Below the pieces are notes generated by a model, which was not told the DNA's origin, did no database searches, and saw nothing but the letters and a program-made list of their open reading frames with translations. The translations under genes and the position numbers were made by a program. A DNA stretch of 64,000 nt, from contig DYTO01000001.1 in the NCBI GenBank assembly GCA_020725895.1, positions 30,894-94,893 of the forward strand, in the 5' to 3' direction. The stretch is from Candidatus Hadarchaeum sp. (GTDB lineage: Archaea; Hadarchaeota; Hadarchaeia; Hadarchaeales; Hadarchaeaceae). Of this stretch, positions 1 to 64,000 are shown piece after piece; within the stretch, counting starts at the first letter, position 1, and each line of letters begins with the position of its first letter.

Positions 1-822
1 CCCTTTCTTCGCTGCGCCGACCAATTTTATCGCCTGCCCTGCATCCCTGGCAAGCTTGATCGCCTCGGGAGTTATCTTTCTTATGCCGGCGATCTTCACG
101 TCTTTCAATTTCGCATTGATGGCGAGGAGAGAATTCGTGAGAATGACAAGCTTGGCTGCGGTGTCGAAGCCGTCTATGTCCAAGCTGGGATCCTTCTCCG
201 CCATGCCGAGCTCCTGCGCCTCCTTAAGGACCATGTCGAAGGGCGCGCCCTCTTCACCCATCCTCGTGAGAATGTAGTTTGTAGTTCCGTTCAGGACTCC
301 TTTTATCTCCTGGACTTCGTTGCCCGCCAACAGCTTTCTCGCAAGCTCTATGACTGGTATCGCCCCGCCCACGGACGCAGAGTACCTGAACTCAACGCCC
401 TGGCTTTTTGCCAACGCGTCCAGTTCCTTGAAGGCGACGACGAGTGGGCCCTTGTTAGAAGTTATAACGTGCTTATTGGATTTCATCGCTGTTTTTATGT
501 GGCCCAGGCCAGGTTCCCCCGTCTTTATGTTGGTCGGAGTGAGTTCCAAAACCACGTCGGCGGCTACTTTCTCTATCGTGTCGTGGACGATCTCTCCCTT
601 TTTTGCGCCAGCTAACTTTTCGACCTTCTTACCGCTCCTCGCCATTGCCACAAATTTCGCGGATGGAATTCCGTCATCATTTACCAGTGCGCCCGTCTCA
701 TCCACTATTGCGACAACTTTAGGGACCAGCCCTTGCCTCTTTTTCAAGAACTCCTGCTTTTCGGCGAGAGTTATGCCCAGACCTCGCCCAAGATTCCCGA
801 ACCCGACAAGAATCAACCTCAT
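1..822 (-). CDS. hom: homoserine dehydrogenase, C-terminus cut off by window start
   Basis: Absent from the ORF track because no stop lies inside the window. Hand translation of the minus strand from ATG 822..820 gives MRLILVGFGNLGRGLG (GxGxxG dinucleotide site) ... RYSASVGGAIPVIE ... LNGTTNYIL ... DPSLDIDGFDTAAKLVIL, the hallmark Hom motifs. The start overlaps the stop of the upstream ACT gene by ATGA. Confidence 0.8.
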   Translation of the reverse strand, partial: MRLILVGFGNLGRGLGITLAEKQEFLKKRQGLVPKVVAIVDETGALVNDDGIPSAKFVAMARSGKKVEKLAGAKKGEIVHDTIEKVAADVVLELTPTNIKTGEPGLGHIKTAMKSNKHVITSNKGPLVVAFKELDALAKSQGVEFRYSASVGGAIPVIELARKLLAGNEVQEIKGVLNGTTNYILTRMGEEGAPFDMVLKEAQELGMAEKDPSLDIDGFDTAAKLVILTNSLLAINAKLKDVKIAGIRKITPEAIKLARDAGQAIKLVGAAKKG

Positions 823-1385
823 TCTTCGCCCTCCAAAGAAGTTATCAGGAGCAGGTCTTTTTGTTCCGAAATCTGGCGGAGCTTCTTGATTGCAAGGTTG
901 GATGATCCCTCAGAATCTGCCGTGATTGTCATGCGCGCCGATGAATCCTTTCCGAGCTCGCTCATGGCAAGGCTCATGTCGGAGACTCGCACGCCTGGAA
1001 TGCCGTTCAGCCTGTCTATCGTGTCGCGGATGTCCGTGTGGATTATGTGACCGATCAATATCGTTGTGCGCTTTACGCCGCGTATGCTTTCTCCTATCTG
1101 CGTGACGGCGATCCCATTCTTTTTCAGTTCCGCAAGGAGCTTTTCGAGCGTCTTTTTGTCCTTGATCTCAAAAACCAGCATTACGGGTATTCTGCCGAGG
1201 GGAGTTTTTCTCTCGCGCTGATGCATGATGCCTTGTATGTTTCCGCCGAGTCTCGCCACTGGCTCGATCGCCTTTGTGAGCTGGCCAGGGACATCCCTTA
1301 ATTCCATCACGATCTTTACTCTCAATTTTTCTCCTCCTATGCATCGAATAATCGTGGAGATTGATATAGTTTTTTTTGGGGCCAA
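819..1385 (-). CDS. ACT-domain (amino-acid-binding regulatory) protein, probably co-transcribed with hom
   Basis: The 188 aa ORF has two ACT-like beta-alpha-beta-beta-alpha-beta segments (RVKIVMELRDVPGQLTKAIEPVARLGGNIQGI and ILIGHIIHTDIRDTIDRLNGIPGVRV). Its stop overlaps the hom start (ATGA). Separate ACT proteins next to hom are common in archaea. Confidence 0.5.
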   Translation of the reverse strand: MAPKKTISISTIIRCIGGEKLRVKIVMELRDVPGQLTKAIEPVARLGGNIQGIMHQRERKTPLGRIPVMLVFEIKDKKTLEKLLAELKKNGIAVTQIGESIRGVKRTTILIGHIIHTDIRDTIDRLNGIPGVRVSDMSLAMSELGKDSSARMTITADSEGSSNLAIKKLRQISEQKDLLLITSLEGEE

Positions 1386-1400
1386 ATTGTGCGTTCTGCG

Positions 1401-1985
1401 TCACATCGTCGCTTTTGGTCCGGAAAATCTCCTCGGGATATTGATGATTACTTTGTCTTTTTCAACTTCTACCGTTGATTCGCGCGTATCTGCTGAGTCA
1501 GGTAGCGCCACGGTGCAGAAGTAGCCTTTTTTCAATTTCCTTGAAACGGCGTAAATCTCTACCGAGCCCGGATAGAATCTCAGGCGGACGTTTTCTTTGT
1601 TCTCGACACCTTCCGCATCCAAGGAAATCGTCAGTTTACTCACGTCCATCAGAACTTTGTACTCTGGAATCACCTTTTCCTTAACTTCCGCGATTTCGGC
1701 GATTCTCGGTTTTGCTGCGGCCTCTTTTTGTGGTATGGCCCTTTCCTTCTCAAGGGGGACTTTTTCCCAATTTCCGCCCGGCCCGAACCTTTTAACTTCT
1801 ATTTTAGGTGGATTTTTTCCGTTGCTGGTAATCGAAATGCTGAAGCCGCCGCGCTCAACGTGCGCCGGTTTTTTTATTTTGAATTCTGGGATTTTTTTAA
1901 TCTTGAAATCTTTTTCGAATTCCTCCATATCTTTGAAAAATTGTTTCATTATTTTTTTGAAATGTTCGTCGATCGGGTCTGGCAT
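1401..1985 (-). CDS. Hsp20/alpha-crystallin-like small heat-shock protein (tentative)
   Basis: 194 aa. The C-terminal half (VRLRFYPGSVEIYAVSRKLKKGYFCTVALPDSADTRESTVEVEKDKVIINIPRR) fits the alpha-crystallin domain pattern, including the I-x-I tail. The N-terminus is lysine-rich and low-complexity. Confidence 0.4.
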   Translation of the reverse strand: MPDPIDEHFKKIMKQFFKDMEEFEKDFKIKKIPEFKIKKPAHVERGGFSISITSNGKNPPKIEVKRFGPGGNWEKVPLEKERAIPQKEAAAKPRIAEIAEVKEKVIPEYKVLMDVSKLTISLDAEGVENKENVRLRFYPGSVEIYAVSRKLKKGYFCTVALPDSADTRESTVEVEKDKVIINIPRRFSGPKATM

Positions 1986-2218
1986 TCTCTCACGTTTAAA
2001 ACTTCGGTGTTAATGTTGATAAATTTTCTTGAGTAAAAATTTTTTATCTAACAAGGCACAGAAGAGTTTATTTTTTAGATTTTATTTTCATGCTGCGTTT
2101 AAAAAAGAAATGCGCAAGCGATGTTTGCTGTTTTGCCATGTTAATCTAAAAAATAGGATTATAATTGAGTATACATCCGTCGACGGTCCAAATCTTGAAT
2201 TAATAGGAAAACAGACCC

Positions 2219-2227
2219 CTATTTAAA
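2219..2227 (+). promoter_or_regulatory. TATA-box-like element (tatttaaaa) upstream of the candidate ncRNA
   Basis: AT-rich octamer about 25-30 bp upstream of the first GC-rich structured nucleotides; archaeal BRE/TATA spacing. Confidence 0.3.
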
Positions 2228-2249
2228 ATTTTGGGGCATTAGAAAGGCT

Positions 2250-2565
2250 TTTATTACCATGTTTCTAAGTTTAAATTGCACCGGGAAGGTCACACCGGAA
2301 TGGTCTCTAGAGTTGACTGCGGTGGATCCCACTAGTCAGGAGCTTTCGCAGGTACGGCCTATCTGTGATTGTTTCTGCTAGCAGGCTGACATGGTTGACT
2401 CGAAGATCTGTAGTGAACGTGGCGTGGAGTAACCGAAAGGCAAATCCGCACAATCCGTGATGGGTTGGAGCGGCGTGGTTTGAGAGCTCCCGAAAGGGGG
2501 TTTGACCGAGCTACGTCGACCATGGACGCGAAAGAAGAGGGACCTATTTCTCGGTGCATTTTTAA
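2250..2565 (+). ncRNA. candidate structured non-coding RNA, family unassigned (RNase P / SRP RNA considered, not confirmed)
   Basis: About 750 bp between genes contains no credible ORF; the only track ORFs are R/S-rich antisense junk. The region is GC-rich, follows an AT-rich promoter-like stretch and ends in a T-run (2558-2564). The 5' segment GCACCGGGAAGGUC (2278-2291) is complementary to the 3' segment GACCUAUUUCUCGGUGC (2541-2557), giving a closing helix. There are two C-C[GAAA]G-G GNRA hairpins (ACCGAAAGG at about 2431-2439, CUCCCGAAAGGGGG at about 2486-2499) and several local stems. Strand is uncertain. Confidence 0.3.
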
Positions 2566-2593
2566 ACTCTGATGTATATTTTGCTTTGGTGGC

Positions 2594-2704
2594 ATGAACA
2601 AACCTAGAAAAAAGCTTCCGCCGGAAAAACGATTGAGGCTCGTTCGGCAACAGATTTTGGGGCCGCAGGATATCGCAAGACGCCTTCGTAAGAAGAAGAA
2701 ATAA
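2594..2704 (+). CDS. small basic ORF (36 aa) MNKPRKKLPPEKRLRLVRQQILGPQDIARRLRKKKK, speculative
   Basis: ATG 2594 to TAA 2702-2704, below the track's size cutoff. Very basic, resembling a ribosomal-protein or zinc-less basic peptide. No recognised family. Confidence 0.2.
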   Translation: MNKPRKKLPPEKRLRLVRQQILGPQDIARRLRKKKK

Positions 2705-2732
2705 CGCTTCAAGCTCAATTTTTATAACACGT

Positions 2733-3599
2733 TTATAAAACTGTCTTCAATTCTGACTCTGACGTTGTCTGCTGCCACTGCTGTGCGTATTTCAAAAGCC
2801 CGAGCGCGGGCTCCGCGGGAAGGGACCAATGGATTGGTCTGGCAAGTTCGGGCGTTGCGTCAAAAACTTTGAAATCTCCTATGCGCTCCGGATCCACCGG
2901 GACGGAGACGAGGCCAGTTTCCGGGTTCAGGCTCATCGGTGCCAATAATAGACCTCGCCTGACCCGAAGCTCGGAGAGGAGGCAAATGTCTGTCTCAATT
3001 CTTATGATTGTATAATTTCCAGTGGCCTTGGTCTCAGCTTCAGGCATGCGATCGTTCACGTTGCCAACAATGTGTGTCGTAAGCTCACGGTGTAGTCTGT
3101 CGAGGGCTCCGAGGTCGCCCAACCAAACTTCGTACGGGATTGCCTGCAGTGGTATAACCAAATCAAACCCGAGGTTTCCCGAAAACTTAACCCATGGTTT
3201 GACTCCGACTTCATCCAACGCTTCCACCACTAGCTTCGTGACAAATTTTGCCGTTGCCATTCCGCCCCGCTTCGCTCGGATTGTCCAGACCAGATCTGAT
3301 CCAACCGGGTTGTTGAAATCGCCGACGTAATGCCAATAGGAGCAATAAAAGGCCGAGGCATCCGTCCCTGCGATCTGGTCAAGGCCTGAATTCAGGTCTA
3401 TTGGTCTGTGAGAGTCGGACTCGTATCTCTGCACGCTCTTTGATTCCCTGTTGTAGATTGCACACTCTCGAACTGCGCTGCCCACTCTGTTATTCTTGAA
3501 GCTCAAGATCGCTTCCTTCACGTCAAGGCGCTGGTAGTACATGACCTCTCCAAACAATCCAGAGCGCTTGCGCTTTAGCGGGTTCTGGAGAGGGGTCAC
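2733..3599 (-). CDS. hypothetical protein with weak archaeo-eukaryotic primase (LigD-Pol/PrimPol-like) motif spacing, possibly degenerate
   Basis: 288 aa. KFSGNLGFDLVIPL resembles AEP motif II (SGxxGxH-xxxPL) with H replaced by D. VGDFNNP sits about 50 aa upstream where motif I (DxD) belongs. RIETDICLL sits about 50 aa downstream where motif III belongs. Spacing fits the AEP fold but the catalytic residues are substituted. Confidence 0.45.
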   Translation of the reverse strand: MTPLQNPLKRKRSGLFGEVMYYQRLDVKEAILSFKNNRVGSAVRECAIYNRESKSVQRYESDSHRPIDLNSGLDQIAGTDASAFYCSYWHYVGDFNNPVGSDLVWTIRAKRGGMATAKFVTKLVVEALDEVGVKPWVKFSGNLGFDLVIPLQAIPYEVWLGDLGALDRLHRELTTHIVGNVNDRMPEAETKATGNYTIIRIETDICLLSELRVRRGLLLAPMSLNPETGLVSVPVDPERIGDFKVFDATPELARPIHWSLPAEPALGLLKYAQQWQQTTSESELKTVL

Positions 3600-3686
3600 C
3601 GGAAGTATTCTGCTACCCCTTTGTTTCCACTGGAACGTTATTATTATAAATCAAGAAAAAGTTATGATATATTACATATATAAATA

Positions 3687-4076
3687 GTGAAAGATATGAA
3701 AGAAAATGAGTTCAATTATGGCTGGATTGTTGGATTTATAGAGAGCGAAGGTTTTTTTACGCAAAACACGATAAAAATAACCCGAAAATCCAAAAAGAGG
3801 CTCTTAAAATACAAATATATAAATCCCGCCTTTTTCCTCGTAAGCAAGGACATTTCTGCACTTGAAGCGGCGAAAGGCATTTTGGGAATGGGAAAAATCA
3901 AAGAGCACGGCTCGATTTTCCACCTCGAGATTAGGAGGAAAGACGATCTCCTGCGGCTGGTCAACTTTTTGGATGGGAAATTGAAGTCGAGCGCGCGCAC
4001 CCAACAGTTTGAACGCTGGAAGCAAATGGTTCTGCAGTGGAAATCAAGGAGTTGGGGAGAGGGGTCTTTTATTTAA
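3687..4076 (+). CDS. free-standing LAGLIDADG-family homing endonuclease-like protein (single-motif, homodimer type)
   Basis: 129 aa. NYGWIVGFIESEGFF matches the LAGLIDADG consensus (G-F-I-[DE]-[GS]-[DE]-G-x-F). KGILGMGKIKEHGSIFHLEIRRKDDLLRLVNFLDGKLKS is the typical downstream core. The local sequence (about 3600-4080) is markedly AT-rich against a genome of about 55% GC. Confidence 0.6.
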   Translation: MKDMKENEFNYGWIVGFIESEGFFTQNTIKITRKSKKRLLKYKYINPAFFLVSKDISALEAAKGILGMGKIKEHGSIFHLEIRRKDDLLRLVNFLDGKLKSSARTQQFERWKQMVLQWKSRSWGEGSFI

Positions 4077-4102
4077 CAAAAGACGTAGTTTTGTGTGTTC
4101 AC

Positions 4103-5098
4103 ATGGAAAAATTCGAAACCGTGATGAGAGGAGTGAGCGAAGCCGTGACGGAGGAGGAGCTGCGCGAGATAATCTCACGCGAAAATTTCTCTGTTTATTG
4201 CGGTTACGAGCCATCCGGAAAAATACACTTCGGCCATATGCTCACAGTCAACAAGCTAATCGATTTCCAAAAGATAGGCGCGCGAACGGTGGTTTTGCTC
4301 GCGAACATGCACGCGTACCTGAATGACAAGGGATCTTTAGAGGAAATAAGAAAAATCGCGGAATACAACAAGAGCTGCTTCATCGCACTCGGTCTAGACC
4401 CCAAAAAGACCGAGTTTTTGCTCGGCTCCGACTTCCAGCTCAAGCCAGATTACACCACAGATGTCATGCGGATGGCCCTGAGGACGACGTTGCTGAGGGC
4501 CAAGCGCTCCATGACTGAAATCGCGAGGCACATGGACGATCCAGACGTTGCGCAGGTCATCTACCCTTTGATGCAGGCGGTCGATATCGCGCATCTCAAG
4601 GCGGACGTGGCGGTAGGCGGCACAGACCAGCGAAAGGTCCACATGATCGCGCGCGAAAACCTACCTCTCCTGGGGTACAGAAAGCCAGTCTGCGTTCACA
4701 CGCCGCTTCTCCACGGGTTGGACGGGTCCGATAAAATGTCTTCCAGCAAGGCTAACTTCATATCAGTCGACGACGCGCCAGAAGTCATCCGAGACAAGCT
4801 GATGAAGGCTTTTTGCCCGCCAAAGCAGACGGACGATAACCCTGTTATAGAATATGCCGAACACATGGTGTTCCCGAAATTCGAGCGGCTAGAGATTGAC
4901 AGGCCGCTGAAGTACGGCGGGCACCTGGACGTCGAAAGCCCGAAAAAGCTGAAGGAAATGTACCGCGCGGGGGAGCTGCACCCGATGGACTTGAAAAAGG
5001 CAGTTTCCGAGGCCGTTGTCAGAGCCCTTGATCCAGTCAGGAAATACTTCGACAAACATCCAAAAACCGCGCGAAGCCTTTTCACGAATCTCTTTTAA
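4103..5098 (+). CDS. tyrS: tyrosyl-tRNA synthetase, archaeal type
   Basis: The track ORF 4037..5098 contains MEKFETVMRGVSEAVTEEELREI ... CGYEPSGKIHFGH (HIGH-class motif) ... KMSSSKANFI (KMSKS-like). I prefer the start at ATG 4103 because the 4037 start overlaps the LAGLIDADG ORF. Length is about 332 aa, typical of archaeal TyrRS. Confidence 0.9.
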   Translation: MEKFETVMRGVSEAVTEEELREIISRENFSVYCGYEPSGKIHFGHMLTVNKLIDFQKIGARTVVLLANMHAYLNDKGSLEEIRKIAEYNKSCFIALGLDPKKTEFLLGSDFQLKPDYTTDVMRMALRTTLLRAKRSMTEIARHMDDPDVAQVIYPLMQAVDIAHLKADVAVGGTDQRKVHMIARENLPLLGYRKPVCVHTPLLHGLDGSDKMSSSKANFISVDDAPEVIRDKLMKAFCPPKQTDDNPVIEYAEHMVFPKFERLEIDRPLKYGGHLDVESPKKLKEMYRAGELHPMDLKKAVSEAVVRALDPVRKYFDKHPKTARSLFTNLF

Positions 5099-5113
5099 AC
5101 TGGAACATTCAGT

Positions 5114-5953
5114 ATGTTGGGGGTTGAGATGCGCTCAAGACCTAGATCGATTTCGATAACGTCCGGGAAGGGCGGCACAGGCAAGACCACGGTAACAGCA
5201 AACTTGGGCATCGCACTTGGGATACTCGGCAAGAGGGTCACGATTCTTGATGCCGATTTGACGATGGCGAACTTGTCCATTGTCATGGGAATGCACCAGG
5301 TAAAGACAAGTTTTCTCGACGTGTTGGCGGGGAAGGCCGATTTGAGCGCAGCCATTTACGAAAACCACGGCATCAAAATCGTTCCGACGGGGTTCCGTTT
5401 CGAGGACTCGCACGAGGCGCTTTCAAAGGCGAAGCGGCAGCGCGTGGAAGAGGCCATAAATAAGCTGATCCAGGACACGGATTTCCTTCTAATAGACGCC
5501 CCGGCAGGCATACAGGACGCGACAATAGTTTCAATAGCCGCGGCGAACGAGATGCTGGCGGTCTGCAACCCAACATACACAAGCCTCGTCGACGCTTACA
5601 AAGTCATTCGCTATGCGAACGTGATTGGCGCGTGGACCCGTGGAGTCGTGGCAAACCGCGTTGGCAAAAGAGCCGAACTGCCGAGCAGCGAGATTGAGCA
5701 GTTCATGGGGAAGACCCTAGGAAGCATGCCGGTTCTGGCGGAGATCCCCGAGGACTCGAGAGTCCAAGAGGCAGAGCTTGAGGGGGTACCCGTGGTCGTT
5801 TACGAGCCGAACTGCGCTGCCTCGGTTGCCATCAATCGCTTGGCGAAGGTCATTTCAAGCGAAGCCGCTCTGCCACAAATCTCTGACAGGAAAGAAAGCT
5901 TGGCAGAGACGACAAGGCGCCTTGCGCGTGCCCTGACGGCCAGAAATGTATAA
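5114..5953 (+). CDS. minD: MinD/ParA-family P-loop ATPase, paralog 1 of 3
   Basis: Deviant Walker A ITSGKGGTGKTT, ILDADL, LLIDAPAG (Walker B); overall MinD architecture. An alternative start at M 5129 is possible. Confidence 0.8.
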   Translation: MLGVEMRSRPRSISITSGKGGTGKTTVTANLGIALGILGKRVTILDADLTMANLSIVMGMHQVKTSFLDVLAGKADLSAAIYENHGIKIVPTGFRFEDSHEALSKAKRQRVEEAINKLIQDTDFLLIDAPAGIQDATIVSIAAANEMLAVCNPTYTSLVDAYKVIRYANVIGAWTRGVVANRVGKRAELPSSEIEQFMGKTLGSMPVLAEIPEDSRVQEAELEGVPVVVYEPNCAASVAINRLAKVISSEAALPQISDRKESLAETTRRLARALTARNV

Positions 5954-6023
5954 CGGAGATATATAACAGGCTAATTATTTCGGCCGCAACATGGCAGCAA
6001 GCTCATTTTTGCGCTGTTTTGCT

Positions 6024-6347
6024 TCAGATTATTGATCCGATTCGTTCGAACACCAGGGCCGAGACAACGAACACCGTCGTGGCCGCAATGAATCCTTCAA
6101 CGAATCCCCATTGCGGCAGTGCCAGATACAGCGTGGTTGCGAACAGTATGTTTGGTATCATGGCAATCACGATGCCGCGCACCGTTTCAGTCAATGCGGC
6201 AACGTCTTTGTTGTGTGAATAGTGCAATAGGATTACTGCACTTGTTCGAATTGGCGCGCCGGCAAGAACCCCTCCAGCAATCGGGCTGAAGAGGCTCGCA
6301 AGCAAAAGTGCCGCGGCGACCAAGGCCCCGCCCAAGACAAGTCCCAA
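6024..6347 (-). CDS. small membrane protein (3 predicted TM helices), hypothetical
   Basis: 107 aa, hydrophobic throughout. Sits between minD paralog 1 and the acidic-repeat surface protein gene. Confidence 0.4.
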   Translation of the reverse strand: MGLVLGGALVAAALLLASLFSPIAGGVLAGAPIRTSAVILLHYSHNKDVAALTETVRGIVIAMIPNILFATTLYLALPQWGFVEGFIAATTVFVVSALVFERIGSII

Positions 6348-6633
6348 GGAACCGATCTAACCACATATCTCATTTTTTCGACCACATTGATTATTCGAGT
6401 TAACAGAAAAATCATTTTTGTTTAATCGTAGTTATACAATAGTTTAATTGTATTGACACAGCATATAAACAATTCTACTTTATTTAAATACATATCGTAA
6501 AAATACGAAAACCTGTGTAGTTTCTACCGGCCCTGCCGGCTTTATACTCGTTTCGAAAAACATCGGAATGGCACCCTTCGGCATCCGCTTTAAACACCGC
6601 CAAAGTCGCTACCCGGTATTGGAAGTGTAACAA

Positions 6634-8292
6634 ATGAAACGCAGAACGGAAGGGAGCATTCGAGTGGTTGCGGCGATATCATTGCTGTTTGTAATGTTTT
6701 TAATTACTTCTTCATTTGCTGCGGCGGCAAAGGGTGATCAAAAGACAAATGATAAAGAAGAGAAGAACACGCCGAAAAACACATTGAAGAGCAATCCCGG
6801 AAAATGGGCCGAAGTTTCCACACAGAAAGCAAATGATCAATCTTCAGTAGACGATAAAAAAGACAAAGGCAGTTCGACGCCAGCGCCACCTGTAGAAGAA
6901 CCAGAGGTAGAAGTCGATCTTCGACAGCAGGAGTTTCCTCAACTGGGGCGTCATCGACTGGCGTCTCAACTACTGGTTCCTCAACTGGGGCGTCATCGAC
7001 TGGCGTCTCAACTACTGGTTCCTCAACTGGCTCTTCTGCTGCAGGTTCCTACAGTTGAGGAAACCCCAGTTATCGAGGAGCCGGCAATTGAAACCCCTGT
7101 TGTGGAAGAGCCGGCCGCCCCCGCAGAGGAAATAGTGGTGGAAGTACCAACAGAGGCACCAATAGTTGAGGAGGCGCCGATTGAAGAAGAGCCAATTGTT
7201 GAGGCGACAGTAGAGGATCAGCCCGAAGTTCCAGAAGTTCAAGAACAATTTCCAGAAGAACCAGATGTAGAAACTCCAAGTTCCGAAGCCGAAGAAGTTA
7301 ATGTTGAGGAGCAAACAGTTGAAGAGCCAATAGGCGAAGAGCCAATTTCTGAAGATACAGTTGAGGAAACCCCAGTTATCGAGGAGCCGGCAATTGAAAC
7401 CCCTGTTGTGGAAGAGCCGGCCGAAATAGTTGAAGATGCCGCAGTAGAAACACCAGCAGAAGAAACTACTGTTGAGACGGCTGCCGAGGAACAAGTTGTT
7501 GAAGGACAGGATATCGAGGAACCTGTTGTAGAATCTCCGGTAGAGGAGACTAATGTCGATGATCAGATTACAGAAGAGCAAGTGGTCGAAGAACCCGTTG
7601 CTGAGGATGATATTGAGGAGACTGTCGAGGAGACAGCCGCCGTGGAAGAAATAGCGGTTGAGCAGCCTGTTGTTGAAGAGCAGGTAGCAACGACCGAAGT
7701 CGCAGCAACTCAAATAGTGAGCCAGAGCACGGTCAGCGTAGTTTCGTACAATCAACCAAGTGTTGCCACATCTGTGCAATCGACAGTGGCGGTCTCTGCA
7801 ATGAATTTGACAAAGGCAGAGGTCGTAACAGTAGAAAGAGTTTACCGCCAACCAGTTGTGATAACACAGACGGAAGCCGCACCTCAACCAGCGCCGTCAA
7901 CATCCCCGGCGGTACAGATAGCACAGGTTTCAACGCCGGAATTGGTGAGCGGGAGTTCTGATCAAGCGCCGTCACTGCAAACAAATACAATAAACCCGGC
8001 CGGATTGTCGACGGTTAATGCCGCTCCAACCGACATGACCATCACGGGTGCCGGACTCGGGTTTTTGGTGTTACTATTATTCGTCGCGGGCGGGCTGCTG
8101 AGACCGAAACTTTTGCCCCCCTCCATCGGTCTTAAAAAATTGCAGCCCGCCAACATAATCAAGATCAGGGTCTACAAGAGAGTCGGGCCGATACCGATTG
8201 AGCCAGCACCGGAAAGGCCGAACAGGTTGAAGGTTCTCGATAACAAGAAAATTTTGGCGCTTCTGGAAACGCCACGGATGGTAAGGGGGTGA
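6634..8292 (+). CDS. cell-surface acidic repeat protein (signal peptide, E/V/P-rich repeats, C-terminal TM anchor and basic tail)
   Basis: 552 aa. N-terminal VVAAISLLFVMFLITSSFAAAA signal, then many PxVEEP/ETPV-type acidic repeats, then ITGAGLGFLVLLLFVAGGLLRPK TM anchor. The long antisense ORF 7012..7887 is a repeat artifact. Confidence 0.7.
   Translation: MKRRTEGSIRVVAAISLLFVMFLITSSFAAAAKGDQKTNDKEEKNTPKNTLKSNPGKWAEVSTQKANDQSSVDDKKDKGSSTPAPPVEEPEVEVDLRQQEFPQLGRHRLASQLLVPQLGRHRLASQLLVPQLALLLQVPTVEETPVIEEPAIETPVVEEPAAPAEEIVVEVPTEAPIVEEAPIEEEPIVEATVEDQPEVPEVQEQFPEEPDVETPSSEAEEVNVEEQTVEEPIGEEPISEDTVEETPVIEEPAIETPVVEEPAEIVEDAAVETPAEETTVETAAEEQVVEGQDIEEPVVESPVEETNVDDQITEEQVVEEPVAEDDIEETVEETAAVEEIAVEQPVVEEQVATTEVAATQIVSQSTVSVVSYNQPSVATSVQSTVAVSAMNLTKAEVVTVERVYRQPVVITQTEAAPQPAPSTSPAVQIAQVSTPELVSGSSDQAPSLQTNTINPAGLSTVNAAPTDMTITGAGLGFLVLLLFVAGGLLRPKLLPPSIGLKKLQPANIIKIRVYKRVGPIPIEPAPERPNRLKVLDNKKILALLETPRMVRG
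6937..7030 (+). repeat. 42-bp tandem repeat (2.2 copies) in inverted orientation relative to the gene's other repeats
   Basis: The unit cctcaactggggcgtcatcgactggcgtctcaactactggtt occurs at 6937-6978 and 6979-7020, plus a partial third copy. Its reverse complement reads PVVETPVDDAPVEE in an open frame, which matches the protein's acidic repeat style. The forward strand instead encodes the odd QLGRHRLASQLLVP x2. It is flanked by the 9-bp inverted pair cctcaactg / cagttgagg. Confidence 0.6.
7051..7116 (+). repeat. 66-bp perfect direct repeat, copy 1 (copy 2 at 7357-7422)
   Basis: acagttgaggaaaccccagttatcgaggagccggcaattgaaacccctgttgtggaagagccggcc is identical at both sites, 306 bp (102 codons) apart and in frame. 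Confidence 0.8.
7357..7422 (+). repeat. 66-bp perfect direct repeat, copy 2
   Basis: Identical to 7051-7116. Confidence 0.8.
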
Positions 8293-8416
8293 AAAGAGTG
8301 ACATACAGAGCAAGAGTCGCGTCAAGCAAGAGAGTCGCGAGCAAGATAAACGAGACGGGGCCGGATGTTCTCCTGGCGATAATACGAATGATTGAAAATT
8401 GAGGAGGGTGTGAAAA

Positions 8417-8554
8417 ATGTCGGCAGCTTTACCTGAGGCGACGCCCACTGTTTGCGGGAGTTGCGGCCTTTACTACATCTACCCCGCGTACATGGACTAT
8501 GCCCAAAACCCCTGCCCACAATGCGGGCGGCACAACCACAACGGGCACGGCTGA
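8417..8554 (+). CDS. small zinc-ribbon protein (45 aa), hypothetical
   Basis: MSAALPEATPTVCGSCGLYYIYPAYMDYAQNPCPQCGRHNHNGHG has two CxxC pairs. A gaggagggtg purine-rich stretch lies 8 nt upstream. Below the track cutoff. Confidence 0.35.
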   Translation: MSAALPEATPTVCGSCGLYYIYPAYMDYAQNPCPQCGRHNHNGHG

Positions 8555-8665
8555 AATTCCTGAAATTCAGTTCGCGATCAATCGACCAAAAAAGCACAAA
8601 TTTGTGCATAGCGGTTCAGTTTTGAAAAGGCGTTTAAAGTAGCTTGAAATCAGTATAATGATGAA

Positions 8666-8941
8666 ATGAAGTTTGCTGAGTTCAAGGCACCGAAAGGCGT
8701 TATAAAAATCGAGCTTGATCTCGCGGGAGATAAAATTTCAAAAATTTCGATAAGCGGGGATTTCTTCATGTACCCGGAAGACTCGATCGAAAAACTGGAG
8801 CAGATGCTGAAAGGCACAAAAGCGGATAGGGAATCCTTGCTCGAGACGGTTGGAAAGTTTTACGATTCAACAGGGACAAAGACGCCGATGGTCGAGCCAG
8901 AGCACTGGGTGGAAGCGATTTTGCGGGCGGTTGGTGGCTAG
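8666..8941 (+). CDS. lplB: lipoate-protein ligase C-terminal domain protein (LplB of split LplA/LplB)
   Basis: 91 aa beginning MKFAEFKAPKGVIKIELDL..., the standalone LplA C-terminal domain. It lies immediately upstream of, and abuts, the catalytic lplA gene, as in Thermoplasma. Confidence 0.65.
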   Translation: MKFAEFKAPKGVIKIELDLAGDKISKISISGDFFMYPEDSIEKLEQMLKGTKADRESLLETVGKFYDSTGTKTPMVEPEHWVEAILRAVGG

Positions 8942-9697
8942 ATGGAGTGGCGTTTACTTCCGATGCGTATTGACGATGCGTTCACGAGCATGGCCATCGA
9001 CGAGGCGCTACTTAAGCTGAACGCGGAGGGCGAGTCACCAAACACAGTCAGATTTTGGCGATGGCTGCCGTCCACAGTTTCGATAGGATGCTTTCAAAGC
9101 TTGGAAAAAGAAGTGGATCTCTCCGTCGCTAAGAAATACGGGGTCGACATCGTCAGGCGCATCACCGGCGGTGGAGCCGTTTTCCACGATCATGACGGGG
9201 AATTGACTTACAGCGTCGTGTGTAGGCAGAGCGAAGTCCCGGCCGACATCATAGATTCGTACAAAATAATATGCGGAGGCCTAGTCAAAGGGTTCGAAAA
9301 TTTGGGGCTTAAAGCTGAATTCAGGCCCGTGAACGATGTCCAGGTCAATGGCAAGAAAATATCCGGGAGCGCCCAGACAAGACGATGGGGCTCGGTTCTC
9401 CAGCACGGCACAGTTCTGATTTCACCGGACGTTAGGCGGATGTTCGAGCTTTTGAGGGTGAGTCCGGAAAAGATTTCTGACAAGTTCATCGCCTCCGTTT
9501 TCGAGAGAGTCACAACAATGGAAAGAGAGCTCGGAAAAAAACCAAGTTTTGAGGAAGTCAGAGAAGCGATGAGCAATGGATTCGAAAATTCTTTGAAAGT
9601 CAAACTCCAAGAAGGAGCCCTCGCTGGAGAAGAGCTTGAGCTAGCGAATGAAATAAAGCCAAAATACGCTTCCGAAGAATGGTCAAGGAAAAGATGA
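8942..9697 (+). CDS. lplA: lipoate-protein ligase A catalytic (BPL/LPL) domain protein
   Basis: RFWRWLPSTVSIGCFQS, RRITGGGAVFHDHDGELTYSVV, VNGKKISGSAQTRRWGSVLQHGTVLI: canonical LplA catalytic motifs, including the lysine in GKKISGSAQ. Confidence 0.8.
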   Translation: MEWRLLPMRIDDAFTSMAIDEALLKLNAEGESPNTVRFWRWLPSTVSIGCFQSLEKEVDLSVAKKYGVDIVRRITGGGAVFHDHDGELTYSVVCRQSEVPADIIDSYKIICGGLVKGFENLGLKAEFRPVNDVQVNGKKISGSAQTRRWGSVLQHGTVLISPDVRRMFELLRVSPEKISDKFIASVFERVTTMERELGKKPSFEEVREAMSNGFENSLKVKLQEGALAGEELELANEIKPKYASEEWSRKR

Positions 9698-9742
9698 ATG
9701 GAAAGTGATAAATTTTTTTCTGCGCACGTAATGTGATAATTC

Positions 9743-10624
9743 ATGAAAGCCAAAGATAGTGGAGTCATATTTGCTTGTTACCCGCACCCTGCTTTTCCAA
9801 CCATTTCCATTACTGCCGGCGGCTGTGCGCTGAGCTGCAAGCATTGCAACAGACAATATTTGAAACAAATGATCCCCTGCCCATTTCCGGATTTGTTGTA
9901 CAAGACATGTTTGAAGTTCGCCGAAAAAGGCATCAAAGGGGTCTTGCTGAGCGGAGGCTACAACAAGGAAGGTTACGTCCCTTACGAGGATTTCATAGGC
10001 GCGATTGAATCCATCAAAAAGGAAACTGGGATTTTCATAAGCGCACACACGGGTTTGATCCCGGATGGGCTGGCGAAGGAGCTGGGCCGCGCCGGGGTAG
10101 GTCTGGCGGACTTCGATTTGATTGGGGACGACGAGACGATAAAGTCTATTATCGGCATAGACAAGAAAGCTAGCGATTATCTAAAAACAATGAAATCTCT
10201 GAAGAAATCATTGCCGGATGTAACGCCACACATTTGCATAGGTTTGCAGGGCGGAAAGTTGAAGGGCGAGTTCAGGGCAGTTGAAATGGCCGCGGAAATC
10301 GACCCGAGTCTCCTTGTCTTTCTGACTTTGATACCCACTCGCGGCACGCCACTCGAGAGACATTCCCCCCCGTCAGTCCAAGATGTCGAAAAAGTGATTT
10401 CATTCGCGAAGAAAAAAATCCCGAGAGCTGAGTTCGCGCTCGGCTGCATGCGCTCCAGGGACGACGGCAGGGGGGAGCTGGAAAGAGTCGCGATAAATGC
10501 CGGAGTCAGGAGGGTGGTCATGCCAACGAGAGAAACGATCGAGTGGGCCGAAAAATCAGGTTTTCAAGTAAAAAAAATTGACGCTTGTTGCGCGGCGCCG
10601 ATTGGCGATGCACGTGAAAGTTAG
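9743..10624 (+). CDS. radical SAM protein, candidate archaeal two-component lipoyl synthase subunit (LipS1/LipS2 family)
   Basis: 293 aa with a CALSCKHC CX3CX2C motif near the N-terminus and no classical LipA auxiliary-cluster motifs. It lies directly downstream of lplB-lplA and overlaps the next radical SAM gene. Confidence 0.5.
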   Translation: MKAKDSGVIFACYPHPAFPTISITAGGCALSCKHCNRQYLKQMIPCPFPDLLYKTCLKFAEKGIKGVLLSGGYNKEGYVPYEDFIGAIESIKKETGIFISAHTGLIPDGLAKELGRAGVGLADFDLIGDDETIKSIIGIDKKASDYLKTMKSLKKSLPDVTPHICIGLQGGKLKGEFRAVEMAAEIDPSLLVFLTLIPTRGTPLERHSPPSVQDVEKVISFAKKKIPRAEFALGCMRSRDDGRGELERVAINAGVRRVVMPTRETIEWAEKSGFQVKKIDACCAAPIGDARES

Positions 10625-11567
10625 GGTTGCTTTTGGTACCGGGGCCGTTCTAGGCCTGTGGGACGGACGCATTGAGGTTGCGCCAACCACGGCTCATTTC
10701 CTGATATATCAAGAAAAACGCTGCCGGGCAAACTGCACATTTTGCCCCCAGGCAAGCGGAAGTTCGGCGGACTTGAGGATGCTTTCCCGCGTCGTCTGGC
10801 CGGTTTACGACCTTGACAGAGTCGTTCAATCTCTTTCTTCAAATCCAGAGAAGTTTCAAAGGATTTGCATCCAATCGGTAAATTATCCGAAATCATTGGA
10901 TGATGTTTGCACAATAGTCAAGAAAATAAAAGAGGTCAGCAAAGCCCCCATTTCCGTGTCTTCCAACCCGATTTCAGTTGGAGAAATAGACAAGTTGAAG
11001 TCGGCGGGAGTGGACCGTCTCTGCATACCGCTGGACGCATGCACACCAGAGATATTCTCGCGTACTAAGGAAGGGTACGATTGGGAAAAACACATTGACG
11101 CGCTGGAGCACGCAGGACGAGTTTTCGACGGTGTAACAACGCACCTGATAATCGGTCTTGGCGAAACCGAAGAGGAAGCGGTTCGGGCGCTCCAAATTCT
11201 CGCCGACAAAGGCATCACGGTGGGTCTGTTCGCATTAACGCCGATCCGCGGGACACAGCTAGAAAAACAAAAACAGCCCGAACTTTCAAGCTATCGCAGG
11301 ATACAGCTCGCACGTTACCTGATGCAGAAAAAAATAACGTCCGCGGACAAAATGCGCTTCACGAATGGAGTCTTGAATGATTTTGGCGTTGGCAGCGAGG
11401 TGCTGAACGAAGTCGTCAGTTCGGGGGCGCCATTCAAGACTTCCGGATGCGATGGGTGCAACCGTCCATTTTACAACGAGTCGCCCCGAGGCCCAATCTA
11501 CAATTTTCCGAGGGAGCCGACAATTATGGAAATCGAGGAGATAAAGAAGACCCTCGCCCTGGAATGA
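10608..11567 (+). CDS. radical SAM protein, second candidate lipoyl synthase subunit (LipS1/LipS2 family)
   Basis: CRANCTFC CX3CX2C motif. The start at ATG 10608 overlaps the upstream gene stop by 17 nt; the track's alternative start at 10578 overlaps by 47 nt. It abuts the convergent AMMECR1 gene. Confidence 0.5.
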   Translation: MHVKVRVAFGTGAVLGLWDGRIEVAPTTAHFLIYQEKRCRANCTFCPQASGSSADLRMLSRVVWPVYDLDRVVQSLSSNPEKFQRICIQSVNYPKSLDDVCTIVKKIKEVSKAPISVSSNPISVGEIDKLKSAGVDRLCIPLDACTPEIFSRTKEGYDWEKHIDALEHAGRVFDGVTTHLIIGLGETEEEAVRALQILADKGITVGLFALTPIRGTQLEKQKQPELSSYRRIQLARYLMQKKITSADKMRFTNGVLNDFGVGSEVLNEVVSSGAPFKTSGCDGCNRPFYNESPRGPIYNFPREPTIMEIEEIKKTLALE

Positions 11568-12167
11568 TCACGGAACGAGGTTTCTTTCCTCTATCTCGCC
11601 GCCCGGTTTTTTCTCCCTGAAGAGCTGGGCAGAGAACGTCTGTATTCTCGTGCTTTTGTCCAGCCATTTGTCTGGCGGCAGCCCGGCTTTCATGCACGCG
11701 CATGCGAGGTATTCCTCCACGCCCCAGTTTTGCTCGACCGGAACTTGTGGAAGGAGCAAGCCGGCAGAGTTGTGGCACTCCACGATCAAACCGTCCTTGC
11801 CAACCTCAACGTGCTTCGGGTAGTCTCTCGGGTCCTTTGCCCTGATCTCTTCTGGAACTGACAGGACGCTCAATTCTATCTCGATTTCTTTCAGTTCTTC
11901 CGCCCTCACCGGGGGGAAGCGCGGGTCCCTTGTCGCCGAACTGATCGCGGAGTCTATAACGGCTTCGACCAGCGGCATCGTAGGGAAAGGCTGCCCGATG
12001 CAGCCGCGCAATTTACCGTATTTGGTCAAAGTCACGAAAACTCCGCGGGGTTCGCTCAGTTTTTTTGGAACCTCCCCCGCCGCCAAGACTTTCTTTTCGC
12101 AGATATACATCTCCATCGATTTCCTCGCCAGTCTGACGAGCATTTTGCCTTCTTCAATCTTCAACAT
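11568..12167 (-). CDS. AMMECR1-domain protein
   Basis: RGVFVTLTKYGKLRGCIGQPFP is the diagnostic AMMECR1 motif. 199 aa. Confidence 0.8.
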   Translation of the reverse strand: MLKIEEGKMLVRLARKSMEMYICEKKVLAAGEVPKKLSEPRGVFVTLTKYGKLRGCIGQPFPTMPLVEAVIDSAISSATRDPRFPPVRAEELKEIEIELSVLSVPEEIRAKDPRDYPKHVEVGKDGLIVECHNSAGLLLPQVPVEQNWGVEEYLACACMKAGLPPDKWLDKSTRIQTFSAQLFREKKPGGEIEERNLVP

Positions 12168-12660
12168 CCGATCCCACCTTTTTTTCGTACTCTGAAGCCA
12201 TATCTATTATCGTTTTCCAATGTTTGCCCTCCCAGTACGCTTTGCCGCATTTTTTGCACAGCCAGAAAACTTCATGAGATTTCAACACCTTTTCTGGGAC
12301 CGAGCCGCCAACTTCTTTTTTACCAACCACTTTCAAATTTCCGTTGCATACTGGGCACCTTGATTTTTCGAAGTCTATTTTTATTTTTTGCCCCATGAAG
12401 CGCGAGATTTCCAACAATTGGTTTATAACGCCGTTATTCCTTATCAGAAAGCTCTTAACTCCGTATTTTTTTGACCTTTTGTAGAGTTCAAAGTCCGAGG
12501 TCAGCAAGGATCTTTTTTTGGCGTTCGCGTACTCTATCAATTTTTTGTCTTCGCCCCCCGCGCCAAAATCAAGTTCCCCGACGTAAACGACGTCGTGTCC
12601 GGCCAGGCGAAGCCACCTCGCCAGTTTCCCGAGCATCCCATCCGCAACGAACTTCATCAA
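12154..12660 (-). CDS. Mut7-C/DUF82 PIN-like domain protein with C-terminal zinc ribbon
   Basis: N-terminal MKFVADGMLGKLARWLRLAGHDV is the DUF82 signature. C-terminal CPVCNG...CKKCGK zinc ribbon. Overlaps the AMMECR1 gene by 14 nt on the same strand. Confidence 0.65.
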   Translation of the reverse strand: MMKFVADGMLGKLARWLRLAGHDVVYVGELDFGAGGEDKKLIEYANAKKRSLLTSDFELYKRSKKYGVKSFLIRNNGVINQLLEISRFMGQKIKIDFEKSRCPVCNGNLKVVGKKEVGGSVPEKVLKSHEVFWLCKKCGKAYWEGKHWKTIIDMASEYEKKVGSDVED

Positions 12661-12727
12661 ATATCATTCTTCGGCGCGGTAAAAATTCCAACTGCTATTA
12701 AAAGGGGCCGCGGATTATTAGTGGGAT

Positions 12728-13096
12728 TTGATGCGACACAGGCTCCAAGTGACGTGCCCAATATGCGGGAAGCCGTTCACGCTTGAAGTGGACGTAGGGA
12801 CATATGTTACTGCAGAGACGGCGCCGGCGCCATCCAAAAGAGGTGCCACCGCCCTGGTTCTGCGGGGCCACGACGCAAAGGTGGACTTCGTCAGGCGCGC
12901 GATGACGGCGCTTGCAAGCAAGGATTCAAGCGGGATGATGGAAGTCAACGAGATAATCGAGCTTGCGGAAAAGGTTGGACTCGCGCGCGAGGAAGTCAAT
13001 GAGATATTGGCCACGGAAAAGAGCGCTGGCCACGTCTACGAGCACAAGCCAGGAGTCCTCAGCTTCACGGAGCCGCCCGAGCGTTCGAAGGGCTAG
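12728..13096 (+). CDS. hypothetical protein with N-terminal CPICG zinc-binding motif
   Basis: 122 aa; no recognised family. Confidence 0.4.
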   Translation: MMRHRLQVTCPICGKPFTLEVDVGTYVTAETAPAPSKRGATALVLRGHDAKVDFVRRAMTALASKDSSGMMEVNEIIELAEKVGLAREEVNEILATEKSAGHVYEHKPGVLSFTEPPERSKG

Positions 13097-13294
13097 GTCT
13101 CTTCCTCTTCCTCGGGCTCGTCGATATCCTCTTTTTTCTCCAAAATCTCCAAAACGTCCTTCTCTTCCCTGGTCCTGGACTTTTCCGAACCTTTCTTCTC
13201 CTTTTTCCTTCGTTTGAAGTATTTCAGGTTAACCCCGATATACTGCCTATCCAGTGGGTTTAAAATTCTTGTGAATCGGTCGTAGGCACCGAGT

Positions 13295-13615
13295 TCAAAC
13301 GAGGATCTTCTTTAACATGCGATTGTATTCTTCGCGGGTGATTGGCGAGTAGACGCCGGCACGGCGCCCGCTGCCAGATGCGATGCAGTTCAGGAGGCCG
13401 GCCTCGCACATGCGCCGCAATGTCGAAGATGCCGACCAAACCTGGTTTTTTCTCGACCCCCGGTAGCTCACCACTTCTAGGTCCAGCAGTTCGCGGTGGG
13501 TGAACTCTTCCGCTCCGTTTTCCCAGGCCCAATCGAGGATTTCTCGCCAAGTTCTGTCGCACGGTCTTTTCATGGCAATCAACGATGTTTTCGTAGTTGG
13601 GAATGTCACTCCCAA
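13295..13615 (-). CDS. small winged-helix (wHTH) DNA-binding protein, putative regulator
   Basis: FTHRELLDL...RKNQVWSASSTLRRMCEAGLLNCIASGSGRRAGVYSPI shows a helix-turn-helix-wing pattern. The true start is probably MKRPCDRTW at about 13573. Divergent from the surface-protein pair. Confidence 0.4.
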   Translation of the reverse strand: MGVTFPTTKTSLIAMKRPCDRTWREILDWAWENGAEEFTHRELLDLEVVSYRGSRKNQVWSASSTLRRMCEAGLLNCIASGSGRRAGVYSPITREEYNRMLKKILV

Positions 13616-13696
13616 CTATAAAAATCTTTCGTTTTTTGAAGTAACCTTTAACTATAAAAGAGTTATTTTAAAGCCCCGGAAATCAATGTTTACCCG

Positions 13697-14545
13697 ATGA
13701 TGCAAAAAGCCGCGCCAACAGCCGCAATGCTTTTCCTTTTGCTGTCTTTAGCAATGCCCTTGGTCGGCGCAGACACATACACGATAGCGCCTGGAGGCAC
13801 ATACATAGTTAATTTCAACGTGAAGAAACCCGCGTTTGTAAACCTGAACGAAGGCAAGTGGCAAGTAAGGGTATATTTTTACACAAGCACGAGCTGCTAC
13901 AACGACGGTTCATGGTGGCAGGCGAGCGGCGACTGGATATACAGCGGCTGGTATGAGGACCGGTACATCGGGGAGGCATGGGGGGGGTCTCCAGAGACAA
14001 AAGAGCACAACGTGTCCACGAAAATCGTTAGCTACCCAAGGCCAGCAGCGGACATAGATCACGGGATGACAGAGCTACCGCTCGGGAGCACTGTGAATTT
14101 CAGGTTAAGAGTACTGCTCGAGCTTGACAAGGAGCCGGTCTTTTCGGGAGGAGGCGAGACTGAGTCGGGGGTAGTGTCCTTCATGATTGGAGGAACGGCG
14201 TACCAATACCAGTACACAGTTGACTTTTACGGGGATACTGAATTGGTCACGAGCAATCCGGAAAAGATGAAGATAAGCCAGAGTTCTTCCGGGGTGTGGC
14301 AGTTGACGATCGACCGGACACTTTCGGCATCCACCAGCGAGTCGGCGTCAAAGAGCGGGATATTTATACTCCCGGACCCCTTGGAAATCGATCTTGCATC
14401 CAGCGCATCTCCCGAGCAGTCGTTAGAACTCCCCTTGGAAGTGAAGATCGTCTCCGGGATAACGGTGTCATTGGTGGTCGCCGGTCTCGTGGCATACATT
14501 GCAATGAAAAAACACGGTGGGGGTGAAATTTTTGTCGAACACTAG
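13697..14545 (+). CDS. secreted, membrane-anchored protein, paralog A (signal peptide, beta-rich ectodomain, C-terminal TM)
   Basis: 282 aa. Signal MLFLLLSLAMPLVGA; ectodomain motifs VRVYFYTS and KIVSYPRPA are shared with the downstream paralog; C-terminal TM ITVSLVVAGLVAYIAM. Confidence 0.65.
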   Translation: MMQKAAPTAAMLFLLLSLAMPLVGADTYTIAPGGTYIVNFNVKKPAFVNLNEGKWQVRVYFYTSTSCYNDGSWWQASGDWIYSGWYEDRYIGEAWGGSPETKEHNVSTKIVSYPRPAADIDHGMTELPLGSTVNFRLRVLLELDKEPVFSGGGETESGVVSFMIGGTAYQYQYTVDFYGDTELVTSNPEKMKISQSSSGVWQLTIDRTLSASTSESASKSGIFILPDPLEIDLASSASPEQSLELPLEVKIVSGITVSLVVAGLVAYIAMKKHGGGEIFVEH

Positions 14546-14579
14546 AAGCTTTTTATGCAGCCATTTTGATAAGCAAAGG

Positions 14580-15689
14580 ATGCCGAAAATGAAGCGCCGG
14601 ATAGGGCTGCTGGCCGCTTTCGCGGTCGCGTTTGTAGTTCTAGCGTCAATTCAAACCTCACCTGTCGCGGCCGACGTCCAGTCAGTCCCCTCATTTGGGG
14701 TAGAGGTCACAGATTATCCGACGACGATTTCTCCGGGCGCATCATACACGATCGCGGTTAGCGTTTCTCGGCCAGAAGGCATGCCGCTTCCCAGTTGGGC
14801 TTCAGGTGATTCGCCCCCGAAATGGGAGATCAGGACGTATTTTTATGACGGCTTGAACGCTTACAGCGAAGGCGAAATGACCGACATCGGCGGTACAAAA
14901 CTATATACTGGATGGTGGGACCATCGCGTTCAGGGCGATTCTTGGACGGCCACAATGACGGACACACGGAATTTCGACATCCCAAACAAAATCGTCTCTT
15001 ACCCGCGTGCCGCAGATGAGATAACCGATGGAAAAATGAACGAGATTCCATTCGGGGAGGAGGTCAAACTAAAAGTAAAGTTGAGATTGAGGTGGGGGGA
15101 TTCGCAACTTCAGTTCAAAAACATCGATAATGACGAGGAGAACGAGTTGACTTTCACATACTACGGCGTGGAGTACGGTGGAGATTACACGGAAATAAAA
15201 GCCAATGTTAAATATCGAGTTGGAAGCGTTTATCTTGAAAAGAGCGAGGGCAACTACTGGCAAATAGATTACGAAACGATAAAGCAGGGAATCCTAGTTT
15301 CTGGCTCAGCGGGAGGCCTGCCGATAGAATTGATCGGGGGCGGAGTGGTCGCTCTTGTCGCCGTTGGAGCGATAATCGGTTTCATGAAGAAGCGCGGCGG
15401 CGGGGAAGCAAAGTACGAGGAATATTCTCAGCCTGCGCAGGCGCCATCGATGGCACTGCCACCAACCACATATCAAATGCCGACCCAAGCGCCCACACCG
15501 ACTTATCAGCAGGCGCCAACACAAGCGTATCCGCAAGTGCCTGCGCAAGCCACGCCACAAGCACCTCCACAAACATATCAGGTCCCGACACAAGCGCCTC
15601 CGCAGGCGCCACAGCAAGCGCAACAGAGCGCACAACCTCAGCAGCCCGAAGCGAAGAAGAAGAAAGAGAAAGACGACTTTGATTTCTAG
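14580..15689 (+). CDS. secreted, membrane-anchored protein, paralog B, with P/Q/T-rich cytoplasmic tail
   Basis: Shares EIRTYFYDG and KIVSYPRAA with paralog A. Signal peptide, TM GGGVVALVAVGAIIGFM, then an APTQ-rich low-complexity tail ending KKKKEKDDFDF. Start taken at MPKMKRR; the track starts at 14517. Confidence 0.65.
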   Translation: MPKMKRRIGLLAAFAVAFVVLASIQTSPVAADVQSVPSFGVEVTDYPTTISPGASYTIAVSVSRPEGMPLPSWASGDSPPKWEIRTYFYDGLNAYSEGEMTDIGGTKLYTGWWDHRVQGDSWTATMTDTRNFDIPNKIVSYPRAADEITDGKMNEIPFGEEVKLKVKLRLRWGDSQLQFKNIDNDEENELTFTYYGVEYGGDYTEIKANVKYRVGSVYLEKSEGNYWQIDYETIKQGILVSGSAGGLPIELIGGGVVALVAVGAIIGFMKKRGGGEAKYEEYSQPAQAPSMALPPTTYQMPTQAPTPTYQQAPTQAYPQVPAQATPQAPPQTYQVPTQAPPQAPQQAQQSAQPQQPEAKKKKEKDDFDF

Positions 15690-16390
15690 GTGCGCAGGAG
15701 TTTCCTGGCCAAGTTAGTTATCGCAGAGTACGCCGAGGACTTTGGTGACGACACCATTAGCGGGACCCCTTCTTTCAGAGCCTTCATCACGGCGTCGTCT
15801 TCAGGAACAGTCCCAAGCAACGGCACATTCATGATCTCTTTTATCTCATCCTTGTCAAGCTCGAATTCCTCGCCCCTGACGCGGTTGAGAACGAACCCGA
15901 TTGGCCGAGACCCCAAAAATTCCGCGACAAGGCGGGTTTTCATGCAGTCGGAAACAGCAACCATGTCGGGTGTTGTCACAAGCAAAGTCTCGCTGGAGGA
16001 CCTGAGCGCAGCCACGGTTTCTCTCCTCAGACCCCCCGAGGTGTCAATCAAGACGAAATCCGCCTTCACAGCAAGATTTTTCATTATCTCTGGCAGCTGC
16101 TCAGGGCGCGTCCTCTTTATCTGTTGCAGGGTCACCGCCGCCGGAGCGATTTTAACCCCCATCGGCCCCGTGTAAAGGACGTTGTCGAACACAGTTTCGC
16201 CTACTATGGCGTCGTTTATTGTGTAGATCGCCTTCTCAAGCTTGAAAAGGAGCGCGAGATCAGGCGTTGTGAAACACGCGTCGATTATTATCGTCTCCTT
16301 GCCCATCTTGGCAAGCGCGAGGCCTAGGTTCGCAACTAGCGTGGTGCGCCCAACTCCTCCCTTCCCTGATGCAACAGCGATAACCCGCAT
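15686..16390 (-). CDS. minD: MinD/ParA-family ATPase, paralog 2 of 3
   Basis: MRVIAVASGKGGVGRTT deviant Walker A, then FVLIDTSGG. Start taken at internal ATG 16390; the track ORF extends to 16483. The 3' end overlaps the paralog B stop by 4 nt, convergent. Confidence 0.8.
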   Translation of the reverse strand: MRVIAVASGKGGVGRTTLVANLGLALAKMGKETIIIDACFTTPDLALLFKLEKAIYTINDAIVGETVFDNVLYTGPMGVKIAPAAVTLQQIKRTRPEQLPEIMKNLAVKADFVLIDTSGGLRRETVAALRSSSETLLVTTPDMVAVSDCMKTRLVAEFLGSRPIGFVLNRVRGEEFELDKDEIKEIMNVPLLGTVPEDDAVMKALKEGVPLMVSSPKSSAYSAITNLARKLLRT

Positions 16391-16476
16391 ATAACCACCA
16401 GACCTCTTTAACAGGTTTGTAAATTGATATCCTTTTTCGCTTTTAAATAGGGCCCGACTAAATAAGGAGGGGGAGA

Positions 16477-17670
16477 ATGCCACAAAAATACGATGTAGTA
16501 GTCGTGGGGGCGGGGCCAGCAGGACTGGCGGCAGCGAGTTCGGCTGCGGCGGAAGGCGCGAAGACCCTAGTGCTGGAAATGCGAGCGCAGGTCGGCGGAC
16601 AGTTGAATTTTGAAAGCTTGGTGTCTCAGGAGTTGGCGAAGGACTTCAAAGGCGCCGCTGTCGGCGAAATCAGAGAATTGAGGCTGATCTCTCCCAAAGA
16701 AAAACTTGCGGTCAGGGGAAAAGTAGGAAAGATTCTCGACAGGGAAGAAGTTTCCAGGATTTTGGCCAACAAGGCGGTGTCTTCTGGAGCCGAGATATGG
16801 ATCAACTCGCCCGTGAAGCACCTTTTGGCAAACGATGGGATTGTCCGCGGCGTGAAAGCCGAGTCCGGCAGTTGGTCCGAGATCGTGAACTCTGAAGTGC
16901 TAATAGACGCCACAGGAAGCGCGGGTCAATTTTCGAGCATTTTCTTGAGGAAATTCTTGAAAAAAGAATGGGCATTCGAGGAACTGGCTTTTTCAAACGA
17001 ATATCTGATGGCCAATTCAAACGTCACCGCGCCTGAAATTTACTTCAACTCATACGTTGCGCCGGGCGGCCGGGCCTGGATATACCCGTTCGGGGCTGGG
17101 AACTCCTTGGCCGGAATCTACGGCATAAGGATCCATCCGGACACGGCGTTGGACGAGTTCATAGGAAGGGTTTCCCCTAGCTCGCTCACAAAAGCCTCCC
17201 CGATAGTTTCAACAAGAGGCCAAATCCCGCTTCAGGGCCCGCTGGATCAAACTTGCGGCAATGGGATAATTTCAGTGGGGGCGGCAGCAGGCCAAATTAA
17301 CCCCCTCACAGGCAACGGCTTACGGTACGCGCTAGCGTGCGGGGAAATCGCCGGGAGGGCCGCCGTCGAGGCGGTCACGGAAGGCGAAGTTTCGGAGTCC
17401 AGACTTTCTGAAGCCGACAAGAATTGGAAATCCATATTCTCCTCGGAATTCGAAGCGTGCAAAGCCGTTCATTCTTTCCTGAAAGTTTCGCAGGACAAAA
17501 AGATGGACAGCATTTTGAAAGTACTGAAAGGCAGTCCGAATGCAAGGAGATCTTTCACAAACGTTTTCACAGACTCAAAACTGAATCACTCTCTAAAGAC
17601 GCTGGTGAAGAGCGAAGTTGGCAAAATCCTCGGGCAAGAAGTCTCAGACAGGGTTTTGAATCTTGTCTAG
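16477..17670 (+). CDS. geranylgeranyl reductase-family FAD-dependent oxidoreductase
   Basis: MPQKYDVVVVGAGPAGL (GxGxxG FAD site). The 397 aa length and overall similarity fit archaeal digeranylgeranylglycerophospholipid reductase. Confidence 0.8.
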   Translation: MPQKYDVVVVGAGPAGLAAASSAAAEGAKTLVLEMRAQVGGQLNFESLVSQELAKDFKGAAVGEIRELRLISPKEKLAVRGKVGKILDREEVSRILANKAVSSGAEIWINSPVKHLLANDGIVRGVKAESGSWSEIVNSEVLIDATGSAGQFSSIFLRKFLKKEWAFEELAFSNEYLMANSNVTAPEIYFNSYVAPGGRAWIYPFGAGNSLAGIYGIRIHPDTALDEFIGRVSPSSLTKASPIVSTRGQIPLQGPLDQTCGNGIISVGAAAGQINPLTGNGLRYALACGEIAGRAAVEAVTEGEVSESRLSEADKNWKSIFSSEFEACKAVHSFLKVSQDKKMDSILKVLKGSPNARRSFTNVFTDSKLNHSLKTLVKSEVGKILGQEVSDRVLNLV

Positions 17671-17679
17671 ATCAGGTGG

Positions 17680-18609
17680 TTGGGGATGCGCTGTTATTCA
17701 TGCAACAGCGAATCAGTTTTCTACGACCATTACAGGGGCGAGTTCTCGTGCACGAGATGCGGGTTGGTCATTTTCGACCGTGCACTTGAGTCCGGGCCGG
17801 AGTGGCGGACGAAAGTTGGTGAGAGCGGAGAGAGGGCGGACGTTGGTTCAGGGATAGATTACACGCTGCATGACTTGGGGATGGGTTCAAGTTTCAACTT
17901 GCCCAACGACGTCTCGCCCGCGAACAGGGCTAGGCTCCGAAGAATGCGCGAGATTCAAAAGCGCTCGAAGACCATCGGATGGCAGGAAAGGAGCCTTCGC
18001 GAGGCCATGATTGAACTTGACAAAATCTGCGAGGACCTGTCGATACCAAAGGGCATCAAGACGGAGGCGAGCATGATATACCGCCGCGCAAAGTCCAAAG
18101 GGCTCACAGGGGGCAGGAACATGAGCCAGGTTTTGGCAGCCGCGATTTTCCTGTCATGCAGGCTCAGGGGAATCGCGCGAACGGAGGGAGAGGTGTCGGA
18201 TTCGATTGCCGCGAGGTACGGTTTTGAAAGTAAAAAATGCGAAAGAACAATCAGAAGAATAGTAAGGGCGCTGAAATGCGCTTTGCAACTTGATGTTAGA
18301 AGGATCTCTCCCGACGAGTACATAGACAAATATTCAACCAAGTTGGGCATTTCCAGGGCGTCCATTGAAAAAGCGCACCAAATCCATCAAAAGTTTCCTA
18401 GGAAATTCTTGCAGTCGAAATCACCGCTATTCTTGGCCGCAATCATGATATATTTGGGGGTCAAAGAAACCGGCGAGTTGGTGACGCTGAAGCAAGTCGC
18501 GGATGGCGTGGGTGTCGGCGTTTCGAGCCTTTCCCAAAACGCCACGCAGTTCAAAAAGATTATTCAGAAAGACCTAAACGAGCCCACTTCTCTCAAAAAG
18601 CGTATTTAA
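17680..18609 (+). CDS. tfb: transcription initiation factor IIB (TFB)
   Basis: N-terminal zinc ribbon CYSCNS...CTRCG followed by two cyclin-fold repeats. About 307 aa. Likely start at M 17686. Confidence 0.85.
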   Translation: MGMRCYSCNSESVFYDHYRGEFSCTRCGLVIFDRALESGPEWRTKVGESGERADVGSGIDYTLHDLGMGSSFNLPNDVSPANRARLRRMREIQKRSKTIGWQERSLREAMIELDKICEDLSIPKGIKTEASMIYRRAKSKGLTGGRNMSQVLAAAIFLSCRLRGIARTEGEVSDSIAARYGFESKKCERTIRRIVRALKCALQLDVRRISPDEYIDKYSTKLGISRASIEKAHQIHQKFPRKFLQSKSPLFLAAIMIYLGVKETGELVTLKQVADGVGVGVSSLSQNATQFKKIIQKDLNEPTSLKKRI

Positions 18610-18655
18610 GTAAAAAGGGTTAATACCTCTCGTAAGTTAAGTTTGGTGTTGCCTC

Positions 18656-19507
18656 ATGAAATCGACTGGAGCTGAGTCAGAAGTATTTTGCCCGAAATGC
18701 AGGCGATACGTTGGGACGTTTGAGCGTTGTCCTTATTGCAGATCTAAAGTTCCGACAAGATTCTCATACCGTTTTCTGAAGTGGGGTGGGCTCACCGTTG
18801 CCGTCCTTGGCGTGATTTTCCTTTATGTCGACCTTCACGGCCCTCGCTTGGTCGTACGTCCGGTCCCGACTGTCGGGATAAGTGAGATCGGCCCGACGAT
18901 GAATTACGCTCAAGTCTACATCACCGGAAAGGCCACGTTCGTGAAATACGACGAAGAGACTAGGGCATTGGGAATGTTTTTATCCGACGAAAACGGCGTT
19001 GAACTCTTTATCAGGGCCTATGATACGGAAACCCTGCGTTTGCTGAAGTTTGAGAATAAAAGATTAATGGAAAATGACAACACTCCGAGGTTCCCAGGGA
19101 CCGGAGATATAATCACCGTGCGAGGAAACCTACGCATCCGCCCGGACTTCAACATGATGATTGTTTCATTCGCGGAGGGCGTAACCATCGACCGTCCCGA
19201 GGCATCCATCGTCACGATAGAAAACATGGTTGAAAATTCCACGGCGTTCGGCATCTACGAGAGGTTGCAAATAGAAGGAAAAATAATAGACATCGCGACG
19301 TACGACTGGTCAACAATCCTGACAGTCTACGAGATCAGTTCCGGTGCCGAGGCATCTGTTCTGATTCCCAACATTTTGACAGACTTTCTAAGACCATTTG
19401 ATGCAAGTATGGGGGACATGATTAGGGTTAGGGGCGCTTTCGGAATGTATTACGGGTCCCCGCAGCTCTGGCTTGCTTCCTGGGATGATTTTGAGGTGAT
19501 CGGTTGA
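18656..19507 (+). CDS. membrane protein: N-terminal zinc ribbon, single TM, two extracytoplasmic OB-fold-like repeats (paralog of next gene)
   Basis: CPKCRRY...CPYCRS; TM LTVAVLGVIFLYV; two roughly 105-aa repeats of the pattern V-hydrophobic-G-K/T ... F-L-D ... G-D-x-V-x-V-x-G, the second ending YGSPQLWLASWDDFEVIG. The pattern resembles the bacterial OB fold (BOF/YgiW, tRNA_anti-like). The stop overlaps the next start (ATGA). Confidence 0.55.
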   Translation: MKSTGAESEVFCPKCRRYVGTFERCPYCRSKVPTRFSYRFLKWGGLTVAVLGVIFLYVDLHGPRLVVRPVPTVGISEIGPTMNYAQVYITGKATFVKYDEETRALGMFLSDENGVELFIRAYDTETLRLLKFENKRLMENDNTPRFPGTGDIITVRGNLRIRPDFNMMIVSFAEGVTIDRPEASIVTIENMVENSTAFGIYERLQIEGKIIDIATYDWSTILTVYEISSGAEASVLIPNILTDFLRPFDASMGDMIRVRGAFGMYYGSPQLWLASWDDFEVIG

Positions 19508-20961
19508 CCGAGGAGAACATCTGTCCAGCATGCGGCAAGCCAACGGCCGGATACGTCCCGTGCCCCCACTGCGGCGCAGATACGCGGATAAAGTTGAACA
19601 AGAAAGTGGTGCCAATTTTGATTTTGATTGTCTTTGTGGTCGGGATTGCCTTTTTCGGCGCGCATCTGGCCACGATAAGAGCAGACACGATGTCGATATC
19701 GAGCATAGACAGCTGGCAGAACTACGCCAGCGTTTGGGTTTCGGGGATTGTTACTTCCGGGCCGCAGATGGATGAACGCGGAATTTCTTTCGATATCCAG
19801 GATTCGAGCGGCGGGACCATGGAGATTGAAATTTACGTGCCCCCGACGACGCTAAAATCCCAGGGTCTGATGCCGAGCGTCGGGGACAACGTCAAAGCGT
19901 TCGGCCTGTTGCGGGTTTACGTCGACGGGAGCATAACGATGAGACCCTCCAAGCTTGGCGAGGATAAGTTCACAAAGGAGAACAAGTTCCAGCTCTATCG
20001 CGCCGAACCCGTTGAAACGAACATAACGAATTTGCTTTTGAACTGGCACAGCTCGAACTCGCTGAGATTCAAGCGGGTGTCTTTGGAAGGAACCATCGTT
20101 GGGATGAGGGCCCTGTCCTCGGCGAAAATTTACACGCTGCGCGACAGCGACAACAGCACGGTCGACATGTACGTCCACAACGGCGTCGTCAACGCGGAGA
20201 ACGGTGAGCTGGATTTGAAGTTGCTACAAACGGTGAGAGCGACCGTCGGGGCATCGCAATACGGGAACAGCCCACAGCTTGTTCTTTCAAGCTATGATCA
20301 GATCGAGGTTTTGGAAAGCGGCGCCGCAACCCCAGTCCCGATCGAGAGCGTTGACGAAAGCATGAGGGGCGAGTTCATCACTACTGGCGGGAAGATAATT
20401 TTCGTCCTGATGTCGGGCGAGACGAGCAGCCTAGAAGTCGAGAAGTATTACCTGGTAATCGATAATGAATCCAATGCGACGACATGGATGTGGAACAGCG
20501 TTTACCAGCTATTGCCAGATTCCACTCGAGAGCTGCTGAAGCGCGGGTCGGACCTGCAGTTCACAGGAAAAGTCTCTCAGTCCGGAGAACTATCAATCGA
20601 GTTTCTCCTGCCGCCAGATTATACGATAGATAACGGCACTTTCGAGCCGGACTTGATTGAAAACGTGATGTCTCTCGAAGGGGAAAACGTAGGAAAGGTA
20701 GTGGCGATCGAGGGAACGGTCACTTCCGTGGAAAATGTCGCAGCCTTTGACAACAAATTACCTCCAAACCGCCTATTCACGATCCAAGACAATTTCGGAG
20801 GAAACGTCAAGCTTTTGGTGACGAACACGGTTTATGAGAGAATTTTGAGCCCGCCGGTGGTCGGGGACAAAGTTAACGTTGTAGGGACGTACTTCTTGCT
20901 GGAATCAAACGCCGTCTGGATAACGCCGGGATTGCCGAGCGACATAGTGAGGGTGAGCTGA
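19504..20961 (+). CDS. membrane protein: N-terminal zinc ribbon, single TM, four extracytoplasmic OB-fold-like repeats
   Basis: CPACGK...CPHCG; TM VVPILILIVFVVGIAFFGA; four roughly 105-aa repeats. Examples: NYASVWVSGIVTS...FDIQDSSG...VGDNVKAFGLL and NVGKVVAIEGTVTSVEN...FTIQDNFGGNVKLLV...VGDKVNVVGTYFLLESN. One repeat ends GNSPQLVLSSYDQIEVLE as in the upstream paralog. Confidence 0.55.
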   Translation: MTEENICPACGKPTAGYVPCPHCGADTRIKLNKKVVPILILIVFVVGIAFFGAHLATIRADTMSISSIDSWQNYASVWVSGIVTSGPQMDERGISFDIQDSSGGTMEIEIYVPPTTLKSQGLMPSVGDNVKAFGLLRVYVDGSITMRPSKLGEDKFTKENKFQLYRAEPVETNITNLLLNWHSSNSLRFKRVSLEGTIVGMRALSSAKIYTLRDSDNSTVDMYVHNGVVNAENGELDLKLLQTVRATVGASQYGNSPQLVLSSYDQIEVLESGAATPVPIESVDESMRGEFITTGGKIIFVLMSGETSSLEVEKYYLVIDNESNATTWMWNSVYQLLPDSTRELLKRGSDLQFTGKVSQSGELSIEFLLPPDYTIDNGTFEPDLIENVMSLEGENVGKVVAIEGTVTSVENVAAFDNKLPPNRLFTIQDNFGGNVKLLVTNTVYERILSPPVVGDKVNVVGTYFLLESNAVWITPGLPSDIVRVS

Positions 20962-22487
20962 TGGAAACTCTGATTTATCTCATTTACTCGATGATTGGAG
21001 TTTTGGTGGGCGGGCTATTCTCGGTCCTGCCAGGTATGCACGTTCTCAATTTCGTCGGGATAGGGGTTTTCATCTACCTGGCCCTGCCCCTGGATGTTCT
21101 GGCGCTGACAATGATCTTCCTCGGGATGTTGATCGGGTACATCGTGGTCGGCTTGATCCAGACGACTTACATGGGATTACCGGACGACAGCACGCGATAC
21201 TTCGCATTCCCCAACCAGAAATTGCTGATGTACGGGCGGGGTCACGAGGCCGTCGTGGTCGCCGGGATAGGCGCGGTCAGCGCGGCGCTGATGCTCATGA
21301 TGCTGGCACCTCTTTCCAGCACCATATTCCCCATTTTCAGGAGATTGACAACTCCCCACCTCCACTGGATACTGATAGGAACTGTCACCTACCTGCTGCA
21401 GTCGGAGTGGCCCAAGGACTGGGGAAGCAGGGCGAAGACGAGGTTTGGCAGGCTGAAGGACGGCTGGGCGAGCCTGAGCGCCGGCTGGGCAGTTTTCTTC
21501 CTTTCGATGATGATGGGTTTCATAATAATGAACATCTCTATCCTTGCGCCGCAGAGAGCGTTCCAGAACCTGATGCCGGTCGTGGTCGGTTTCTTCGGAG
21601 TTTCATACATGCTGATGAACCTCATATCGCGCGCCAAGATTCCTGAACAGAAAGTTGGAAACGATATTTACATGAAGAAGATGGACTTCCTGCGCGGCTC
21701 CTCTTCAGGTTTCCTGGGCGGGATGTTCGCGGCGTTCGAGCCCGTGGTGACTGCAGGGCCAGGGATGAAGTTGTCGGCCCACGCGACCGGCACGAGCGGC
21801 GACAGCCAGTTCATGATTTCGGGAGGCGCCGGCAGGTTCGCATACTACGTCGGCGGCTTCTTCTTTCTCTGGGTTCCGCTGCTTCACCTGACCCGCAAGG
21901 CGCTTGGGATGATCACGAGCCTGATGTACCAGCCAACCGTCGAATCGGAGTTCTGGCTTTTCATGGCGGCCATAGCGATGGGGACCGCGTTCTCGTTCAT
22001 TTTACTCGTATTTCTTTCAAAGAGGATAGCAAAGGTGATCACGAAGATCAATTTCCAGATGCTGTCATTGATTCTCCTTTCAGTGATAATCGGACTCGTG
22101 TGGGGATTCTCGGCGACATCGGATTATAACCCGCTGCTTCTCGTCGCGACGATTCTGATCACCGCCGGGCTGCTTTTCGTCGGCTTCAACGCATTGCTCA
22201 GGTTGATCGATCATCTCAGGAGAAGGTCCGGATGGCCGATTTACCTTCTAGCGGTCATTGGCATGGTCTTACTTTTCTTCGCAGTGGAAACGCTGCTCCT
22301 TCAACCTGGCGGGGTAATCGAAGGAATAAGGGCGATGATAATCCTCACGATTGCGACCGGAATAGGCCTCATGCCGCTGACTTTCAGGACCATGTGGACG
22401 AACACACTTCTTGGTTACTTCTTCCCTCTGATGCTGAACATGGCCGGGTTGAGCGCAGGGATAGTCGTTACGCTGGGGGTGTACTAG
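20961..22487 (+). CDS. polytopic integral membrane protein (roughly 10-12 TM), possibly a TctA/DUF112-like permease
   Basis: 508 aa, hydrophobic throughout, with G/P-rich helix breaks (LPGMHVLNFVGIGVF). The start overlaps the upstream stop by 1 nt (TGATG). The next gene follows after 0 nt. Confidence 0.5.
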   Translation: METLIYLIYSMIGVLVGGLFSVLPGMHVLNFVGIGVFIYLALPLDVLALTMIFLGMLIGYIVVGLIQTTYMGLPDDSTRYFAFPNQKLLMYGRGHEAVVVAGIGAVSAALMLMMLAPLSSTIFPIFRRLTTPHLHWILIGTVTYLLQSEWPKDWGSRAKTRFGRLKDGWASLSAGWAVFFLSMMMGFIIMNISILAPQRAFQNLMPVVVGFFGVSYMLMNLISRAKIPEQKVGNDIYMKKMDFLRGSSSGFLGGMFAAFEPVVTAGPGMKLSAHATGTSGDSQFMISGGAGRFAYYVGGFFFLWVPLLHLTRKALGMITSLMYQPTVESEFWLFMAAIAMGTAFSFILLVFLSKRIAKVITKINFQMLSLILLSVIIGLVWGFSATSDYNPLLLVATILITAGLLFVGFNALLRLIDHLRRRSGWPIYLLAVIGMVLLFFAVETLLLQPGGVIEGIRAMIILTIATGIGLMPLTFRTMWTNTLLGYFFPLMLNMAGLSAGIVVTLGVY

Positions 22488-23669
22488 ATGAGGGGCTTGA
22501 CTCACTTCATGATGGGGATGATGGTTGCCACGTTCTTCAAGAGCCTTATGGTGGGCGCGGCCATGCAGGACTCGCTCCTGATAATATTGGGCGGAGTGTT
22601 TGGCCTGCTTCCGGACACTTTGGACTTTAAGTTCCTCGTGTACGTGGAGCCGCAGGACGCTGTCATCGACCCCGACCCGCACAACATGAACCCGCAAGAC
22701 ATCGCGGAAAAAATCGCGGCCGAGATAAACCACACGGACCAGATGGAGCCGGGCAAGATGAGGCGGCTGCAAACGCACACATTGAAGCTCGGTCCCGACC
22801 TCTGGCAGTCGTACAGCATAAATTTCAACAAGGCGAAGCGGCAGGTCGAGGTGAAGGTCGGTCCGCACGTCACGATGAGCGGAATGCCGGCATTCGGGAC
22901 GGAGCCGCCGACGGACAAGGCTTTCGGGGTGGCGAGGTACAATCCTAAGCTCATTGATGTGTACGGAAGGGCGACCGAGGTTAAAGGTTTCAGCGGGCCT
23001 TCGTTCGGTTTCCTGAAGAGGAAGGATGGGGCGGTCGAAGTCGTTTTCATCCCGTTCCACAGGCGCTCCGGTCACAGCATGACTATGGGTTTCGTTTTCG
23101 CGCTTATCGGTTGGTTGCTCACCGGGGTCTGGCAGGTCGGAGGCGTCATACTCGCCGGATGGACGATGCACATCGCACTCGACTCTTTCGGCCACCTCGG
23201 GAACAACCTTTTCTGGCCTGTGATGAAGCAGAGGACAAGCGGGCTTTACCTAGTCAGCGCGTCAAACCCGTACTGGAACGCGTTCGCGATATACTCCTGC
23301 ATCGCGCTAATATTCTGGAACATGAACATGTACAACGCTTCTGTCAGCCCGGCGTACACGGTTGCCTGGATGACTTCGCTCGGACCCGCGCTTTACATTT
23401 TGTCGGTCATACTCATCCCATGGTCGATACTCGGCGCGATCTATTTCACATACCGCAAGAAAACGAAGGGGCAGAGGTCATACGAGCTATTCGCTTCGAC
23501 GACAGAGGTTGCGGGAGCGGCCGAGCCAGAGTCGGCGGGAATCGTCGAGCAGGAGCACTACTACGAGGTAGACGAGAAGCAGAAGCCATCCATGTTCTGG
23601 AGGGCGCTGGGAATCGGCATACTCATTGTGATTATGGTCATCCTGTTCGCGTACGGGCCGACCTGGTGA
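22488..23669 (+). CDS. membrane-bound metal-dependent hydrolase-like protein (DUF457/YdjM-like N-terminal domain) with extended C-terminal TM region
   Basis: MRGLTHFMMGMMVATFF N-terminus, HSMTMG and HIALDSFGH histidine motifs as in DUF457. 393 aa with additional TM helices and a charged tail. Confidence 0.45.
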   Translation: MRGLTHFMMGMMVATFFKSLMVGAAMQDSLLIILGGVFGLLPDTLDFKFLVYVEPQDAVIDPDPHNMNPQDIAEKIAAEINHTDQMEPGKMRRLQTHTLKLGPDLWQSYSINFNKAKRQVEVKVGPHVTMSGMPAFGTEPPTDKAFGVARYNPKLIDVYGRATEVKGFSGPSFGFLKRKDGAVEVVFIPFHRRSGHSMTMGFVFALIGWLLTGVWQVGGVILAGWTMHIALDSFGHLGNNLFWPVMKQRTSGLYLVSASNPYWNAFAIYSCIALIFWNMNMYNASVSPAYTVAWMTSLGPALYILSVILIPWSILGAIYFTYRKKTKGQRSYELFASTTEVAGAAEPESAGIVEQEHYYEVDEKQKPSMFWRALGIGILIVIMVILFAYGPTW

Positions 23670-23671
23670 AG

Positions 23672-23680
23672 TTTTTTAAA
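23672..23680 (+). promoter_or_regulatory. TATA-box-like element (ttttttaaa) about 28 bp upstream of tRNA-Trp
   Basis: Position and composition typical of archaeal tRNA promoters. Confidence 0.35.
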
Positions 23681-23704
23681 GTTGGTTTCTTAGATTACTC
23701 TGGC

Positions 23705-23852
23705 GGGGTCGTAGTGTAGCTTGGCAGCACACCGGCCCAGAACCGGGCTGAAGGCAGGCTCCAGTGGATGCTTGTAGGTCTGCTGACGAAAGGATGATGA
23801 CCTATTGGAGCGGTGAGACCTGCAAATCCGGGTTCAAATCCTGGCGACCCCA
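23705..23852 (+). tRNA. tRNA-Trp(CCA) with 53-nt intron between positions 37/38, plus a possible second roughly 20-nt insertion 5' of the anticodon stem
   Basis: Acceptor GGGGTCG (23705-11) pairs CGACCCC (23845-51), discriminator A 23852. D-arm GTGT/ACAC. Anticodon stem GCAGG (23754-58) pairs CCTGC (23819-23). Anticodon loop CT-CCA-G, anticodon 23761-63. T-arm CCGGG-TTCAAAT-CCTGG (23828-44). Intron 23765-23817. An extra CGGCCCAGAACCGGGCTGAA (about 23733-23752) between D-arm and anticodon stem is unexplained. Confidence 0.6.
23765..23817 (+). ncRNA. tRNA-Trp intron with box C/D-like guide RNA motifs
   Basis: Canonical C' box ATGATGA (23794-800) and D' box CTGA (23783-86); degenerate terminal boxes (TGGATGC 5', GTGAG 3'). 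Guide TGTAGGT (23773-79) pairs exon ACCTGCA, placing the N+5 nucleotide opposite tRNA position 39. Guide TTGGAGC (23805-11) pairs exon GCTCCA, with G23808 opposite C34. Confidence 0.45.
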
Positions 23853-24010
23853 CCTCGATTCAAACGACAATATTTGACAACCTTTTTACAAGGCAGATAA
23901 CAGAGTTATTAATGATGTCGTTCAACATAAGCGCGATGTCAATTTCGAAAGGACGTTTTTGCATGACTAAATTATTTCCAAACCCGGAGCTTGCGTGGGG
24001 GGGGCAATAG

Positions 24011-24298
24011 ATGGTTTTAGATACGATCATATTTGGCGTACTTGGATTGATGGCCGTACTAGTTGGCATAAAACTAGTTTCATATTCAATTAGAAACTCA
24101 AGAATACTGAAGGGCGCGAACGCGCGATACCTGATATCAATGGGTGTGCTGCTTCTAGTTATGGGTGCGGCAACCCATGCTGTTCATCACCTCTTTCCAG
24201 AAGAATTTGATATTGGTGCGGAAGAGGTTACACTTGCAGCTTATTCCGTTGGTACATTACTTATGATGATCGGAACAACGCGCGCTATTGGTTGTTAA
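24011..24298 (+). CDS. small membrane protein (2-3 TM), possibly the detached membrane anchor of the downstream PAS sensor
   Basis: 95 aa, hydrophobic. In the same reading frame as the 24350 ORF, separated only by a single TAA at 24296-98. Confidence 0.4.
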   Translation: MVLDTIIFGVLGLMAVLVGIKLVSYSIRNSRILKGANARYLISMGVLLLVMGAATHAVHHLFPEEFDIGAEEVTLAAYSVGTLLMMIGTTRAIGC

Positions 24299-24349
24299 AA
24301 AAGCATCCGGAAAGTTACCATTGCGAAAATTGCTGAAGACCACCCAGGG

Positions 24350-25689
24350 ATGGCACCTTTTGATCAGCTCATTTATTTTGTTACCAATTTTACTTCCGGT
24401 TTCGGCGCTTGCTTTCACCATCAATCCAGAAGTGGAACTTTTTCATGCGGCAATCATGGTTTTTTGATTGTCATGTTCTCGATTTTCGCAATGGGGGAAA
24501 GGATGGTTCGGTCGGCCATTCATCCGGTGCTGATTTCTGCGAGGCGAGGCCCAGAAGGTGAGGTGCTCAGGGCAGACATTCACACCGTTGTAGCATACTC
24601 TGACCTCATATCGCGATTTTCCGCCGCCACCACTTTGTCAACTGGTATTGATCTCCCGAGAGAAGTGTTATCACAGTGCATCACTAGACACGATGTTCTC
24701 AAGGGCTGCGAGTTCGATGACAAGGGATTTTTCAAGTCTGAATGTGCGGTAGAAAATATAACTAAGATGAATCAGACAAAATCTTTACCAATGATTCGCA
24801 ACGCTTATTCTGAACTCGCCACACGTTTGATAACTCTTTATGGTGCCGCGACATCTCCATGCATCGCCAAGGAAACCTTCGAAAAGGCATACAAAGCGGT
24901 TAAGAACGAATACCCAACATTGCAAAACTTCGTGGAGATTACGCGGGGATTGCCACCCGGGATTCTGGACGATGAGAAGTTGGCATTTTCAAAAAAGGAG
25001 GAGCTTGAGCAGATGGTAAAGCAGAAGACGGTCGAATTGCAGAAGAAGGTCGAAGAACTGGAGCGCACGCAATATGGACTTTCGGTTAGCGAGAAACGTT
25101 TTGGAAACTTGATTAGCATGCTTCCAGAACCGATTTTTGAGGCCAATGAAGAGGGTGAAATCACTTTCCTGAACTTGTCAGCGCACGATAGTTTTGGCTA
25201 TACTCCGAAAGATTTCGACAAGGGAATAAACGTGTACCAACTTTTGTCCACGGAGATCGCGAGAAGGCAAAGTCATGCATCGATGAAGCGATTAAAGAAA
25301 AAAAGGTTTGTAGCGAGGAGCTAAATGCCGTTAAAAAAGACGGAGAAAACTTCCCTGTCTTGATGAGGGTAAGCCCAATAATTTACGCGGACAGACCGGT
25401 CGGCCTGAGAGGCATCTTCGTTAACATCTCGGATCGAAAGCAAATCGAGCAGGTGAAACGCGAAGGCTTGATTCAGACTATCAAAAAATTGCAGATGGCG
25501 CGGAAGACAGTTCTGCCGGAACCAACGTTGGATAAACTAAGGAGAACACAAATCGAGGCGATTGATACAATCAAAAAACATCTTGAGGTCGGTAGGCCAT
25601 CGCCCGTAGTCGAGGCGTACAAAGAGTTACTCGCAAAACCGTTGGAAGGAACTAAAGCACGCAAAAAGCAACGTCGAAAAAAGACTTGA
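24350..25689 (+). pseudogene. PAS-domain sensor protein gene interrupted by a 1-nt frameshift (or sequencing error) near 25241-25250
   Basis: ORF 24350..25324 ends ...EEGEITFLNLSAHDSFGYTPKDFDKGINVYQLL, the first half of a PAS fold, then reads out of frame to a stop. The -1 frame continues VHGDREKAKSCIDEAIKEKKVCSEELNAVKKDGENFPVLMRVSPIIYADRPVGLRGIFVNISDRKQ, the second half of the PAS domain, into ORF 25360..25689. The shift occurs at the cttttg T4 run. Confidence 0.5.
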
Positions 25690-25800
25690 TTTTTGATAAA
25701 ATGCGTAGATTAAATCCGAGATTAAAATTCAAGTGATTCCACCAGAATTTCCCAGAATTTCATAACTTTATTAAACAATACAATCAACTAAGGTGAAATC

Positions 25801-26279
25801 ATGGACCGAAAAGGAATCTCTCCGGCGATAATAATCGTGGTGGTCGTTGCAGTCGTTGGAGTTGCCGGAGGCGCGATATTGCTAACGCGCGGAGGCACAG
25901 GCGGAGTCGTGCGGGGTCTCTTCAGCTTCAAGTTTACAGTACAGCATGGAACTGAGCGGCGGGGGGGACGTCGCTGACGGGCACTGTTTACATGAAAAAC
26001 ATCGGGCAGAGCAATTTCAAGATCAGATACGACACGATATATGAGAACATTGAATCAAAAGTAATCGGTGACGTGGCATAAAACAAGGTGTGGGTCTGGA
26101 CCTCATCAACTGATTGGGTGGAGACTCAAGATGCCGACATCTCATCTTACAATTTCTCAAGTCAACTTTCGGGCTGGACTGGAGGAGACTACACAGCCAC
26201 CGTCGGCGGCACCACGATAAGACTTTATGATGTCCAAGTGAACCCGACTCTTGCAGATTCGATGTTCACTCCAGCTTGA
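25801..26279 (+). pseudogene. archaeal type IV pilin-like (class III signal peptide) gene disrupted at a G7 homopolymer and by an in-frame TAA
   Basis: MDRKGISPAIIIVVVVAVVGVAGGAILL is a prepilin-peptidase-type signal (KG|ISP). The frame terminates at 25975-77 just after the G7 run (25961-67). With 8 Gs the frame stays open to TAA 26079-81, reading ...GTSLTGTVYMKNIGQSNFKIRYDTIYENIESKVIGDVA. The same frame then continues as ORF 26088..26279. Local GC is low. Confidence 0.45.
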
Positions 26280-26309
26280 GTCAATTCAAAAAATATTCTG
26301 GGATTCAAC

Positions 26310-27479
26310 TCACTTGTTTATGTGCACAACCTTCGCTGGCGGGAAGCCGTTGAAGTAAGTCGACGAAGCAATCGAATAAGCCCCGATGTTCTCGGCGTAA
26401 ACCAAATCATCTATTTCAAGATCAGGCAGTTCGTCCGAAAGTGAAATAGTGTCGAACGCGTCGCACGTCGGCCCGAACGTCGCGCTGATTTTCTTCTCGC
26501 CTTCCTTGAATGCTTTCAACGGGTAAAGGCAGTGGTCGAAAACTTGGCCGGAAAAGGTGTGGTAGACTCCGTCGTTCAGGTAGTAGCAAGGCTTCCCCTC
26601 CCTGAACGCCTTCCCGATGACCTTAGCCACGAGCGTGCATGCGTCAGCAACGATGAACCTCCCAGGCTCGGCGATTATCTGCGTGCCCGGCGGGAACAGC
26701 CTCTTAAACTCGGAATTTATTTTTCTAGCCAAAGTCTTGAACGATTTCACATGCGGATCGTACTTGACCGGGAATCCACCGCCGATGTCCAATATCTGAA
26801 TTTTCCTCCCCCTCAACTCGACCTCCTTGAAGATCGACGATGCGAGGTGAAGCGCCTGCACGTAGTTGTCAAAGTTCGTGCACTGGCTCCCAACGTGGAA
26901 ACTCAACCCTTCGACCACAAACCCAACCTTGTACGCTTCCTCGATCAGGTCGACCGCCTCGCCCGGGTGTGCCCCGAATTTCGAAGAAAGCTCTACCATC
27001 GACCCGGTGTTAGGCACCCTTATCCTGAGGACAAGCCCCGCGCTCGGGCAATGTTTCTTTATCTTTTTTATCTCCTCGATGTTGTCGTAAGTCACGAGCG
27101 GCTTGTAGGGTTCGAGCGCCTCCAGCGTCTCGGCCGGCTTTATCGTGTTCGCGTATATTATCTTGTCCCAGATGAAATCCTGCCTCTCCTTCCCGGGTAG
27201 GTGCTTGATGTTGTCATAAACGAGCATGAACTCCGGGAAGGAAGCGACGTCGAAACTCGCGCCCATCGCATATAACGTCCTTATGATTTCCGGGTTCGAG
27301 TTGGCCTTCACAGCGTAGTAAGCTTGGACATTGGGCAAATGCTCTTTGAACTCGCGGTAATTCTGCCTTATTTTTTCATGGTCAATCACGAAGACCGGCG
27401 TGCCGTGCTCTTTCGCTATCAGCCTGTACAATTCCTTGTCTATTCCTTCTTCCTCTTTTTTCATTGCAGACCCAACCAT
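26310..27479 (-). CDS. PLP-dependent group IV decarboxylase, ornithine decarboxylase-like (Orn/Lys/Arg/DAP family)
   Basis: YAVKAN PLP-lysine motif, GGGFPV, FHVGSQ (ODC-type), CYYLNDGVYH. 389 aa. Confidence 0.8.
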   Translation of the reverse strand: MVGSAMKKEEEGIDKELYRLIAKEHGTPVFVIDHEKIRQNYREFKEHLPNVQAYYAVKANSNPEIIRTLYAMGASFDVASFPEFMLVYDNIKHLPGKERQDFIWDKIIYANTIKPAETLEALEPYKPLVTYDNIEEIKKIKKHCPSAGLVLRIRVPNTGSMVELSSKFGAHPGEAVDLIEEAYKVGFVVEGLSFHVGSQCTNFDNYVQALHLASSIFKEVELRGRKIQILDIGGGFPVKYDPHVKSFKTLARKINSEFKRLFPPGTQIIAEPGRFIVADACTLVAKVIGKAFREGKPCYYLNDGVYHTFSGQVFDHCLYPLKAFKEGEKKISATFGPTCDAFDTISLSDELPDLEIDDLVYAENIGAYSIASSTYFNGFPPAKVVHINK

Positions 27480-27494
27480 GGTAATTAGATGATC

Positions 27495-28955
27495 TCACGG
27501 TATAAATAGGAAATTTTTGAATTGCCAAGGATCATCATCGTTTTTCGCGTCGGGGTTTTCCTTGAAGAAGACTTTCCTGTTTTTCAGCGGCGTCCAGTCA
27601 TAAGGTTTCGAAACGATTTTTCCGAGGTAAGGCCCGGCAACTTTCAAAATGTATTCGTGTGGGAGGTCGTCAGGCAGGCAGACGCCCATTCTCGGGTTCT
27701 CCAACATCCAGCAGACGGCAGAAACAACGCCCGCCGCCACTTGAAGCGTTGTCGCGTTTTCCCCCGGCGCAAGCATTCTAGCCCCCTCGATGCTCAGGAC
27801 GCTCCCAGTCCACCACGAGTTGTACCTGTGACCCATCAGCAGTGCCCCTAGTATATCGTCGCCCTTCGTTATCTCGTCGTTCATTATCCTGATTTTCGGC
27901 TGCATCTGGTAGTTCCTCGACCGCAGCTCGTGAAGAGATGAAAGAGTTTCGTGGCAGGCGTGGTACGCGTAGTGGACGGTCGGGCGATAGGCGGCCTCAC
28001 CGTTGTTCCACACAGTCAACCGATCAGAAATCCCGAATGCCTCACCGTGTCTGATCATCATCCCGACGATTTCCTCCCCAGGTATCCAAGATCTCACCCA
28101 GGTGTTGATTCCCATCTGGGCGAGGAATATCTGGTTCTTGGGCCCGTAAGGTGGCACATGAGCGAGCTTCGGCAGTTGCGTTTCGTGCGTGCCCCAGCCC
28201 ATCTCAGCAGGCGCAGTCCCCTCCTCCCTTAGCCCCTCTATGCTCCAAGTCCCGACGAACTCGTTGACCTCCTTTGGCCTCTTTGTGATCTGGGTGTCGC
28301 GCTCGCTGCAGTGTATGACCTTCACGCCTAGGTTCATCGAAAGCTCAGCGAAGTTCCTTTCCTTTATCAGTCGCGATAGCTTTTCCGCCGCCCCTTTCGA
28401 AACTTTTTTGTCGGAAATCAATTTTTTCGCGATATCGATAAGCCCCAATTTCGTGAAGTGGGAGATCAAACCGGGGTTTGCGCCGTGGTCCAGCACAGCT
28501 GTCGGGGAATCCTTCCAGTCCTTGATCAACTCCCTTATCTTCATCTGCCTGTAGTAGAGCGATTTTTCGAAAGGCGATTTCTTGTCCATGTCCTTTTCAG
28601 GATCCCACTGCTCGACGGAAGTGTTGACGTAGAGGACGTCGTGGTCGTGGCACCACTTCAGCAGCGACTGGCACTCGATGTTCCAGGCGAGGTCGACGAT
28701 CAGCCCGCCGCTGCCGACATACTTCGATAGCGTTTTTTCGAGATTTTGTCTTGTTATTTTCATGTGGACGAATTTTACCCCCCTGTCCGTCCATTTCTTC
28801 AGTATTTTCGACTTGTCTTCGAAATCGATTATCGTGATGTTCTTGCAAGGGATTTTGACATGCTTCAGGAGTATGGGCAGCGTGCACTTCGCAACCGCGC
28901 CATAACCGAGCATCAGAACCTTTTTTTCAAACTTCAACTTTTTCGCGACTTTCAT
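27495..28955 (-). CDS. homospermidine synthase-like / saccharopine dehydrogenase-family NAD-dependent enzyme
   Basis: 486 aa. N-terminal Rossmann LMLGYGAVAKCTLPILLKH closely resembles the bacterial HSS N-terminus (G-F/Y-G-x-I/V-x-x-x-TLP-L/I-x-x-H). The size fits bacterial HSS (about 480 aa) rather than CANSDH (about 400 aa). Directly upstream of the decarboxylase gene on the same strand. Confidence 0.55.
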   Translation of the reverse strand: MKVAKKLKFEKKVLMLGYGAVAKCTLPILLKHVKIPCKNITIIDFEDKSKILKKWTDRGVKFVHMKITRQNLEKTLSKYVGSGGLIVDLAWNIECQSLLKWCHDHDVLYVNTSVEQWDPEKDMDKKSPFEKSLYYRQMKIRELIKDWKDSPTAVLDHGANPGLISHFTKLGLIDIAKKLISDKKVSKGAAEKLSRLIKERNFAELSMNLGVKVIHCSERDTQITKRPKEVNEFVGTWSIEGLREEGTAPAEMGWGTHETQLPKLAHVPPYGPKNQIFLAQMGINTWVRSWIPGEEIVGMMIRHGEAFGISDRLTVWNNGEAAYRPTVHYAYHACHETLSSLHELRSRNYQMQPKIRIMNDEITKGDDILGALLMGHRYNSWWTGSVLSIEGARMLAPGENATTLQVAAGVVSAVCWMLENPRMGVCLPDDLPHEYILKVAGPYLGKIVSKPYDWTPLKNRKVFFKENPDAKNDDDPWQFKNFLFIP

Positions 28956-29048
28956 TTTATCTACAAAATAATCTAGACTCAGGATTTATAGTTTTCTGAA
29001 AACTCGCCGCGACCCGAGTCGCTACTTTATTATCCCGGCTGGACGAAT

Positions 29049-31472
29049 TTGGGTGATAACATGCAGCAAAGGGTCGTGTTCCCATTCTCAGCGATCGTCG
29101 GCATGGACAAGCTCAAGCTGGCTATTTTGATAAACGCGATAAACCCGAAAGTAGGTGGTTTGCTGATTCGTGGCCCGAAAGGCTCCGGAAAGACCACGGC
29201 CGTTCGTGGACTGTCGGAAATTCTTCCGAACATAAAAGTTGTTAAAGATTGCCCTTTCAAGTGCAACCCAAGCGACCCATCCAACATGTGTTCGAAGTGC
29301 ACTGAGCGTCAGGGCCGAGGAGAGCAGCTTCCCGTTGAAGAGAGGAAAATGGCAGTGGTCAATCTCCCGCTCGGAGCCACCGAGGACCGCGTTATCGGGA
29401 GCTTGGACGTCGAGAAGGTGATCAAGCAGGGGATCGAAGCTCTCGAACCCGGGATACTGGCGGACGCGAACCAGAACATCCTTTACGTCGACGAGATCAA
29501 CCTCCTTCCTGACCACATTTCGGACGATCTCTTGGACGCCGCCGCGACGGGATGGAACGTCGTCGAGCGCGAAGGAATTTCCGTGAGCCATCCGTCACGT
29601 TTCGTTTTCATCGGGACCATGAACCCTGAGGAGGGGGAGTTGAGGCCGCAGCTCCTCGACAGGTTCCCGCTATCTGTGGGCGTCGATAAAGTCGCATCGG
29701 CCGCTGAGAGAATCGAAATCGTCAAGAGGAACATAGATTTCGAGAAGAACCCGGCAGCGCTGCATGAGAAGTACAAGGCAGTTCAGGAGGAACTCAAGAA
29801 GAGGATAGGCCAGGCCCAAGAGACCCTACCGAAAGTAAAAATTTCTGAGAAGCTTTTGATTTTGATAAGCAAGGTATGTCTCGATTTGAAAGTTGACGGG
29901 GTCCGGCCGGACATAGTGATCGCGAAAGCAGCCGCTACTCTGGCAGCTTACGAAAACAGGAAGAACGTTATACTGAAGGATGTCGTCCTTGCCACCGAAC
30001 TTGCGCTGGGCCACAGGACTAGGGAGGGTGGATTTTTGGAGCCAGCAACGCCGGACGACATCAGACAGGCGATTGAGAAAAAGGCGCAAGAAACGCAATA
30101 TTCTGATGAGGACTTTTCAAAGGAATCCCCGCCGTCAGGTACGGAAGAAAGGGAAGATGAAACAGATGTGGTGGACGAGCCGGAGCCCCGTATTCGCGAC
30201 AAGCCCTCGTTTAAATCCGATAAAGATTCCAAAACGAGCTACAAGGACCAATCTTTCAAGGGCACAATGGAGAAGAAGCAATCAATTTTCTCATCTGCAA
30301 TCGGAAAACTCGTTTACGCCCTAAGAGGGAAATCGAAGGACGAGCAGGAGAAGATTGACTCCCCGAAAGGCGGGGAGGCGGGAGGAGAAGGCGGCGCAGA
30401 AAGGATTTTCGACGACATCGGAGAAGTCGGTGACGCCATTCCATCGGTGAGCGCAGCTTTGACCGCGCTGGACGTGACTAGTGGTGCGCTGATTTTAGAA
30501 AAGATAGAAAGAAGCACCCTGCCGGCCACAAGTCTCTCTTTCAAGATAAAAAAGAAGACGCGAGGCATCAAAAGCAGCAGTGCCGGGAAGCGGGCCGAGG
30601 CCGTCTCGACCCTCCATCGCGGGCGCGCATACGGCTGGAGATTCCCAAAGGGAAAGCCAAGGGACATTCATTTTCCAGCGACGATCAGAGTGGCCGCGCG
30701 AAGGCAAAAGTTCAGGGAAAAACCGGCCGCCGCCGCGCTGAAGATATGCATGGAGGACGTCAGGGAGAAATCCAGGCTCTACAGGGCGCCGATGACGATA
30801 GTATTCGTGATCGACCTGAGCGGCTCGATGAGGTTTAGCGTAACCGAGGCGAAGCAGGCGATATTGAAGCTCCACGGAGACGCCTATCGCGGGAGGGACA
30901 AGGTCGGTATCGTCGGATTCAAGGGGACTGGCGCGGTCGTCGTCCAGCACCCGATCTCCAACCTTAGAGTCGTCGCAAACAAGCTCTCAACACTGAGGGT
31001 TAGTGGCTTCACGCCGCTCGCGGCAGGGATGCTGAAGGCTTGTGAGGTCCTGAAGGCTTGCAAGAAGAGAGACATGTCGACTATTCCTGTGATGGCCGTG
31101 ATAACCGACGGATGCGCGAACGTCCCTCTCAACAGGAGCCTTGACACGGATGAGGTAAGGTTGTTCAACGAGATGGGCGTAGACAATGGCGCGTATGATT
31201 ATTTGGCGACTAAGGATGTGCTCGACGTTTGTAAGATTATAAAGAAGGAGGGAATCTACACGATTTCAGTCAACACTAACCAGTACCTAACGGGCCGCAA
31301 CACGTACGGCTACTGGGTGACGAGGCAGATTGCACTGCGGACGAACGGCGCACACCACGAGCTTGGCAGGTTCGAGGGGAAGCTCCTGGCGAGCAAGATG
31401 TTTTCGAGCATGAACGAGGATCGAAGGATGATTGGGCTGGATGCTTCGACGAATCGCAATTTACACGGTTGA
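29049..31472 (+). CDS. Mg-chelatase ChlI/ChlD-family AAA+ ATPase fused to a C-terminal vWA domain
   Basis: Walker [10 protein letters not shown], Walker [11 protein letters not shown], sensor/arginine-finger region, then a Cys4 insertion [17 protein letters not shown]. An acidic/Pro-rich linker follows, and then a vWA domain with [15 protein letters not shown] ... GFT. 807 aa. Confidence 0.8.
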
Positions 31473-31528
31473 TTTATTCGCGAAAGATAACCCTTAAATG
31501 TGGGAGCATAAGTGTAGTAGGCGATTGA

Positions 31529-32788
31529 ATGACAGCAGTTATCTCATCTCTCAAGGCACGGAAAATTCTCGACAGCCGGGGAAAGCCTACGATAGAGGCG
31601 GAAGTCGGGGTCAAGTTCGAAGGTAAGACTTTCGTCGGAAGAGCGGCCGCACCGAGCGGCGCCAGCAGGGGAAAATACGAGGTGGCGGACTTTCCGGAAG
31701 GCGGAGTCGATGCCGCGCTCAAGAAAATACCTAAAATACTTTCAGGAATCACAGGCGGCGACGCCTTTGACCAGGAAAAGGTAGACAGAACCCTTCACGA
31801 GATCGACGGCACCCCGAACCTTTCGGAACTCGGAGGGAACACCACTGTCGCGATATCAATGGCGGCCGCGAAGGCGGCAGCCGCGGCGAAAGGGAAGCCG
31901 CTATTCGAGTACATCGGGGGAGGCCGCGAGTTGCCCTACCCGATAGGGAACGTCATCGGAGGGGGAAAGCACGCCGGCTCGATGGCCCCGGACATCCAGG
32001 AGCTCATAGCAGTGTCAGTCGGGGCGAAGAAAGTGAGCGAGGCAGTTTTCTCAAACGCCAGAGTTCACAAAAAGATCAGGGAACTGATAGAAAAGGCGGA
32101 CAAGACGTTCACGGGAGGGAAAGGCGACGAGGGCGCCTGGGCGCCGAACCTCGACAATTACAAGGTCCTGGATATTCTGAGCAAGGCATGCAAGGAGACG
32201 AGCGACGAGACCGGTATAGCGGTCAGGCCATCGATGGACGTCGCCGCAAGCAGCCTTTACGACGAGAAGAAAGGTGTTTACAACTACAAGCGCGAGGGCA
32301 AGATCAGGGACGCGGGAGAGCAGCTCGATTTCATCGTGGAACTGGTCAACAATTACAAGATTTTCTTCCTGGAAGACCCGCTCCACGAGGAGGACTTTGA
32401 GGGATTCGCGGAGCTCACGCGCAAGGTCGGCAAAAAATGCCTTGTTTGCGGGGACGATCTATTCGTCACGAACGTCGAGCTGATAAAGAAGGGAATCGAG
32501 GTCGGCGCGGCGAACTCTGTCCTGATAAAACCAAACCAGATAGGCACGCTCACGGACACCCTGAACGCCGTCAAGCTTTCCAAAGAGAGCGGGCGCGCCC
32601 CCGTGGTTTCCCACCGCTCAGGGGAAACGACGGACGAGACAATCGCCCACCTCGCCGTGGCCTGGGGAGCGACTTTGATAAAGACGGGGACGGTCGGCGG
32701 GGAAAGGATAGCGAAATTGAACGAATTGATAAGGATAGAAGAGACGCTGGGCTCCAAAGCAAGAATGGTGAAGCTGCCTTTCATGTGA
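31529..32788 (+). CDS. eno: enolase
   Basis: ILDSRGKPTIEAEV, SHRSGETTDETIAHLAVA, IKPNQIGTLT: canonical enolase motifs. 419 aa. Confidence 0.95.
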   Translation: MTAVISSLKARKILDSRGKPTIEAEVGVKFEGKTFVGRAAAPSGASRGKYEVADFPEGGVDAALKKIPKILSGITGGDAFDQEKVDRTLHEIDGTPNLSELGGNTTVAISMAAAKAAAAAKGKPLFEYIGGGRELPYPIGNVIGGGKHAGSMAPDIQELIAVSVGAKKVSEAVFSNARVHKKIRELIEKADKTFTGGKGDEGAWAPNLDNYKVLDILSKACKETSDETGIAVRPSMDVAASSLYDEKKGVYNYKREGKIRDAGEQLDFIVELVNNYKIFFLEDPLHEEDFEGFAELTRKVGKKCLVCGDDLFVTNVELIKKGIEVGAANSVLIKPNQIGTLTDTLNAVKLSKESGRAPVVSHRSGETTDETIAHLAVAWGATLIKTGTVGGERIAKLNELIRIEETLGSKARMVKLPFM

Positions 32789-32871
32789 TTTCAGGGCCAA
32801 AAATGGCCCCCAACAGCGTTTATTTATGAGTCAAATTCAATAAATGAAGGGTTTGAAACAGGAGGAAAAAC

Positions 32872-33549
32872 ATGGCAACACCGGAATTTGCGGAAGTGAA
32901 GCTGGTAGACTTCACGACATACCTGTCGAACGGAGTCCACATAGGGACAAGGCAGAAGACAGGCAGCATGAGGCCGTTCATATACAGGGTCAGGCCCGAC
33001 GGGCTCTACGTGCTCGACGTGAGGAAGACGGACGAGAGGATAACCACTGTTGGGAAGTTCCTGGCGAGATTCGACCCCGACCAGATCGTCGCGGTCTCGG
33101 CGAGGCAGTACGGCCAGTATCCGGTCAAAAAGTTCGGCGAAGTCACCGGAATCAAAACAATCGTGGGGAGGTTCATCCCGGGCACTTTCACAAATCCAAA
33201 ATTCAAGGGCTTCTTCGAGCCATCAGTCGTCATAATCACGGACCCGTTTGCGGACGAGCAAACTTTGAAAGAGGCGGCACAGCGCGGCATCCCAACGATA
33301 GGTTTTTGCGACTCGGACAACGAGACCGCGGACATAGACCTCGTTATTCCGACGAACAACAAGGGGCGGCGCGCACTCGCCCTCGTCTACTGGTTGCTAG
33401 CGCGCGAGATACTTAGGGCGCGCGGTGATCTGGCGCCAGACCAGCAGTTCGAGGTCCAGCTCCAGGACTTTGAGATGTGGCCGGGCGGCGAAGGCGAAGT
33501 TGGCGAGGCCGAAGCAGGCGAGTCCGAAGATTTCGGTGGTATCGAGTGA
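32872..33549 (+). CDS. rps2: 30S ribosomal protein S2 (uS2), archaeal type
   Basis: [27 protein letters not shown], acidic C-terminal tail. Conserved position next to eno. Confidence 0.9.
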
Positions 33550-34385
33550 GAATTCCGGCAGTGGCTGGACAATTTTATGACGCTAATAAGGAGGACCTTA
33601 TTTCCCAGCTCAATTGGTGTTACAAGCACAAGCAGGGGCCAGGCAAGTTGCCGAAAGTGGCGCAGGGTCACAGGAAGATATTGGGGCTTGTCTCGCCGCA
33701 CGCAGGCTACATGTATTCCGGGCCGGTCGCCGCGCACGGCTATTCTCTTTTGGCGAGAGACGGAAAACCAGAGTCCGTGATCATTCTCGGGCCGAACCAC
33801 ACCGGATATGGCTCTGGAATCTCGACGATGAACTCTGGGAGCTGGAAGACCCCTCTCGGCGAGGTGAAGGTAAACGAAAACTTGGCCAACGCTATCCTGA
33901 AGTCAGCCAACATCATAGACGTCGATGAAAAAGCACACCTCTACGAGCACTCGATAGAAGTCCAACTGCCGTTCCTGCAGCACCTCTTCGGTTCGGGTTT
34001 CGATTTCGTCCCGATTGCCATGATGCTCCAGGACGCGAAGACGAGTCTGGAGGTCGGCGAGGCGATAGGCAAGGCGTCAGAAGGCAAGGATGTCTTGATA
34101 ATAGCTTCAACGGATTTCACACACTACGAGTCGCAGGACTCGGCGGCTAGAAAGGACAAAAAGGCGATTGAAAAAATATTGTCGTTGGATGGGTTGGGTT
34201 TGGTTAAAACCGTCGAAGGTGAAGTGATAACAATGTGCGGATACGGGCCTGTGGTCGCGATGCTGCACGCGGCGAAAATGCTCGGGGCCAATGATGCCAA
34301 GCTCCTGAAATATGCTACAAGCGGCGAAACAGCGGAACCGATGGCGCAGGTCGTCGGCTACGGATCGATCGCCGTTCTGAGGTGA
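33546..34385 (+). CDS. MEMO1-family protein (AmmeMemoRadiSam system protein B-like)
   Basis: [50 protein letters not shown] place the start at GTG 33546, overlapping the rps2 stop (GTGA); the track ORF 33477 has an arginine-rich spurious N-terminus. Confidence 0.75.
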
Positions 34386-34389
34386 TAGG

Positions 34390-35178
34390 ATGAAACCATA
34401 CGTTGTGAAGCTCGGCGGGAGCGTGATCACGGACAAGAAAAAGCCGTTCAGCGTCAGGCGCCAGAATTTGAACCGGTTGGCGCGCGAGTTGTCAAAGTCA
34501 AAACGTCCGCTCGTCATTGTCCACGGCGGCGGGTCTTTCGGCCATCCCCTCGCTTCCAAGTACAAGATTAGCGGCGGCTACAGAGAAGAGAGGCAGTTGA
34601 TGGGGTTCGCTTTGACGCACAGGGCCATGGAGCAGCTTAACGCCGAAGTCGTAGGCGCCATGAGGTCGGCAGGAGTCCCGGCGGTTGCAGTCCAGACTTC
34701 CGCTTGCGCCGTCGTTAAGAACGGCAATATCCTGACACTCGAAAAGCGCCCGATAAAAAAGTTGCTCGATTTAGGCTTGGTCCCGGTGCTCTACGGCGAC
34801 ACAGTCCCTGATTTGCAAAAGGGGATGGGAATCCTCTCGGGCGACCAGCTTGCGGCGCGCCTGGCCAAGGACATTGGTGCGTCAAGGATAATTTTCGGCG
34901 TCGACGTCGATGGAGTCTACACCTCCGATCCGAGAAAAAACCGCGGCGCGGAAATACTAAAAAACATAACCCAGAAGGACTGGAACCAGCTTTCATTCTC
35001 AGGTGACAGCAGGATTAAAGACGTGACAGGCGGAATGAAAAACAAAGTAGGAGAGCTGTTGAAATTGGCGAAATCGGGAATAGAATCCGAGATAGCTAAC
35101 GCCGCAAAGCCGGGAACGATTGAAAGGCTGGTAAACGGCGAGAGAGGGCTTGGAACGATAATAGGTGGGAGAAAATGA
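34390..35178 (+). CDS. ipk: isopentenyl phosphate kinase (amino-acid-kinase family)
   Basis: MKPYVVKLGGSVITDKK, LVIVHGGGSFGH. 262 aa. Position next to fni as in archaeal alternative mevalonate pathway clusters. Confidence 0.8.
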   Translation: MKPYVVKLGGSVITDKKKPFSVRRQNLNRLARELSKSKRPLVIVHGGGSFGHPLASKYKISGGYREERQLMGFALTHRAMEQLNAEVVGAMRSAGVPAVAVQTSACAVVKNGNILTLEKRPIKKLLDLGLVPVLYGDTVPDLQKGMGILSGDQLAARLAKDIGASRIIFGVDVDGVYTSDPRKNRGAEILKNITQKDWNQLSFSGDSRIKDVTGGMKNKVGELLKLAKSGIESEIANAAKPGTIERLVNGERGLGTIIGGRK

Positions 35179-36254
35179 GCAAAAAAACCGAGAACAGGAA
35201 GCTAGAGCACTTGAACATATGCCTGAAGGGCGATGTTGAGTCAATCCTGAAAAGCACGGGGTTCGAGGACATCGATTTCATCCACAAGGCGCTTCCGGAG
35301 ATCGATTTGGAAGAGGCCGACCTGAAGACAAAATTCTTAGGCAAGAGTTTGGAAGCCCCGGTGATGATCCTTCCGATGACAGGCGGACATCAGCGCGGGA
35401 AGAACTTCAACCTGATTTTGGCCGCTGCAGCCCAGGAGTTTGGTTTGGCGTTCGGCGTAGGCAGTCAGAGGGCGGCGATTGAAAATCCAAAGTTGGCGCA
35501 CACTTACCAAGTCAGGAAAGTCGCGCCAGACGTCTTTCTCATGGGAAACTTGGGCGCGCCCCAGTTCGTCCAGGGTTACGGAATCAAGGAGGCGAGACAA
35601 GCGGTCGAGATGATAGACGCCGACGCTCTCTCGATCCACATGAACTCCCTCCAGGAGATAGTGCAGCCAGAAGGTGAGCCGAAGTACAACGGAGTCTTGC
35701 AGAGCATTTCAAAGATTTGCCGAGGTTTGAAAGTCCCTGTCGTCGCGAAGGAGACCGGCGGCGGGATAAGCAAGGAAGTCGCGCTCAAGCTGGCCAGGGC
35801 CGGCGCGGCTGCAATAGACGTTAGCGGGGCTGGCGGCACTTCTTGGGCAGGGGTCGAGGTTCAACGGGCTGAGACAAGCGTAGGCTACACATTGTGGGAT
35901 TGGGGGATACCAACTGCGGTATGCACGGCAGATGTCGTGGATTCAGTGAGCGTCCCTGTCATCTCTAGCGGAGGTATAAGGTCCGGGCTCGACGCCGCGA
36001 AAGCGTTGGCTCTCGGCGCGGATATCGTGGGGATAGCCCTTCCTGCGCTCCAGGCCGCGGCTGAGGGGGAGGCGGGAATAAGAAATTATCTTCAGAACTT
36101 TTTGTCGGAATTGAAGGCGGTAATGTTCCTGACCGGAAGCAAGAATCCGAAAGAGCTGCGCGGAGCCGGCCTCGTCATATACGGGTTGACGAGGGAAAAA
36201 TTGTTCAGCATCGGATTGGACCCGGATAGACTCTCAAAAGGTAGAAAAAGATGA
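35175..36254 (+). CDS. fni: isopentenyl-diphosphate delta-isomerase, type 2 (FMN-dependent)
   Basis: RKLEHLNICL N-terminus, VPVVAKETGGGIS, GGIRSGLDAAKALALGAD: TIM-barrel FMN enzyme motifs. 359 aa. Confidence 0.85.
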   Translation: MSKKTENRKLEHLNICLKGDVESILKSTGFEDIDFIHKALPEIDLEEADLKTKFLGKSLEAPVMILPMTGGHQRGKNFNLILAAAAQEFGLAFGVGSQRAAIENPKLAHTYQVRKVAPDVFLMGNLGAPQFVQGYGIKEARQAVEMIDADALSIHMNSLQEIVQPEGEPKYNGVLQSISKICRGLKVPVVAKETGGGISKEVALKLARAGAAAIDVSGAGGTSWAGVEVQRAETSVGYTLWDWGIPTAVCTADVVDSVSVPVISSGGIRSGLDAAKALALGADIVGIALPALQAAAEGEAGIRNYLQNFLSELKAVMFLTGSKNPKELRGAGLVIYGLTREKLFSIGLDPDRLSKGRKR

Positions 36255-37576
36255 TTGAAGTTCTACCGCTCGGCGGGATGAACGAAATAGGCAAGAACAT
36301 GACGGCGATCGGGTTCGACGGCAAATACATCATCGTTGACATGGGGATCCGGCTAGACAGCATCCTCGCTTTCGAGGATGTCGAGATAGGGAAGATGACA
36401 AAGGAGGAGCTCGTCAACATCAACGCCATCCCCGACGACTCCATGCTGCACGGGAAGAAGGTCGAAGCGATAGTATTGACCCACGGCCACCTGGACCACG
36501 TCGGCGCCGTCGGGAAGCTGGCGGCCACGTACAACGCGCCGATTTACGGGACTCCCTTCACTTCCGAGATAACGAAGCATATAATCAAGGAAGAGTCCGG
36601 GCCGACTCCTCGCCTGGATTTGCGAAGGCACATCCCACCCGGAGACACAGTGGACGTTGGGAAAATATCGGTGGAGTTCATCCCCATAACCCACAGCATA
36701 CTCCAGACGAGCGCGATACTGATCAGAAAAGGGGAGGAATCGATTCTTGTCGCGAGCGATTTCAAGCTTGACGATGAGCCTCTCCTCGGTTACAAGACGG
36801 ATACGAAAAGGCTGGAGGAAATCGGTAAGGAAGGACTTCTGGCGGCGATGGTTGGCTCGGTGAGGTTGGATGAGGAGGGCCCAACGGGTTCAGAGGCGCA
36901 GGCAAAGGAGATGCTGAGAGACGCGATGAACGATGCCTTCACGACCAGAGGCCTCGTTTTCGTCACTACTTTCTCTTCACACATAACTCGGCTGAAGTCC
37001 ATCGTGGACCTTGCGTTTGAACTCGGGAGGACGCCGGTGATGATAGGAAGGTCGATGAGAAGTTACACGAAAATCGCGATGCACCTTGACCTTGTGGATT
37101 TCCCGGCAGAACTACAAATCCTCGGCAGGCCGAACGCCGTGAGGAACATCCTGAAAAAAATCGAGCAGTCCCGCAGCGATTACGTTTTGATCTGCACGGG
37201 GCACCAGGGTGAACCCACCTCCGTTTTGACGAGGATTGCGGACGGGAGGATACCGCCGAGCATCAAGAATGGAGACGAGGTCATATACTCCGCGAGCGTC
37301 ATCCCGAACCCGATAAACCAGTCCAACCGGGCAATCCAAGAGACGAAGCTCGAGGCCCAGGGCGCCCATATTCACCGAAACGTCCACGTTTCAGGGCACG
37401 CCGGAAGGGTCGACACAGCCGAGTTCCTGAGTATGATCAAACCGGAGCACATCATCCCCTGCCACGGAACTCCGGAAAAACTTAGGACGATGGCCGAGCT
37501 TTCCCGGCAGATCGGCTATTCAGGCAAACAAGTACATATTTTTGGGAATGGGATTTCTCTTAAATTGGGTGGCTAG
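36251..37576 (+). CDS. rnj: RNase J-like beta-CASP metallo-beta-lactamase ribonuclease
   Basis: VLPLGGMNEIGKNM, LTHGHLDHVGA (HxHxDH), beta-CASP region. About 441 aa. Confidence 0.8.
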   Translation: MIEVLPLGGMNEIGKNMTAIGFDGKYIIVDMGIRLDSILAFEDVEIGKMTKEELVNINAIPDDSMLHGKKVEAIVLTHGHLDHVGAVGKLAATYNAPIYGTPFTSEITKHIIKEESGPTPRLDLRRHIPPGDTVDVGKISVEFIPITHSILQTSAILIRKGEESILVASDFKLDDEPLLGYKTDTKRLEEIGKEGLLAAMVGSVRLDEEGPTGSEAQAKEMLRDAMNDAFTTRGLVFVTTFSSHITRLKSIVDLAFELGRTPVMIGRSMRSYTKIAMHLDLVDFPAELQILGRPNAVRNILKKIEQSRSDYVLICTGHQGEPTSVLTRIADGRIPPSIKNGDEVIYSASVIPNPINQSNRAIQETKLEAQGAHIHRNVHVSGHAGRVDTAEFLSMIKPEHIIPCHGTPEKLRTMAELSRQIGYSGKQVHIFGNGISLKLGG

Positions 37577-37577
37577 G

Positions 37578-38576
37578 ATGGACGTCATGAAATACCTCTC
37601 GGAAAGAATCGCCGTGGTCGAGAAGGAGCTGAACAGTTGGGTCCCGCCGGGCACTCAGCCAGCCGAGTTGACGAAGGCGGCACGCCATCTGCTAGACGCT
37701 GGAGGCAAGAGACTCCGCCCATGCCTGGTTATGGTATCTTGCGAAGCTGTTGGAGGGAAAAGCAAGGACGCGATCGAGGCCGCCGCAGCTTTGGAATTGC
37801 TGCACAATTTCACGCTGATCCACGACGACATAATGGACCACGATGAGTTCAGGAGAAACGTCAAGACCGTCCACATGATCTGGGGCGAGCCAATCGCGAT
37901 AATCGCCGGCGATGCCCTCTTCGCCAAAGTATTCGAGGCCCTGACAGGGAACGTTAGGCGGCTGAAACTCGACAAGGCGTCCGCGGTTGAAGTTTTTGAC
38001 ACTGTCAGCAAGGCGAGTTTCGAGGTCTGCAGCGGGCAGGCAAAGGACATGCTCCTCGCGAAAAGCAAGAGCGTGAAAGAGGCGGAATTCCTGGACATGA
38101 TAAGCGGAAAGACCGGTGCATTGACCGAGGCCTCTACGAAGATAGGGGCAATTCTTGGGAAAGGCACAGCAAGGCAGGTGAAAGCGCTGGCTAACTACGG
38201 GAGGCTCCTGGGTGTGGCGTTCCAAATCAGGGACGATGTCCTCGGCGTAACCGGCCAGAAAAGCAAGTTCGGAAAACCGATCGGCAGCGACATCAGGGAG
38301 GGAAAAAGGACGCTGATAGCGATAAGAGCACTCTCGATAGTGAAGGGTCTGGAAAAGAAAACTCTTCTGCGCGTACTAGGAAATGAAAATTCATCGGGTT
38401 CTGAAATCAAAGCCGCAATAGAAATATTGAGAAAGTCGGGAAGCATCGATTACGCGTCGCGGAAGTCCGAGGAATTGGTTTCAAAGGCGAAATCTCAATT
38501 GAATGTATTGCCCGACTCCGATGCAAAGGAAGTTCTCGTGAAGATCGCCGATTTCGTGGTCAAGAGGGAGTTTTAA
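37578..38576 (+). CDS. idsA: geranylgeranyl diphosphate synthase (short-chain trans-prenyltransferase)
   Basis: First DDxxD LIHDDIMDHDEFRR; second aspartate-rich motif region RDDVLGV. Start ATG 37578, 1 nt after the rnj stop. Confidence 0.85.
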   Translation: MDVMKYLSERIAVVEKELNSWVPPGTQPAELTKAARHLLDAGGKRLRPCLVMVSCEAVGGKSKDAIEAAAALELLHNFTLIHDDIMDHDEFRRNVKTVHMIWGEPIAIIAGDALFAKVFEALTGNVRRLKLDKASAVEVFDTVSKASFEVCSGQAKDMLLAKSKSVKEAEFLDMISGKTGALTEASTKIGAILGKGTARQVKALANYGRLLGVAFQIRDDVLGVTGQKSKFGKPIGSDIREGKRTLIAIRALSIVKGLEKKTLLRVLGNENSSGSEIKAAIEILRKSGSIDYASRKSEELVSKAKSQLNVLPDSDAKEVLVKIADFVVKREF

Positions 38577-38604
38577 TAAATGAAGGCTTCAGAGAGGTCT
38601 GAAA

Positions 38605-40296
38605 ATGGAAGAAATCAGGAATGAAGTTTTGAAGTGGGTCTTGACGAACGCCGTTGAGCACAATGGAAAAGCCGACGCGAAATCAGTCATGGGAAAACTC
38701 ATCGCGGAGCTTCCGGGATGGAAGTCCAAGATAGGGGAACTTTCCCTGATCGTCAAGGAAGTCGTGGACGAGGTCAATTCGATGAGTTCCGAGGAGCAAA
38801 ATTTCCAGCTTAAAAAAGTCGGCGCCCCAAAAAAGGCCGAGCACGCCGAGAAGAAAGGCTTGCAGGAACTTCCAGAGCTAGACAGGTTCCCGCTCGTGGT
38901 AACGCGATTCGCTCCAAATCCAAACGGACCACTGCACCTCGGGAACGCCCGCGCAGCGATTCTAAGCCACGAGTATGCGAGAAAGTACAAGGGAAAATTC
39001 ATCCTGCGTTTCGAGGACACCAATCCGGAAAAGGTTCTTCTGGAGATGTACGAGTTCATAAAACGCGACTTGCGCTGGCTGGGAATGAGCTGGGACGAGG
39101 AATATGCACAGTCCGACAGGATAGAAAAGTACTACACTTGTGCCGAGCAGCTTCTGGGCGAGGGAAAGGCATACGTTTGCACATGCGACGTTGAAAAGTT
39201 CCGCTTGATGCGCGACGCGGGAGAGCCATGCCCATGCAGAGACAAGTCCACCGAAGAAAATTTGGCTGGTTGGAGCAAGATGCTGTCCGGTGATGTGGAG
39301 CAAGGGGCCGCGGTCGTCAGAATCAAAACGGATCTCAGACACCCGAACCCGGCCGTCAGGGACTGGCCCGCCCTCAGGGTCGTGAAAACCCCGCACCCAA
39401 AGACAGGTGAAAAGTTCAAAATCTGGCCGCTATACAATTTCTCCGTTTCCATAGACGACCACGAGATGGGGGTATCCCACGTCTTCAGAGGCAAGGAGCA
39501 CGAGGGGAACGAGCAGTGCCAGCGAACTTTGTTCATGCACCTGGGCTGGGATTATCCGGTCGCGATCCAGTACGGGCGGCTTGCAATCCCCGGCGCGCCG
39601 CTAAGCAAGACGCAAACGATCCAGGCGATCAGCGGAGGCAAGCTCACGGGTTTCGACGATGTCCGGCTGGCCACACTCACTGCTTTGAAAAGGCGCGGGA
39701 TATTGCCAGAAACAGTAAGGCAGGTGATATTGGGCGTGGGGTTGACTCTTGTCGACTCTTCTTTGAGCTGGGAGACCCTGTACGCACAGAACAGGAAGAT
39801 GGTGGACGAAATCGCGAGCAGGTACTTCTTCGTCCAAAACCCCGTGAAACTCATGGTCAAAAACGCGCCTGATTTGAAAGAGGTGAGCCTGCGAGCCCAC
39901 CCGAGCCGCCCAGAGGCTGGTGAAAGGATACTGCCACTTGAGAGAGATAACGGCGGCATGGGATTTTACATTTCGAGGGAAGATTGCGACAAGATCCAGG
40001 AGAACGGGACTTTCAGGCTCAAGGACCTCATGAACGTGAAGATGGTCAAGAAGGGAAAAGTTTGCGAGGCCGAGTTCGAGAGCCTGGGAATAATAAACGT
40101 CCCGAAAATCCACTGGGTTTCGAAGGGGGCTTTGCAGGTCGAGGTCTTGACCCCCGAGAATGAGGCGGTCAAAGGACTGGCGGAGCCCGCGGTTGCCTCG
40201 TTAGAGCCTGGCGCGATAGTCCAGTTTGAAAGGTACGGTTTTGTGAGGATAGAATCGATCAGTCCGAAAATTTTGGCGGCATACAGTCACAGGTGA
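38605..40296 (+). CDS. gltX: glutamyl-tRNA synthetase, archaeal/eukaryal type
   Basis: RFAPNPNGPLHLGNARAA (HIGH-class motif), class I catalytic core, C-terminal anticodon-binding beta-barrels. 563 aa. Confidence 0.85.
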   Translation: MEEIRNEVLKWVLTNAVEHNGKADAKSVMGKLIAELPGWKSKIGELSLIVKEVVDEVNSMSSEEQNFQLKKVGAPKKAEHAEKKGLQELPELDRFPLVVTRFAPNPNGPLHLGNARAAILSHEYARKYKGKFILRFEDTNPEKVLLEMYEFIKRDLRWLGMSWDEEYAQSDRIEKYYTCAEQLLGEGKAYVCTCDVEKFRLMRDAGEPCPCRDKSTEENLAGWSKMLSGDVEQGAAVVRIKTDLRHPNPAVRDWPALRVVKTPHPKTGEKFKIWPLYNFSVSIDDHEMGVSHVFRGKEHEGNEQCQRTLFMHLGWDYPVAIQYGRLAIPGAPLSKTQTIQAISGGKLTGFDDVRLATLTALKRRGILPETVRQVILGVGLTLVDSSLSWETLYAQNRKMVDEIASRYFFVQNPVKLMVKNAPDLKEVSLRAHPSRPEAGERILPLERDNGGMGFYISREDCDKIQENGTFRLKDLMNVKMVKKGKVCEAEFESLGIINVPKIHWVSKGALQVEVLTPENEAVKGLAEPAVASLEPGAIVQFERYGFVRIESISPKILAAYSHR

Positions 40297-40352
40297 GCTA
40301 GGAAAACATAAAAGGAAAGAGTGAGAAGAATTGCCAAGTTGAGGGGTCTGGT

Positions 40353-40793
40353 TTGGATAGTGTCGATCTAAAGCTGCTGAGAATATTGGAGAAGGATGCG
40401 CGCACGCCTCTAAGGAAAATGGCGCGCGAAGTCGGGCTGAGCACGTCCGGCGTCAGGAGGAGGGTGCAGCAGATGGAAAAGGTCGGGATAATAAAGGGGC
40501 AATCAGTCGTAATAGACCCGAAGAAGTACGGGTTCGATATTTTGGCAATAATAACGATAGCCGCCGACCCGAGGAGCCTGAAGGAGATGGTCCGCGCAAT
40601 ACGCGGGAAGCACGAGGTTTGCGAGTTGCACCTGGTCAGCGGGGGCGACCACCTCGTGGCAAAGATAAGGTCAAAGAGCATCGACGATTTGAACAAATTC
40701 GTGAAGGAAAATATAACCTCATTCGAGTCGGTCAAGCAGGTTTCGACAATGATCGCGATGGAAACTTTCAAGGAGACTCTTCTAAACCTCTAG
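40353..40793 (+). CDS. Lrp/AsnC-family transcriptional regulator
   Basis: LDLKLLRILEKDARTPLRKMAREVGLSTSGVRRRVQQMEKVGII HTH, then a RAM domain. 146 aa. Confidence 0.85.
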   Translation: MDSVDLKLLRILEKDARTPLRKMAREVGLSTSGVRRRVQQMEKVGIIKGQSVVIDPKKYGFDILAIITIAADPRSLKEMVRAIRGKHEVCELHLVSGGDHLVAKIRSKSIDDLNKFVKENITSFESVKQVSTMIAMETFKETLLNL

Positions 40794-40796
40794 GTG

Positions 40797-41038
40797 CAAT
40801 GATGATTGAAGAGGAATCCAAAATCGCAAGAAGCACCATTGAGTTCGTCCTGCCGAACATAGTCTATCTGGGAGAGCTCAAGGATTTGGTCGAGCGCGAG
40901 ATCGGGAGGAGCGATAGCGCCCAAGCCCTTGTCGACAACATCAAGAAGGCGATTTCAGAGGAAACCGACAACACGAAAAAGACAGACTGGAGGATTTTTC
41001 TGGGAGAGTTCCGGAGGAGGACTTCCAGCAAGTCTTAA
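40797..41038 (+). CDS. small hypothetical protein (79 aa)
   Basis: MIEEESKIARSTIEFVLPNIVYLGELKDLVEREIGRS..., the in-frame tail of track ORF 40619..41038 after the Lrp stop. No recognised family. Confidence 0.3.
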
Positions 41039-41069
41039 TTTACCCATTCAGAATGTAGAGGGGTCGTGA

Positions 41070-42002
41070 ATGATTACGAACGAAGTCAAGAAAATCGCGC
41101 ACGGCATAAAAACTATGGAAATCCGCGGGGCAGGAAAAATAGCCAGGGCCGCCGCGCTGGCGATGAAGATCGCCGCTGAAAATTCAAAGGCGAAGAACGC
41201 GGAAGATTTTTTGGCCGAGATGGAGAAGGCTTCAAATTTCATAGAATCCACGAGGCCGTCGGCAGTTTCCCTTCCAAACGCTTTGAGATACGTCATGAGG
41301 GGCGCACGCAAAGCTGAGGGCGGAGTGGACGAGATTCGCGAGGGCATCGTTTCGAGAGCCGACGAATTCATAAAGAGTTCGGAGGAGGCCGTGAAGAAAA
41401 TCGGAGAAATAGGCGCCAACAGGATATCGGACGGCGACACCGTGATGACCCACTGCAACAGCCAGAGCGCCCTTTCTGTTATAAAGACGGCTTTCAAGCA
41501 AGGCAAAAAAATACAAGTTTACCTGACGGAGGCGCGGCCTTTCTACCAGGGCCACATAAGCGCCAGAGAAATCCTGAAAGCCGGGATTCCAACCACGATG
41601 TTCGTCGATTCGGCGGTCAGGCACTTGATCAGGGATGTTGACAAGGTAGTTGTCGGCGCGGACAGCGTCGCCGCCAACGGGGCAGTCGTTAACAAGATAG
41701 GCACTTCCCAGATAGCCTTGGCGGCCCATGAAGCGAGAGTCCCGTTTTTCGTCGCCGCTGAGACTTACAAATTCCACCCCGGTACTTTGGTTGGACGGCT
41801 TGTCGAAATCGAGGAGAGGGACCCGAAGGAGGTGGCCGACCCAAAGAACTTCCCCGGCATCAAGATCAGGAACCCTTCATTCGACGTCACCCCGGCGGAA
41901 TACGTTGACCTGATAATAACTGAGCGGGGCATAATTCCTCCGTCCGCGGCTTACGCAATAATCAGCGATCTTTTCGGATGGGAATTCGGGGAAAAAACCT
42001 GA
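41070..42002 (+). CDS. eIF-2B alpha/beta/delta-family protein (ribose-1,5-bisphosphate isomerase or aIF-2B subunit)
   Basis: IRGAGKIARAAALAM, MTHCNSQSAL, VVGADSVAANGAVVNKIGTSQIALAAHEARVPFFVAAETYKF: e2b2 family signatures. 310 aa. Confidence 0.75.
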   Translation: MITNEVKKIAHGIKTMEIRGAGKIARAAALAMKIAAENSKAKNAEDFLAEMEKASNFIESTRPSAVSLPNALRYVMRGARKAEGGVDEIREGIVSRADEFIKSSEEAVKKIGEIGANRISDGDTVMTHCNSQSALSVIKTAFKQGKKIQVYLTEARPFYQGHISAREILKAGIPTTMFVDSAVRHLIRDVDKVVVGADSVAANGAVVNKIGTSQIALAAHEARVPFFVAAETYKFHPGTLVGRLVEIEERDPKEVADPKNFPGIKIRNPSFDVTPAEYVDLIITERGIIPPSAAYAIISDLFGWEFGEKT

Positions 42003-42635
42003 TCAGGTCCTTTCACGCGTCCTGTGTATAACTCCCTTCAGAGTACCCATTTCTATTACCTTGAGCTTCGCGTTCAAGTAATCGACGAAGGTTTTTGCAG
42101 GAACGCCGAGTTGCCAAAGATCGACGTAGACCTGCCCTACTGGGACGACGCCCTTGCCGCTTATTTTCGAAAGATGTTCGTCCTGCTTCAAAACAACTAT
42201 GGTGTTTGTCCCGTGATGCGCCTCAAATTTTTTCTTAATCTCAACCGCGTCTCCGTAGACGTGTACTTCCCGATACCTCTCGACGGTTTCACCGAACTTT
42301 ATCTTGAATGCTGAGTAAGCAGTGAGCAAAGAGCCGGCGGGGACGTTTTTCTCTATCTTATCTATTGTCGTGCTAGTGCTGATTCTTGAAACGACATCCT
42401 CGTCAAGGTCCCTGTTGTTGGCCCAGAAAAGCAAGATTCGACCAACGTCAATAACTCTGAAGCCAAGCGGTTTTTTCTCTATTGCACCGATCCTGTCTAA
42501 TTTTTGCATTACCGGGTTCACAGTACCCAAAGAGACCCCGCACGACTCCGCCACCGATTTTTGGTTCATGAAGCGGATATTCTCTTCGTAGAACAGGTAC
42601 AGTATTTGCCGCAGAACTCTTTCCCACCTCTTCAC
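42003..42635 (-). CDS. wHTH transcriptional regulator with conserved C-terminal domain (paralog of 61411..62034)
   Basis: N-terminal HTH (SVAESCGVSLGTVNPVMQKLDRIGAIE); C-terminal VVPVGQVYVDLWQLG matches APVPQVYVDIYSVGG in the paralog. Divergent from the 42737 operon. Confidence 0.5.
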   Translation of the reverse strand: MKRWERVLRQILYLFYEENIRFMNQKSVAESCGVSLGTVNPVMQKLDRIGAIEKKPLGFRVIDVGRILLFWANNRDLDEDVVSRISTSTTIDKIEKNVPAGSLLTAYSAFKIKFGETVERYREVHVYGDAVEIKKKFEAHHGTNTIVVLKQDEHLSKISGKGVVPVGQVYVDLWQLGVPAKTFVDYLNAKLKVIEMGTLKGVIHRTRERT

Positions 42636-42736
42636 AAAAACTCCTTTATTTCCGACGTATTAAAATGTTTCGAAAAAATTTGAAAACGTTATTTTGCTTA
42701 AAAGCCGATAAATGCCGCGCGTGTTGAGATTAGATA

Positions 42737-43519
42737 GTGGGAGAAATGGGGAAAAAATCCCAGGCGGCAGCAGCGTTGGCAGCGATAATGCTGATTTGCT
42801 TAGGTCTCGGCACAACTCTTGCGATTGATAACGAGAATTACTACTCTTATACCTATCAAGAGTTCGGCGACCAATTCTTGAAGTTTTTCACAGTATGGTC
42901 GGAAAATACAGTAGATAACTCGTCGGTCGTTTATGGTTACTTGTACGACAAAAAACCAAGCTGGGCTTCTTCACCACCGATGACCGTGAGCTGCTATTTC
43001 AGCATCGAGAACACGGTTGAAATAAAAACGATGGATATTGAATTCAGAGTCACGAAAAGTTGGTTGGACACAATCAAGATTTCTGAAAACGACGTGGTAT
43101 TGTTGGAATACGCGGGCAGCTGGGTCGAGCATCCAACTTCCTTGAAAGAAGCCGGTGAGACATATTACACGTACTCCTCGTCGTCGTCCGGGCTTTCGCT
43201 GTTCGCTGTCGGCGGGAGATCGGCGGAGTTACAGAGCCCACTGCTGCCAGTAATGCTCTTCGTAGCCGCCGTATTGGCAATTTCTATTGTTTACTGGTTC
43301 GTCGTCAGGCCGCGCAGATTTTTCGTGTCTCTCAAGAAATTGGAGAGGGATACTGGCGAAGAGATAGTCAGAGGAAGCGGAGGCAAAATCGAAGAGGAGT
43401 CGGAACAGATAGCCAAAATGAAGAGACGTACAAAGCCTCAAACGAAAAACATTAAATCAGGGAAAGATGCAGAAATTCTGAGGGAATTGAAGAAAAAAGC
43501 TGGAAAGAGGCGGGAGTGA
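42737..43519 (+). CDS. secreted, membrane-anchored protein (signal peptide, ectodomain, C-terminal TM and charged tail)
   Basis: Signal AALAAIMLICLGLGTTLA; TM LLPVMLFVAAVLAISIVYWFVV near the C-terminus; lysine-rich tail. Confidence 0.55.
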   Translation: MGEMGKKSQAAAALAAIMLICLGLGTTLAIDNENYYSYTYQEFGDQFLKFFTVWSENTVDNSSVVYGYLYDKKPSWASSPPMTVSCYFSIENTVEIKTMDIEFRVTKSWLDTIKISENDVVLLEYAGSWVEHPTSLKEAGETYYTYSSSSSGLSLFAVGGRSAELQSPLLPVMLFVAAVLAISIVYWFVVRPRRFFVSLKKLERDTGEEIVRGSGGKIEEESEQIAKMKRRTKPQTKNIKSGKDAEILRELKKKAGKRRE

Positions 43520-43818
43520 TGGATAGTCTAAGAGACGTCGATATAAAATACGTAGAGGCGGCTAAGAACAATCTTGACAAGCTTATTCTATGGATTCTCA
43601 GGACTCGCGGACCGTTGAGCCGGCACGAAATAGTCCAACACATATTCGCCTCCCACGGGTTTTTGCCTCGTCAAGAAAAGGTAGATGAAATGCTGGATAA
43701 TTTCATTCAAAAAAGCATAATCGAAAAGCAGGCAAACGGGTTGACGTCCGTTTTCATTTTAACTAAAAATGGAGTAAAGATCGCGTCCGATTCAAGCGAA
43801 GCTATTCGTATTTTATAA
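43516..43818 (+). CDS. small winged-helix protein (100 aa)
   Basis: LILWILRTRGPLSRHEIVQHIF...LTSVFILTKNG is wHTH-like. ATGA overlap with the upstream gene. Confidence 0.5.
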   Translation: MMDSLRDVDIKYVEAAKNNLDKLILWILRTRGPLSRHEIVQHIFASHGFLPRQEKVDEMLDNFIQKSIIEKQANGLTSVFILTKNGVKIASDSSEAIRIL

Positions 43819-43824
43819 AAAGAA

Positions 43825-44637
43825 ATGGTGGAGACCTTGGACCCCTCGAATCAAAAGCCTTTGAAAAAAATCCTGAGCGGGTTCGAGCGGGGGCGAAGAC
43901 CAAAGATAACCGCAAGACGGGCGTACATCTTGGGAGTTTTTTCATGTAAAGGCGGCGTCGGGAAGACAACGACCGCGGCCAACATCGGAACCGCGCTGGC
44001 GGAAAAATTGGGAGAAGGAATCCTCCTCGTCGAGGCAAATCTCTCCGCGCCAAACTTGGGGCTTCATCTGGGAATACTGGACGTAGAGACTAGCATGCAC
44101 GACGTCATGGCCGGAGCGGCCCCGATAGACAAAGCCATACACACCGTTGGAGGGAATTTGCAGGCCATACCTGGATCGCTCGCTTACGAGGAAGAAATCC
44201 ATTACGTGGATTTCAAAGCGAAGATCGAGCCGCTGAGAAGCAAATATAAGTTAATTATATTGGATGCGGGGCCAGGGCTCGGCGCAGAGGCGATTTCTTC
44301 GATAAAAGCAAGCGACGAGATGCTGATAGTCACGAATCCCGAAATCCCGACGATTGCGAGCACTCTCAGGACATTCAGGGCGGCCGAGCGATACAGGGTC
44401 CCGATAATGGGGACGGTGGTCAACAAGGTGCGCGGGAAGAATTACGAGGTTCCTCTTTCGGAGGTGAAAAAGAGCCTAGGCTGGCCGATTCTGATGTCTA
44501 TTCCGGACGATGAAAAGGTGAGGGAAAGTTTGACCGCCGGGGTGCCAGTAGTCAAATTCGCTCCTAAATCTTCTGCGGCGCGCGCCTTCAACGAACTAGC
44601 TGAGCGGATTTACGAGAAGCTAGGTTCCAAACTTTAA
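43825..44637 (+). CDS. minD: MinD/ParA-family ATPase, paralog 3 of 3
   Basis: ILGVFSCKGGVGKTTT deviant Walker A, ILDAGPG Walker B. 270 aa. Confidence 0.8.
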   Translation: MVETLDPSNQKPLKKILSGFERGRRPKITARRAYILGVFSCKGGVGKTTTAANIGTALAEKLGEGILLVEANLSAPNLGLHLGILDVETSMHDVMAGAAPIDKAIHTVGGNLQAIPGSLAYEEEIHYVDFKAKIEPLRSKYKLIILDAGPGLGAEAISSIKASDEMLIVTNPEIPTIASTLRTFRAAERYRVPIMGTVVNKVRGKNYEVPLSEVKKSLGWPILMSIPDDEKVRESLTAGVPVVKFAPKSSAARAFNELAERIYEKLGSKL

Positions 44638-44897
44638 CCCACTTTGTAGACTAGGTCCCCTTGTCGGCAGCGCTGCTCCGATTTCATCCCCACAGCCTGC
44701 CCCGGGCCCGCGTTTTGCACGTTCGCATGCTCAATCTGCATGGATTCGACTTTCTGCGCGTAATTGGAAGTCGGCCCCTCGACAGAGATCTTGTCGCCAA
44801 CTTTCAACTCGTCAGACAACTCTATCACGCAAACCCCGATCTTCGTGAAATAGTGGGTTATTTTTCCAACCAGCTTCTTTTCACCCTGTGTTTGCAC
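44634..44897 (-). CDS. small beta-barrel protein resembling EF-Tu domain 2
   Basis: GKITHYFTKIGVCVIELSDELKVGDKISVEG...ESMQIEHANVQNAGPGQAVGMK...QGDLVYK follows the EF-Tu/EF-1A domain-2 pattern. 87 aa. Confidence 0.45.
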   Translation of the reverse strand: MQTQGEKKLVGKITHYFTKIGVCVIELSDELKVGDKISVEGPTSNYAQKVESMQIEHANVQNAGPGQAVGMKSEQRCRQGDLVYKVG

Positions 44898-45035
44898 TCA
44901 CTTCACCGATTAACATTGAACTTTCAAGTTAAAAAATCTCTCGAATGTCACTACCGAGGCGCTCAATCAGTGCATCGACCATCAAGGGAAGTATTCTGGT
45001 TTGTCATTCAATTGAAAAAATTATCTGACGGAGCA

Positions 45036-45986
45036 TCAAAGTCTTTCAAGCAAAGAAAGCAACATGAGAGGTAAAGTAACTGTAGCATCCCCCTCAACAA
45101 CAACATGTTTTGCTTTCTCCTTTATTTTCCCCCAAGATATCGCCTCTCTTGTTTGAGCACCAGATAGGCTACCATCAAATTCTTGTGCGGAAGTTAAGTA
45201 AACAGCATAATCAAGCCCATTTTTGAAAGCGTTCCACCAGATAACATGGTGTTTGCTGATGCCGCCACCAATTATCAGTGCACCAGATTTTTTCGCGCCG
45301 AAAACTATGTCGGCGAGACCCTGCTGATCCTTGAACTGGTCGAGCTTGAGATCCTTGTGCTCCTGCCAGAAAAGCCACAGCTGGCTTCCGAAAGCGCCGT
45401 CGAATATCCCGGGGACGTAGACCGGGATCTTGTTTTTCCAGCACCAGTAGAGGATCGTGTCCTTGTTCGCCCGCTTCCCGAACTCCCAAATCAGATCAAC
45501 GCCAGAGAACTCTCGCTTCCCCTCATCCCAAAGCTCCTGCAGAATAGGCTGCATTTTTTCCTCAAGGATTAGCCCATAGCTCTCGTTCGGCACGAGCACG
45601 TTCCCCAGCCTGTTTATCCCATCGCGCCTCAGCTTGGCGTCGTCCAGCATGAAGTCGCCGTGATAGTAATCTTTCCATGAGCGGGCAAGGTCGTGGTCGA
45701 GCGTCCCGCACGTCGTCACAATCACGTCTGCGAGTTTTTCTTTCACGATGTCTCTGACGACTCCCCTGCATCCGGTCGCGATTATGCAAGCGGGGAAAGA
45801 CATGAATTTCACGCATTCCTTGTCGCGCGCCATCGATTCCAAGATATCGACGCCGATTCCAACTTTCTTCGCGACGAAGCCCCCGCCAGCGGTCATCTGG
45901 CGGACCAACTCGTCTGCGCCCATCCCTTTTCTGAGAGAGATATCCTTTACTGGAGTTTTCGCGGTTTTTTTCGGCATTCGCACCAA
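45036..45986 (-). CDS. dys: deoxyhypusine synthase
   Basis: GGGISKHHVIWWN active-site lysine motif, TSAQEFDGS. 316 aa. Confidence 0.85.
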   Translation of the reverse strand: MVRMPKKTAKTPVKDISLRKGMGADELVRQMTAGGGFVAKKVGIGVDILESMARDKECVKFMSFPACIIATGCRGVVRDIVKEKLADVIVTTCGTLDHDLARSWKDYYHGDFMLDDAKLRRDGINRLGNVLVPNESYGLILEEKMQPILQELWDEGKREFSGVDLIWEFGKRANKDTILYWCWKNKIPVYVPGIFDGAFGSQLWLFWQEHKDLKLDQFKDQQGLADIVFGAKKSGALIIGGGISKHHVIWWNAFKNGLDYAVYLTSAQEFDGSLSGAQTREAISWGKIKEKAKHVVVEGDATVTLPLMLLSLLERL

Positions 45987-46020
45987 TCAGCTTTGGCCTA
46001 CACCATAAAAGCTTCAGCGT

Positions 46021-46668
46021 TTGGCCAAAACAGAAATTTCAAAAGTCGTGGCAGAGATTGTTATTGAAGGTGAAATTGTGAAACTGGACGAACTGCTGGA
46101 AAAGCTGAACGACCTCAAACACTTGCCGAGAACGGGATGGCTTTTCGCTGGGGAATCCCTAAAAACGGTCGAGGACGTCGCCCAGCACTCTTTCGAAGTC
46201 GCAACAGTCACTCTATTGCTCTCTGACGAAATCGAACGCGCCGGAATTAGGATAGACAAGGGCCGCGCAATATCGATGGCGGTGATGCACGACTGGGCGG
46301 AGTCTCTTGTCACGGATTTTCCCTATCCAGCAGTCAAGTACCTCGAGTCGGCGAGGGTAAAGACTTCGATGGAGGACAAGGCATTCATTGCGCTTTTGGG
46401 CAAGAACAAAATTTTCCTTGAACTCTGGGATGAGTATCGCGGCAAAAAGACATTGGAATCCAAGCTCGTGCACGCGGCAGACTACATCTCGCTTCTCGTG
46501 CAGGCGGTCAAATATCGTGAAAAGGGAAACAGGTCGCATGAGCTAGAAAATCTCTGGCGAGCGGTGAAAAGGGATCTTGGGCCGTACGTCCGGGAGTTCC
46601 CTGTCGTGAAGAAGTTGGTCGCGGATCTGAACAAAAGATATCAAAAACTGACTTCTAGGCGAGGCTGA
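46021..46668 (+). CDS. HD-domain phosphohydrolase (YfbR-like 5'-nucleotidase family)
   Basis: LPRTGW, HSFEVATV, MAVMHDWAE, HAADY: H...HD...D metal ligands. Confidence 0.7.
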   Translation: MAKTEISKVVAEIVIEGEIVKLDELLEKLNDLKHLPRTGWLFAGESLKTVEDVAQHSFEVATVTLLLSDEIERAGIRIDKGRAISMAVMHDWAESLVTDFPYPAVKYLESARVKTSMEDKAFIALLGKNKIFLELWDEYRGKKTLESKLVHAADYISLLVQAVKYREKGNRSHELENLWRAVKRDLGPYVREFPVVKKLVADLNKRYQKLTSRRG

Positions 46669-46811
46669 TTTTTCTCAGAGTCGTGCCGCGAGACACCAGG
46701 GCGCCCATCGCACGGACCGCCCTGTTCGGTTCAGGATAGCAGGGTACGTGTTAAGTAGACGTAACTGAAACAGACGGCAAAATAAGAATAAACGTGATGA
46801 GCTGAGCGAAG

Positions 46812-48761
46812 CTATTTCGCCCTTTTGATTTCTTCCACGGCCTCGGGGTTCGCCAGTGTCGAGATGTCACCCGGAACCTCACCGATTGCCACGGCCTTTA
46901 TGATCCTTCGCATGATCTTCCCGCTCCTTGTCTTTGGAACGTCCGGCACGAACAGGATTTCGTCGGGCCGCGCGATTTTGCCGATTTCCCTTGACACGTG
47001 CTCCTTGAGCTCCTTTTTCAGTGCCTCGTCCGCCGCAATCCCCTGCTTCGTTACCACGAACGCGACGATGGACTCCCCCTTGACTTCATGCGGTTTCCCG
47101 ATCACGGCCGCTTCGGCGACTTTGGCATGGCTGACGAGCGCCGATTCGATTTCAGAATTGCCGATCCTGTGGCCGGCGACCTTGAGGATGTCGTCCGCCC
47201 TTCCCTGGACCCAGAAGTAGCCGTCCTCGTCCTTGCGCCCCATGTCGCCAGTTAGGTATATCGCCGGGTACTTGCCCCAGTATGTGTTCTGGTACCTCTC
47301 CGGGTCCTTGTAGATGCCGCGAAGCATCGCAGGCCATGGTGAAAGCAAGACTACGGAGCCGCCGGCGTTCGTGAGAGAATTTCCCCTATCGTCGAAGACG
47401 TCGGCCGAGTATCCCGGCAGGGGTTTCGTCGCCGAGCCGGGCTTGAGCGGAGTTATCGGCAGAGGCGAGATGCAGAAAGAACCCGTCTCGGTCTGCCACC
47501 ACGTGTCCATTATCGGGCATCGCTCCGCGCCGATGTTCTTGTAGTACCAGACCCAGGCCTCCGGGTTTATCGGTTCCCCGACGGAGCCGAGAAGCCTCAG
47601 GGTGCTCATGTTCCTCTTTTTCGGCCATTCGTCTCCCATCCTCATGTGCGCCCTTATGGACGTTGGTGACGTGTAGAAAACAGAGACATTGTATTTCTCG
47701 ATTATCTCCCACCACCTGTCTGGTTCTGGGAATGCCGGAGCGCCCTCGTACATCACCGATGTGACCCCGAGCATCAGCGGCGCGTAAACGATGTAGCTGT
47801 GCCCGGTGACCCAGCCGATGTCAGCGGCGCACCACCAGACATCATCGTCCTTCAGGTCGAAGACCGTCTTGAGAGTCCAGTATGTCGCGACGGCATAGCC
47901 TCCGTGAACGTGCAGGATTCCTTTTGGTTTACCCGTGGTGCCGGAAGTGTAGAGGATGTAGATGAGGTCTTCCGGGTCCAACTCTTCCGTCTTCGCCTCC
48001 GTTGGCTGCGTTTTTGTTATCTCGCCCCACCAGATGTCGCGCCCCGGCTTCATCGCGACGTTCCCGCCAGTCCTCCTGACGACTATCATTTTTTCCACGG
48101 TCGGGGCATTCTCAAGAGCCTCGTCCGCGTTCTTCTTTATTGGGACTATTCCTCCGCGCCTGTATGTCTCGTCGCAGGTTATCAGGATCTTCGCGCCAGC
48201 ATCGTTTATCCTATCCTGCAAGCCCTTGACGCTGAACCCAGAGAAGACGACGCTGTGGACGGCGCCCATCTTCGCGCAGGCGAGCATCGCGATTGGCAGT
48301 TCGGGTATCATCGGCAGATAGATCCCGACGCGGTCCCCCCTCTTGACCCCGAGACTCTTCAAGGCGTTGGCTAGCCTGTTCACCTCCTCGTAGAGTTGAG
48401 CGTAAGTTATATTCCTGACGTCCCCGGGTTCGCCTTCCCAGATGTACGCGATTTTGTCTTTATTCTTCGTCTTCATGTGCCGGTCAACGGCGTTGTAGGT
48501 TATGTTGAACTTGCCGCCGACGAACCACTTGGCATATGGCGGCGCCCATTCGAGGACCTTGCTCCACGGCCTGAACCATTCGAGCTCTTTTGCCACCTCG
48601 TCCCAGTACCAGTCAAGATCCTGGGACTTTTCTAGCAGCTCCTCGTAGCTCCCTATCCCGTGCTTATCCATCCACTGCTTTATGTTGCTCTTTTCAACTA
48701 GCCCCTTGGGCGGGTTGAACACCCTTTGCTCCTTGAGCAGAACGTCGAGAGTTGTAGCCAT
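46812..48761 (-). CDS. acs: acetyl-CoA synthetase (AMP-forming)
   Basis: [28 protein letters not shown]. 649 aa. Confidence 0.9.
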
Positions 48762-48796
48762 TGTTTCACTAAACCTTCAAACAGGGGGAAATAAAA

Positions 48797-49117
48797 CTAT
48801 TTTTTCTTGTTTTTAGCTAGCCCCTTGAAGCCTTTTTTCTTCAACGTCTGTTTTATCTCTTCGTCTGTTATCGGTTTTGGCATGGGGACGGGTGATGTCT
48901 TCACTAGCTCCGGTTTTATCGCCGCGATTATCTTTCCCGCGGCAGTCGTCAACAGAAGCACGATGGCCACGACATATATCGCTTCCAGGCCAAGAAGGGT
49001 CCCGATCACGATGGAGACCATGACAACCCAAAGCCCCAGAGTCGTCGCGAGCCCCATCGTGTACCATGGCCGCCGCCTGAATAGCGAGATGAACCTTCCG
49101 CCGAAACCCACGAGCAT
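48797..49117 (-). CDS. small membrane protein with basic C-terminal tail, hypothetical
   Basis: 106 aa; 2 TM helices; KKKGFKGLAKNKKK tail. Confidence 0.4.
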   Translation of the reverse strand: MLVGFGGRFISLFRRRPWYTMGLATTLGLWVVMVSIVIGTLLGLEAIYVVAIVLLLTTAAGKIIAAIKPELVKTSPVPMPKPITDEEIKQTLKKKGFKGLAKNKKK

Positions 49118-49197
49118 GGCCTCGAGCCCAAACGCGATAGATCCGATGAGGAGGATTAAGTAAAGTATCAGGTTCGCCGTTTTTCCACCATTCCAAA

Positions 49198-49848
49198 TCA
49201 GGCTCTTTTATTAAGTGCTTGTCGCCCGAATTTGCAGAATTCGTTCAGCTCGCAAATCCCGCATTTCGGGTTTCTCGGGAGGCATTTTTCGCGCCCGAAG
49301 AGGACCAATCCTCTGTTAACGATTCTCCAATCTTTTCTGCCGAAAATTTTCTGGAGCAATCCTCCGACTTCCTCGAGTTTCACCGGGCCGTCAACCAGGC
49401 CGATCCTCCTGCTTATCCTGTTCACGTGGACGTCCACCGGGATGCAAGGTATTCCAAAACCATAGCAGAGCGTTATGTCGGCAGTCTTGGGGCCGACGCC
49501 AGGCAATTTCATCAACTCCTCTCGATTGGAAGGGACGTTGTCGCCGTTCTCCAAAATCGCCCCGCATATCTGCAAAATGTTTTTCGCCTTTTGCTTGGCG
49601 AGCCCCGCGGCCTTTATCAGCCTTTGCAGCTCTTCAAGAGGTATTTTCGATATCCCTTCCGGTGTCGATGCCACCGAGAAGAGTGATTTTGACGCAATCG
49701 CAGTATTTTCCTCTCGCGTGCGCTGGGAGAGAACGCAGCTTATCAGGACCTTGAACGGGTTTTCAGGAATACCCTTTTCAATTTCGTGGCCGTACCTCCC
49801 GTGCAAAAAAAGCGCCGTTTTTTCGGCTGCAGAGATTCTTGAGTTCAT
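49198..49848 (-). CDS. nth: endonuclease III (HhH-GPD DNA glycosylase with 4Fe-4S cluster)
   Basis: HhH LPGVGPKTAD, catalytic lysine/aspartate region, C-terminal CLPRNPKCGICELNEFC. Confidence 0.85.
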   Translation of the reverse strand: MNSRISAAEKTALFLHGRYGHEIEKGIPENPFKVLISCVLSQRTREENTAIASKSLFSVASTPEGISKIPLEELQRLIKAAGLAKQKAKNILQICGAILENGDNVPSNREELMKLPGVGPKTADITLCYGFGIPCIPVDVHVNRISRRIGLVDGPVKLEEVGGLLQKIFGRKDWRIVNRGLVLFGREKCLPRNPKCGICELNEFCKFGRQALNKRA

Positions 49849-49859
49849 GTTTTACCCGG

Positions 49860-50234
49860 TCAACCCTCTTCGGGTTCTATGACGTAGTATGCACCGAGGG
49901 TCTCGCTGATCGTCTTCGCAAGGGCGTGGTAGCACATGTCCACGTCTGCCTTTTCCGTCGTTATGTTCATGACATAGTCACGGCACGTGCAGAAGTATTT
50001 CACAACCTCGTACTCATCGCCCTTCCCCCTCACGTACCAGCGCTTCCCCCTCTTGATTACGCGCCTCCCCTTCACGGCCTCCAGCGCTCTCTTCCCCCGA
50101 CCGCCATAAACGTCGTCTATCATGTGTTCCAGCTCCGGGGTGATTATCTCCCCTGGCTTGAGCATCTTGAAGAGCTCGGCCCTGCCTCGCAAAAACGCGT
50201 TCGAAACCATCCATACACCATATTTTTCTCGCAA
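49860..50234 (-). CDS. small SWIM-type zinc-finger protein, hypothetical
   Basis: CTCRDYV...CYHAL is a CxC...CxH SWIM motif. 124 aa; the track uses a TTG start. Confidence 0.4.
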   Translation of the reverse strand: MREKYGVWMVSNAFLRGRAELFKMLKPGEIITPELEHMIDDVYGGRGKRALEAVKGRRVIKRGKRWYVRGKGDEYEVVKYFCTCRDYVMNITTEKADVDMCYHALAKTISETLGAYYVIEPEEG

Positions 50235-50258
50235 CGGGGGATATTAGAGCTTGATGGT

Positions 50259-51083
50259 ATGGGAATCCAGAAAACTTTGGAAGGCTACGGCGTGCGGTTG
50301 AACAAGAGGGCGGGGCAGTATCTGGTCATCGACGACGCGCTTCTCGACAGGCTCGCGGGGTACGCGGATGTCTCGAAAGAGGACACAGTCCTTGAAGTAG
50401 GGACCGGGGTCGGGAACCTCACGGAGAGGCTTGCGACGCGCGCGAAAAAAGTGATATCGATCGAACGCGACGAGAGGCTCTTGAAGGTCGCCAAGGAAAA
50501 CCTCGCGAAATGTACGAACGTGACTCTCATCCACGGGGACGCCACAAGCGTCAGGCTCCCGGTTTTCAACAAGGTCGTGGCGAACCTTCCGTACGGGATC
50601 TCCTCTGAGATAACTTTCAGGCTTCTGGAGAAGAAATTCGATGTCGCCGTCCTGATGTACCAGAAAGAGTTCGCCGAAAGGCTGGTGGCAAAGCCCGGGA
50701 CTGCGGATTACGGGCGACTGACTGTGACGCTCCAATACCGCGCCGAGGCCGAGATACTTGAGAAAATCCCACCTGAAGTTTTCATCCCCCGGCCTGAGGT
50801 TTTTTCAGCGGTCGTGAGGCTCAGACCGAGGGAGCCGCCATTCAAGGTCAAAAACGAGCGCTTCTTCCTCAAAGTCGTCCGGGCGCTCTTCCAGCACAGG
50901 AGGCAGAGGGTGAGGAATTCCCTGCTGCGTTCTTTTGAACAGGTCTTCAGGGAAAAGAATCTTACCAAACCCGAGAAGAGGAAAAAAATCGACGAAAGGC
51001 TCCCAAAGGAAATTTTAGAATCGAAAGTTTTCGAACTCACTCCGGAAAAATTCGGTGAGATCGCCGACCTTGTTATGGATTGA
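50259..51083 (+). CDS. ksgA: 16S rRNA (adenine1518/1519-N6)-dimethyltransferase KsgA/Dim1
   Basis: GQYLVID, LEVGTGVGNLT (SAM motif I), NLPYGISSEI. Starts at internal ATG 50259; the N-terminal 140 codons of the track ORF are antisense to the SWIM ORF. Confidence 0.85.
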   Translation: MGIQKTLEGYGVRLNKRAGQYLVIDDALLDRLAGYADVSKEDTVLEVGTGVGNLTERLATRAKKVISIERDERLLKVAKENLAKCTNVTLIHGDATSVRLPVFNKVVANLPYGISSEITFRLLEKKFDVAVLMYQKEFAERLVAKPGTADYGRLTVTLQYRAEAEILEKIPPEVFIPRPEVFSAVVRLRPREPPFKVKNERFFLKVVRALFQHRRQRVRNSLLRSFEQVFREKNLTKPEKRKKIDERLPKEILESKVFELTPEKFGEIADLVMD

Positions 51084-53273
51084 TCAAGGCTCGAAGAACT
51101 CGCTCGGCTGCGGGACCTCAAGCTTCAGACCCTTGCGCTTGCGGGTGTCTCGCACGACTTGGTCCTGAAGTTCCCTTGGCAACCTGTCGAACTTTTCGAA
51201 CTCCGTCGCCCATATCGCGCGCCCCTCCGTCTCGGACCTGAGCTCGGCAGCGAGACCGAATGAGTTTGCGACAGGCATGTTAGCTTTCAGGATTGCTATG
51301 TCCTCGTCGGTCTCCATGTTGACGATCTTCCCGCGCCTGCCCTGGATGACCTTCGTTGCCCCGCCCATGAACTCCTGCGGGACCCTGACTTCAAGCTTCA
51401 GGATAGGCTCCAGTATCATCGGCTCCGCAAGCAAGAAGCTCGCTTGTATCGGGCGCCTGACCGCCGGCAATATCTGCGCAGGCCCTCTGTGGACCGAGTC
51501 CTCGTGAAGCACAGCGTCCTCAAGCATGATTTTCATCCCCCTGCTCGGCTCTCTCATCAGCGGCCCCTCGTCAACAACGTTCTGGAATGCTTCCACCAAG
51601 TGGTCCTCGATCTCCCTCAGGTACTGGACACCTTTCGTCATGTCCACGAGCATGTTCGGCCCGCTTATCGTGATTATGTTTCTGGCGGCGTGGGTTTCCC
51701 ATCCCAAGTCCCTGAGCACGGCTGCGCGCTCCTTCCTCTCCTGGTCGTTTGTTATCTTCTTCTCCTCGATTGCGGCGACCACTTCCGGCGCCAATGGCTC
51801 CACGGAAATCTGGAACCGGTTGTGGCGGTTCGGTGACTTTCCTTCCACCGGCCCACCTTTCTTGGTGATAGTTTCCCTGTACACGACGAGCGGCGGGGAA
51901 GTCTTGACCTCGAGCCCCGCCTCTTTCAGCTTGTACTCTACAATCTCCAGGTGGACCTCGCCCATTCCGGAAACCAAATATTCCCCAGTCTCCTCGTTTA
52001 TCTTGACGCGGATGTTCGGGTCCTCCCTCGCGATCTTTTTGAGCCTGTCTATGAGTTTCGGAAGCTCCTGGAAGTTCTTCGGCTCGACGGCCACCGTGAC
52101 CACAGGCTCGCTGATGTACCGGATGTCCTCGAAGCCCTTCGCCTCTATTCCCTCGCTGACGATCGTCTCGCCGACCTGCGCCCCCTTCATGCCTATGAGC
52201 GCGGCTATGTTGCCAGCAGGTATCTTTTCGACAATCACCCTGTCGGCACCCATGTAGACTGAGACCTGCTGGATTTTCGAGTCCTGCTTTGCGTTAAGCA
52301 GCCTGACAGACTTCCCTTTCTCAACAGTCCCCGAGAAGACTCTCCCCGTGGAAATGACACCCGCCTGTTCGTCGACTATTATATCGGTTATCACCATGCA
52401 AATCGGGCCACTCTGGTCCGATTTTAACATCGATTGGCCGAGCGGGCTTGTTATGTCTCCTTTCCAGATTGTCGATATCCTTGCCTCCTGCGCCTGCTTC
52501 GGGTTGGGCAGGTGCCTTATGACCATGTCGAGGATGACCTCATACACTGGGCTTTTCTTAGCCAAGTCCTCCGGCTTGCCCGTCGTGTAAGCGTCGATTA
52601 TGTCCTTGAAAGTCATGTTCTTCTTCTTCATCTGCGGGACGGAGAGCGCCCACTTCTCCTTCGCCGAGCCGAATACAACTGAGCCGTTCTCGACGTTGAC
52701 GGCCCACTTCTCCCCGACGTCCTTCGGGGCGAACCTCCTGATCAGCTCGTTGAATTTCATGATTAGCTTTATGAACTTTTGCTGCATCCCTTCCGGCGTC
52801 AGCCTGAGCTCACTGATGAGCCTGTCTACCTTGTTTATGTAGAGGACCGGGCGCGTCCTCTCCGAGAGAGCCTGTCTGACCACGGTCTCCGTCTGCGGCA
52901 TCACACCTTCAACTGCGTCCACGACAACGACGGCGCCGTCGATCGCGCGGAGCGCCCTAGCCACGTCTCCGCTGAAGTCGACGTGCCCCGGAGTGTCAAG
53001 GAGGTTGACGAGGTAGTCCTTCCCCTCGAGATGGTGGAGAAGGCTGACGGCCGACGTCTGGACGGTTATGCCGCGCTGCTGCTCGATCTCCAGGTAGTCC
53101 GTGAAAAGCTGGTCTCCCGCGAGTTCGAAGCTTATGATCCCCGACGCCGCGACGAGAGAGTCCGAAAGAGTTGTCTTGCCGTGGTCGACGTGGGCGATTA
53201 TTCCAATATTTCTGATGAAGTCCTGCTGCCACATCAGCTTCTGCACATCGTCAACGTGCTTGTATCTTCGCAT
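51084..53273 (-). CDS. fusA: translation elongation factor 2 (aEF-2)
   Basis: IAHVDHGKTTLSD G1 motif, DTPGHVDF, GTPase plus domains II-V. 729 aa. Confidence 0.95.
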   Translation of the reverse strand: MRRYKHVDDVQKLMWQQDFIRNIGIIAHVDHGKTTLSDSLVAASGIISFELAGDQLFTDYLEIEQQRGITVQTSAVSLLHHLEGKDYLVNLLDTPGHVDFSGDVARALRAIDGAVVVVDAVEGVMPQTETVVRQALSERTRPVLYINKVDRLISELRLTPEGMQQKFIKLIMKFNELIRRFAPKDVGEKWAVNVENGSVVFGSAKEKWALSVPQMKKKNMTFKDIIDAYTTGKPEDLAKKSPVYEVILDMVIRHLPNPKQAQEARISTIWKGDITSPLGQSMLKSDQSGPICMVITDIIVDEQAGVISTGRVFSGTVEKGKSVRLLNAKQDSKIQQVSVYMGADRVIVEKIPAGNIAALIGMKGAQVGETIVSEGIEAKGFEDIRYISEPVVTVAVEPKNFQELPKLIDRLKKIAREDPNIRVKINEETGEYLVSGMGEVHLEIVEYKLKEAGLEVKTSPPLVVYRETITKKGGPVEGKSPNRHNRFQISVEPLAPEVVAAIEEKKITNDQERKERAAVLRDLGWETHAARNIITISGPNMLVDMTKGVQYLREIEDHLVEAFQNVVDEGPLMREPSRGMKIMLEDAVLHEDSVHRGPAQILPAVRRPIQASFLLAEPMILEPILKLEVRVPQEFMGGATKVIQGRRGKIVNMETDEDIAILKANMPVANSFGLAAELRSETEGRAIWATEFEKFDRLPRELQDQVVRDTRKRKGLKLEVPQPSEFFEP

Positions 53274-53326
53274 CGTATCCCTTGATGTTACTACTTATGG
53301 TATAAAAACGGGCATGTGCGGCAATA

Positions 53327-54547
53327 TCAGGGCGAATTCAATCTCTCCTTTCTCGCCAATGTGTACGAGGATATCGAGGTGATGCCCGGCATCAGGGCCG
53401 ATTCGTTCTCACCTTTTTCCTTCTTGGTGGCCTGGAACTCCTCAGGGATGTCCTTAGGCAGCTGCCCGACGCCTATCGTGTTGCCTATTCCGGCGACTAT
53501 CACGGTTTCGCCCGGCTTGATGCGCTCCAGTATCGACTGCTTGACCATCTCGGACGCGCGCTTGGCCCCCTTGGCGAGGTCGCTGTGCATCGGTTTTATC
53601 GCCTCCGTGAATGATTCCTTGATCACCATCGCGTCGACGGGGATTTTCATCTTCGTCGCGATCTCCTCGATCTTGTACTTCTCCGTCGGCGGGCCGCCTA
53701 TCGCCGCGCCAACTCCTTCTATAACGTCGCCGCTCCTCTCGCCCTCTAGCTTCCCTGCGGCGTCGATCATGAGAATGCGGTTGATCTTCCTCCTCTTCGC
53801 GAGGTACTGAATGAGCTCACCCGGCTTCCCCACGCGGCCACCAGGACCCTTCGCCTTAACGACGATCACCTTGCGCCTGTCGATGACGGTCTCGGCGTAG
53901 ACCGTGTCCTCGACCGGTTCCTTCCACCCGTCCTTCTGGACCAGGTAGGCTGCGACGAGCGGGCCCACGCCATCGCCTATTGGCTTGCCATCCGCGAATG
54001 CCTTTGTCGCCTCAACGAAGCTCTTCGCCATCTCCCGGATGAACGGGAGGTTCATCTGGATGACCATAGTGAGTTGTATGTTCTTCGTCTTGTCGGCGAG
54101 AATCATGAAGTGACGCATCAGCCTGTGAAGCATGTGGCTTGCCATCGCCCCCTCTATCGCCATCTCTATGTTGGCGGCGGCCTCGGGGTCGGCGTTCGGG
54201 ACCAGCCTCTCCACGGCCTTTTCGAATCTCTTGTTCCTGACGTCGATGATGTGTTCGAGGCGGTTGATCACTCCTGCGGGGTCGGCGCTGACCGGTTCTA
54301 TCGCGAAGAATTCCAGGAAGTTGTCGAACTCCTTCTCCACGTCCCGCTTGGTTTTCCCGTGCTTTGTGATCGCCTTCAGAGCGATGCCCCGGCTCTCCTT
54401 GGCCCAGGTCTCTAGCTCGTTCACGGATTTCCTGAGCTGGCCCATCCCCATCCTGGCAATCATCTTCGTCTGGTAAGGGATGAGGAAGAAACTTATCACA
54501 AATATCAGGACGTATATCAAGGGGAATATGAAATCGGGTTCCGCCAT
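53327..54547 (-). CDS. conserved archaeal membrane-anchored protein of unknown function (possibly DUF1512-like)
   Basis: 406 aa. N-terminal TM IFPLIYVLIFVISFFLI, then a soluble alpha/beta region with glycine-rich VIVVKAKGPGGRVGKPG. No catalytic motif recognised. Confidence 0.45.
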   Translation of the reverse strand: MAEPDFIFPLIYVLIFVISFFLIPYQTKMIARMGMGQLRKSVNELETWAKESRGIALKAITKHGKTKRDVEKEFDNFLEFFAIEPVSADPAGVINRLEHIIDVRNKRFEKAVERLVPNADPEAAANIEMAIEGAMASHMLHRLMRHFMILADKTKNIQLTMVIQMNLPFIREMAKSFVEATKAFADGKPIGDGVGPLVAAYLVQKDGWKEPVEDTVYAETVIDRRKVIVVKAKGPGGRVGKPGELIQYLAKRRKINRILMIDAAGKLEGERSGDVIEGVGAAIGGPPTEKYKIEEIATKMKIPVDAMVIKESFTEAIKPMHSDLAKGAKRASEMVKQSILERIKPGETVIVAGIGNTIGVGQLPKDIPEEFQATKKEKGENESALMPGITSISSYTLARKERLNSP

Positions 54548-54592
54548 GTTATCGAATACACTATTTTTGGTGTCTTAAAAGTATCTCGCAAG

Positions 54593-54600
54593 GGTTTAAG
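54593..54600 (+). promoter_or_regulatory. TATA-box-like element (tttaagat) about 26 bp upstream of tRNA-Leu
   Basis: Spacing and composition typical of archaeal tRNA promoters. Confidence 0.3.
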
Positions 54601-54625
54601 ATTGAGCGAGGATAATTTTTCCGTT

Positions 54626-54710
54626 GCAGGGGTAGCCAAGCCAGGTCTACGGCGCTGGATTCAGGGTCCAGTCCTTTAGGGGTTCGGGGGTTCGAATCCC
54701 CTCCCCTGCA
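54626..54710 (+). tRNA. tRNA-Leu(CAG), class II with long variable arm; CCA encoded (54711-54713)
   Basis: Acceptor GCAGGGG pairs CCCCTGC. Anticodon stem CTGGA/TCCAG with loop TT-CAG-GG (anticodon 54662-64). 13-nt variable arm. T-arm GGGGG-TTCGAAT-CCCC(T). Discriminator A. Confidence 0.85.
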
Positions 54711-54913
54711 CCATAGGTTGAGAAGGCGAAATAGGGCTTCTTTCAGGATTTCCGTATGACAGGCGTCCTGCTTTTGTCAGGACAAATGAAAGTTGCTCCA
54801 GCTCGGGTTTAGAACCCCTGAGCCGGTAGGGAATAGATATTTTACACGACCAACGCATAATTCTCTTTGTAGATATACACGGTGAAGGTGAGATAAAAAG
54901 AGAGGATGAAAAG

Positions 54914-55969
54914 ATGAGTGCATTAGAAAGTTTGACCGAAACAAAAGTAAAGAAAATGGCAGGCGATAAGGTCTTCTCGAGAGGTTATGATTATTTTGTC
55001 GGGGGGCATGTCGGAGAGATAACAAAAACAGAAAAGGATGTCAGGGCAAGGGTGCTTGGAAGGGGTGGAACACTCTATTCGGTGCACATCGAGGGGAAAG
55101 GTAAAAGATTGGAGTCCAATTGCACATGCCCGTTCGGCGGGTTCTGCAAGCACATCGTTGCAGTTCTCCTCTCGTTGGTGAAGAAGAGCGGCGGTATCAC
55201 GCAGATAAACACGAAAGAGGTGGAAAACAACTTGCGCTCAAAAAGCAAGGATGAACTCGTTGGTATAATCTTAGATCATGCTTACTCTGATACGGACTTC
55301 ATGAAGTCTCTTCTCGTCGAAACGCACATAAAAGTGAAAAAGGCGGTCGACGTTTCCTTTTTCAAGAGAGAAATAGACAGACGTTTGGCCGAGGCTAACT
55401 ACGTCCAATACCCGAACGTTTATGAATACGTGAGCGGATTGGAACAGTTCGCGGAGCAGATACAAAGACTGGCGAAGTCGGGGTTCGCGAGGGAGGCCTC
55501 TGAACTGCTTTTTTACTTCATCAAACAAAGCGTGGATGCTCTTGAAAACAGCGGGATAGACGATTCAGATGGCAATTTTGGGGAGTTCATAATTTCTTTG
55601 GGGGAGCCCTACGCAAAAGCCTTGAAGGCCTCAAGGGACAAGAGCGCAATTTCAGCGGAAGACATCGTAGACTTGTACCTCAAAGCACGCGATTATGGTG
55701 TTGATGATGGTCTTGATCTTATCCTTAGCGTGCTGTCAGAAGAAACTCTGCTGCGAGCGGAAGAGCTGGCTCGAGAGAGGGTCGAAAGGGTAAAGGATAA
55801 AGCTGAATCTTGGCAGTCGACTGACGAAAGGTTCCTATTAGTGACCATTCTCGCGTTGTTGAGCAAGAGGGAGGAGTACACAAGACTCTGCAAAGAATGG
55901 GACGAAAAGGAATGGATAACCGAGCTGAAAGAGATCGAAAAGGAGAGGAAAAGGTGGGCCCTTGGCTGA
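54914..55969 (+). CDS. SWIM zinc-finger domain protein
   Basis: CTCPFGGFCKHIVAVLL (CxC...CxH SWIM) near the N-terminus. 351 aa, helical and acidic C-terminal region. Lower GC than its surroundings. Confidence 0.55.
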   Translation: MSALESLTETKVKKMAGDKVFSRGYDYFVGGHVGEITKTEKDVRARVLGRGGTLYSVHIEGKGKRLESNCTCPFGGFCKHIVAVLLSLVKKSGGITQINTKEVENNLRSKSKDELVGIILDHAYSDTDFMKSLLVETHIKVKKAVDVSFFKREIDRRLAEANYVQYPNVYEYVSGLEQFAEQIQRLAKSGFAREASELLFYFIKQSVDALENSGIDDSDGNFGEFIISLGEPYAKALKASRDKSAISAEDIVDLYLKARDYGVDDGLDLILSVLSEETLLRAEELARERVERVKDKAESWQSTDERFLLVTILALLSKREEYTRLCKEWDEKEWITELKEIEKERKRWALG

Positions 55970-56825
55970 GCCTGAAAAATTCCGCACCTGCCAGTTCTGT
56001 GGCGCGAAGGTGAAACTGGAAAACATACTTGAGCACAAAATTGAGGTTCACCACAAGGATTTGTATCTTAGCGAAACTGGGGCGATGGCCGAGGACGAGG
56101 TGCACGCCGCATGCGATAAGGCAGCTGAACTAATGATGGCCAATGATCCCAAAAAGGCGTTGAAGCTTTTTGAGAAGGTGTTGAAAGTTGACCCTAGAAA
56201 TTTCGGAGCGTGGCATGACATGGGATTGGCGCTCACAGACCTTGGGAGAGACAAAGAAGCCCTGAACTCGTTCGACAAGTGCATCGAGCTCAACCCAAAC
56301 TTCGCGAGAGCGTGGCTGAGCAAAGGGAACTTTTTGCATCGCGTGGAAGAGAAGGAAGACGAAGCCGTGAAGTGTTATGAAGAGGCAATCAAGCGCGACC
56401 CGGGCATCCCCCAAGCGTGGTACAACCTAGGCGTCATTTCTGCGGCAAAGGAGAACTACGATGAAGCCTTGATGTGTTTTGACGAGTCGATAAAGCTGGA
56501 TGAGAAGTACTGCTTACCGTGGGCGGCCAAGGCAGTAGTTTTGATGCGGCGTGGGAAGAAGGAGGAGGGCGAAGCGTGCCTCCGGAAAGCATACGAGCTG
56601 GATCCGGAACTCACAGAAGACCTTACCATGATGCCCCCGACACCAAAAATCCCAGATGGAGTCAAACAAATTATGGCCGAAAACCCAGAACTCAAGTCCT
56701 TCATCGACTGCTTGTGTGAACGGGTTACACTTCTGCACGAGAATTTCATCCTACTGAAGAAGCTCGCCGAACTGGTCGAGGAGGAACGGGAGCTCAAGAA
56801 GCGTCTTAGTTGCTACGAGAGATGA
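55962..56825 (+). CDS. TPR-repeat protein with N-terminal zinc ribbon
   Basis: CQFCGAKVKL...HH, then at least five TPR units (WHDMGLALTDLGRDKEALNSFDKCIELNPN, ARAWLSKGNFL..., AWYNLGVISAAKENYDEALMCFDESIKLD...). Confidence 0.7.
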   Translation: MAEPEKFRTCQFCGAKVKLENILEHKIEVHHKDLYLSETGAMAEDEVHAACDKAAELMMANDPKKALKLFEKVLKVDPRNFGAWHDMGLALTDLGRDKEALNSFDKCIELNPNFARAWLSKGNFLHRVEEKEDEAVKCYEEAIKRDPGIPQAWYNLGVISAAKENYDEALMCFDESIKLDEKYCLPWAAKAVVLMRRGKKEEGEACLRKAYELDPELTEDLTMMPPTPKIPDGVKQIMAENPELKSFIDCLCERVTLLHENFILLKKLAELVEEERELKKRLSCYER

Positions 56826-57086
56826 CGGCGAGCTTCGTCCTATGGCTGAAATTTGACGCTTCCCTTGAAACCCCAAATTTCGAGGTTTTGCGGGAGTTGT
56901 GCCTACATGGCGCAGGCATAGCCACACTCCGGAGCGTCCTTATTAGGGATTTGGAAGCCGAGGCCTCCATTGGTCCGCCGTGGGCTTTCATCCGGTTCGC
57001 CCGCTGTTTCCCACGCGGTTACCTGCGCCGATCATTCTTCTATGTGGCTTGATAAGAAGCTAGTTGTTTTGACTGGTATGCGCAAG

Positions 57087-57278
57087 TCAACGCTTTAGCG
57101 CGAATTCAGTAAGATAGCTTGTAAACTCTCCGTGCCTCTCTGGATCCGAATACCACTCTCCAAACACCCTCTGAAAGCTCACTCTTCTGCCCAGCTTCTC
57201 CTTTAGATAACGCTCCAGCTCCCCCGTGTAAATCACGATCCCGCCCTGCATCTGCACGTATTGCGCGAAGTTCACCAT
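57087..57278 (-). CDS. small hypothetical protein (63 aa)
   Basis: Overlaps the rhomboid gene end by 7 nt on the same strand. No motif. Confidence 0.3.
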   Translation of the reverse strand: MVNFAQYVQMQGGIVIYTGELERYLKEKLGRRVSFQRVFGEWYSDPERHGEFTSYLTEFALKR

Positions 57279-57940
57279 TTTACCTGATACTTCGATCTCA
57301 TCCCTACACCTCTATGTGGCGACGTATCCTGTTTTGATTTGTTGCGACGTTTCCAAACGCCAAGTACAATCCCAATCATTAACCCTGCAATATGATCTCC
57401 ATAACCAACTTCTGCTGTCGACGTAAAGAGGAAGGCGACGTTTAAAATCCCATAAAATAGCCCAACGGTGGATGCCGGAATGTATCTTATCCCAAATGGG
57501 AATCGAACTGGATAATCTGGCTCACTCACGGCAAGGAATCCCAAGACACCGAAGATGGCGCCAGAAGCCCCCAAAGCGCCTATCGTTGGCTGGACGGTCA
57601 GAATTGTTCCGATGTTGGCGAGAACCCCCGTCAGCAAAAATACCAGCAAGAGGTATTTTTTTCCGGCCACGGTTTCAACGTAGTATCCAAAAATTGAAAG
57701 CCCAATCAAATTCAATGCCAAATGTTCAATATTTGCGTGCAAAAATATGGATGTCAAGAATGTCCAGGGTTTTGCTAAAGCATCAGCCGACACAAATTTG
57801 AGTTCGTTTAAAACTTGCAAATTCGCAAAGGATTGAGCAACGAAGATGGCGATCAAAATAAATATGAGAGCAATTGTCAAAATCGGAAATTTTTGCCAAC
57901 GGTTTGAAATTTTTCCTAGTTTACTCATTCGTCCACCCAT
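57272..57940 (-). CDS. rhomboid-family intramembrane serine protease
   Basis: IFLHANIEHLALN, GALGASGAIFGVLG (GxSG), AHLMIGIVLG (catalytic His); 6 TM. 222 aa. Confidence 0.75.
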   Translation of the reverse strand: MGGRMSKLGKISNRWQKFPILTIALIFILIAIFVAQSFANLQVLNELKFVSADALAKPWTFLTSIFLHANIEHLALNLIGLSIFGYYVETVAGKKYLLLVFLLTGVLANIGTILTVQPTIGALGASGAIFGVLGFLAVSEPDYPVRFPFGIRYIPASTVGLFYGILNVAFLFTSTAEVGYGDHIAGLMIGIVLGVWKRRNKSKQDTSPHRGVGMRSKYQVKW

Positions 57941-58000
57941 TCAATCACGTCAAAAATTCGTAAAAGTGTGTTTTAAATCTCGTGCACCACTTCAAAACGA

Positions 58001-58795
58001 TTATTTCAGTTCAGCCCTTTTCTCCCGGATGACGTCGTAAGCCGAACCCGCGATCAGCCCGGCGATGACGGAAAACAGGAAGAAACCCGTTATCGCTTCG
58101 ATCGAGGCGATGAACCTCGTGTTCCCTACCGGATAGAACTCGCCCGTGCCGAGCGTCGTCAGGGTCGTCACGCTGAAGTACCAGGATTCCATCCCGTTGA
58201 CGCGATCGAAGTTCTCACCTATGCTCGATTCGATCCCGTCCATGTTGGGACTGGAGTATATCGTGGCGAACCACGAGACGTAGATGAAGAGAACGATTAT
58301 CGAGGCAGCGATCTGGACCCACCTCTTGTGCGTTATCAGGTTTATCGCCCGCGCGATGATTATGTCCTTAAGGATCATTATGAAGACCGAGAGCTGGAGG
58401 TTCAGCCCGACGAGCGAGCTGAGGTTGAACGCGTCCGTTTCCCTCGCGGGCCCGGACGTGGCCAGGAATGCTGAAAAGGAGATGAAGAACGAGATCATGA
58501 AAAGTATCATGCTTATCCGACAGTAGCGCACAGCCAGGGACCTGCTCTTCGTCGACATCAGGAAGAAAAACGTCACAACAAGCGTAAGCAAGAATATCAC
58601 GCTCTTCCACGGCGGGGACTGAACGAGCCATGTCCTCGCGACGATGAAGAACGCTATGAAGAAGATCACGTAGACCCACCATCGCCGGTGGATTGATTCG
58701 CCGAAAGCCTTCGAGTAGTCCTCGAGTATCTTCATTTTGGCATCCTTGACTGGATTTCCGGCGGCGCCAATAATGCTGCTGGTGCGGATTTGCAA
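58001..58795 (-). CDS. pore-loop cation channel-like membrane protein with atypical selectivity-filter sequence
   Basis: Six hydrophobic helices, then the pore-helix/filter-like WYFSVTTLTTLGTGEFYP and the inner helix IASIEAITGFFLFSVIAG. The filter reads TLGTGE where K+ channels have TVGYGD. Confidence 0.5.
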   Translation of the reverse strand: MQIRTSSIIGAAGNPVKDAKMKILEDYSKAFGESIHRRWWVYVIFFIAFFIVARTWLVQSPPWKSVIFLLTLVVTFFFLMSTKSRSLAVRYCRISMILFMISFFISFSAFLATSGPARETDAFNLSSLVGLNLQLSVFIMILKDIIIARAINLITHKRWVQIAASIIVLFIYVSWFATIYSSPNMDGIESSIGENFDRVNGMESWYFSVTTLTTLGTGEFYPVGNTRFIASIEAITGFFLFSVIAGLIAGSAYDVIREKRAELK

Positions 58796-58838
58796 AACGC
58801 CACCCCGCTTGATTATTTTAGCTTAGGCGCAATAGTTT

Positions 58839-60419
58839 TTGGGCATCATGATTGCAAAAACAGGGAAGGATTTCGACGTCGTGCTCGTGACGGCCGACTA
58901 CTACGACGACCACCCGTTCTCGCCTGCCGGGGTGATTGCGCGCGTTCTGGACGCGAAGGGTTTCCGCGTCGGGATAATCGAGAAGCCGGAAAATGCGGAG
59001 GACTTCAAGAGGCTGGGCGCGCCAAAGCTATGCTTCTGCGTGACGACCGGCGCCGTGGACAGCATGGTCAACAACTACACGCCGCTGAAGAAGAGGCGGA
59101 CGGGGATCCTCACGGAGATGCCGGACCGCGCGATGATAGTCTACTGCAACGCCCTGAGGCGGCACTTCAAGTCGAGCAAGATCGTCATCGGCGGAATCGA
59201 GGCCTCGCTAAGGCGCTTCGCCCACTACGACTACTGGGACAACGACGTCAGGCGCAGCATCCTCCTCGACTCGCGCGCGGACATCCTCGTCTACGGGAGC
59301 GGGGAGAAGCAGGTCATCGAGATCGCGGAGAGGCTGAGGGAAGGGAAGGGCCTGCGTGGGATTCTCGGCACGTGCATCCTCTCGAAGGAGGCCGGCGCCG
59401 GGTTCGAAATCCTGCCTTCTTTCAGGGAGGCGAAGGGGGACAAGAAAAAGTTCTGCCGCATGCAGATGGCGTTCTCCAACTGCAAGGACCAGGCCCAGGA
59501 GTACGACAACAACTTCGTCCTGCAGTTCAAATCGCCGAAGTACACGCCCGCAGACCTGGACCGGGTATATTCGCTCGGTTTCACGAGGAACCTCCACCCG
59601 AAATCGCTGCTCAAGATGGCGCAGTTTTCCGTGGTCACCCACCGCGGCTGCATCGGTGGCTGCAACTTCTGCTCGATCTCGCTCCACCACGGCGATAACA
59701 TAGTCTCGCGCTCCGAGGCGAACATCCTCGACGAGATAAGGCGCCTCACGAAGCACCCCGACTTCAAGGGGTACATTGACGACCTCGGCGGGCCGTCCGC
59801 GAACATGTACGGGATGGACTGCGAGAAGGCTTGCGGGGAGGGCTGCATCAGTTGCCCGACGATCGACAGGAGCCACGGGAGGCTAATCTCGCTGCTGAGG
59901 AAGGCGCGCGCGGCCCCCGGCGTGAAGAAGGTCTTCGTCAGGAGCGGCATCAGGTACGACCTCGCGCTCGAGAGCAGGGAGTACCTCAAGGAGATTTCCG
60001 AGCACCACGTATCCGGGACTCTGAAGATAGCGCCGGAGCACTTCTCCGAGGAGGTTCTCAGGCTGATGAACAAGGACAACGCGCGGTTCGAGGACTTCGT
60101 GGATCTCTTTCGCGCGCTCAACAAGGGGAGGAGGCAGGCCTTGAGGTTCTACATAATGATCGGGCACCCTGGCGACGACAAGATCCAGGTGAAGTTCCTT
60201 AGCGAGAAGCTCTCGATGTTCAGGAACATAGAGCAGTTCCAGCTCTTCACTCCGACGCCGATGACGGTCTCCTCATGCATGTACTGGACTGGCCTGAACC
60301 CGCTGACGCTCGAGGAGGTCAAGGTGGTGCACGACTACCGGACGAAGAAGCGCATGAAGAGGATTTTGCTCAAGTCGATCAAGGAGTCTCACTCGGAGGA
60401 CGCGCTCTCGTGGGAATAG
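58839..60419 (+). CDS. YgiQ-family radical SAM protein (UPF0313)
   Basis: N-terminal B12-binding-like domain, CIGGCNFC CX3CX2C, C-terminal DUF3362-like region. 526 aa. The overlapping Arg-rich ORF 58790..59698 is rejected. Confidence 0.75.
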   Translation: MGIMIAKTGKDFDVVLVTADYYDDHPFSPAGVIARVLDAKGFRVGIIEKPENAEDFKRLGAPKLCFCVTTGAVDSMVNNYTPLKKRRTGILTEMPDRAMIVYCNALRRHFKSSKIVIGGIEASLRRFAHYDYWDNDVRRSILLDSRADILVYGSGEKQVIEIAERLREGKGLRGILGTCILSKEAGAGFEILPSFREAKGDKKKFCRMQMAFSNCKDQAQEYDNNFVLQFKSPKYTPADLDRVYSLGFTRNLHPKSLLKMAQFSVVTHRGCIGGCNFCSISLHHGDNIVSRSEANILDEIRRLTKHPDFKGYIDDLGGPSANMYGMDCEKACGEGCISCPTIDRSHGRLISLLRKARAAPGVKKVFVRSGIRYDLALESREYLKEISEHHVSGTLKIAPEHFSEEVLRLMNKDNARFEDFVDLFRALNKGRRQALRFYIMIGHPGDDKIQVKFLSEKLSMFRNIEQFQLFTPTPMTVSSCMYWTGLNPLTLEEVKVVHDYRTKKRMKRILLKSIKESHSEDALSWE

Positions 60420-60482
60420 GAAATTTTCGGCAGTATAACAGACTTGTATAACAACCTGATATAACGGCCAAATATAACACGC

Positions 60483-61301
60483 TTATTCCACGTACTTGAC
60501 CTGTTTGGCCTCGGCAACGATTTTTTCCAGAACGCCTTTTTGCAGCCCGGTTCTCTGCCGCAGCTTCTCGATGTCCGTCTCCACGAGGTCCTTCGTCAGC
60601 ATGAGCCCCGCCTGGAATAACCTCTCCCTCGTGAAGGATTTCAGAGACTGCAGGACCGTCACCGGGTAAAGCTCCTTGTCCTCGATCAGGCGCTCAAGGC
60701 TCTCTTTTTTCGGGTATCCCCAGCAGGTGACCTTTAGCCCCACGCAGTCCGCGAATTTTATAGCATCCTGCGTCAGCTTCGTGTTGCATGTGATCCACCC
60801 GTAGTCGAAGTTATTTCCCAGGTCGAGGAAACGCGCGTGGGTGTACATCGCCACCTTCACGTCCGTGTGGATGCCGGGCATGTTGTGGTACTTGCACTCG
60901 ATCATGTACTTCTTCCCCTCCTTCTCGGCGGCGATATCGACTTCGTGGTTGATGCACTTCCCGCGGATTATCTGGCCGACCTTGGTAGCGTATCCGTAGT
61001 TCTGCAGTACCTCGGCCATGTACTTCTCGAACTGGAAGCCGGCCGGGCCGAGCGCCATTATCGCGCGCTTGAGGCTGTACCTGGTCGCGGCGCCGGGCTG
61101 CCTCCCGAGGAGCCTGAGCGTTATTTTGAGTATCTCGTGCGTGGAAATGCCGTCGTAGACCTGCTTACCGACCTCCGCCGCGATTTTCTCGGCGAGATCC
61201 TCCGGAGCGCCGGCCTTGATGCACGTGCGCCTGACCTTCCTGGCGTCGAACTCCTCCCTCTCTCCCGAGGCCTTCAGGACGTACATTTTCCACCAGTCCA
61301 A
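60483..61301 (-). CDS. ATP-cone domain protein fused to a restriction-endonuclease-like (Mrr-cat/PD-(D/E)xK) domain
   Basis: N-terminal MYVLKASGEREEFDARKVRRTCIKAG ATP-cone, as in the NrdR/RNR regulatory domain. C-terminal EVDIAAEKEGKKYMIECKY resembles a PD-(D/E)xK core. Confidence 0.5.
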   Translation of the reverse strand: MDWWKMYVLKASGEREEFDARKVRRTCIKAGAPEDLAEKIAAEVGKQVYDGISTHEILKITLRLLGRQPGAATRYSLKRAIMALGPAGFQFEKYMAEVLQNYGYATKVGQIIRGKCINHEVDIAAEKEGKKYMIECKYHNMPGIHTDVKVAMYTHARFLDLGNNFDYGWITCNTKLTQDAIKFADCVGLKVTCWGYPKKESLERLIEDKELYPVTVLQSLKSFTRERLFQAGLMLTKDLVETDIEKLRQRTGLQKGVLEKIVAEAKQVKYVE

Positions 61302-61410
61302 ATCGGCTTGCGCGAGGATAAGTTTTTCGTTGGGGATTGGGAGGATTCGAGCCTTATTAGACCTTGTTTCACTAAATGGTGAAAAATATATATACTAACG
61401 AAATTAAAAA

Positions 61411-62034
61411 GTGAAACTGATGCACATGAAAATCGAGCGAATTTACCGTGAGCTCCTGTTGCGCAGCCTATCCAAGGAGTTTCTCACAAAACAGGAGGAC
61501 CTCGCCAGCCGCTGCCAGACTTCCATCGGCCTTGTAAGCAAGGCTGTGAAAAAGTTGGAAGATGCGCACGCGGTGGAGGCCACGAGGCAGGGCGTCCGGG
61601 TACTTTCCTCGGCGCGGGTCTTGAACATTTGGGCAACCGAACGCAAGCTTTCAAGGGACATTTTCGCGGCTTTTCGCCTGGATTCACTGGACAAGGTTGA
61701 AAAGGAATTGCCGCGTGCCGCGATAATCACCGCGTTCTCCGCATGGCGCGCATTGACCGGCAGGCGCCCGGCCGACTATTCGCGCATATACTTCTACGTA
61801 CGGGAAAGCGTGGATTTCGAACGCTGGTTCAGGTTTCGGGAGACCGGCGCAAGGAAGACCAATCCAAACGTTTTCGTCCTGAAAGCCGACGACCCGCACT
61901 TGTTGTCGACATCGGAGAGAGGGATTGCCCCCGTCCCGCAGGTATATGTCGACATATATTCGGTCGGTGGGCCCGAGGCGGCGCCATATCTTCGGGACAT
62001 CGCCGAGAGATATCCGGAGTTGAGCCCGTGGTAG
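61411..62034 (+). CDS. wHTH transcriptional regulator with conserved C-terminal domain (paralog of 42003..42635)
   Basis: HTH TKQEDLASRCQTSIGLVSKAVKKLEDAHAVE. C-terminal motifs shared with the paralog. Confidence 0.5.
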   Translation: MKLMHMKIERIYRELLLRSLSKEFLTKQEDLASRCQTSIGLVSKAVKKLEDAHAVEATRQGVRVLSSARVLNIWATERKLSRDIFAAFRLDSLDKVEKELPRAAIITAFSAWRALTGRRPADYSRIYFYVRESVDFERWFRFRETGARKTNPNVFVLKADDPHLLSTSERGIAPVPQVYVDIYSVGGPEAAPYLRDIAERYPELSPW

Positions 62035-62672
62035 AGTTTTGGCGCGACGAGACGGTCGAGCAGTCATGGCGGATTCTCGAGAAGCTGAACAAGATGGCAG
62101 ATTTTGTTGTAATAGGGGGCTGGGGGGTTTACCTCTGGACACGCAAGCTCAAGAGCCGCGACATCGACATATACATCGACCAGGAAAACTTCTACAAGCT
62201 GCAGGCAAGGGCGCTCAAGGATGGCATCGCGATCAAGCGCAACCCCCGGCTGAAAAAGTTCGAGATCGTGCTCGAGGGCACCGAGGTGGATATATACACG
62301 CCATTCATGTGCGGCCTCGCCATACCATGCGTCGACGTTTTCAGAAGTGGCATGATATCGAACGTCGAGGGTTTTAGGGTGGTCGCCCCCGAGCCGTTGC
62401 TTTTGCTAAAGGCCCAGGCGGCAAGGGAGAGGTGGGGCTCGGAGAAGGGGATGAAGGACAGGGTGGACATCATCTCCATGCTGGCTTTCGTGGACCTGAA
62501 ATACCCGGTCTTGAACGACCTCCTGAAAAAGCACGATGCCGAAAAGTCGCTGCGAAAGACGATCGTGAGGACTTTGAGGGATAGCAGGGCCGAATACAGG
62601 GCGATTGGGCTCAGGTACGAGAAGGAAGGCGTCAAGCTGGCAAGGGCCGTTGAAAAGAACCTTGCCGTTTAG
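62029..62672 (+). CDS. minimal nucleotidyltransferase-fold protein, hypothetical
   Basis: FVVIGGWGVYLWTRKLKSRDIDIYI is the hG[GS]...DhD NTase signature. I place the start at GTG 62029, overlapping the upstream stop (GTGGTAG); the track ORF 61743 carries a spurious N-terminus. Confidence 0.45.
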
Positions 62673-62783
62673 CTCACACGGCGATTTGTTGATATCAGGG
62701 CGTTGAATACTGTCTCGTTCAGGCATGGAGCATTGTTGCGAACGTTTTTTATACCTCCTCAGCCGAGCGTGATTTGGGAAGGG

Positions 62784-62954
62784 CATGGTGCAGTGCTCTG
62801 TTTGCAGGCGGGAATATCCCAGGGAGCATCTGACGGGGTGCAGCGAGTGCGGGGACCTGTTCTGCACGATATGCATGGATAAGGACGAGACTATGGAGGC
62901 GCTCGGGATCTGCTCAGACTGCGAGGAGGTCCACGGGGCGGAAGAGGAGCTTGA
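62784..62954 (+). CDS. small cysteine-rich zinc-finger protein (56 aa), hypothetical
   Basis: MVQCSVCRREYPREHLTGCSECGDLFCTICMDKDETMEALGICSDCEEVHGAGRGA has four CxxC pairs. Below the track cutoff. Confidence 0.3.
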
Positions 62955-62977
62955 ATAATTACTGAACTTTGGCAAAT

Positions 62978-64000
62978 CTAGGTTTTTAAACCTCCGATGA
63001 GAGCTTTCATACTTCCCCTCATTCTCCTGAGCTGCTTCCTCGACGAGGACAACAGCCTCAGGATTTTCCCCGCATCCTTCACTTCCCTTCCGATCTCCAA
63101 CACGGCCCGGATGAAAAACTGGAGGACCTCCGCGAACGCACGCCTGCACAGCGCGCCTATCGTCTCCAGATAGACGTTCGCCCTCTCAGCAGCGCGGCCC
63201 ACAGAACCAAAAGAGAGGAGGGTATGCGCAGCGAGAATCATCTGGAGGTGTCGACTAACACCCCTGATCTTCCGCAGCTCGTACGCCTCCATACCCAAGT
63301 TCTGCTTCGCGTCCTTATAGAAGGCATCTATCTCGAAGCGCCTGGCGTATGTCCGCATCGTCCTGTTAGTCTCCCAGTCCAAGCGGTTGGTACAGTAAAA
63401 GTGGGGATCTTCCATTTTCTCGAATTTCTCTTCAGGATAAGAGACAATCACGCGCACTTTTCTCTCGAATCCCTTCAGCCGCACGGTCCTCGAGCACGCG
63501 CAGTAGACCTCCTTCGACCCGTCCTTGTGTTTGAGCACGACCAGCTCGAAGTCCTTCCTTGACAGGTCCTTGGCCCACTCAGATATGGGGCGGCCCCCTC
63601 CCGAAATCACGATCCTGTTCGACTTGCACCGGGTCACCCAGTCCTTCCCCAGCCCCTCCACGAGGCGCACGAACTCCACGTTGAAGTACCACGCGTCGAA
63701 GACGACGCACGAGAAAGGTATTCCGTGCCCAACCGCTTCCTCGACGAGTTCTGTGGCGAACTCGCACTTCGTCTTGAAGTTCTCCCCCGCCTGCCCATTC
63801 TTGATGTATATCCTGAAACCCAAGGGGAGGCTCAACCACTGTCTCGCGTAGTGGCTCGTGACGAGCTGGTGCCCCCACACGGGCTTTCCCTCGCTGGCGT
63901 CGTAGTGCCACCCCGTGCCTTCCATGTGCTTGCCCACATGGTGGGAGATGGTGTCGTCGATGATGAGGAGGCCACCCCCGAGTCCCCTTTCCTCCAGCCC
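62978..64000 (-). mobile_element. DDE transposase gene (IS4/IS701-like), N-terminus beyond window end
   Basis: The 319 aa visible include YARRFEIDAFYKDAKQNLGMEAYELRK, a Y-x2-R-x3-E/D-x6-K-like signature. The frame is still open at position 64000 in the upstream direction. Confidence 0.6.

Follow-up and report, generated by a model that had tools for sequence, protein, structure and literature searches.

An archaeal operon of OB-fold, TctA-like and YdjM-like genes that looks like an enlarged methanogen DNA-uptake gene pair

Layout of the operon and its flanks

The window analyzed here is a stretch of 64,000 nucleotides from Candidatus Hadarchaeum sp. (GCA_020725895.1 DYTO01000001.1). Open reading frames and junctions read from the sequence reveal four plus-strand genes forming a coupled operon at positions 18656-23669, and all four were recovered where a preliminary description of this DNA had placed them. 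All parts of the operon given below, the possible promoter and terminator included, also lie on the plus strand. Gene 1 (g1; 18656..19507, 283 amino acids) and gene 2 (g2; 19504..20961, 485 amino acids, TTG start) each encode a bitopic protein with a zinc ribbon and one transmembrane (TM) helix, followed by two OB folds in g1 and four in g2. Gene 3 (g3; 20961..22487, 508 amino acids) encodes a TctA-like polytopic membrane protein, and gene 4 (g4; 22488..23669, 393 amino acids) encodes a putative metal-dependent hydrolase, a membrane protein resembling YdjM/DUF457.

The translational coupling proposed earlier stands for the g2/g3 junction, which reads TGATG (20959-20963), and for the g3/g4 junction, where the TAG stop meets the ATG start with a zero-nucleotide gap (22487/22488). 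The g1/g2 overlap at 19504-19507 had been given as ATGA and is in fact TTGA, with the TTG start of g2 overlapping the TGA stop of g1. This TTG start agrees with the consensus N-terminus of homologs, MTEEKICPACG.

The operon is flanked as previously reported, by tfb directly upstream and tRNA-Trp downstream. The TFB gene (17680-18609) matches the Pfam families TFIIB and Zn_Ribbon_TF, and the tRNA (23705-23852) matches Rfam with 35.6 bits and by our own reading has a CCA (Trp) anticodon at 23761-23763. ARAGORN did not detect a tRNA at 23705-23852, which we attribute to an intron in the gene. The 46-nucleotide spacer between TFB and g1 is the sole intergenic gap in the block. It contains a possible archaeal promoter (18610..18625), read as a purine-rich BRE-like stretch followed by a TATA-like TTAATA (18620-18625) about 30 nucleotides 5' of the g1 ATG. 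Similarly, a T6 run three nucleotides past the g4 stop (23672..23677) may act as an archaeal oligo-T terminator. No ATPase is encoded in the operon, no PADLOC defense-system model matches g1-g4, and no pilus genes were found among the scanned open reading frames of the window.

Domain families and predicted folds of the four proteins

The g1 and g2 proteins are paralogs, as the preliminary description had recognized: BLASTP aligns them collinearly across the whole of g1 (E=6e-15), and profiles of the first two g2 repeats match g1 residues 73-177 (8e-11) and 183-283 (1e-13), giving the same two and four repeats as counted before. Orthologs of g1 hold the same position in Hadarchaeota loci. The g1 protein begins with a C4 zinc ribbon (C12, C15, C25 and C28; 18689..18739), assigned from the sequence and weak Pfam zinc-ribbon matches and predicted to be cytoplasmic by the positive-inside rule, since the N-terminal 39 residues include nine lysines or arginines. 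A TM helix identified by Kyte-Doolittle hydropathy (residues 40-62; 18773..18841) leads into an ectodomain of two OB-fold repeats defined by repeat HMMs (residues 73-177 and 183-283; 18872..19504). In g2, the cysteines of the ribbon (C7, C10, C20 and C23; 19522..19572) are nearly invariant in 27 homologs, and Pfam Zn_ribbon_3 matches at 2e-4; across the family, 54 of 72 members carry a CxxC...CxxC motif ahead of the TM helix. The g2 TM helix (residues 35-57; 19606..19674) is supported by hydropathy and by a helix of identical extent in an AlphaFold2 (AF2) model. It is followed by an ectodomain of four OB-fold repeats (residues 63-153, 166-271, 275-374 and 377-485; 19690..20958) identified by repeat HMMs, AF2 and Foldseek. 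The SPQL...EV terminus said to be shared by both proteins is indeed the C-terminus of g1; its g2 counterpart lies at residues about 254-270, at the end of repeat 2.

Several lines of evidence address the fold of these repeats. In g2, the Pfam family tRNA_anti-codon matches three stretches (6.5e-13), and bacterial homologs show OB matches of the tRNA_anti-codon type up to 3.6e-41, along with matches to tRNA_anti_2, RMI2 and DUF4131. DUF4131, which spans the TM helix and first OB segment of family members, is matched weakly by g2 itself (19.2 bits, E=1e-3), and scores in homologs are 33.7 (bacterial locus L036), 29.8 (L080) and 17.8 bits (L048), against a cut-off of 31.6. The BOF profile was matched below threshold by one homolog (24.1 bits, cut-off 25.8). 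The g2 AF2 model (pLDDT 89.3) shows a β-strand pattern that fits four β-barrel (OB) units. A Foldseek search of the PDB with this model returned 187 matches at E<=1e-3 (best 1e-13), and the best 50 of these 187 are all OB-fold nucleic-acid-binding proteins or complexes holding them. The matches include HIN-dsDNA, RPA, RADX, CST, POT1, TEBP, BRCA2 and LEF-3, and the top ones are tandem-OB DNA binders, a result that is biased because most tandem-OB proteins in the PDB bind DNA. By family and predicted structure, the g1 and g2 repeats are OB folds of the nucleic-acid-binding type, in keeping with the earlier OB-fold assignment. Arrays in the family range from two to six OB folds. Both the g1 and the g2 ectodomain have a pI of 4.55, and strong acidity prevails in the family (median 4.64, below pI 6 in 54 of 65); this is atypical of a general DNA-binding surface and counts against DNA as a ligand.

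The g3 protein, described earlier as permease-like and polytopic, belongs specifically to the TctA family: the Pfam profile matches residues 7-399 over positions 1-406 of 423 (2.8e-28) and is the sole Pfam match at E<=1, with no Competence (PF03772) channel domain. TctB and TctC gave no Pfam match in g1, g2 or g4 at the same threshold. The AF2 model of g3 is all-helical (pLDDT 90.3, pTM 0.90), and structure searches with it found no solved structural relative, a point against reading g3 as a DNA-sized pore. The subfamily has a basic SEWPK...loop. In alignments, an insertion of about 70 residues (residues 385-454; 22113..22322) that adds two TM helices is present only in close relatives of roughly 508 residues and missing from relatives of roughly 438; AF2 models it as helices 391-421 and 425-475.

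The assignment of g4 to DUF457/YdjM, with its histidine motifs, is borne out by a Pfam match well above cut-off (2.9e-12; 46.9 bits, cut-off 29); Lactamase_B, the metallo-β-lactamase nuclease domain, was not matched by g4 in Pfam. The YdjM match is split into two stretches, the better of which aligns residues 187-284 with profile positions 55-146. Between the two stretches, the core is broken by some 140 residues of soluble insert (residues about 49-186; 22632..23045), a conserved region occupied in 35 of 35 locus homologs and 18 of 18 distant representatives. H6, D43, D46, H191, H196, H228 and D232 are invariant in these same 35 and 18 sequences, as are R249 and N264 across the subfamily. This His/Asp set is consistent with the metal site of a putative hydrolase, and a hand-drawn topology based on the positive-inside rule would place it at the membrane surface, where it appears to face the cytoplasm. 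The g4 subfamily is small and divergent (263 representatives among 1.84 billion proteins), and single-sequence searches did not connect it to the bulk of YdjM proteins.

Gene linkage in other genomes

The arrangement recurs well beyond Hadarchaeota. An OB gene lies 5' of the closest TctA-like relatives in 13 of 13 archaeal and 39 of 46 bacterial loci, separated from them by a median of about 12 nucleotides, and a YdjM-like gene lies 3' of the TctA-like gene in 11 of 11 archaeal loci and 21 of 45 bacterial ones. All three genes occur together in each of the ten fully assessable archaeal loci and in 15 of 35 bacterial loci. The linkage also holds in reverse: starting from metagenomic YdjM-like genes, a TctA-like gene is found upstream in 38 of 47 loci and OB genes are present as well in 23 of 30. 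We therefore regard the YdjM-like gene as dedicated to this module. Across 80 loci, the three commonest neighbor clusters are the TctA-like, OB and YdjM-like families themselves, and TctB and TctC are absent from these clusters and from ten further Pfam-annotated cluster representatives. Because this order of genes is found again in dozens of unrelated genomes, the arrangement is not due to chance, and the layout is neither archaea-specific nor genome-specific but that of a widespread family with many bacterial members. The features on which the preliminary description had staked its proposal hold up: the repeats model as OB folds, searches for TctB and TctC came back empty, and synteny is conserved in relatives.

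OB-TctA pairing is general. In a distant TctA-like subfamily from DPANN and Hydrothermarchaeota (22-25% identity), five of six sampled loci contain an OB partner upstream or one gene away, a single-pass protein of 114-146 residues that carries just one OB fold and is matched by the g2 repeat profiles at up to 1e-9. The sampled minimal OB-TctA loci contain no YdjM-like neighbor, which counts against the import reading given below. One of them (L088) has a gene with a class III signal peptide (pilin-like) upstream.

At the other end of the module, the YdjM-like gene is directly followed, in seven loci from genomes and at least 14 of 50 from metagenomes, by a gene for a large secreted protein that combines LTD, DUF11 and PLDc_2 domains. 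From its domains, this protein is plausibly an extracellular phosphodiesterase or nuclease. Pilus and envelope genes show no recurrent linkage in about 160 loci, and a Tad gene occurs in only three.

Comparison with known systems and a candidate function

[quoted passage not shown] Each deletion was rescued by complementation, and PEG-mediated transformation still worked in the mutants, which places the block at uptake; the pair was termed a candidate archaeal DNA transporter (PMC10133366). A TctA-like homolog is likewise essential in Methanoculleus thermophilus, and transformation of M. maripaludis also requires a membrane-anchored nuclease (PMC10133366). The earlier statement that no such archaeal system had been described is therefore outdated, and the published genetics support the core idea while making it less novel than was held.

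The Hadarchaeum operon and the M. maripaludis pair share Pfam families (PF01336-type OB fold and PF01970 TctA), an archaeal host and the lack of TctB and TctC. In both, a TctA-like gene adjoins a gene for a membrane-anchored, single-pass protein with nucleic-acid-type OB folds, in the same order by locus tag. The differences lie in the two OB paralogs found here, with N-terminal zinc ribbons and two and four OB folds (for MMJJ_13020, the methanogen study mentions only an OB-fold domain and a single TM helix), in the basic loop of the g3 subfamily and the two extra helices of its clade, and in the coupled YdjM-like gene. The methanogen study reports no YdjM-like gene from its screen, which counts against equating the two systems (PMC10133366). 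We treat the two as analogous on the basis of Pfam family, architecture and gene order; the M. maripaludis proteins are not among the matches listed in our homology searches, and the single-OB gene found next to the distant TctA-like subfamily lends the link indirect support. In the literature searched, we found no description of the zinc-ribbon/multi-OB layout, of a dedicated YdjM-like third component or of the broad spread of the module.

Our preferred reading, to which we give about an even chance, is that the four proteins would work together as a single machine in the membrane, picking up nucleic acid outside the cell, most likely DNA, and passing it through the cytoplasmic membrane. In such an elaborated form of the methanogen pair, g1 and g2 would serve as receptor and guide, with the zinc ribbon in the cytoplasm and the OB folds outside; g3 would be a TctA-like conduit working without TctB or TctC; and g4 would process the substrate as a metal-dependent hydrolase, for instance through cleavage or trimming of the strand as it enters. 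Imported DNA could feed recombination or nutrition. The operon looks like an enlarged version of a methanogen DNA-uptake gene pair, conserved in many archaea and bacteria. The absence of an ATPase gene from the operon counts against DNA import, as does that of pilus genes among the scanned open reading frames of the window.

The analogy to ComEC drawn in the preliminary description is reasonable. The functional logic is similar, in that a TM-anchored OB fold outside the cell is joined by a polytopic conduit and by a hydrolase that depends on metal, and the DUF4131 signal, weak in g2 and above cut-off in the bacterial homolog, falls on the corresponding segment. DUF4131 has been predicted in silico to hold an extracellular ssDNA-binding OB fold (PMC5031224). 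Unlike in ComEC, the parts are spread over three or four proteins and include zinc ribbons and multiple OB folds, the conduit is TctA-like instead of Competence, and the hydrolase is YdjM-like instead of MBL and probably faces the cytoplasm, whereas the ComEC nuclease is extracellular, a difference that counts against the import reading. The crenarchaeal Ced system (CedA, CedA1, CedA2 and CedB), which relies on small TM proteins and an ATPase of the VirB4/HerA type, likewise imports DNA across an archaeal membrane, but its proteins are unrelated and its ATPase and small TM proteins are absent from the operon.

With the TctABC (TTT family) transporters, the operon shares a nearly full-length TctA homolog but neither the small membrane subunit TctB nor the periplasmic binding protein TctC/Bug, and its partners are instead OB-fold proteins and a YdjM-like protein. 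To our knowledge, uptake of small tricarboxylates is the sole biochemically defined function in the TctA family, and this counts against a DNA substrate. A tricarboxylate is an unlikely substrate of this module. The operon could also encode a receptor-dependent, TTT-like secondary transporter of a small solute, in which the anchored OB proteins replace TctC and supply the TctA-like permease with a ligand that could be a cation or a metal complex, with g4 acting on the solute or as an accessory. A bona fide TctA-family g3, whose model has no obvious channel-like relative, and an operon without an ATPase would fit such a transporter, and the acidic ectodomains would suit cations or metal complexes. 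The sub-threshold BOF match is also in its favor, as BOF proteins are periplasmic OB proteins with an unknown ligand. We nonetheless consider it unlikely, given the missing TctB and TctC, the very strong matches of homologous OB repeats to nucleic-acid-type families, the arrays of two to six OB folds that suggest a polymeric ligand, the co-operonic LTD/PLD proteins that also point to a polymer, and the requirement for the analogous methanogen pair in DNA uptake (PMC10133366).

The g4 protein passes the cut-off for YdjM/DUF457 (PF04307) and keeps its conserved His/Asp set, but differs in its insert and its linkage to TctA-like genes. E. coli ydjM, a gene under LexA control, encodes a putative hydrolase of the inner membrane with no assigned function, and the family is not known to carry any annotation beyond that of a putative metal-dependent hydrolase or phospholipase in the membrane. 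The substrate that the module takes up or remodels might be a different phosphodiester polymer or a lipid, either extracellular or part of the envelope; phospholipid head groups, polyphosphate and teichoic-acid-like polymers are examples. In that case g4 would be a membrane phosphoesterase and the PLD protein its secreted partner in bacteria. PLDc_2 domains are found not only in nucleases but also in phospholipases and cardiolipin synthases, and the predicted location of the g4 site at the membrane surface would agree with such a role. LTD domains, however, are typical of extracellular nucleases. Together with the nucleic-acid-binding type of the OB folds and methanogen genetics indicating DNA (PMC10133366), this makes a different polymer or lipid a long shot.

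The methanogen screen also yielded pilus, archaeosortase and M50 peptidase genes (PMC10133366). The complex might accordingly build or maintain a surface structure, for instance through type IV-like pili, S-layer anchoring or surface-protein processing, with DNA uptake failing only secondarily when it is lost; the pilin-like gene of L088 could be viewed in the same light. We give this very little weight: it is hard to see what nucleic-acid-type OB arrays would do in assembling pili, pilus and envelope genes are not recurrently linked to the module in about 160 loci, and the recurrent partners are the hydrolase and the PLD/LTD protein.

Four coupled genes for OB-fold, TctA-like and YdjM-like membrane proteins

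The operon consists of four plus-strand ORFs at the positions given in a preliminary description of this DNA: g1 (18656-19507, 283 aa) and g2 (19504-20961, 485 aa), which encode zinc-ribbon/OB-fold paralogs; g3 (20961-22487, 508 aa), which encodes a TctA-like membrane protein; and g4 (22488-23669, 393 aa), which encodes a YdjM/DUF457-like membrane protein. The TGATG overlap of g2 and g3 (20959-20963) and the zero gap between g3 and g4 (TAG then ATG at 22487/22488) are as described there, but the g1/g2 junction is not ATGA: positions 19504-19507 read TTGA, with a TTG start of g2 overlapping the TGA stop of g1. Translation from this TTG gives MTEENICPACG, in agreement with the homolog consensus MTEEKICPACG. 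Upstream of g1, Pfam supports the TFB gene already noted and identifies a geranylgeranyl-reductase-like flavoprotein gene alongside it. In the 46-nt spacer between TFB and g1, a TTAATA element stands ~30 nt 5' of the ATG, preceded by purine-rich sequence, and a T6 run lies downstream of the g4 stop; together, the TTAATA element and the T6 run would fit a single transcription unit. PADLOC-type defence-system models gave no match in g1-g4, on which ground we rejected a defence-system identity for the operon, and an NCBIfam scan returned nothing informative. Two minus-strand ORFs opposite g3 and g4 (22269-23195, 308 aa; 22502-23050, 182 aa) have an odd R/H/P-rich composition and no support from homolog synteny, and are most likely spurious frames opposite real genes.

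The paralogy of g1 and g2 is borne out by BLASTP (E=6e-15, 23% identity), with g1 collinear with the first 270 residues of g2. Both proteins carry an N-terminal CxxC...CxxC motif (g1 C12, C15, C25 and C28; g2 C7, C10, C20 and C23), and the four g2 cysteines are nearly invariant among 27 homologs. A single hydrophobic helix follows, separating a basic N-terminus from a long, acidic C-terminal part; this arrangement fits a topology in which the zinc ribbon would lie inside the cell and the repeats outside. Profiles of the four g2 repeats match one another weakly (1e-5 to 7e-4) and match the two g1 repeats in order (8e-11 and 1e-13). Pfam detects tRNA_anti-codon OB folds in three stretches of g2 (6.5e-13), with sub-threshold signals for Zn_ribbon_3 and DUF4131. 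A search of solved structures with the g2 sequence found nothing. In an AlphaFold2 model built from 27 homologs (pLDDT 89.3), residues 35-57 form a transmembrane (TM) helix, and the arrangement of beta strands would fit four beta-barrel units. Foldseek returned 187 PDB matches for this model at E<=1e-3, and all 50 of those listed are OB-fold nucleic-acid-binding proteins or complexes containing them, including p204 HINab-dsDNA (1e-13), RPA, RADX, CST, Teb1, POT1, TEBP-alpha, BRCA2 and LEF-3. The model and its listed matches therefore uphold the OB-fold assignment of the repeats, and a non-OB fold can be set aside.

The g3 protein matches Pfam TctA over nearly its full length (2.8e-28). A 70-residue insertion (aa 385-454; 22113-22322) adds two predicted TM helices and is limited to the closest relatives (~508 aa), being missing in ~438-aa Hadarchaeota, Asgard and bacterial homologs. 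An AlphaFold2 model from 94 sequences reached a pLDDT of 90.3 and a pTM of 0.90. The g3 sequence profile had no match in the PDB, and Foldseek with the model found none at E<=1e-3 (best TM-score 0.23). With no solved relative, the fold therefore offers no mechanistic shortcut, and as predicted it is neutral on a DNA-sized path, speaking neither for nor against one.

The g4 protein scores above the Pfam cut-off for YdjM/DUF457 (46.9 bits against 29). The match falls in two stretches split by a ~140-residue segment, which is present in all homologs and is thus a family feature rather than a local insertion. Residues H6, D43, D46, H191, H196, H228, D232, R249 and N264 are invariant both in 35 homologs from neighbouring genes and in 18 representatives (27-58% identity), a pattern expected of a metal-dependent hydrolase. 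Counting K/R on alternating loops by hand places the conserved His/Asp residues, the insert and a KKTKGQR loop all on one side, which by the positive-inside rule would be the cytoplasm. An exhaustive phmmer search of 1.84 billion representatives found only 263 relatives at E<=1e-3, the longest no more than 460 aa; judging from these, the subfamily appears to be small and to have diverged from the main body of YdjM proteins, with no member fused to a further domain. A sequence search of solved structures with g4 found nothing. Residues 367-393 (23586-23666) form an additional C-terminal TM helix behind an acidic linker; of 18 aligned representatives, only the three closest to g4 share it, and the others end earlier. 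We also looked for OB-TctA or TctA-YdjM fusions as a sign of a physical link and found none; apparent long fusion-like ORFs proved to be start-codon over-extensions.

Distribution of the module in archaea and bacteria

The gene order flavoprotein, TFB, g1, g2, TctA, YdjM is conserved in Hadarchaeota-type MAGs with g2 homologs. The same full order, with a TctA-like protein of ~63% identity, occurs in a MAG labelled 'Candidatus Hodarchaeaceae' (JASEJC010000003.1), a label that may have arisen from confusion of Hadarchaeaceae with Hodarchaeaceae, in name or in taxonomy. A genome scan with an alignment of nine g3 sequences identified 255 relatives. Among the best 80, the archaea include Hadarchaeota, Archaeoglobales, a Korarchaeia-type Thermoproteota MAG, Njordarchaeota and Nitrososphaerota, and the many bacteria are mainly Anaerolineae and other Chloroflexota, along with Spirochaetes, WOR-3 and others. 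We searched six-frame ORFs of these loci with OB-repeat and YdjM-like profiles. An OB gene lies upstream of the TctA-like gene on the same strand in 13/13 archaeal and 39/46 bacterial loci, a YdjM-like gene lies downstream in 11/11 and 21/45, and all three genes occur together in 10/10 and 15/35, with median gaps of ~12 nt (OB-TctA) and ~15 nt (TctA-YdjM). The reverse test took the YdjM-like family as its start in metagenome contigs. A TctA-like gene lies upstream in 38 of 47 loci having at least 1.5 kb of upstream sequence, within 150 nt in 30 of those 38, and OB genes are also present in 23 of the 30 loci having at least 3.5 kb. In the other nine metagenomic loci (L099, L115, L118, L129, L140, L142, L157, L159 and L169), the whole of the retrieved sequence lacks a TctA-like gene.

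The OB proteins vary around a common plan. An N-terminal CxxC...CxxC is present in 54 of 72 family members and the number of OB folds ranges from 2 to 6, so the zinc-ribbon/multi-OB layout characterises the family and is not peculiar to the present genome; Anaerolineae have a second two-OB paralog of ~295 aa without the zinc ribbon. Pfam signals are far stronger in the bacterial homologs, with tRNA_anti-codon reaching 3.6e-41 over five stretches and additional matches to tRNA_anti_2 and RMI2. One bacterial homolog matches DUF4131, the N-terminal domain of ComEC, at 33.7 bits, slightly above the cut-off of 31.6.

Beyond these genes, just one functionally interesting neighbour recurs: a secreted protein of ~1000-1280 aa with LTD, DUF11 and PLDc_2 domains. 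Its gene lies directly 3' of the YdjM-like gene on the same strand in seven genome loci (L004, L023, L024, L045, L079, L080 and L083) and, among L090-L169, in at least 14 of 50 metagenome loci. The example at L024 (5688-9530) combines DUF11 with three LTD and two PLDc_2 (HKD) domains. These loci are bacterial, and the window itself has no LTD/PLD protein. By its domains, this protein is likely an extracellular phosphodiesterase or nuclease that forms a recurrent fourth component. At least two of the nine loci without a TctA-like gene (L129 and L159) have the LTD/PLD gene downstream, and the YdjM-like/PLD pair may therefore occur without the transporter.

Relation to methanogen DNA uptake and proposed function

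A transposon screen in Methanococcus maripaludis JJ found two adjacent genes: MMJJ_13020, for a single-TM OB-fold protein, and MMJJ_13030, for an 11-TM protein of the TctA family (PMC10133366). In-frame deletion of either gene abolished natural transformation and both deletions were complemented; the complementing plasmids were delivered with PEG, so the defect lies at uptake (PMC10133366). Deletion of the TctA-like homolog in Methanoculleus thermophilus likewise abolished transformation, and a membrane-anchored thermonuclease and, separately, a MinD/ParA-like operon were essential as well; the authors propose that the TctA-like protein is the DNA transporter so far missing in archaea (PMC10133366). 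The preliminary description knew of no archaeal system with this split, zinc-ribbon-anchored layout; its core, archaeal DNA uptake with an OB-fold and a TctA-like protein, is already published as a genetic finding (PMC10133366).

The M. maripaludis proteins were not among the matches listed in our homology searches, and the search with a profile of distant TctA-like proteins extended no further than DPANN and Hydrothermarchaeota. This distant subfamily is 22-25% identical to g3, and in five of six sampled loci a one-TM, single-OB protein of 114-146 aa is encoded directly upstream or one gene away; g2 repeat profiles match these small proteins at up to 1e-9. The OB-TctA pairing therefore appears general among TctA-like proteins without TctB and TctC, and the methanogen pair fits this pattern. 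Taken together, the present locus and its relatives suggest that the methanogen pair is the minimal form of a larger conserved module. The minimal loci share no third partner, in that the downstream proteins of L085, L087 and L089 are unrelated to one another and to g4. As single cases, a P-loop ATPase of the DUF87/HerA type, which also gives a weak TraG-like signal, is encoded two genes 3' of the pair in L085 (7165-8739), and the pair in L088 has genes for an archaeal pilin-like protein with a class III signal peptide and for a DUF2101 protein just 5' of it (1-492 and 885-1622).

The best-supported reading of the module is nucleic-acid capture and import, for which we judge the case evenly balanced. 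In such a system, OB arrays outside the cell would be both receptor and guide, the TctA-like protein would provide the conduit and the putative YdjM-like hydrolase would process the substrate, with the secreted LTD/PLD protein of many bacteria as a possible extracellular nuclease. We hold import at this level because the ectodomains are acidic (pI 4.55 in both g1 and g2; family median 4.64, with 54 of 65 below pI 6), because the predicted hydrolase site seemingly faces the cytoplasm, because minimal methanogen-type systems apparently run without a YdjM-like partner, and because the sole defined activity of the TctA family is small-solute uptake. A small-solute TTT-like transporter with OB receptors would share that activity; no operon gene has a Pfam match to TctB or TctC, TctA's usual partners in such transporters, and we consider this reading unlikely. 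Uptake or processing of another phosphodiester polymer or of a lipid seems improbable to us, and we give a similarly low weight to an indirect role in the envelope or pilus. Were the substrate not DNA, the module would still represent a previously undescribed type of receptor for TctA-family transporters.

The roles proposed for nucleic-acid import parallel those of ComEC. For ComEC, in silico work predicted an OB fold (DUF4131) on the extracellular side, and the metallo-beta-lactamase domain was proposed as the competence nuclease (PMC5031224); a 2025 study reports that ComEC domains cooperate in degrading the non-translocating strand (PMC12455585). The module's parts are not homologous to ComEC, save for the weak DUF4131-like signal. 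More tentatively, the module could be a ComEC-independent DNA translocon common to archaea (Hadarchaeota, Njordarchaeota, Korarchaeia-like Thermoproteota, Nitrososphaerota and Archaeoglobales) and bacteria (Anaerolineae and other Chloroflexota, Spirochaetes and WOR-3), in which OB arrays anchored by zinc ribbons would capture DNA, the TctA-like protein conduct it and the YdjM-like protein act as strand-processing nuclease. If so, archaeal TctA-like proteins would gain a first assigned function, as would one branch of the orphan YdjM/DUF457 family.

To our knowledge archaea lack ComEC, and the methanogen OB-fold/TctA-like pair is the sole genetic lead to how DNA crosses their membrane. To this pair the larger module adds multi-OB receptors anchored by zinc ribbons, a dedicated partner that is a putative metal hydrolase and, in many bacteria, the LTD/PLD protein, supplying concrete parts for asking which protein binds, cuts and conducts DNA and extending the candidate system to uncultured archaea (Hadarchaeota, Asgard relatives) and to bacteria. 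In the literature searched, no later paper describes a YdjM-like partner, OB proteins of the zinc-ribbon/multi-OB form or an occurrence in bacteria. Nor did that literature yield the enlarged architecture, a dedicated YdjM-like component linked in both directions, or the cross-domain distribution with its frequent LTD/PLD partner.

tRNA-Trp and other genes of the window

The tRNA gene noted 3' of the operon (23705-23852) is recovered by Rfam (35.6 bits) and missed by ARAGORN; it contains a long intron, and its anticodon at 23761-23763 reads CCA (Trp). Within the intron, 23764-23818 resembles the C/D-box sRNA family sR3 at 17.9 bits, below the cut-off of 41, with box-like GAUGAUGA and CUGA elements and a guide, UUGGAGC, complementary to the anticodon region; presumably this element corresponds to the known tRNA-Trp intron-encoded C/D guide of Euryarchaeota. 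A further ~22 nt separate the D arm from the anticodon stem (~23731-23753) and could represent a second intron.

The window contains three MinD/ParA-like ATPase genes (5114-5953, +; 15686-16483, -; 43825-44637, +), each adjoining ORFs without Pfam matches; for example, a 552-aa ORF follows the first (6634-8292, +), and 282- and 390-aa ORFs precede the second (13697-14545 and 14517-15689, both +). The second lies 2.2 kb upstream of g1, an arrangement kept only among Hadarchaeota-type loci. Transformation of M. maripaludis requires a MinD/ParA-like gene and the hypothetical gene that shares its operon (PMC10133366).

Outside the operon, the window is ordinary archaeal housekeeping DNA. One such housekeeping stretch is a plus-strand run at 34390-38576 of amino-acid-kinase-family, FMN-dependent dehydrogenase-family, RNase J-like beta-CASP and polyprenyl synthetase genes, of which the first two are candidates for isopentenyl phosphate kinase and type-2 IDI; if they are, the run would be an archaeal mevalonate/isoprenoid cluster.

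Follow-up and report, generated by a model that had tools for sequence, protein, structure and literature searches.

A genuine tRNA-Trp(CCA) gene with two introns lies in the 64-kb window (the whole stretch of DNA analysed here); Table 1 lists the features of the locus. The Rfam tRNA model RF00005 matches the complete gene with 35.6 bits, above its gathering score of 29, in an alignment containing an 83-nt insert. ARAGORN in its default mode made no call at the locus, and in its intron mode, run on the raw precursor, it called a tRNA-Asn, which is spurious and, like the default miss, an artefact of the double intron. On edited sequences the call of tRNA-Trp(cca) requires that both inserts be cut out, and with insert 1 cut out a 53-nt intron at position 37 is reported. 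The spliced 73-mer folds into a cloverleaf (-31.8 kcal/mol). The minimum-free-energy fold of the whole precursor contains neither a tRNA-like nor a bulge-helix-bulge (BHB) structure and was not used. The sequence class of exon 1 is shared with intron-less orthologues, the anticodon CCA (23761-63) lies in exon 2, and the remainder of exon 3 comprises a 4-nt variable region, the T-arm, the acceptor 3' strand and A73. Two proposals of an earlier sequence-only reading of this DNA are therefore upheld, namely the identity of the tRNA, supported by the Rfam match to the gene and by the ARAGORN call on the doubly spliced sequence, and the 53-nt insert at the canonical 37/38 site, which ARAGORN recovers with the same length and position. 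A second tRNA-Trp was found in the 64-kb window by neither ARAGORN nor Rfam.

Table 1. Coordinates of the tRNA-Trp(CCA) gene and of the elements within and upstream of it (positions in the window)
Feature	Coordinates	Strand	Description	Basis
TATA-like A/T-rich element TTTTTTAAA	23672..23680	+	~28 nt before the first base of the tRNA	read from sequence
Complete tRNA-Trp(CCA) gene	23705..23852	+	148 nt including two introns	Rfam RF00005; ARAGORN after both inserts were cut out
Exon 1	23705..23730	+	tRNA positions 1-25; acceptor 5' strand and D-arm	cloverleaf of the spliced product
Intron 1	23731..23752	+	22 nt; non-canonical position 25/26	strict-geometry BHB scan; covariation; intron-less orthologues
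Exon 2	23753..23764	+	tRNA positions 26-37; G26, anticodon stem 5' strand GCAGG, loop CUCCAG	cloverleaf; ARAGORN
Intron 2	23765..23817	+	53 nt; canonical position 37/38	ARAGORN intron; sub-threshold sR3 alignment; relaxed BHB
Degenerate box C remnant UGGAUGC	23765..23771	+	4/7 against RUGAUGA, GA dinucleotide kept	lies under box C in the sR3 alignment
Guide 1 (D' guide) UUGUAGGUCUG	23772..23782	+	10 bp with 23816-23825 (A-G-A38-C39...A45)	register-based pairing
Box D' CUGA	23783..23786	+	canonical; invariant in the clade, which is partly imposed by the search pattern used	
Box C' AUGAUGA	23794..23800	+	canonical; 7 nt downstream of D'	read from sequence
Guide 2 (D guide) CCUAUUGGAGCG	23801..23812	+	12-nt spacer; 10 bp with 23758-23767 (G31-G37 and the first 3 intron bases)	
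Degenerate box D remnant GUGA	23813..23816	+	3/4 against CUGA	lies under box D in the sR3 alignment
Exon 3	23818..23852	+	tRNA positions 38-73; A38, anticodon stem 3' strand CCUGC	Rfam; cloverleaf; ARAGORN

The exons are near-identical to those of Hadarchaeota tRNA-Trp genes, and the upstream genes (GG-reductase-like, OB-fold, TctA and YdjM-like) are syntenic with those of the clade loci at 40-71% amino-acid identity, so that orthology with the tRNA-Trp genes of the relatives holds for both sequence and neighbourhood. Judged by synteny and by similarity of the tRNA, the organism belongs in or near Hadarchaeota, a phylum for which disrupted tRNA genes are on record. An exact-protein look-up with a gene neighbouring tRNA-Trp gave no match. 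The element TTTTTTAAA is a putative archaeal promoter, and A/T-rich elements at a similar distance were seen by eye in the upstream flanks of the related genes; a scan for sigma-70 promoters and intrinsic terminators, which is not applicable to archaea, gave nothing at the locus. The CCA end is not encoded, the bases directly 3' of the gene being CCT. About 5 kb lie between tRNA-Trp and the chelatase gene, which adjoins the tRNA in the relatives. An integrated element beside the tRNA gene was considered and rejected, as there is neither a repeat of the tRNA 3' end nor a convincing direct repeat. In what follows, conservation of the guides is counted over 36 distinct clade sequences, and box and BHB tallies over 39 sequences.

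The smaller insert had been noticed in the sequence-only reading as an insertion of about 20 nt and a possible second, non-canonical intron. The idea stands, with BHB covariation and position 25/26 in its favour, but the bounds do not: the intron is 23731-23752 (22 nt) and not approximately 23733-23752. In the strict-geometry BHB scan the central helix is formed by 23725-28 with 23747-50 (4/4 pairs), using the D-loop and D-stem bases C20-C23, and the two bulges (23729-31 and 23751-53) have 3 nt each, while 23732-35 pairs with 23743-46 in an intron-side helix of 4 bp with the loop 23736-42. The exon-side outer helix has 0 bp in the window copy and 2 bp in the relatives, as read by eye from their sequences. 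When covariation of this motif was computed over seven genes, 100% of the cells were paired and 4/8 pairs showed compensatory changes, a level reached in 0/500 shuffles; slid registers were 18-54% paired. The structure is kept, with compensatory changes, in six related genes and one Aenigmarchaeota gene. The predicted junction GCAC/GGCAGG is the sequence found in the intron-less orthologues L031, L073 and L030. Distribution of the intron is patchy, as it is present in 6/36 distinct clade genes. An origin as a transposed intron with paralogues was rejected, no further copy being found in the window at <=3 mismatches.

It is extremely unlikely that insert 1 is left unspliced, in which case the locus would be a pseudogene or encode a tRNA carrying an additional arm that follows the D-arm and precedes the anticodon stem. 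Splicing is predicted from the sequence, the outer helix is absent from the window copy as described above, and the insert taken alone has a different minimum-free-energy fold, a 6-bp hairpin. Against this, it is the BHB register that is maintained by compensatory changes in the seven genes, other registers not being kept, and the insert-less orthologues have exactly the predicted ligated sequence. Furthermore, the gene occupies a conserved syntenic position in a window without another tRNA-Trp, and tRNA detectors reject the molecule that retains the insert. Intron 1 is thus best described, from its predicted structure, as an ordinary small BHB intron.

The junction of intron 2 is ambiguous, since AG is repeated at both ends and position 37/38 is equivalent to 35/36 or 36/37. 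A BHB at 23764/65 and 23817/18, the check suggested in the sequence-only reading, is found in part. The anticodon stem has 5 bp and the bulges (AG/U and AG/A) have 3 nt each, but the motif is relaxed, with a central helix of 3/4 pairs containing a U-U mismatch (U33-U23814) and an outer helix of 1 bp. This relaxation is typical of the clade, in which the central helix is 3/4 paired in 34/39 sequences and the outer helix is 1 bp in 16/39. The strict-geometry BHB scan is not discriminating on its own, as many chance pairs rank above the true sites of intron 2; for this reason the assessment relied on comparative data. As no flanking bases are reserved for the BHB, it overlaps the terminal boxes.

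Intron 2 contains internal D' and C' boxes with a short loop between them (7 nt), a pair predicted to be able to form a K-loop. The stretch GAUGAUGA is present in 10 Hadarchaeota genomes that were found by a pattern not requiring GAUGAUGA, and the arrangement CUGA-N3-9-RUGAUGA occurred in 64/200,000 shuffles of intron 2. The terminal boxes had been called degenerate, which they are, although this is a trait of the whole clade and not of this copy. At the box C remnant the relatives are not conserved and mostly have UGGCAA. The possibility that the 5' end of the intron, UGG(AUGC), is conserved as a true box C was rejected, because UGG pairs and covaries with guide 2 and the remainder varies. 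The box D remnant shares bases with the 3' strand of the central BHB helix (23812-15); at this position the relatives have GUGC (22), GUGU (5) and other 4-mers, and GUGA is unique to the window. Terminal C and D boxes of the kind able to form a K-turn are thus not present, although by inspection the G-A, A-G and U-U contacts of a K-turn could still form in GGAUG and GUGA of the window copy. Because the terminal boxes are degenerate and unconserved in the relatives, it is doubtful that there is a second K-turn, which a symmetric archaeal C/D RNP normally requires. Joining of the intron ends in a circle to make a second K-loop (GUGA-GUG-GAUG in the window) was also considered but finds no comparative support, as by inspection the relatives with UGGCAA and GUGC are without the required GA.

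The box C/D layout proposed from the sequence, with antisense elements directed to positions 39 and 34 of the host tRNA, is retained in the N+5 register throughout the clade sample (36/36). In guide 1, G23778, the 5th nucleotide upstream of D', stands opposite C23819 (C39), and the spacer is 11 nt rather than 12. None of the 36 distinct clade sequences has lost the duplex, and the pairs at positions 41 and 44 co-vary; the one relative with an A-C mismatch, at position 41, is L148. In guide 2, G23808 stands opposite C23761 (C34); it is the 8th nucleotide after C' and the 5th before the D-like box, and in every clade member C34 is opposite the 8th spacer base after C'. This duplex and its register are likewise kept in all 36 distinct sequences. 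The intron bases that pair with guide 2 (i+1 to i+3, UGG) covary with it, i+1 being A:U in 34 sequences and G:C in 2, and i+3 being C:G in 35 sequences and U:A in 1. Both antisense matches occurred jointly in 14/20,000 shuffles, a count in which the register was not yet required. The intron therefore carries antisense elements of ~10 bp that address 34 and 39 at N+5 from spacers of ~12 nt (11 and 12 nt).

Intron 2 aligns end-to-end with the Rfam family sR3 (RF01133) at 17.9 bits (E 0.018), which is below the gathering score of 41; the introns of the Hadarchaeota relatives L100, L111, L030, L074 and L031 are also under the threshold. The family itself, which these searches identify as the intron guide of tRNA-Trp in Archaeoglobales, scores 48-66 bits exactly within the tRNA-Trp introns of Archaeoglobus, Geoglobus and the long-intron relatives. 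The guide cores of intron 2 hardly differ from the sR3 consensus (GGGUCUG-CUGA and UUGGAGC). Judged by this homology, intron 2 is a divergent, minimal and shrunken sR3-type box C/D guide. Taken as a whole, the locus is probably a functional tRNA-Trp gene with a precursor of 148 nt and two BHB introns, the second of which is a shrunken guide of the sR3 type.

From the known tRNA-Trp intron guide system we infer the following order of events. The canonical C'/D' K-loop would be the assembly site of L7Ae, Nop5 and fibrillarin, with perhaps weak assembly also at the eroded terminal C/D remnant. Guide 2 would pair with G31-G37 and the first three intron bases and thereby bring C34 to the methylation position; this duplex can exist on the unspliced precursor only. 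Guide 1 would pair with A36-G37-A38-C39...A45 and bring C39 to the methylation position, and, as its target in the window is identical before and after splicing, it could act on either form. The precursor would then refold, the BHB being mutually exclusive with the guide 2 duplex and with the terminal-box remnant, after which the splicing endonuclease would cut both introns and the ligase would join the three exons. The excised intron 2 probably circularises.

The guide may be half-active, the RNP being formed on the C'/D' K-loop only and methylation (of C39) being directed by the D' guide alone; the guide 2 duplex would then be a structural or chaperone helix, or else Cm34 would be measured from C' and not from D. 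We consider this rather unlikely, though it draws on several features of the clade. The 4-mer at the D position is GUGC in 22/39 sequences, without the A that a sheared pair requires, the prevailing 5' remnant UGGCAA has no GA, and no intron of the Hadarchaeota type reaches the sR3 threshold. In addition, GUGCU and GGCA form the outer BHB helix of the UGGCAA subgroup, which accounts for the conservation of GUGCU, so that a D box is not needed as an explanation. On the other hand, guide 2 makes 10 bp in 36/36 sequences with its G opposite C34, placed exactly 8 nt after C' and 5 before the D position, and it covaries with i+1 and i+3, as fits the geometry of a working guide; the K-turn contacts retained in the window copy also speak against a half-active guide. 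It is unlikely, albeit conceivable, that the guide of this clade has lost the terminal C/D K-turn and works as a natural single-K-loop (C'/D'-only) methylation guide, in which the anticodon stem with the BHB as a scaffold, or a ruler counted from C', may replace box D. If true, this would be a minimal cis-acting C/D RNP of 51-60 nt, against the rule of two-K-turn symmetry in archaeal sRNPs.

The sub-threshold Rfam score and the eroded terminal boxes would also fit a decayed guide, that is, an intron that now serves splicing only, its boxes and complementarities being relics or folding aids without any guided methylation. Such a loss would be tolerated if the dispensability of the intron and its methylations for growth of Haloferax (Joardar 2008, as cited in PMC11408192 and PMC4090602) is a guide. 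Nevertheless, decay is very improbable: the clade has preserved D', C', the two antisense elements and the distances between them, while the neighbouring proteins have diverged to 40-71% identity and the loop and terminal regions vary freely, and the guide-target pairs are preserved by compensatory changes, which are not expected of relics. A functional, shrunken sR3-type guide thus remains the preferred reading of intron 2.

The element is of a kind already described, and the locus is a real lineage-specific variant of it; its main value lies in annotation and comparative work, and current understanding is not overturned. Default tRNA finders miss the gene, leaving the sole tRNA-Trp candidate of the 64-kb window unannotated, and other genomes of the clade probably share this problem. 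On the sequence evidence, a Hadarchaeota-like lineage would join those with an intron-borne Cm34/Nm39 guide. Intron 2 also illustrates how small such an element can become, with both guide duplexes retained in 53 nt and the BHB overlapping the terminal boxes. The patchy intron at 25/26, together with intron-less orthologues in each sub-lineage, makes a clean data set on tRNA intron gain and loss. If the terminal K-turn is dispensable here, the clade could provide a natural minimal substrate for studies of box C/D RNP assembly.

Position 25/26 is a listed non-canonical intron site, and tRNA-Pro(UGG) of Pyrobaculum islandicum has introns at 25/26, 37/38 and 56/57 (PMC4090602). The present gene resembles archaeal tRNAs with multiple BHB introns in combining a small 25/26 intron (21-22 nt) with the canonical one, and intron 1 has the 4-bp helix between two 3-nt bulges seen in archaeal non-canonical BHB introns. 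Unlike the Pyrobaculum case, the host is a tRNA-Trp of a Hadarchaeota-like lineage and the intron is patchily distributed among the clade genes; in contrast to Thermoproteales, there is no sign of intron transposition, as no intron 1 paralogue is present in the window. Increased tRNA disruption has been reported for Hadesarchaea, where it is associated with an alpha4 EndA carrying the L3 loop (PMC5829648).

Guides within the pre-tRNA-Trp intron have been described for Haloferax volcanii and, as sR50, for Pyrococcus (Clouet d'Orval 2001 and Singh 2004, as cited in PMC11408192, PMC7994747 and PMC4090602); the corresponding Rfam family is sR3 (RF01133). As stated in the sequence-only reading, their targets in Haloferax and Pyrococcus are positions 34 and 39, namely C34 and U39 (PMC11408192, PMC7994747, PMC4090602). 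The host tRNA-Trp with anticodon CCA, the intron site 37/38, the order of elements (C, guide, D', C', guide, D) and the targeting of 34 and 39 at N+5 are the same in the present intron. However, position 39 is C here and U there, the host tRNA has a second intron, no bases are reserved for the BHB, which overlaps the terminal boxes, and the terminal C (UGGAUGC) and D (GUGA) are eroded clade-wide. Intron 2 is also shorter, with 53 nt compared to a median of 65 nt for tRNA-Trp introns (PMC4090602) and 105 nt in Haloferax (PMC3326292); its earlier description as half the usual length was overstated, being true of the Haloferax intron only. A precedent for eroded boxes with retained antisense elements is the tRNA-Trp intron of Sulfolobus solfataricus, which has 65 nt, forms a stable circle and lacks the consensus C/D boxes but remains complementary to its own tRNA at positions 34 and 39 (PMC3326292). 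Unlike that intron, in which no boxes are recognisable (PMC3326292), intron 2 has kept canonical C' and D' boxes, and the terminal pair alone is eroded.

The tRNA-Trp(CCA) gene at 23705-23852 (+) scores 35.6 bits against the Rfam tRNA covariance model (gathering score 29), a match obtained only with an 83-nt insert skipped, and was not detected by ARAGORN in default mode. With introns 1 and 2 (table) both edited out, ARAGORN called tRNA-Trp(cca); with only the first removed, Trp(cca) was called again and an intron of 53 nt placed at position 37, and other versions of the locus gave no sensible call. The spliced 73-nt product folds into a cloverleaf (-31.8 kcal/mol), and its CCA end is not encoded. 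Because exon 2 and intron 2 both end in AG, 35/36 and 36/37 are equally valid ways of writing the 37/38 junction. About 28 nt upstream, the A/T-rich TTTTTTAAA (23672-80) may be a TATA-like element. The sequence-only reading had described an intron-borne box C/D guide aimed at positions 34 and 39 of its own tRNA; inspection of the sequence found each of its boxes and antisense elements where it had placed them, and the interpretation is supported, the finding being real.

Anatomy of the tRNA-Trp gene and of intron 2 (window positions)
Feature	Position	Strand	Remark
Exon 1	23705-23730	+	tRNA positions 1-25
Intron 1	23731-23752	+	22 nt
Exon 2	23753-23764	+	tRNA positions 26-37
Intron 2	23765-23817	+	53 nt
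C-like remnant UGGAUGC	23765-71	+	intron 2
Guide 1 UUGUAGGUCUG	23772-82	+	intron 2
Box D' CUGA	23783-86	+	intron 2
Loop, 7 nt	23787-93	+	intron 2
Box C' AUGAUGA	23794-800	+	intron 2
Guide 2 CCUAUUGGAGCG	23801-12	+	intron 2
D-like remnant GUGA	23813-16	+	intron 2
Final base of intron 2, G	23817	+	
Exon 3	23818-23852	+	tRNA positions 38-73

[quoted passage not shown] Inserts of 21-22 nt occupy the identical site in five more distinct clade genes (comparison loci L100, from Candidatus Hadarchaeum yellowstonense YNP_45, L126, L152, L155 and L206), and an Aenigmarchaeota gene (L056) carries one there too. In an alignment of the 7 genes, standard pairs fill 56/56 pair cells, and 4/8 pairs show changes on both sides, the central helix being CAGC:GCUG versus UAGC:GCUA and the intron helix CCGG:CCGG, CCAG:CUGG, CCGG:CUGG or CCAA:UUGG. 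These pairing and covariation values were reached by none of 500 shuffles, and slid registers brought the paired fraction down to 18-54%. Ligating the exons as predicted gives GCAC|GGCAGG, the very sequence present in the intron-less orthologues L031, L073 and L030. Non-canonical introns at 25/26 are on record, e.g., that of P. islandicum tRNA-Pro (PMC4090602); intron 1 has no paralogue elsewhere in the 64-kb window. The L056 gene (Candidatus Aenigmatarchaeota, PWHK01000017, approx. 509-673, +) belongs to a distant lineage, and its 21-nt insert at 25/26 follows the BHB plan of intron 1, with CAGC:GCUG as central helix and AC|A and AA|G as bulges. Common descent, transfer or convergence could account for this.

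In intron 2, guide 1 (the D' guide, aimed at position 39) pairs with 23816-25 over 10 uninterrupted positions, including one G-U, setting C39 opposite G23778, the fifth base upstream of D'. Guide 2 (the D guide, aimed at position 34) forms 10 pairs with G31-G37 and intron bases 1-3, and C34 faces G23808, the eighth base after C' and the fifth before the D-like box. The D'-loop-C' arrangement arose in 64 of 200,000 shuffles of the intron, and both antisense matches jointly, in any register, in 14 of 20,000.

Matching a degenerate tRNA-Trp pattern to the genome collection gave at least 119 loci and shows that tRNA-Trp genes with introns are found throughout Archaea; among the matches listed, the closest genes to that of the window come from Hadesarchaea/Hadarchaeota MAGs. 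With a clade-specific core pattern, 92 metagenomic loci were obtained; the de-duplicated set holds 36 distinct Hadarchaeota-type sequences, window counted, and all 36 have both guide duplexes in the same register. For guide 1, the pairs of D'-4 to D'-6 and D'-9 (positions 38-40 and 43) are essentially invariant, while position 41 is paired G:U in 24, G:C in 9, A:U in 2 and A:C in 1, and position 44 U:A in 18 and C:G in 3, the rest being mismatched. Guide 2 pairs invariantly with positions 31-36, with G37 as C:G (18) or U:G (18), with intron base i+1 as A:U (34) or G:C (2), and with i+3 as C:G (35) or U:A (1). This need for the first intron bases suggests that the full guide 2 duplex would be possible on the unspliced precursor only. 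In the window, splicing would leave the guide 1 target (A36-G37-A38...) unchanged, and in the 10 relatives with introns ending in AA guide 1 pairs better after splicing.

The 5' remnant, the 11-nt guide being set aside, is UGGCAA in 16 sequences and variable in others, and the D position is occupied by GUGC (n = 22), GUGU (n = 5) or, in the window only, GUGA, so the terminal K-turn motif is eroded across the whole clade. In the UGGCAA group the BHB outer helix pairs GGCA with UGCU, which explains the conservation of GUGC without a box D. In the window, the intron 2 BHB is made up of the 5-bp anticodon stem, AG|U and AG|A as bulges, a CUCC/GGUG central helix interrupted by a U-U mismatch, and an outer helix of 1 bp. 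This relaxed form prevails in the clade: 34/39 sequences have 3/4 pairs in the central helix, and 16/39 have an outer helix of 1 bp. For Hadesarchaea, an EndA of the alpha4 type carrying the L3 loop is reported, together with more tRNA disruption (PMC5829648). The D-like box of the window shares bases with a central-helix strand and guide 2 pairing spans the 5' splice site, so that the guide and splicing conformations would be mutually exclusive and the precursor would have to refold after methylation and before splicing.

The window is archaeal, encoding aEF-2, archaeal GluRS, a DGGGPL-reductase-like protein, type-2 IPP isomerase and RNase J. The genes upstream of tRNA-Trp (geranylgeranyl-reductase-like protein, OB-fold/Zn-ribbon protein, TctA and YdjM-like membrane protein) are syntenic, at 40-71% amino-acid identity, with tRNA-Trp neighbours in clade loci, two of which, L030 and L031, are contigs named as Hadesarchaea. 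This places the organism in or near Hadarchaeota, though not close to any of the genomes compared. No gene was found on the opposite strand beneath tRNA-Trp, and ORFs 23111-23719 and 23813-24010, clipping its ends, are probably spurious. About 5 kb (24011-28955) separate it from a cobaltochelatase-like gene (29049-31472), whose homologue in the relatives L164, L166 and L193 lies within ~150 nt of tRNA-Trp. Within this block are an ORF of 95 aa, a protein matching PAS weakly, under Pfam's cut-off, and Orn/DAP-decarboxylase-like and saccharopine-dehydrogenase-like genes, possibly a polyamine pair; no tRNA 3'-end repeat and no convincing direct repeat was found, hence no evidence for an integrated element. 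ARAGORN and Rfam both detect a second tRNA in the window, tRNA-Leu(CAG) at 54626-54713 (+), which has a long variable arm and no intron.

A permissive Rfam scan aligned 23764-23818 end-to-end with sR3 (RF01133; 17.9 bits, gathering score 41, E 0.018), matching GGAUG to box C, at the cost of a 4-nt deletion, and GUGA to box D. The sR3 family, described as a Pyrococcus sRNA, matches at the gathering threshold exactly within the tRNA-Trp introns of Archaeoglobus (L014, 66 bits) and Geoglobus (L049, 48 bits) and within those of the long-intron metagenomic genes L161, L179 and L144, so it is the described family for this type of element. None of the Hadarchaeota-type introns scanned reaches that threshold, and intron 2 is a divergent, truncated relative. 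Metagenomic tRNA-Trp genes with the same guide cores (L144, L145/L156/L157, L146/L163, L161, L173, L179, L128/L168, L125/L199) have full canonical C and D boxes, introns of ~80-115 nt and extra sequence past box D, and look like the un-eroded state. The Thermococcus/Thermococcaceae loci L108, L063 and L072 have tRNA-Trp introns without an sR3 match at the Rfam gathering threshold; the sole tRNA match in L108 is a neighbouring gene. One or two extra upstream inserts (~19-70 nt) accompany the 37/38 guide intron in Nitrososphaeria (L010, L035, L043, L079, L090, L103), Bathyarchaeia (L048), L052, L061 and L042/L102. The contigs L009 (binned as Neisseriaceae) and L105 (Deltaproteobacteria) carry tRNA-Trp genes of archaeal type, with introns holding box C/D guides, and look archaeal and mis-binned.

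The locus represents a known system in a lineage-specific variant, combining a predicted intron-borne methylation guide with an ordinary non-canonical BHB intron. In H. volcanii and other Euryarchaeota the tRNA-Trp intron nests a box C/D RNA guiding Cm34 and Um39 (PMC11408192, PMC7994747, PMC4090602); intron 2 is predicted to share both targets, position 39 of its tRNA being C here. The median tRNA-Trp intron is 65 nt long (PMC4090602) and that of Haloferax 105 nt (PMC3326292). In S. solfataricus the intron has no consensus box C or D but is still complementary to positions 34 and 39 (PMC3326292). The advance over the textbook case is modest: the minimal 53-nt size of intron 2, terminal C and D boxes eroded clade-wide with both guides kept, and a patchily distributed 25/26 intron.

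Follow-up and report, generated by a model that had tools for sequence, protein, structure and literature searches.

A Hadarchaeota gene module that links a divergent MinD-like ATPase to a tail-bearing surface protein

Archaeal MinD homologs are widespread, and the targets of most of them are unknown. A 64,000-nt stretch of DNA from a Candidatus Hadarchaeum sp., here called the window, encodes three MinD-like ATPases. The third lies at the end of an operon that begins with an exported, membrane-anchored protein and has a gene for a small winged-helix (wHTH) protein between the two. What does this ATPase act on, and is the small protein an adaptor rather than a pure regulator, as the original prediction suggested?

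Conservation of the four-gene locus

An ORF check of the window confirmed the coordinates and strands of four ORFs. A 210-aa regulator on the minus strand (42003..42635) is divergent from a plus-strand operon with ORFs for a 260-aa surface protein (42737..43519, GTG start at 42737), a 100-aa wHTH protein (43516..43818) and a 270-aa MinD-like ATPase (43825..44637). The TGA stop codon of the surface-protein gene (43517-43519) overlaps the start of the small ORF, which is GTG (43516) or ATG (43519). Database copies of the small protein have 99 aa and start at the ATG, which corresponds to 43519..43818. The start/stop overlap is kept in relatives, indicating translational coupling.

The order of regulator (minus), surface protein, small wHTH and MinD (plus) is complete in L001, L004, L005, L011, L012/L013 and L037 and partial in L050 and L058, all module relatives being metagenome-assembled genomes. 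The sequence identity to these relatives is 67-93% for MinD; outside the closest relative, L001, it is 47-56% for the regulator, about 31% for the surface protein and 20-40% for the small protein. The order persists in relatives whose regulator is only about 47% and whose small protein is only 20-30% identical. The three-gene order with its divergent regulator is thus conserved beyond chance adjacency, and operon and regulator form a conserved unit. In all relatives the locus is chromosomal, surrounded by housekeeping genes and not located on a mobile element; the downstream neighbour of the regulator is a convergent gene of the IF-2B family. A search of the literature on Hadesarchaea MinD, archaeal MinD neighbourhoods and PGF-pre-PGF found no description of this module.

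The divergent regulator and its candidate operator

The 210-aa protein consists of an N-terminal winged HTH (aa 1-60) and a C-terminal alpha/beta domain (aa 63-200), which has weak similarity to the nucleotidyltransferase fold and contains the family motif VP-VG-QVYVDLWQLG. Residues P164, Q167, Y169, V170, D171, L172, W173, Q174 and G176 are near-invariant in 49 family members. As predicted, there is only one paralog in the window (61411..62034; 31% identity over 182 aa, E 1.5e-25), and the motif described for the pair is real, its strict form being [VA]P-x-x-QVYVD because the paralog has AP. Regulator paralogs are repeatedly found divergent from giant Big_13 surface-protein genes, and the family appears to be dedicated to surface-protein genes. 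Giant surface proteins adjoin the second group of regulator paralogs (L072, L075, L076).

The candidate operator is an imperfect palindrome, GTTTCG-AAAAAATT-TGAAAA (42667..42686), which is located between the divergent putative promoters. In every module locus a 19-nt element, GTTTCGAAAAAATTTGAAA, precedes the start codon of the regulator by 32 nt; its 19 nt are invariant or carry one mismatch per locus, while the flanking intergenic DNA diverges. The element is unique within the window, and a metagenome scan returned 56 exact matches, five of them at the same offset from regulator homologs and the other 51 attributable to chance in AT-rich DNA. In front of paralogous regulators, GTTTCG-N8-CGAAAC lies 37-38 nt from the start, and the paralog in the window has the variant GTTTCAC-N6-GTGAAAA (61366-61385); the architecture common to these two other paralog groups is GTTTC-N10-GAAAC. 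A candidate half-site is located at 6550-6568, upstream of 6634..8292. Because paralogous regulators carry a like palindrome at a similar offset, the 19-nt element is very likely the operator of the 210-aa regulator, judged from sequence comparison. With a candidate operator that can be identified, this protein, the presumed ligand of the site, appears to be a genuine regulator. In principle, the operator could be bound by the small wHTH protein instead of the 210-aa protein; the palindrome-bearing paralog loci have no small wHTH gene nearby.

A TATA-like, A/T-rich box, ATTTTAA (42660..42666, minus strand), precedes the regulator start by about 25 nt and abuts the operator half-site CGAAAC, which occupies the BRE position; the same layout is seen in the paralog loci, and the box may serve as a promoter element. 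On the plus strand, the TATA-like boxes TTAAAAG and GATAAAT (42698..42713) lie 24-39 nt upstream of the GTG at 42737. The TAAAA block of this region is conserved in six aligned intergenic regions, and the boxes probably act as promoter of the surface-protein operon. A bacterial promoter and terminator scan of the locus was uninformative, the host being archaeal. The regulator, presumably as a dimer, would bind the palindrome GTTTCG-N8-TGAAA(A/C) between the divergent TATA-like boxes and thereby control both its own gene and the surface-protein operon, and its paralogs would do the same beside other surface-protein genes, many of them giant. As the candidate operator of this family, GTTTCG-N8-YGAAAC, can be recognised in sequence, it is useful for the annotation of genomes of the uncultured Hadarchaeota and for predicting cell-envelope regulons.

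The surface protein, its tail and the MinD-like ATPase

The product of 42737..43519 (plus strand) is a predicted type I membrane protein with a signal peptide, a PGF-pre-PGF domain, a TM helix and a basic tail. Hydropathy places the signal peptide at aa 1 to ~30 and the TM helix at ~aa 169-190, which bears out the proposed signal-like N-terminal stretch and single C-terminal TM helix. The PGF-pre-PGF domain (aa 81-158) passes the NCBIfam model TIGR04213 with 44.4 bits (cutoff 28), and homologs of the protein score 54-90 bits. The domain stands directly before the C-terminal TM helix, as it does in PGF-CTERM/archaeosortase A substrates, i.e., S-layer and other archaeal surface proteins. Those proteins end in a few basic residues after the TM helix, whereas here a conserved tail of 70 aa or longer follows; the PGF-CTERM model did not match the surface protein, nor was a short basic C-terminus found. 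Because of its conserved tail of at least 70 aa, the surface protein probably remains a true transmembrane protein.

The basic tail, predicted to be cytoplasmic, comprises aa 191-260 (70 aa; 43307..43516, plus strand) and contains three amphipathic, basic motifs, RPRRFFVSLKKLE (aa 191-203), QIAKMKRR (aa 224-231) and AEILRELKKK (aa 245-254), with the pattern phi-x-phi-L-K-[KR]-L. It is conserved in all homologs, including the 846-aa protein of L007 and the 1091-aa protein of L074. A regular expression combining a TM helix with RP and phi-x-phi-K[KRQ]phi matched two of 510 six-frame ORFs in the window, both adjoining MinD paralogs, and had no match in 305,000 aa of unrelated control loci.

The proposed identity of the ATPase as a third MinD-like paralog in the window holds (34% identity to 5114..5953 and 29% to 15686..16483, minus strand). 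Its closest solved structures are those of Pyrococcus MinD (1ion/1g3q, E ~1e-40), and a deviant Walker A motif with the signature lysine, SCKGGVGKTT (aa 40-49), is present in all orthologs. With 189.6 bits it stays below the cutoff (201.75) of the NCBIfam model for archaeal MinD, TIGR01969 minD_arch, which the two other MinD paralogs of the window pass with 251 and 245 bits; as ParA, it scores only 52 bits. The DxD of the switch-I/Walker A' region (D38/D40 in E. coli MinD) is absent and replaced by EAN ('veanl' aligned to 'vdgdl' of Pyrococcus MinD), and all orthologs have [DE]AN or DCN. This Asp-to-Asn change, read from the alignment, raises doubts about normal ATP hydrolysis, and dynamic positioning is consequently doubtful as well. 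The protein carries a basic, amphipathic N-terminal extension of about 35 aa. At the C-terminus, ...AERIYEKLGSKL, it ends with the last core helix, and an additional membrane-targeting sequence is not evident there. Neither minC nor minE was seen among the genes neighbouring the locus.

The ATPase fold and the deviant Walker A motif are shared with characterised archaeal MinD proteins (TIGR01969; 1G3Q/1ION; Haloferax volcanii MinD4 and MinD2), which differ from the Hadarchaeum protein in its sub-cutoff score, its EAN/DAN in place of DxD and its 35-aa basic extension. H. volcanii MinD2 offers a further parallel in that its N-terminal region may be important and a small protein of unknown role is encoded on the same transcript (PMC11588486). 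Here, however, the small partner gene lies upstream and encodes a wHTH, and linkage of the ATPase to a type I surface protein is undescribed for haloarchaeal MinDs. In Haloferax, only the positioning of archaella and chemotaxis arrays is documented as a role (MinD4, MinD2), and no direct partners were found (PMC11588486).

MinD paralogs and exported, anchored proteins do occur together, as reported. In a crude hydropathy screen, four proteins of the window clearly had a signal peptide and a C-terminal TM helix (6634, 13697, 14517 and 42737), and the genes of all four lie about 1 kb or less from a gene for one of the three MinD paralogs. By a rough estimate, the probability that three independent clusters would show this by chance is ~0.01, and the link is not random. 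The anchored proteins adjoining the second MinD paralog (15686..16483) are without the tail motif, so that this motif does not uniformly explain the association of MinD with anchored proteins. For the third MinD, additional evidence comes from L007 and L074. Their MinD is orthologous (54-63% identical, versus 29-34% for paralogs) and convergent with a large surface protein that bears the same RP..Y-phi-M-L-K-R-phi-E tail, and the gene of this surface protein is divergent from three regulator paralogs. The linkage between MinD and the surface protein thus survives changes in gene order and orientation between lineages, and the conserved core consists of the regulator, the tail-bearing surface protein and MinD.

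The small protein and the function of the module

The winged-helix prediction for the 100-aa protein is borne out by its AF2 model (pLDDT 83), in which an N-terminal and a C-terminal helix flank a wHTH whose wing is formed by aa 68-81. The best Foldseek matches are PadR, RosR, F93 and AF1382 (TM ~0.7), with TM values of 0.70-0.74 to the PadR-like structures 1xma and 4esf, and a profile of the small protein matched Thermoplasma TA0346 (3ELK) in the PDB with an E-value of 9e-5. PadR proteins are a family of DNA-binding regulators. At the Pfam PF03551 gathering threshold there is no PadR match for the protein of the window; weak matches occur in two of six family members (best E 6.6e-4), and JGI lists one homolog as PadR. 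The small protein is a divergent, remote PadR-like wHTH, so that the objection anticipated at the outset, a match to a well-known family, holds in part: for fold and profile, though not at the Pfam threshold. It resembles PadR regulators in fold, size and C-terminal helix, and differs from them in its sub-threshold scores, its tiny and fast-evolving family and its atypical position within the operon. Word-indexed searches found two and then five relatives, and an exhaustive profile search of 1.84 billion representatives found about 12. The family is thus truly narrow, since the exhaustive search added only about 10 relatives.

On DNA binding, the sequences are not decisive. In a 16-member alignment, invariance is confined to hydrophobic residues of the core, and conserved polar or basic residues for DNA contact are absent, while the wing tip keeps K/R residues. 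The predicted recognition helix has a neutral to acidic charge; this was dropped as an argument against DNA binding, the recognition helix of canonical PadR proteins being similarly neutral. In L007 and L074, the MinD ortholog and the tail-bearing surface protein occur with no small wHTH gene. The small protein is hence not needed for the linkage of the MinD and surface-protein genes, which makes the role of an indispensable adaptor less likely. Since the core is conserved without it, the small protein is a lineage-specific addition, which may have an adaptor role.

The most substantial alternative, which we consider tenable though less probable than the explanation favoured below, is that the small protein is an ordinary PadR-type DNA-binding protein, acting as second regulator or autoregulator of the operon and having no adaptor function, and that neither MinD nor the surface protein depends on it. 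Its PadR-like fold with a dimerisation-type C-terminal helix, the TA0346 and Pfam matches, the JGI annotation, the retained wing-tip K/R residues and the gene pairs of L007/L074 would all fit. The invariance of core residues alone does not, and the 210-aa regulator, with paralogs that share the palindrome where there is no small wHTH, better accounts for the sole conserved element of the intergenic DNA; furthermore, a start/stop-overlapped slot between a structural gene and an ATPase is unusual for an operon regulator. That operon membership is accidental co-transcription, with MinD acting on unrelated targets such as division or motility, is improbable. Neighbours of archaeal MinD genes can be functionally silent, as HVO_0596 beside H. 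volcanii MinD2 has no phenotype (PMC11588486), and the proteins beside the second MinD of the window have no tail motif. Yet all four clear type I proteins of the window stand beside MinD paralogs, and the pairing of the third MinD with the tail motif persists through reordering and reorientation.

Two further readings involve known systems and are still less probable. The small wHTH and the ATPase could act together in DNA segregation, as a pair like AspA/ParA or type Ib ParA-CBP, in which the wHTH occupies a centromere-like site and the ATPase moves the DNA, possibly with the membrane protein as anchor. The pNOB8 AspA-ParB-ParA cassette likewise combines a small PadR-like wHTH and a Walker-type ParA/MinD ATPase in one operon, the centromere binder AspA and TubR are among the Foldseek matches of the small protein (TM 0.61-0.65), and the ATPase has weak ParA-partition matches. 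However, AspA ranks far below the PadR regulators and reaches a profile E-value of only 0.21, the ATPase is far better described as archaeal MinD, and the L007/L074 ortholog has no small wHTH. Unlike the pNOB8 cassette, the locus is chromosomal, has no ParB-like adaptor and includes an exported membrane protein as third gene; only one palindrome and no repeat arrays, i.e., no iterated centromere-like sites, were found in 41900-44950. We consider this reading very improbable, and a partition cassette was rejected as the main explanation on account of the absent centromere-like repeats, the MinD-type ATPase and the housekeeping context. Least probable is a role of the 210-aa protein as AbiEi-like antitoxin, with the locus as a toxin-antitoxin or defence element. 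AbiEi-type regulators also combine an N-terminal wHTH with a C-terminal alpha/beta domain and have an autoregulatory palindrome upstream of their own gene; the paralog at 61411..62034 weakly matches AbiEi_2 (E 0.026) and is followed by a DUF2204/ANT(2'')-type nucleotidyltransferase gene, and the AbiEi-like Rv2827c structure (1zel) is a weak full-length Foldseek match. Against this, the protein encoded by 42003..42635 has no AbiEi match and no adjacent nucleotidyltransferase gene or other toxin partner, its neighbour being the IF-2B-family gene, and its paralogs are consistently paired with surface-protein genes. A PADLOC-DB search with the four module proteins gave only generic HTH and P-loop matches with E-values no better than 1e-5, and the defence reading was dropped.

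In the explanation favoured here, to which we give an even chance as a whole, the module is chromosomal, specific to Hadarchaeota and built in two layers: control by the 210-aa regulator, and an effector formed by the three proteins of the operon. The operon arrangement suggests what the divergent MinD acts on. The operon would yield the type I membrane protein, the PadR-like protein and the divergent MinD in coupled amounts, and the most likely mechanism is contact between the MinD dimer, in its ATP-bound form, and the multivalent tail, which would either tether MinD to the membrane or allow MinD to cluster and position the surface protein. The proposed role of the small wHTH is to modulate the MinD-tail contact as a lineage-specific accessory; alternatively, it would be a second DNA-binding regulator. 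Both the physical contact and the role of the small protein are deduced from gene arrangement and sequence. That the ATPase has no evident C-terminal membrane-targeting helix, yet a basic amphipathic N-terminal extension, counts in favour of the MinD-tail proposal. In this way the locus offers a concrete candidate partner for an archaeal MinD: a short cytoplasmic motif of surface proteins, conserved and present in several copies, whose genetic linkage to one MinD orthologous group has outlasted changes in gene order. A more specific version is rather unlikely: a MinD subfamily recruited by, or organising, type I surface proteins via a tail with three LK[KR]L motifs, with a PadR-derived, non-DNA-binding adaptor or ATPase modulator in one sub-clade. 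If true, an archaeal MinD would for the first time have a defined membrane protein as its cargo or tether, and a fold known from transcription factors would have become the adaptor of a positioning system.

Partners of ParA/MinD ATPases typically contact the dimer via short basic amphipathic peptides (MinE, the ParB N-terminus, McdB), and the tail peptides seem, by inspection, to resemble these in their basic amphipathic character. McdA/McdB, PpfA/TlpT and BcsQ/BcsR similarly have the gene for a MinD/ParA-family ATPase next to genes for a small partner and for a membrane or cargo protein. The Hadarchaeum locus differs in that the predicted partner is the tail of a surface protein, that the small protein is a PadR-like wHTH, and that no bcs, chemotaxis or carboxysome genes are nearby. 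The tail motifs could also bind nucleic acid, lipid head groups or another cytoskeletal protein.

Gene order and chromosomal setting

The module consists of four ORFs, all present exactly where the original prediction had placed them: a 210-aa regulator gene (42003..42635, -), a surface-protein gene (42737..43519, +, 260 aa), a small winged helix-turn-helix (wHTH) gene (43516..43818, +, 100 aa) and a gene for a MinD-like ATPase, MinD3 (43825..44637, +, 270 aa). The surface-protein and small ORFs overlap at the stop codon of the former and the start of the latter, and because database copies of the small protein have 99 aa, the ATG at 43519, which yields this length, is its likely start. Two further MinD-like genes and a single regulator paralog had also been claimed for the window, and tblastn recovers precisely these: 5114..5953(+) with 34% and 15686..16483(-) with 29% identity to MinD3, and for the regulator only 61411..62034 (31% over 182 aa, E 1.5e-25).

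The module is flanked by genes for GluRS, an Lrp/AsnC regulator, an IF-2B family protein, deoxyhypusine synthase, an HD hydrolase and acetyl-CoA synthetase. It occupies a stable, chromosomal housekeeping neighbourhood; no signs of mobile elements were found at 42001..44000, and the locus is not one itself. The GC content of this segment is 46%, compared with 51–55% in the flanks, largely due to the AT-rich intergenic region and the Lys-rich tail of the surface protein. An 87-aa β-barrel protein with weak matches to Peptidase_U32_C and EF-Tu domain 2 is encoded at 44634..44897(-), convergent with the MinD gene and overlapping its stop by 4 nt; it also adjoins the module in the metagenome loci L001, L004, L005 and L011, and lies one gene farther off in L012.

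The relatives retrieved by a back-translated peptide scan are all labelled Hadarchaeota/Hadesarchaea. The order regulator(-)/surface protein/small wHTH/MinD(+) is found in the closely related L001 and again in L004 and L005; identities in these last two are 73% for MinD, 55% for the regulator, ~31% for the surface protein and 33–34% (tblastn) or ~40% (MAFFT alignment) for the small protein. It recurs in L011 (regulator 56%), L012/L013 (47%) and L037, and partially in L050 and L058. The surface-protein and small genes keep their start/stop overlap or lie just a few nt apart, and the operon is conserved together with its translational coupling. Since the gene order recurs in relatives, the original prediction, vulnerable to a lack of such conservation, stands on this point, and its observation is confirmed as a whole.

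The core is arranged differently in L007 and L074, which contain a MinD that is 54–63% identical to the module MinDs (29–34% for the window paralogs) and shares their N-terminal extension and the SCKGG and ANLxAPNLG signatures; judged by sequence, it is clearly orthologous. This MinD gene is convergent with a gene for a large surface protein (846 or 1091 aa), which in L074 is divergent from three tandem paralogs of the 210-aa regulator. No small wHTH lies upstream of MinD in L007 and L074. The earlier interpretation of the module is upheld in part.

The ATPase and the tail of its neighbouring surface protein

The 260-aa protein has a signal-peptide-like N-terminus, a single TM helix (~aa 169–190) and a 70-aa basic cytoplasmic tail. 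Its PGF-pre-PGF domain (TIGR04213, 44.4 bits vs a cutoff of 28) is also strong in the surface proteins of L007, L011, L012 and L004, and has no match in that of L074. The common denominator is the tail, not the ectodomain, and its triple basic amphipathic motif is conserved. In the large proteins of L007 and L074, the TM helix is followed by ..YR(F/L)..RP..(K/S)(P/Y)Y(L/V)MLKR(L/V)E.. and further ..LK(R/E)LE.. copies, which is the tail design of the 260-aa protein. These two proteins (L007 6793..9333(-), L074 5260..8535(-)) also carry many tandem ~14-aa repeats, W(Q/N)LIE(S/T)WTGTV(E/K/R)AP, and the L007 protein has an extra ~110-aa β-rich segment between the second and third tail motifs.

At all module loci but L011, where the first motif is SLAWL, and L058, a contig-end fragment, the surface protein fits the regular expression 'TM helix, RP, phi-x-phi-K[KRQ]phi'. 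Because this pattern was derived post hoc, its counts are supportive and not a formal test: 0 matches among the six-frame ORFs of the other fetched loci (305,000 aa), and 2 among 510 window ORFs, namely the 260-aa protein and 6634..8292. The latter is a 552-aa acidic-repeat surface protein, encoded 680 nt downstream of the first MinD paralog (5114..5953). It shares the juxtamembrane tail signature of the 260-aa protein, here in the form RPKLLPPSIGLKKLQ. Tail-bearing surface proteins are thus genetically linked to one MinD orthologous group, and remain so through rearrangement.

The ATPase scores best as an archaeal MinD, although its TIGR01969 score of 189.6 bits is under the curated cutoff of 201.75, which both window paralogs exceed (251 and 245 bits). 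The nearest solved structures are those of Pyrococcus MinD (E ~1e-40), whose switch-I 'DGD' aligns to 'EAN'; the motif is [DE]AN in all MinD3 orthologs, and DAN or DCN in three archaeal relatives that are DPANN or unclassified. This Asp-to-Asn change suggests slow or altered ATP hydrolysis, for which a scaffold or switch would fit better than an oscillator. All Hadarchaeota MinD3 orthologs carry a ~35-aa basic, partly amphipathic N-terminal extension. The paralog 15686..16483(-) has DAC in switch-I, not DxD, and is convergent with a tandem pair of genes whose exported products are anchored at the C-terminus (13697..14545 and 14517..15689); neither product has the LKKL tail motif, and the second has a long Q/P-rich tail.

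Partners of ParA/MinD ATPases, such as MinE, ParB N-termini and McdB, act via short basic amphipathic peptides, and by this analogy the MinD dimer would contact the cytoplasmic tail of the surface protein. Lacking an obvious C-terminal membrane-targeting helix, MinD could use the tail as a membrane tether; alternatively, it could cluster and position the surface protein. Both the candidate partner motif and the regulator of the module are unusually well defined; the MinD–tail hypothesis is directly testable in vitro, and the host organisms are uncultured.

The small winged-helix protein and alternative readings

The 99-aa protein matches no family model above threshold. In its AF2 model (pLDDT 83) the winged helix is framed by one helix at each terminus, and Foldseek aligns it with small wHTH proteins of the PadR, RosR, F93 and AF1382 type at TM ~0.7, the plasmid centromere binders AspA and TubR ranking lower. 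A family profile likewise reaches the PadR-like TA0346 at E 9e-5 and AspA only at 0.21, and Pfam PadR is weakly matched by two of six members. The family is extremely narrow: a 5.8-billion word-indexed search gave five proteins, and an exhaustive profile search of 1.84 billion representatives gave ~12 true relatives. Invariant positions in an alignment of 16 sequences are confined to the hydrophobic core. The protein is a lineage-specific addition to the module. It may be a conventional DNA-binding (co-)regulator or, as originally proposed, an adaptor that bridges or modulates the MinD–tail contact; both roles are held with less than even confidence, the regulator role being only slightly the more probable.

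An AspA/ParA-like partition cassette would also combine a wHTH protein with an ATPase, yet this reading is unlikely, as centromere-like repeats are absent from the locus, the ATPase is of the MinD type, the gene context is housekeeping and MinD orthologs occur without the wHTH. Adjacency by pure coincidence is hard to reconcile with a MinD–surface-protein linkage that survives rearrangement, and with the finding that the window's four clear type I proteins each lie beside a MinD paralog. A toxin–antitoxin or defence function applies at most to the regulator paralog 61411..62034, which precedes a DUF2204/ANT(2'')-type nucleotidyltransferase gene, and not to the module locus.

Among known systems, the locus fits best as a variant on the theme of ParA/MinD positioning ATPases. 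No description of the module was found in the literature, and the recently described Dip divisome-positioning system has no sequence relation to it (PMC13228585). [quoted passage not shown]

The regulator family and its candidate operator

The 210-aa regulator has 92 homologs of ~211 aa, and all those with a named source are from Hadarchaeota. The C-terminal motif noted earlier holds in a 49-member alignment, in which P164, Q167, Y169, V170, D171, L172, W173, Q174 and G176 are (near-)invariant. Alignment of six intergenic regions between regulator and operon reveals one block, A-TGTTTCGAAAAAATTTGAAA, that is invariant or differs by one base amid otherwise divergent sequence. It occurs once in the window (42667-42685) and forms an imperfect palindrome, GTTTCG-N8-TGAAA(A/C). 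Scanned for the exact 19-mer, the metagenome collection yielded 56 loci; at five of these the element has the same ~32-nt offset from the start codon of a 210-aa regulator homolog, and the others are unrelated AT-rich chance matches. The pair of regulator and candidate operator is conserved.

A second paralog group (L072, L075, L076) has GTTTCG-N8-CGAAAC (CGAAAA in L076), 37–38 nt upstream of the regulator start in L072 and L075, and the window paralog 61411 has GTTTCAC-N6-GTGAAAA at 61366-61385, immediately followed by an ATATATA box. Half-site, symmetry and position are common to the three groups, and a TATA-like A/T-rich box separates palindrome and regulator gene in every case. No small wHTH occurs at the paralog loci, which makes the 210-aa family by far the strongest candidate for binding the palindrome. 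It also looks like a family of dedicated surface-gene regulators, because the second group always faces, in divergent orientation, the gene of a giant Big_13/Ig-rich surface protein (at least 1779 to at least 3672 aa). Autorepression would fit the placement of the proximal half-site, which coincides with the BRE position of the regulator promoter; the half-site also lies upstream of the operon TATA-like box.

Several further observations concern these elements and their surroundings. Upstream of 6634..8292, GTTTCGAAAAACATCGGAA matches the operator at 15/19 positions, 66 nt before the start and followed by a TTTAAA box, so that this gene may belong to the same regulon. In L001, the closest relative, the match to the regulator gene (6548..7124) is split into aa 1-122 and 145-210, its called product has only 166 aa, and the operator differs at one base, GTTTCGAAGAAATTTGAAA; either regulator decay or a MAG assembly error could be responsible. 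The paralog 61411..62034 is followed by an overlapping nucleotidyltransferase gene (~62043..62672; Pfam DUF2204/Aminoglyc_resit), and 61366..62672 looks like an AbiEi/AbiEii-type pair built on the 210-aa family. Beside it, at the window end, a 319-aa ORF (62978..63937, -) looks, by its sequence, like a DDE-type transposase. Likewise by its sequence, a small ORF at 3687..4076(+), which precedes the TyrRS gene (4037..5098) and overlaps it, resembles a free-standing LAGLIDADG homing endonuclease (..YGWIVGFIESEGFF..).
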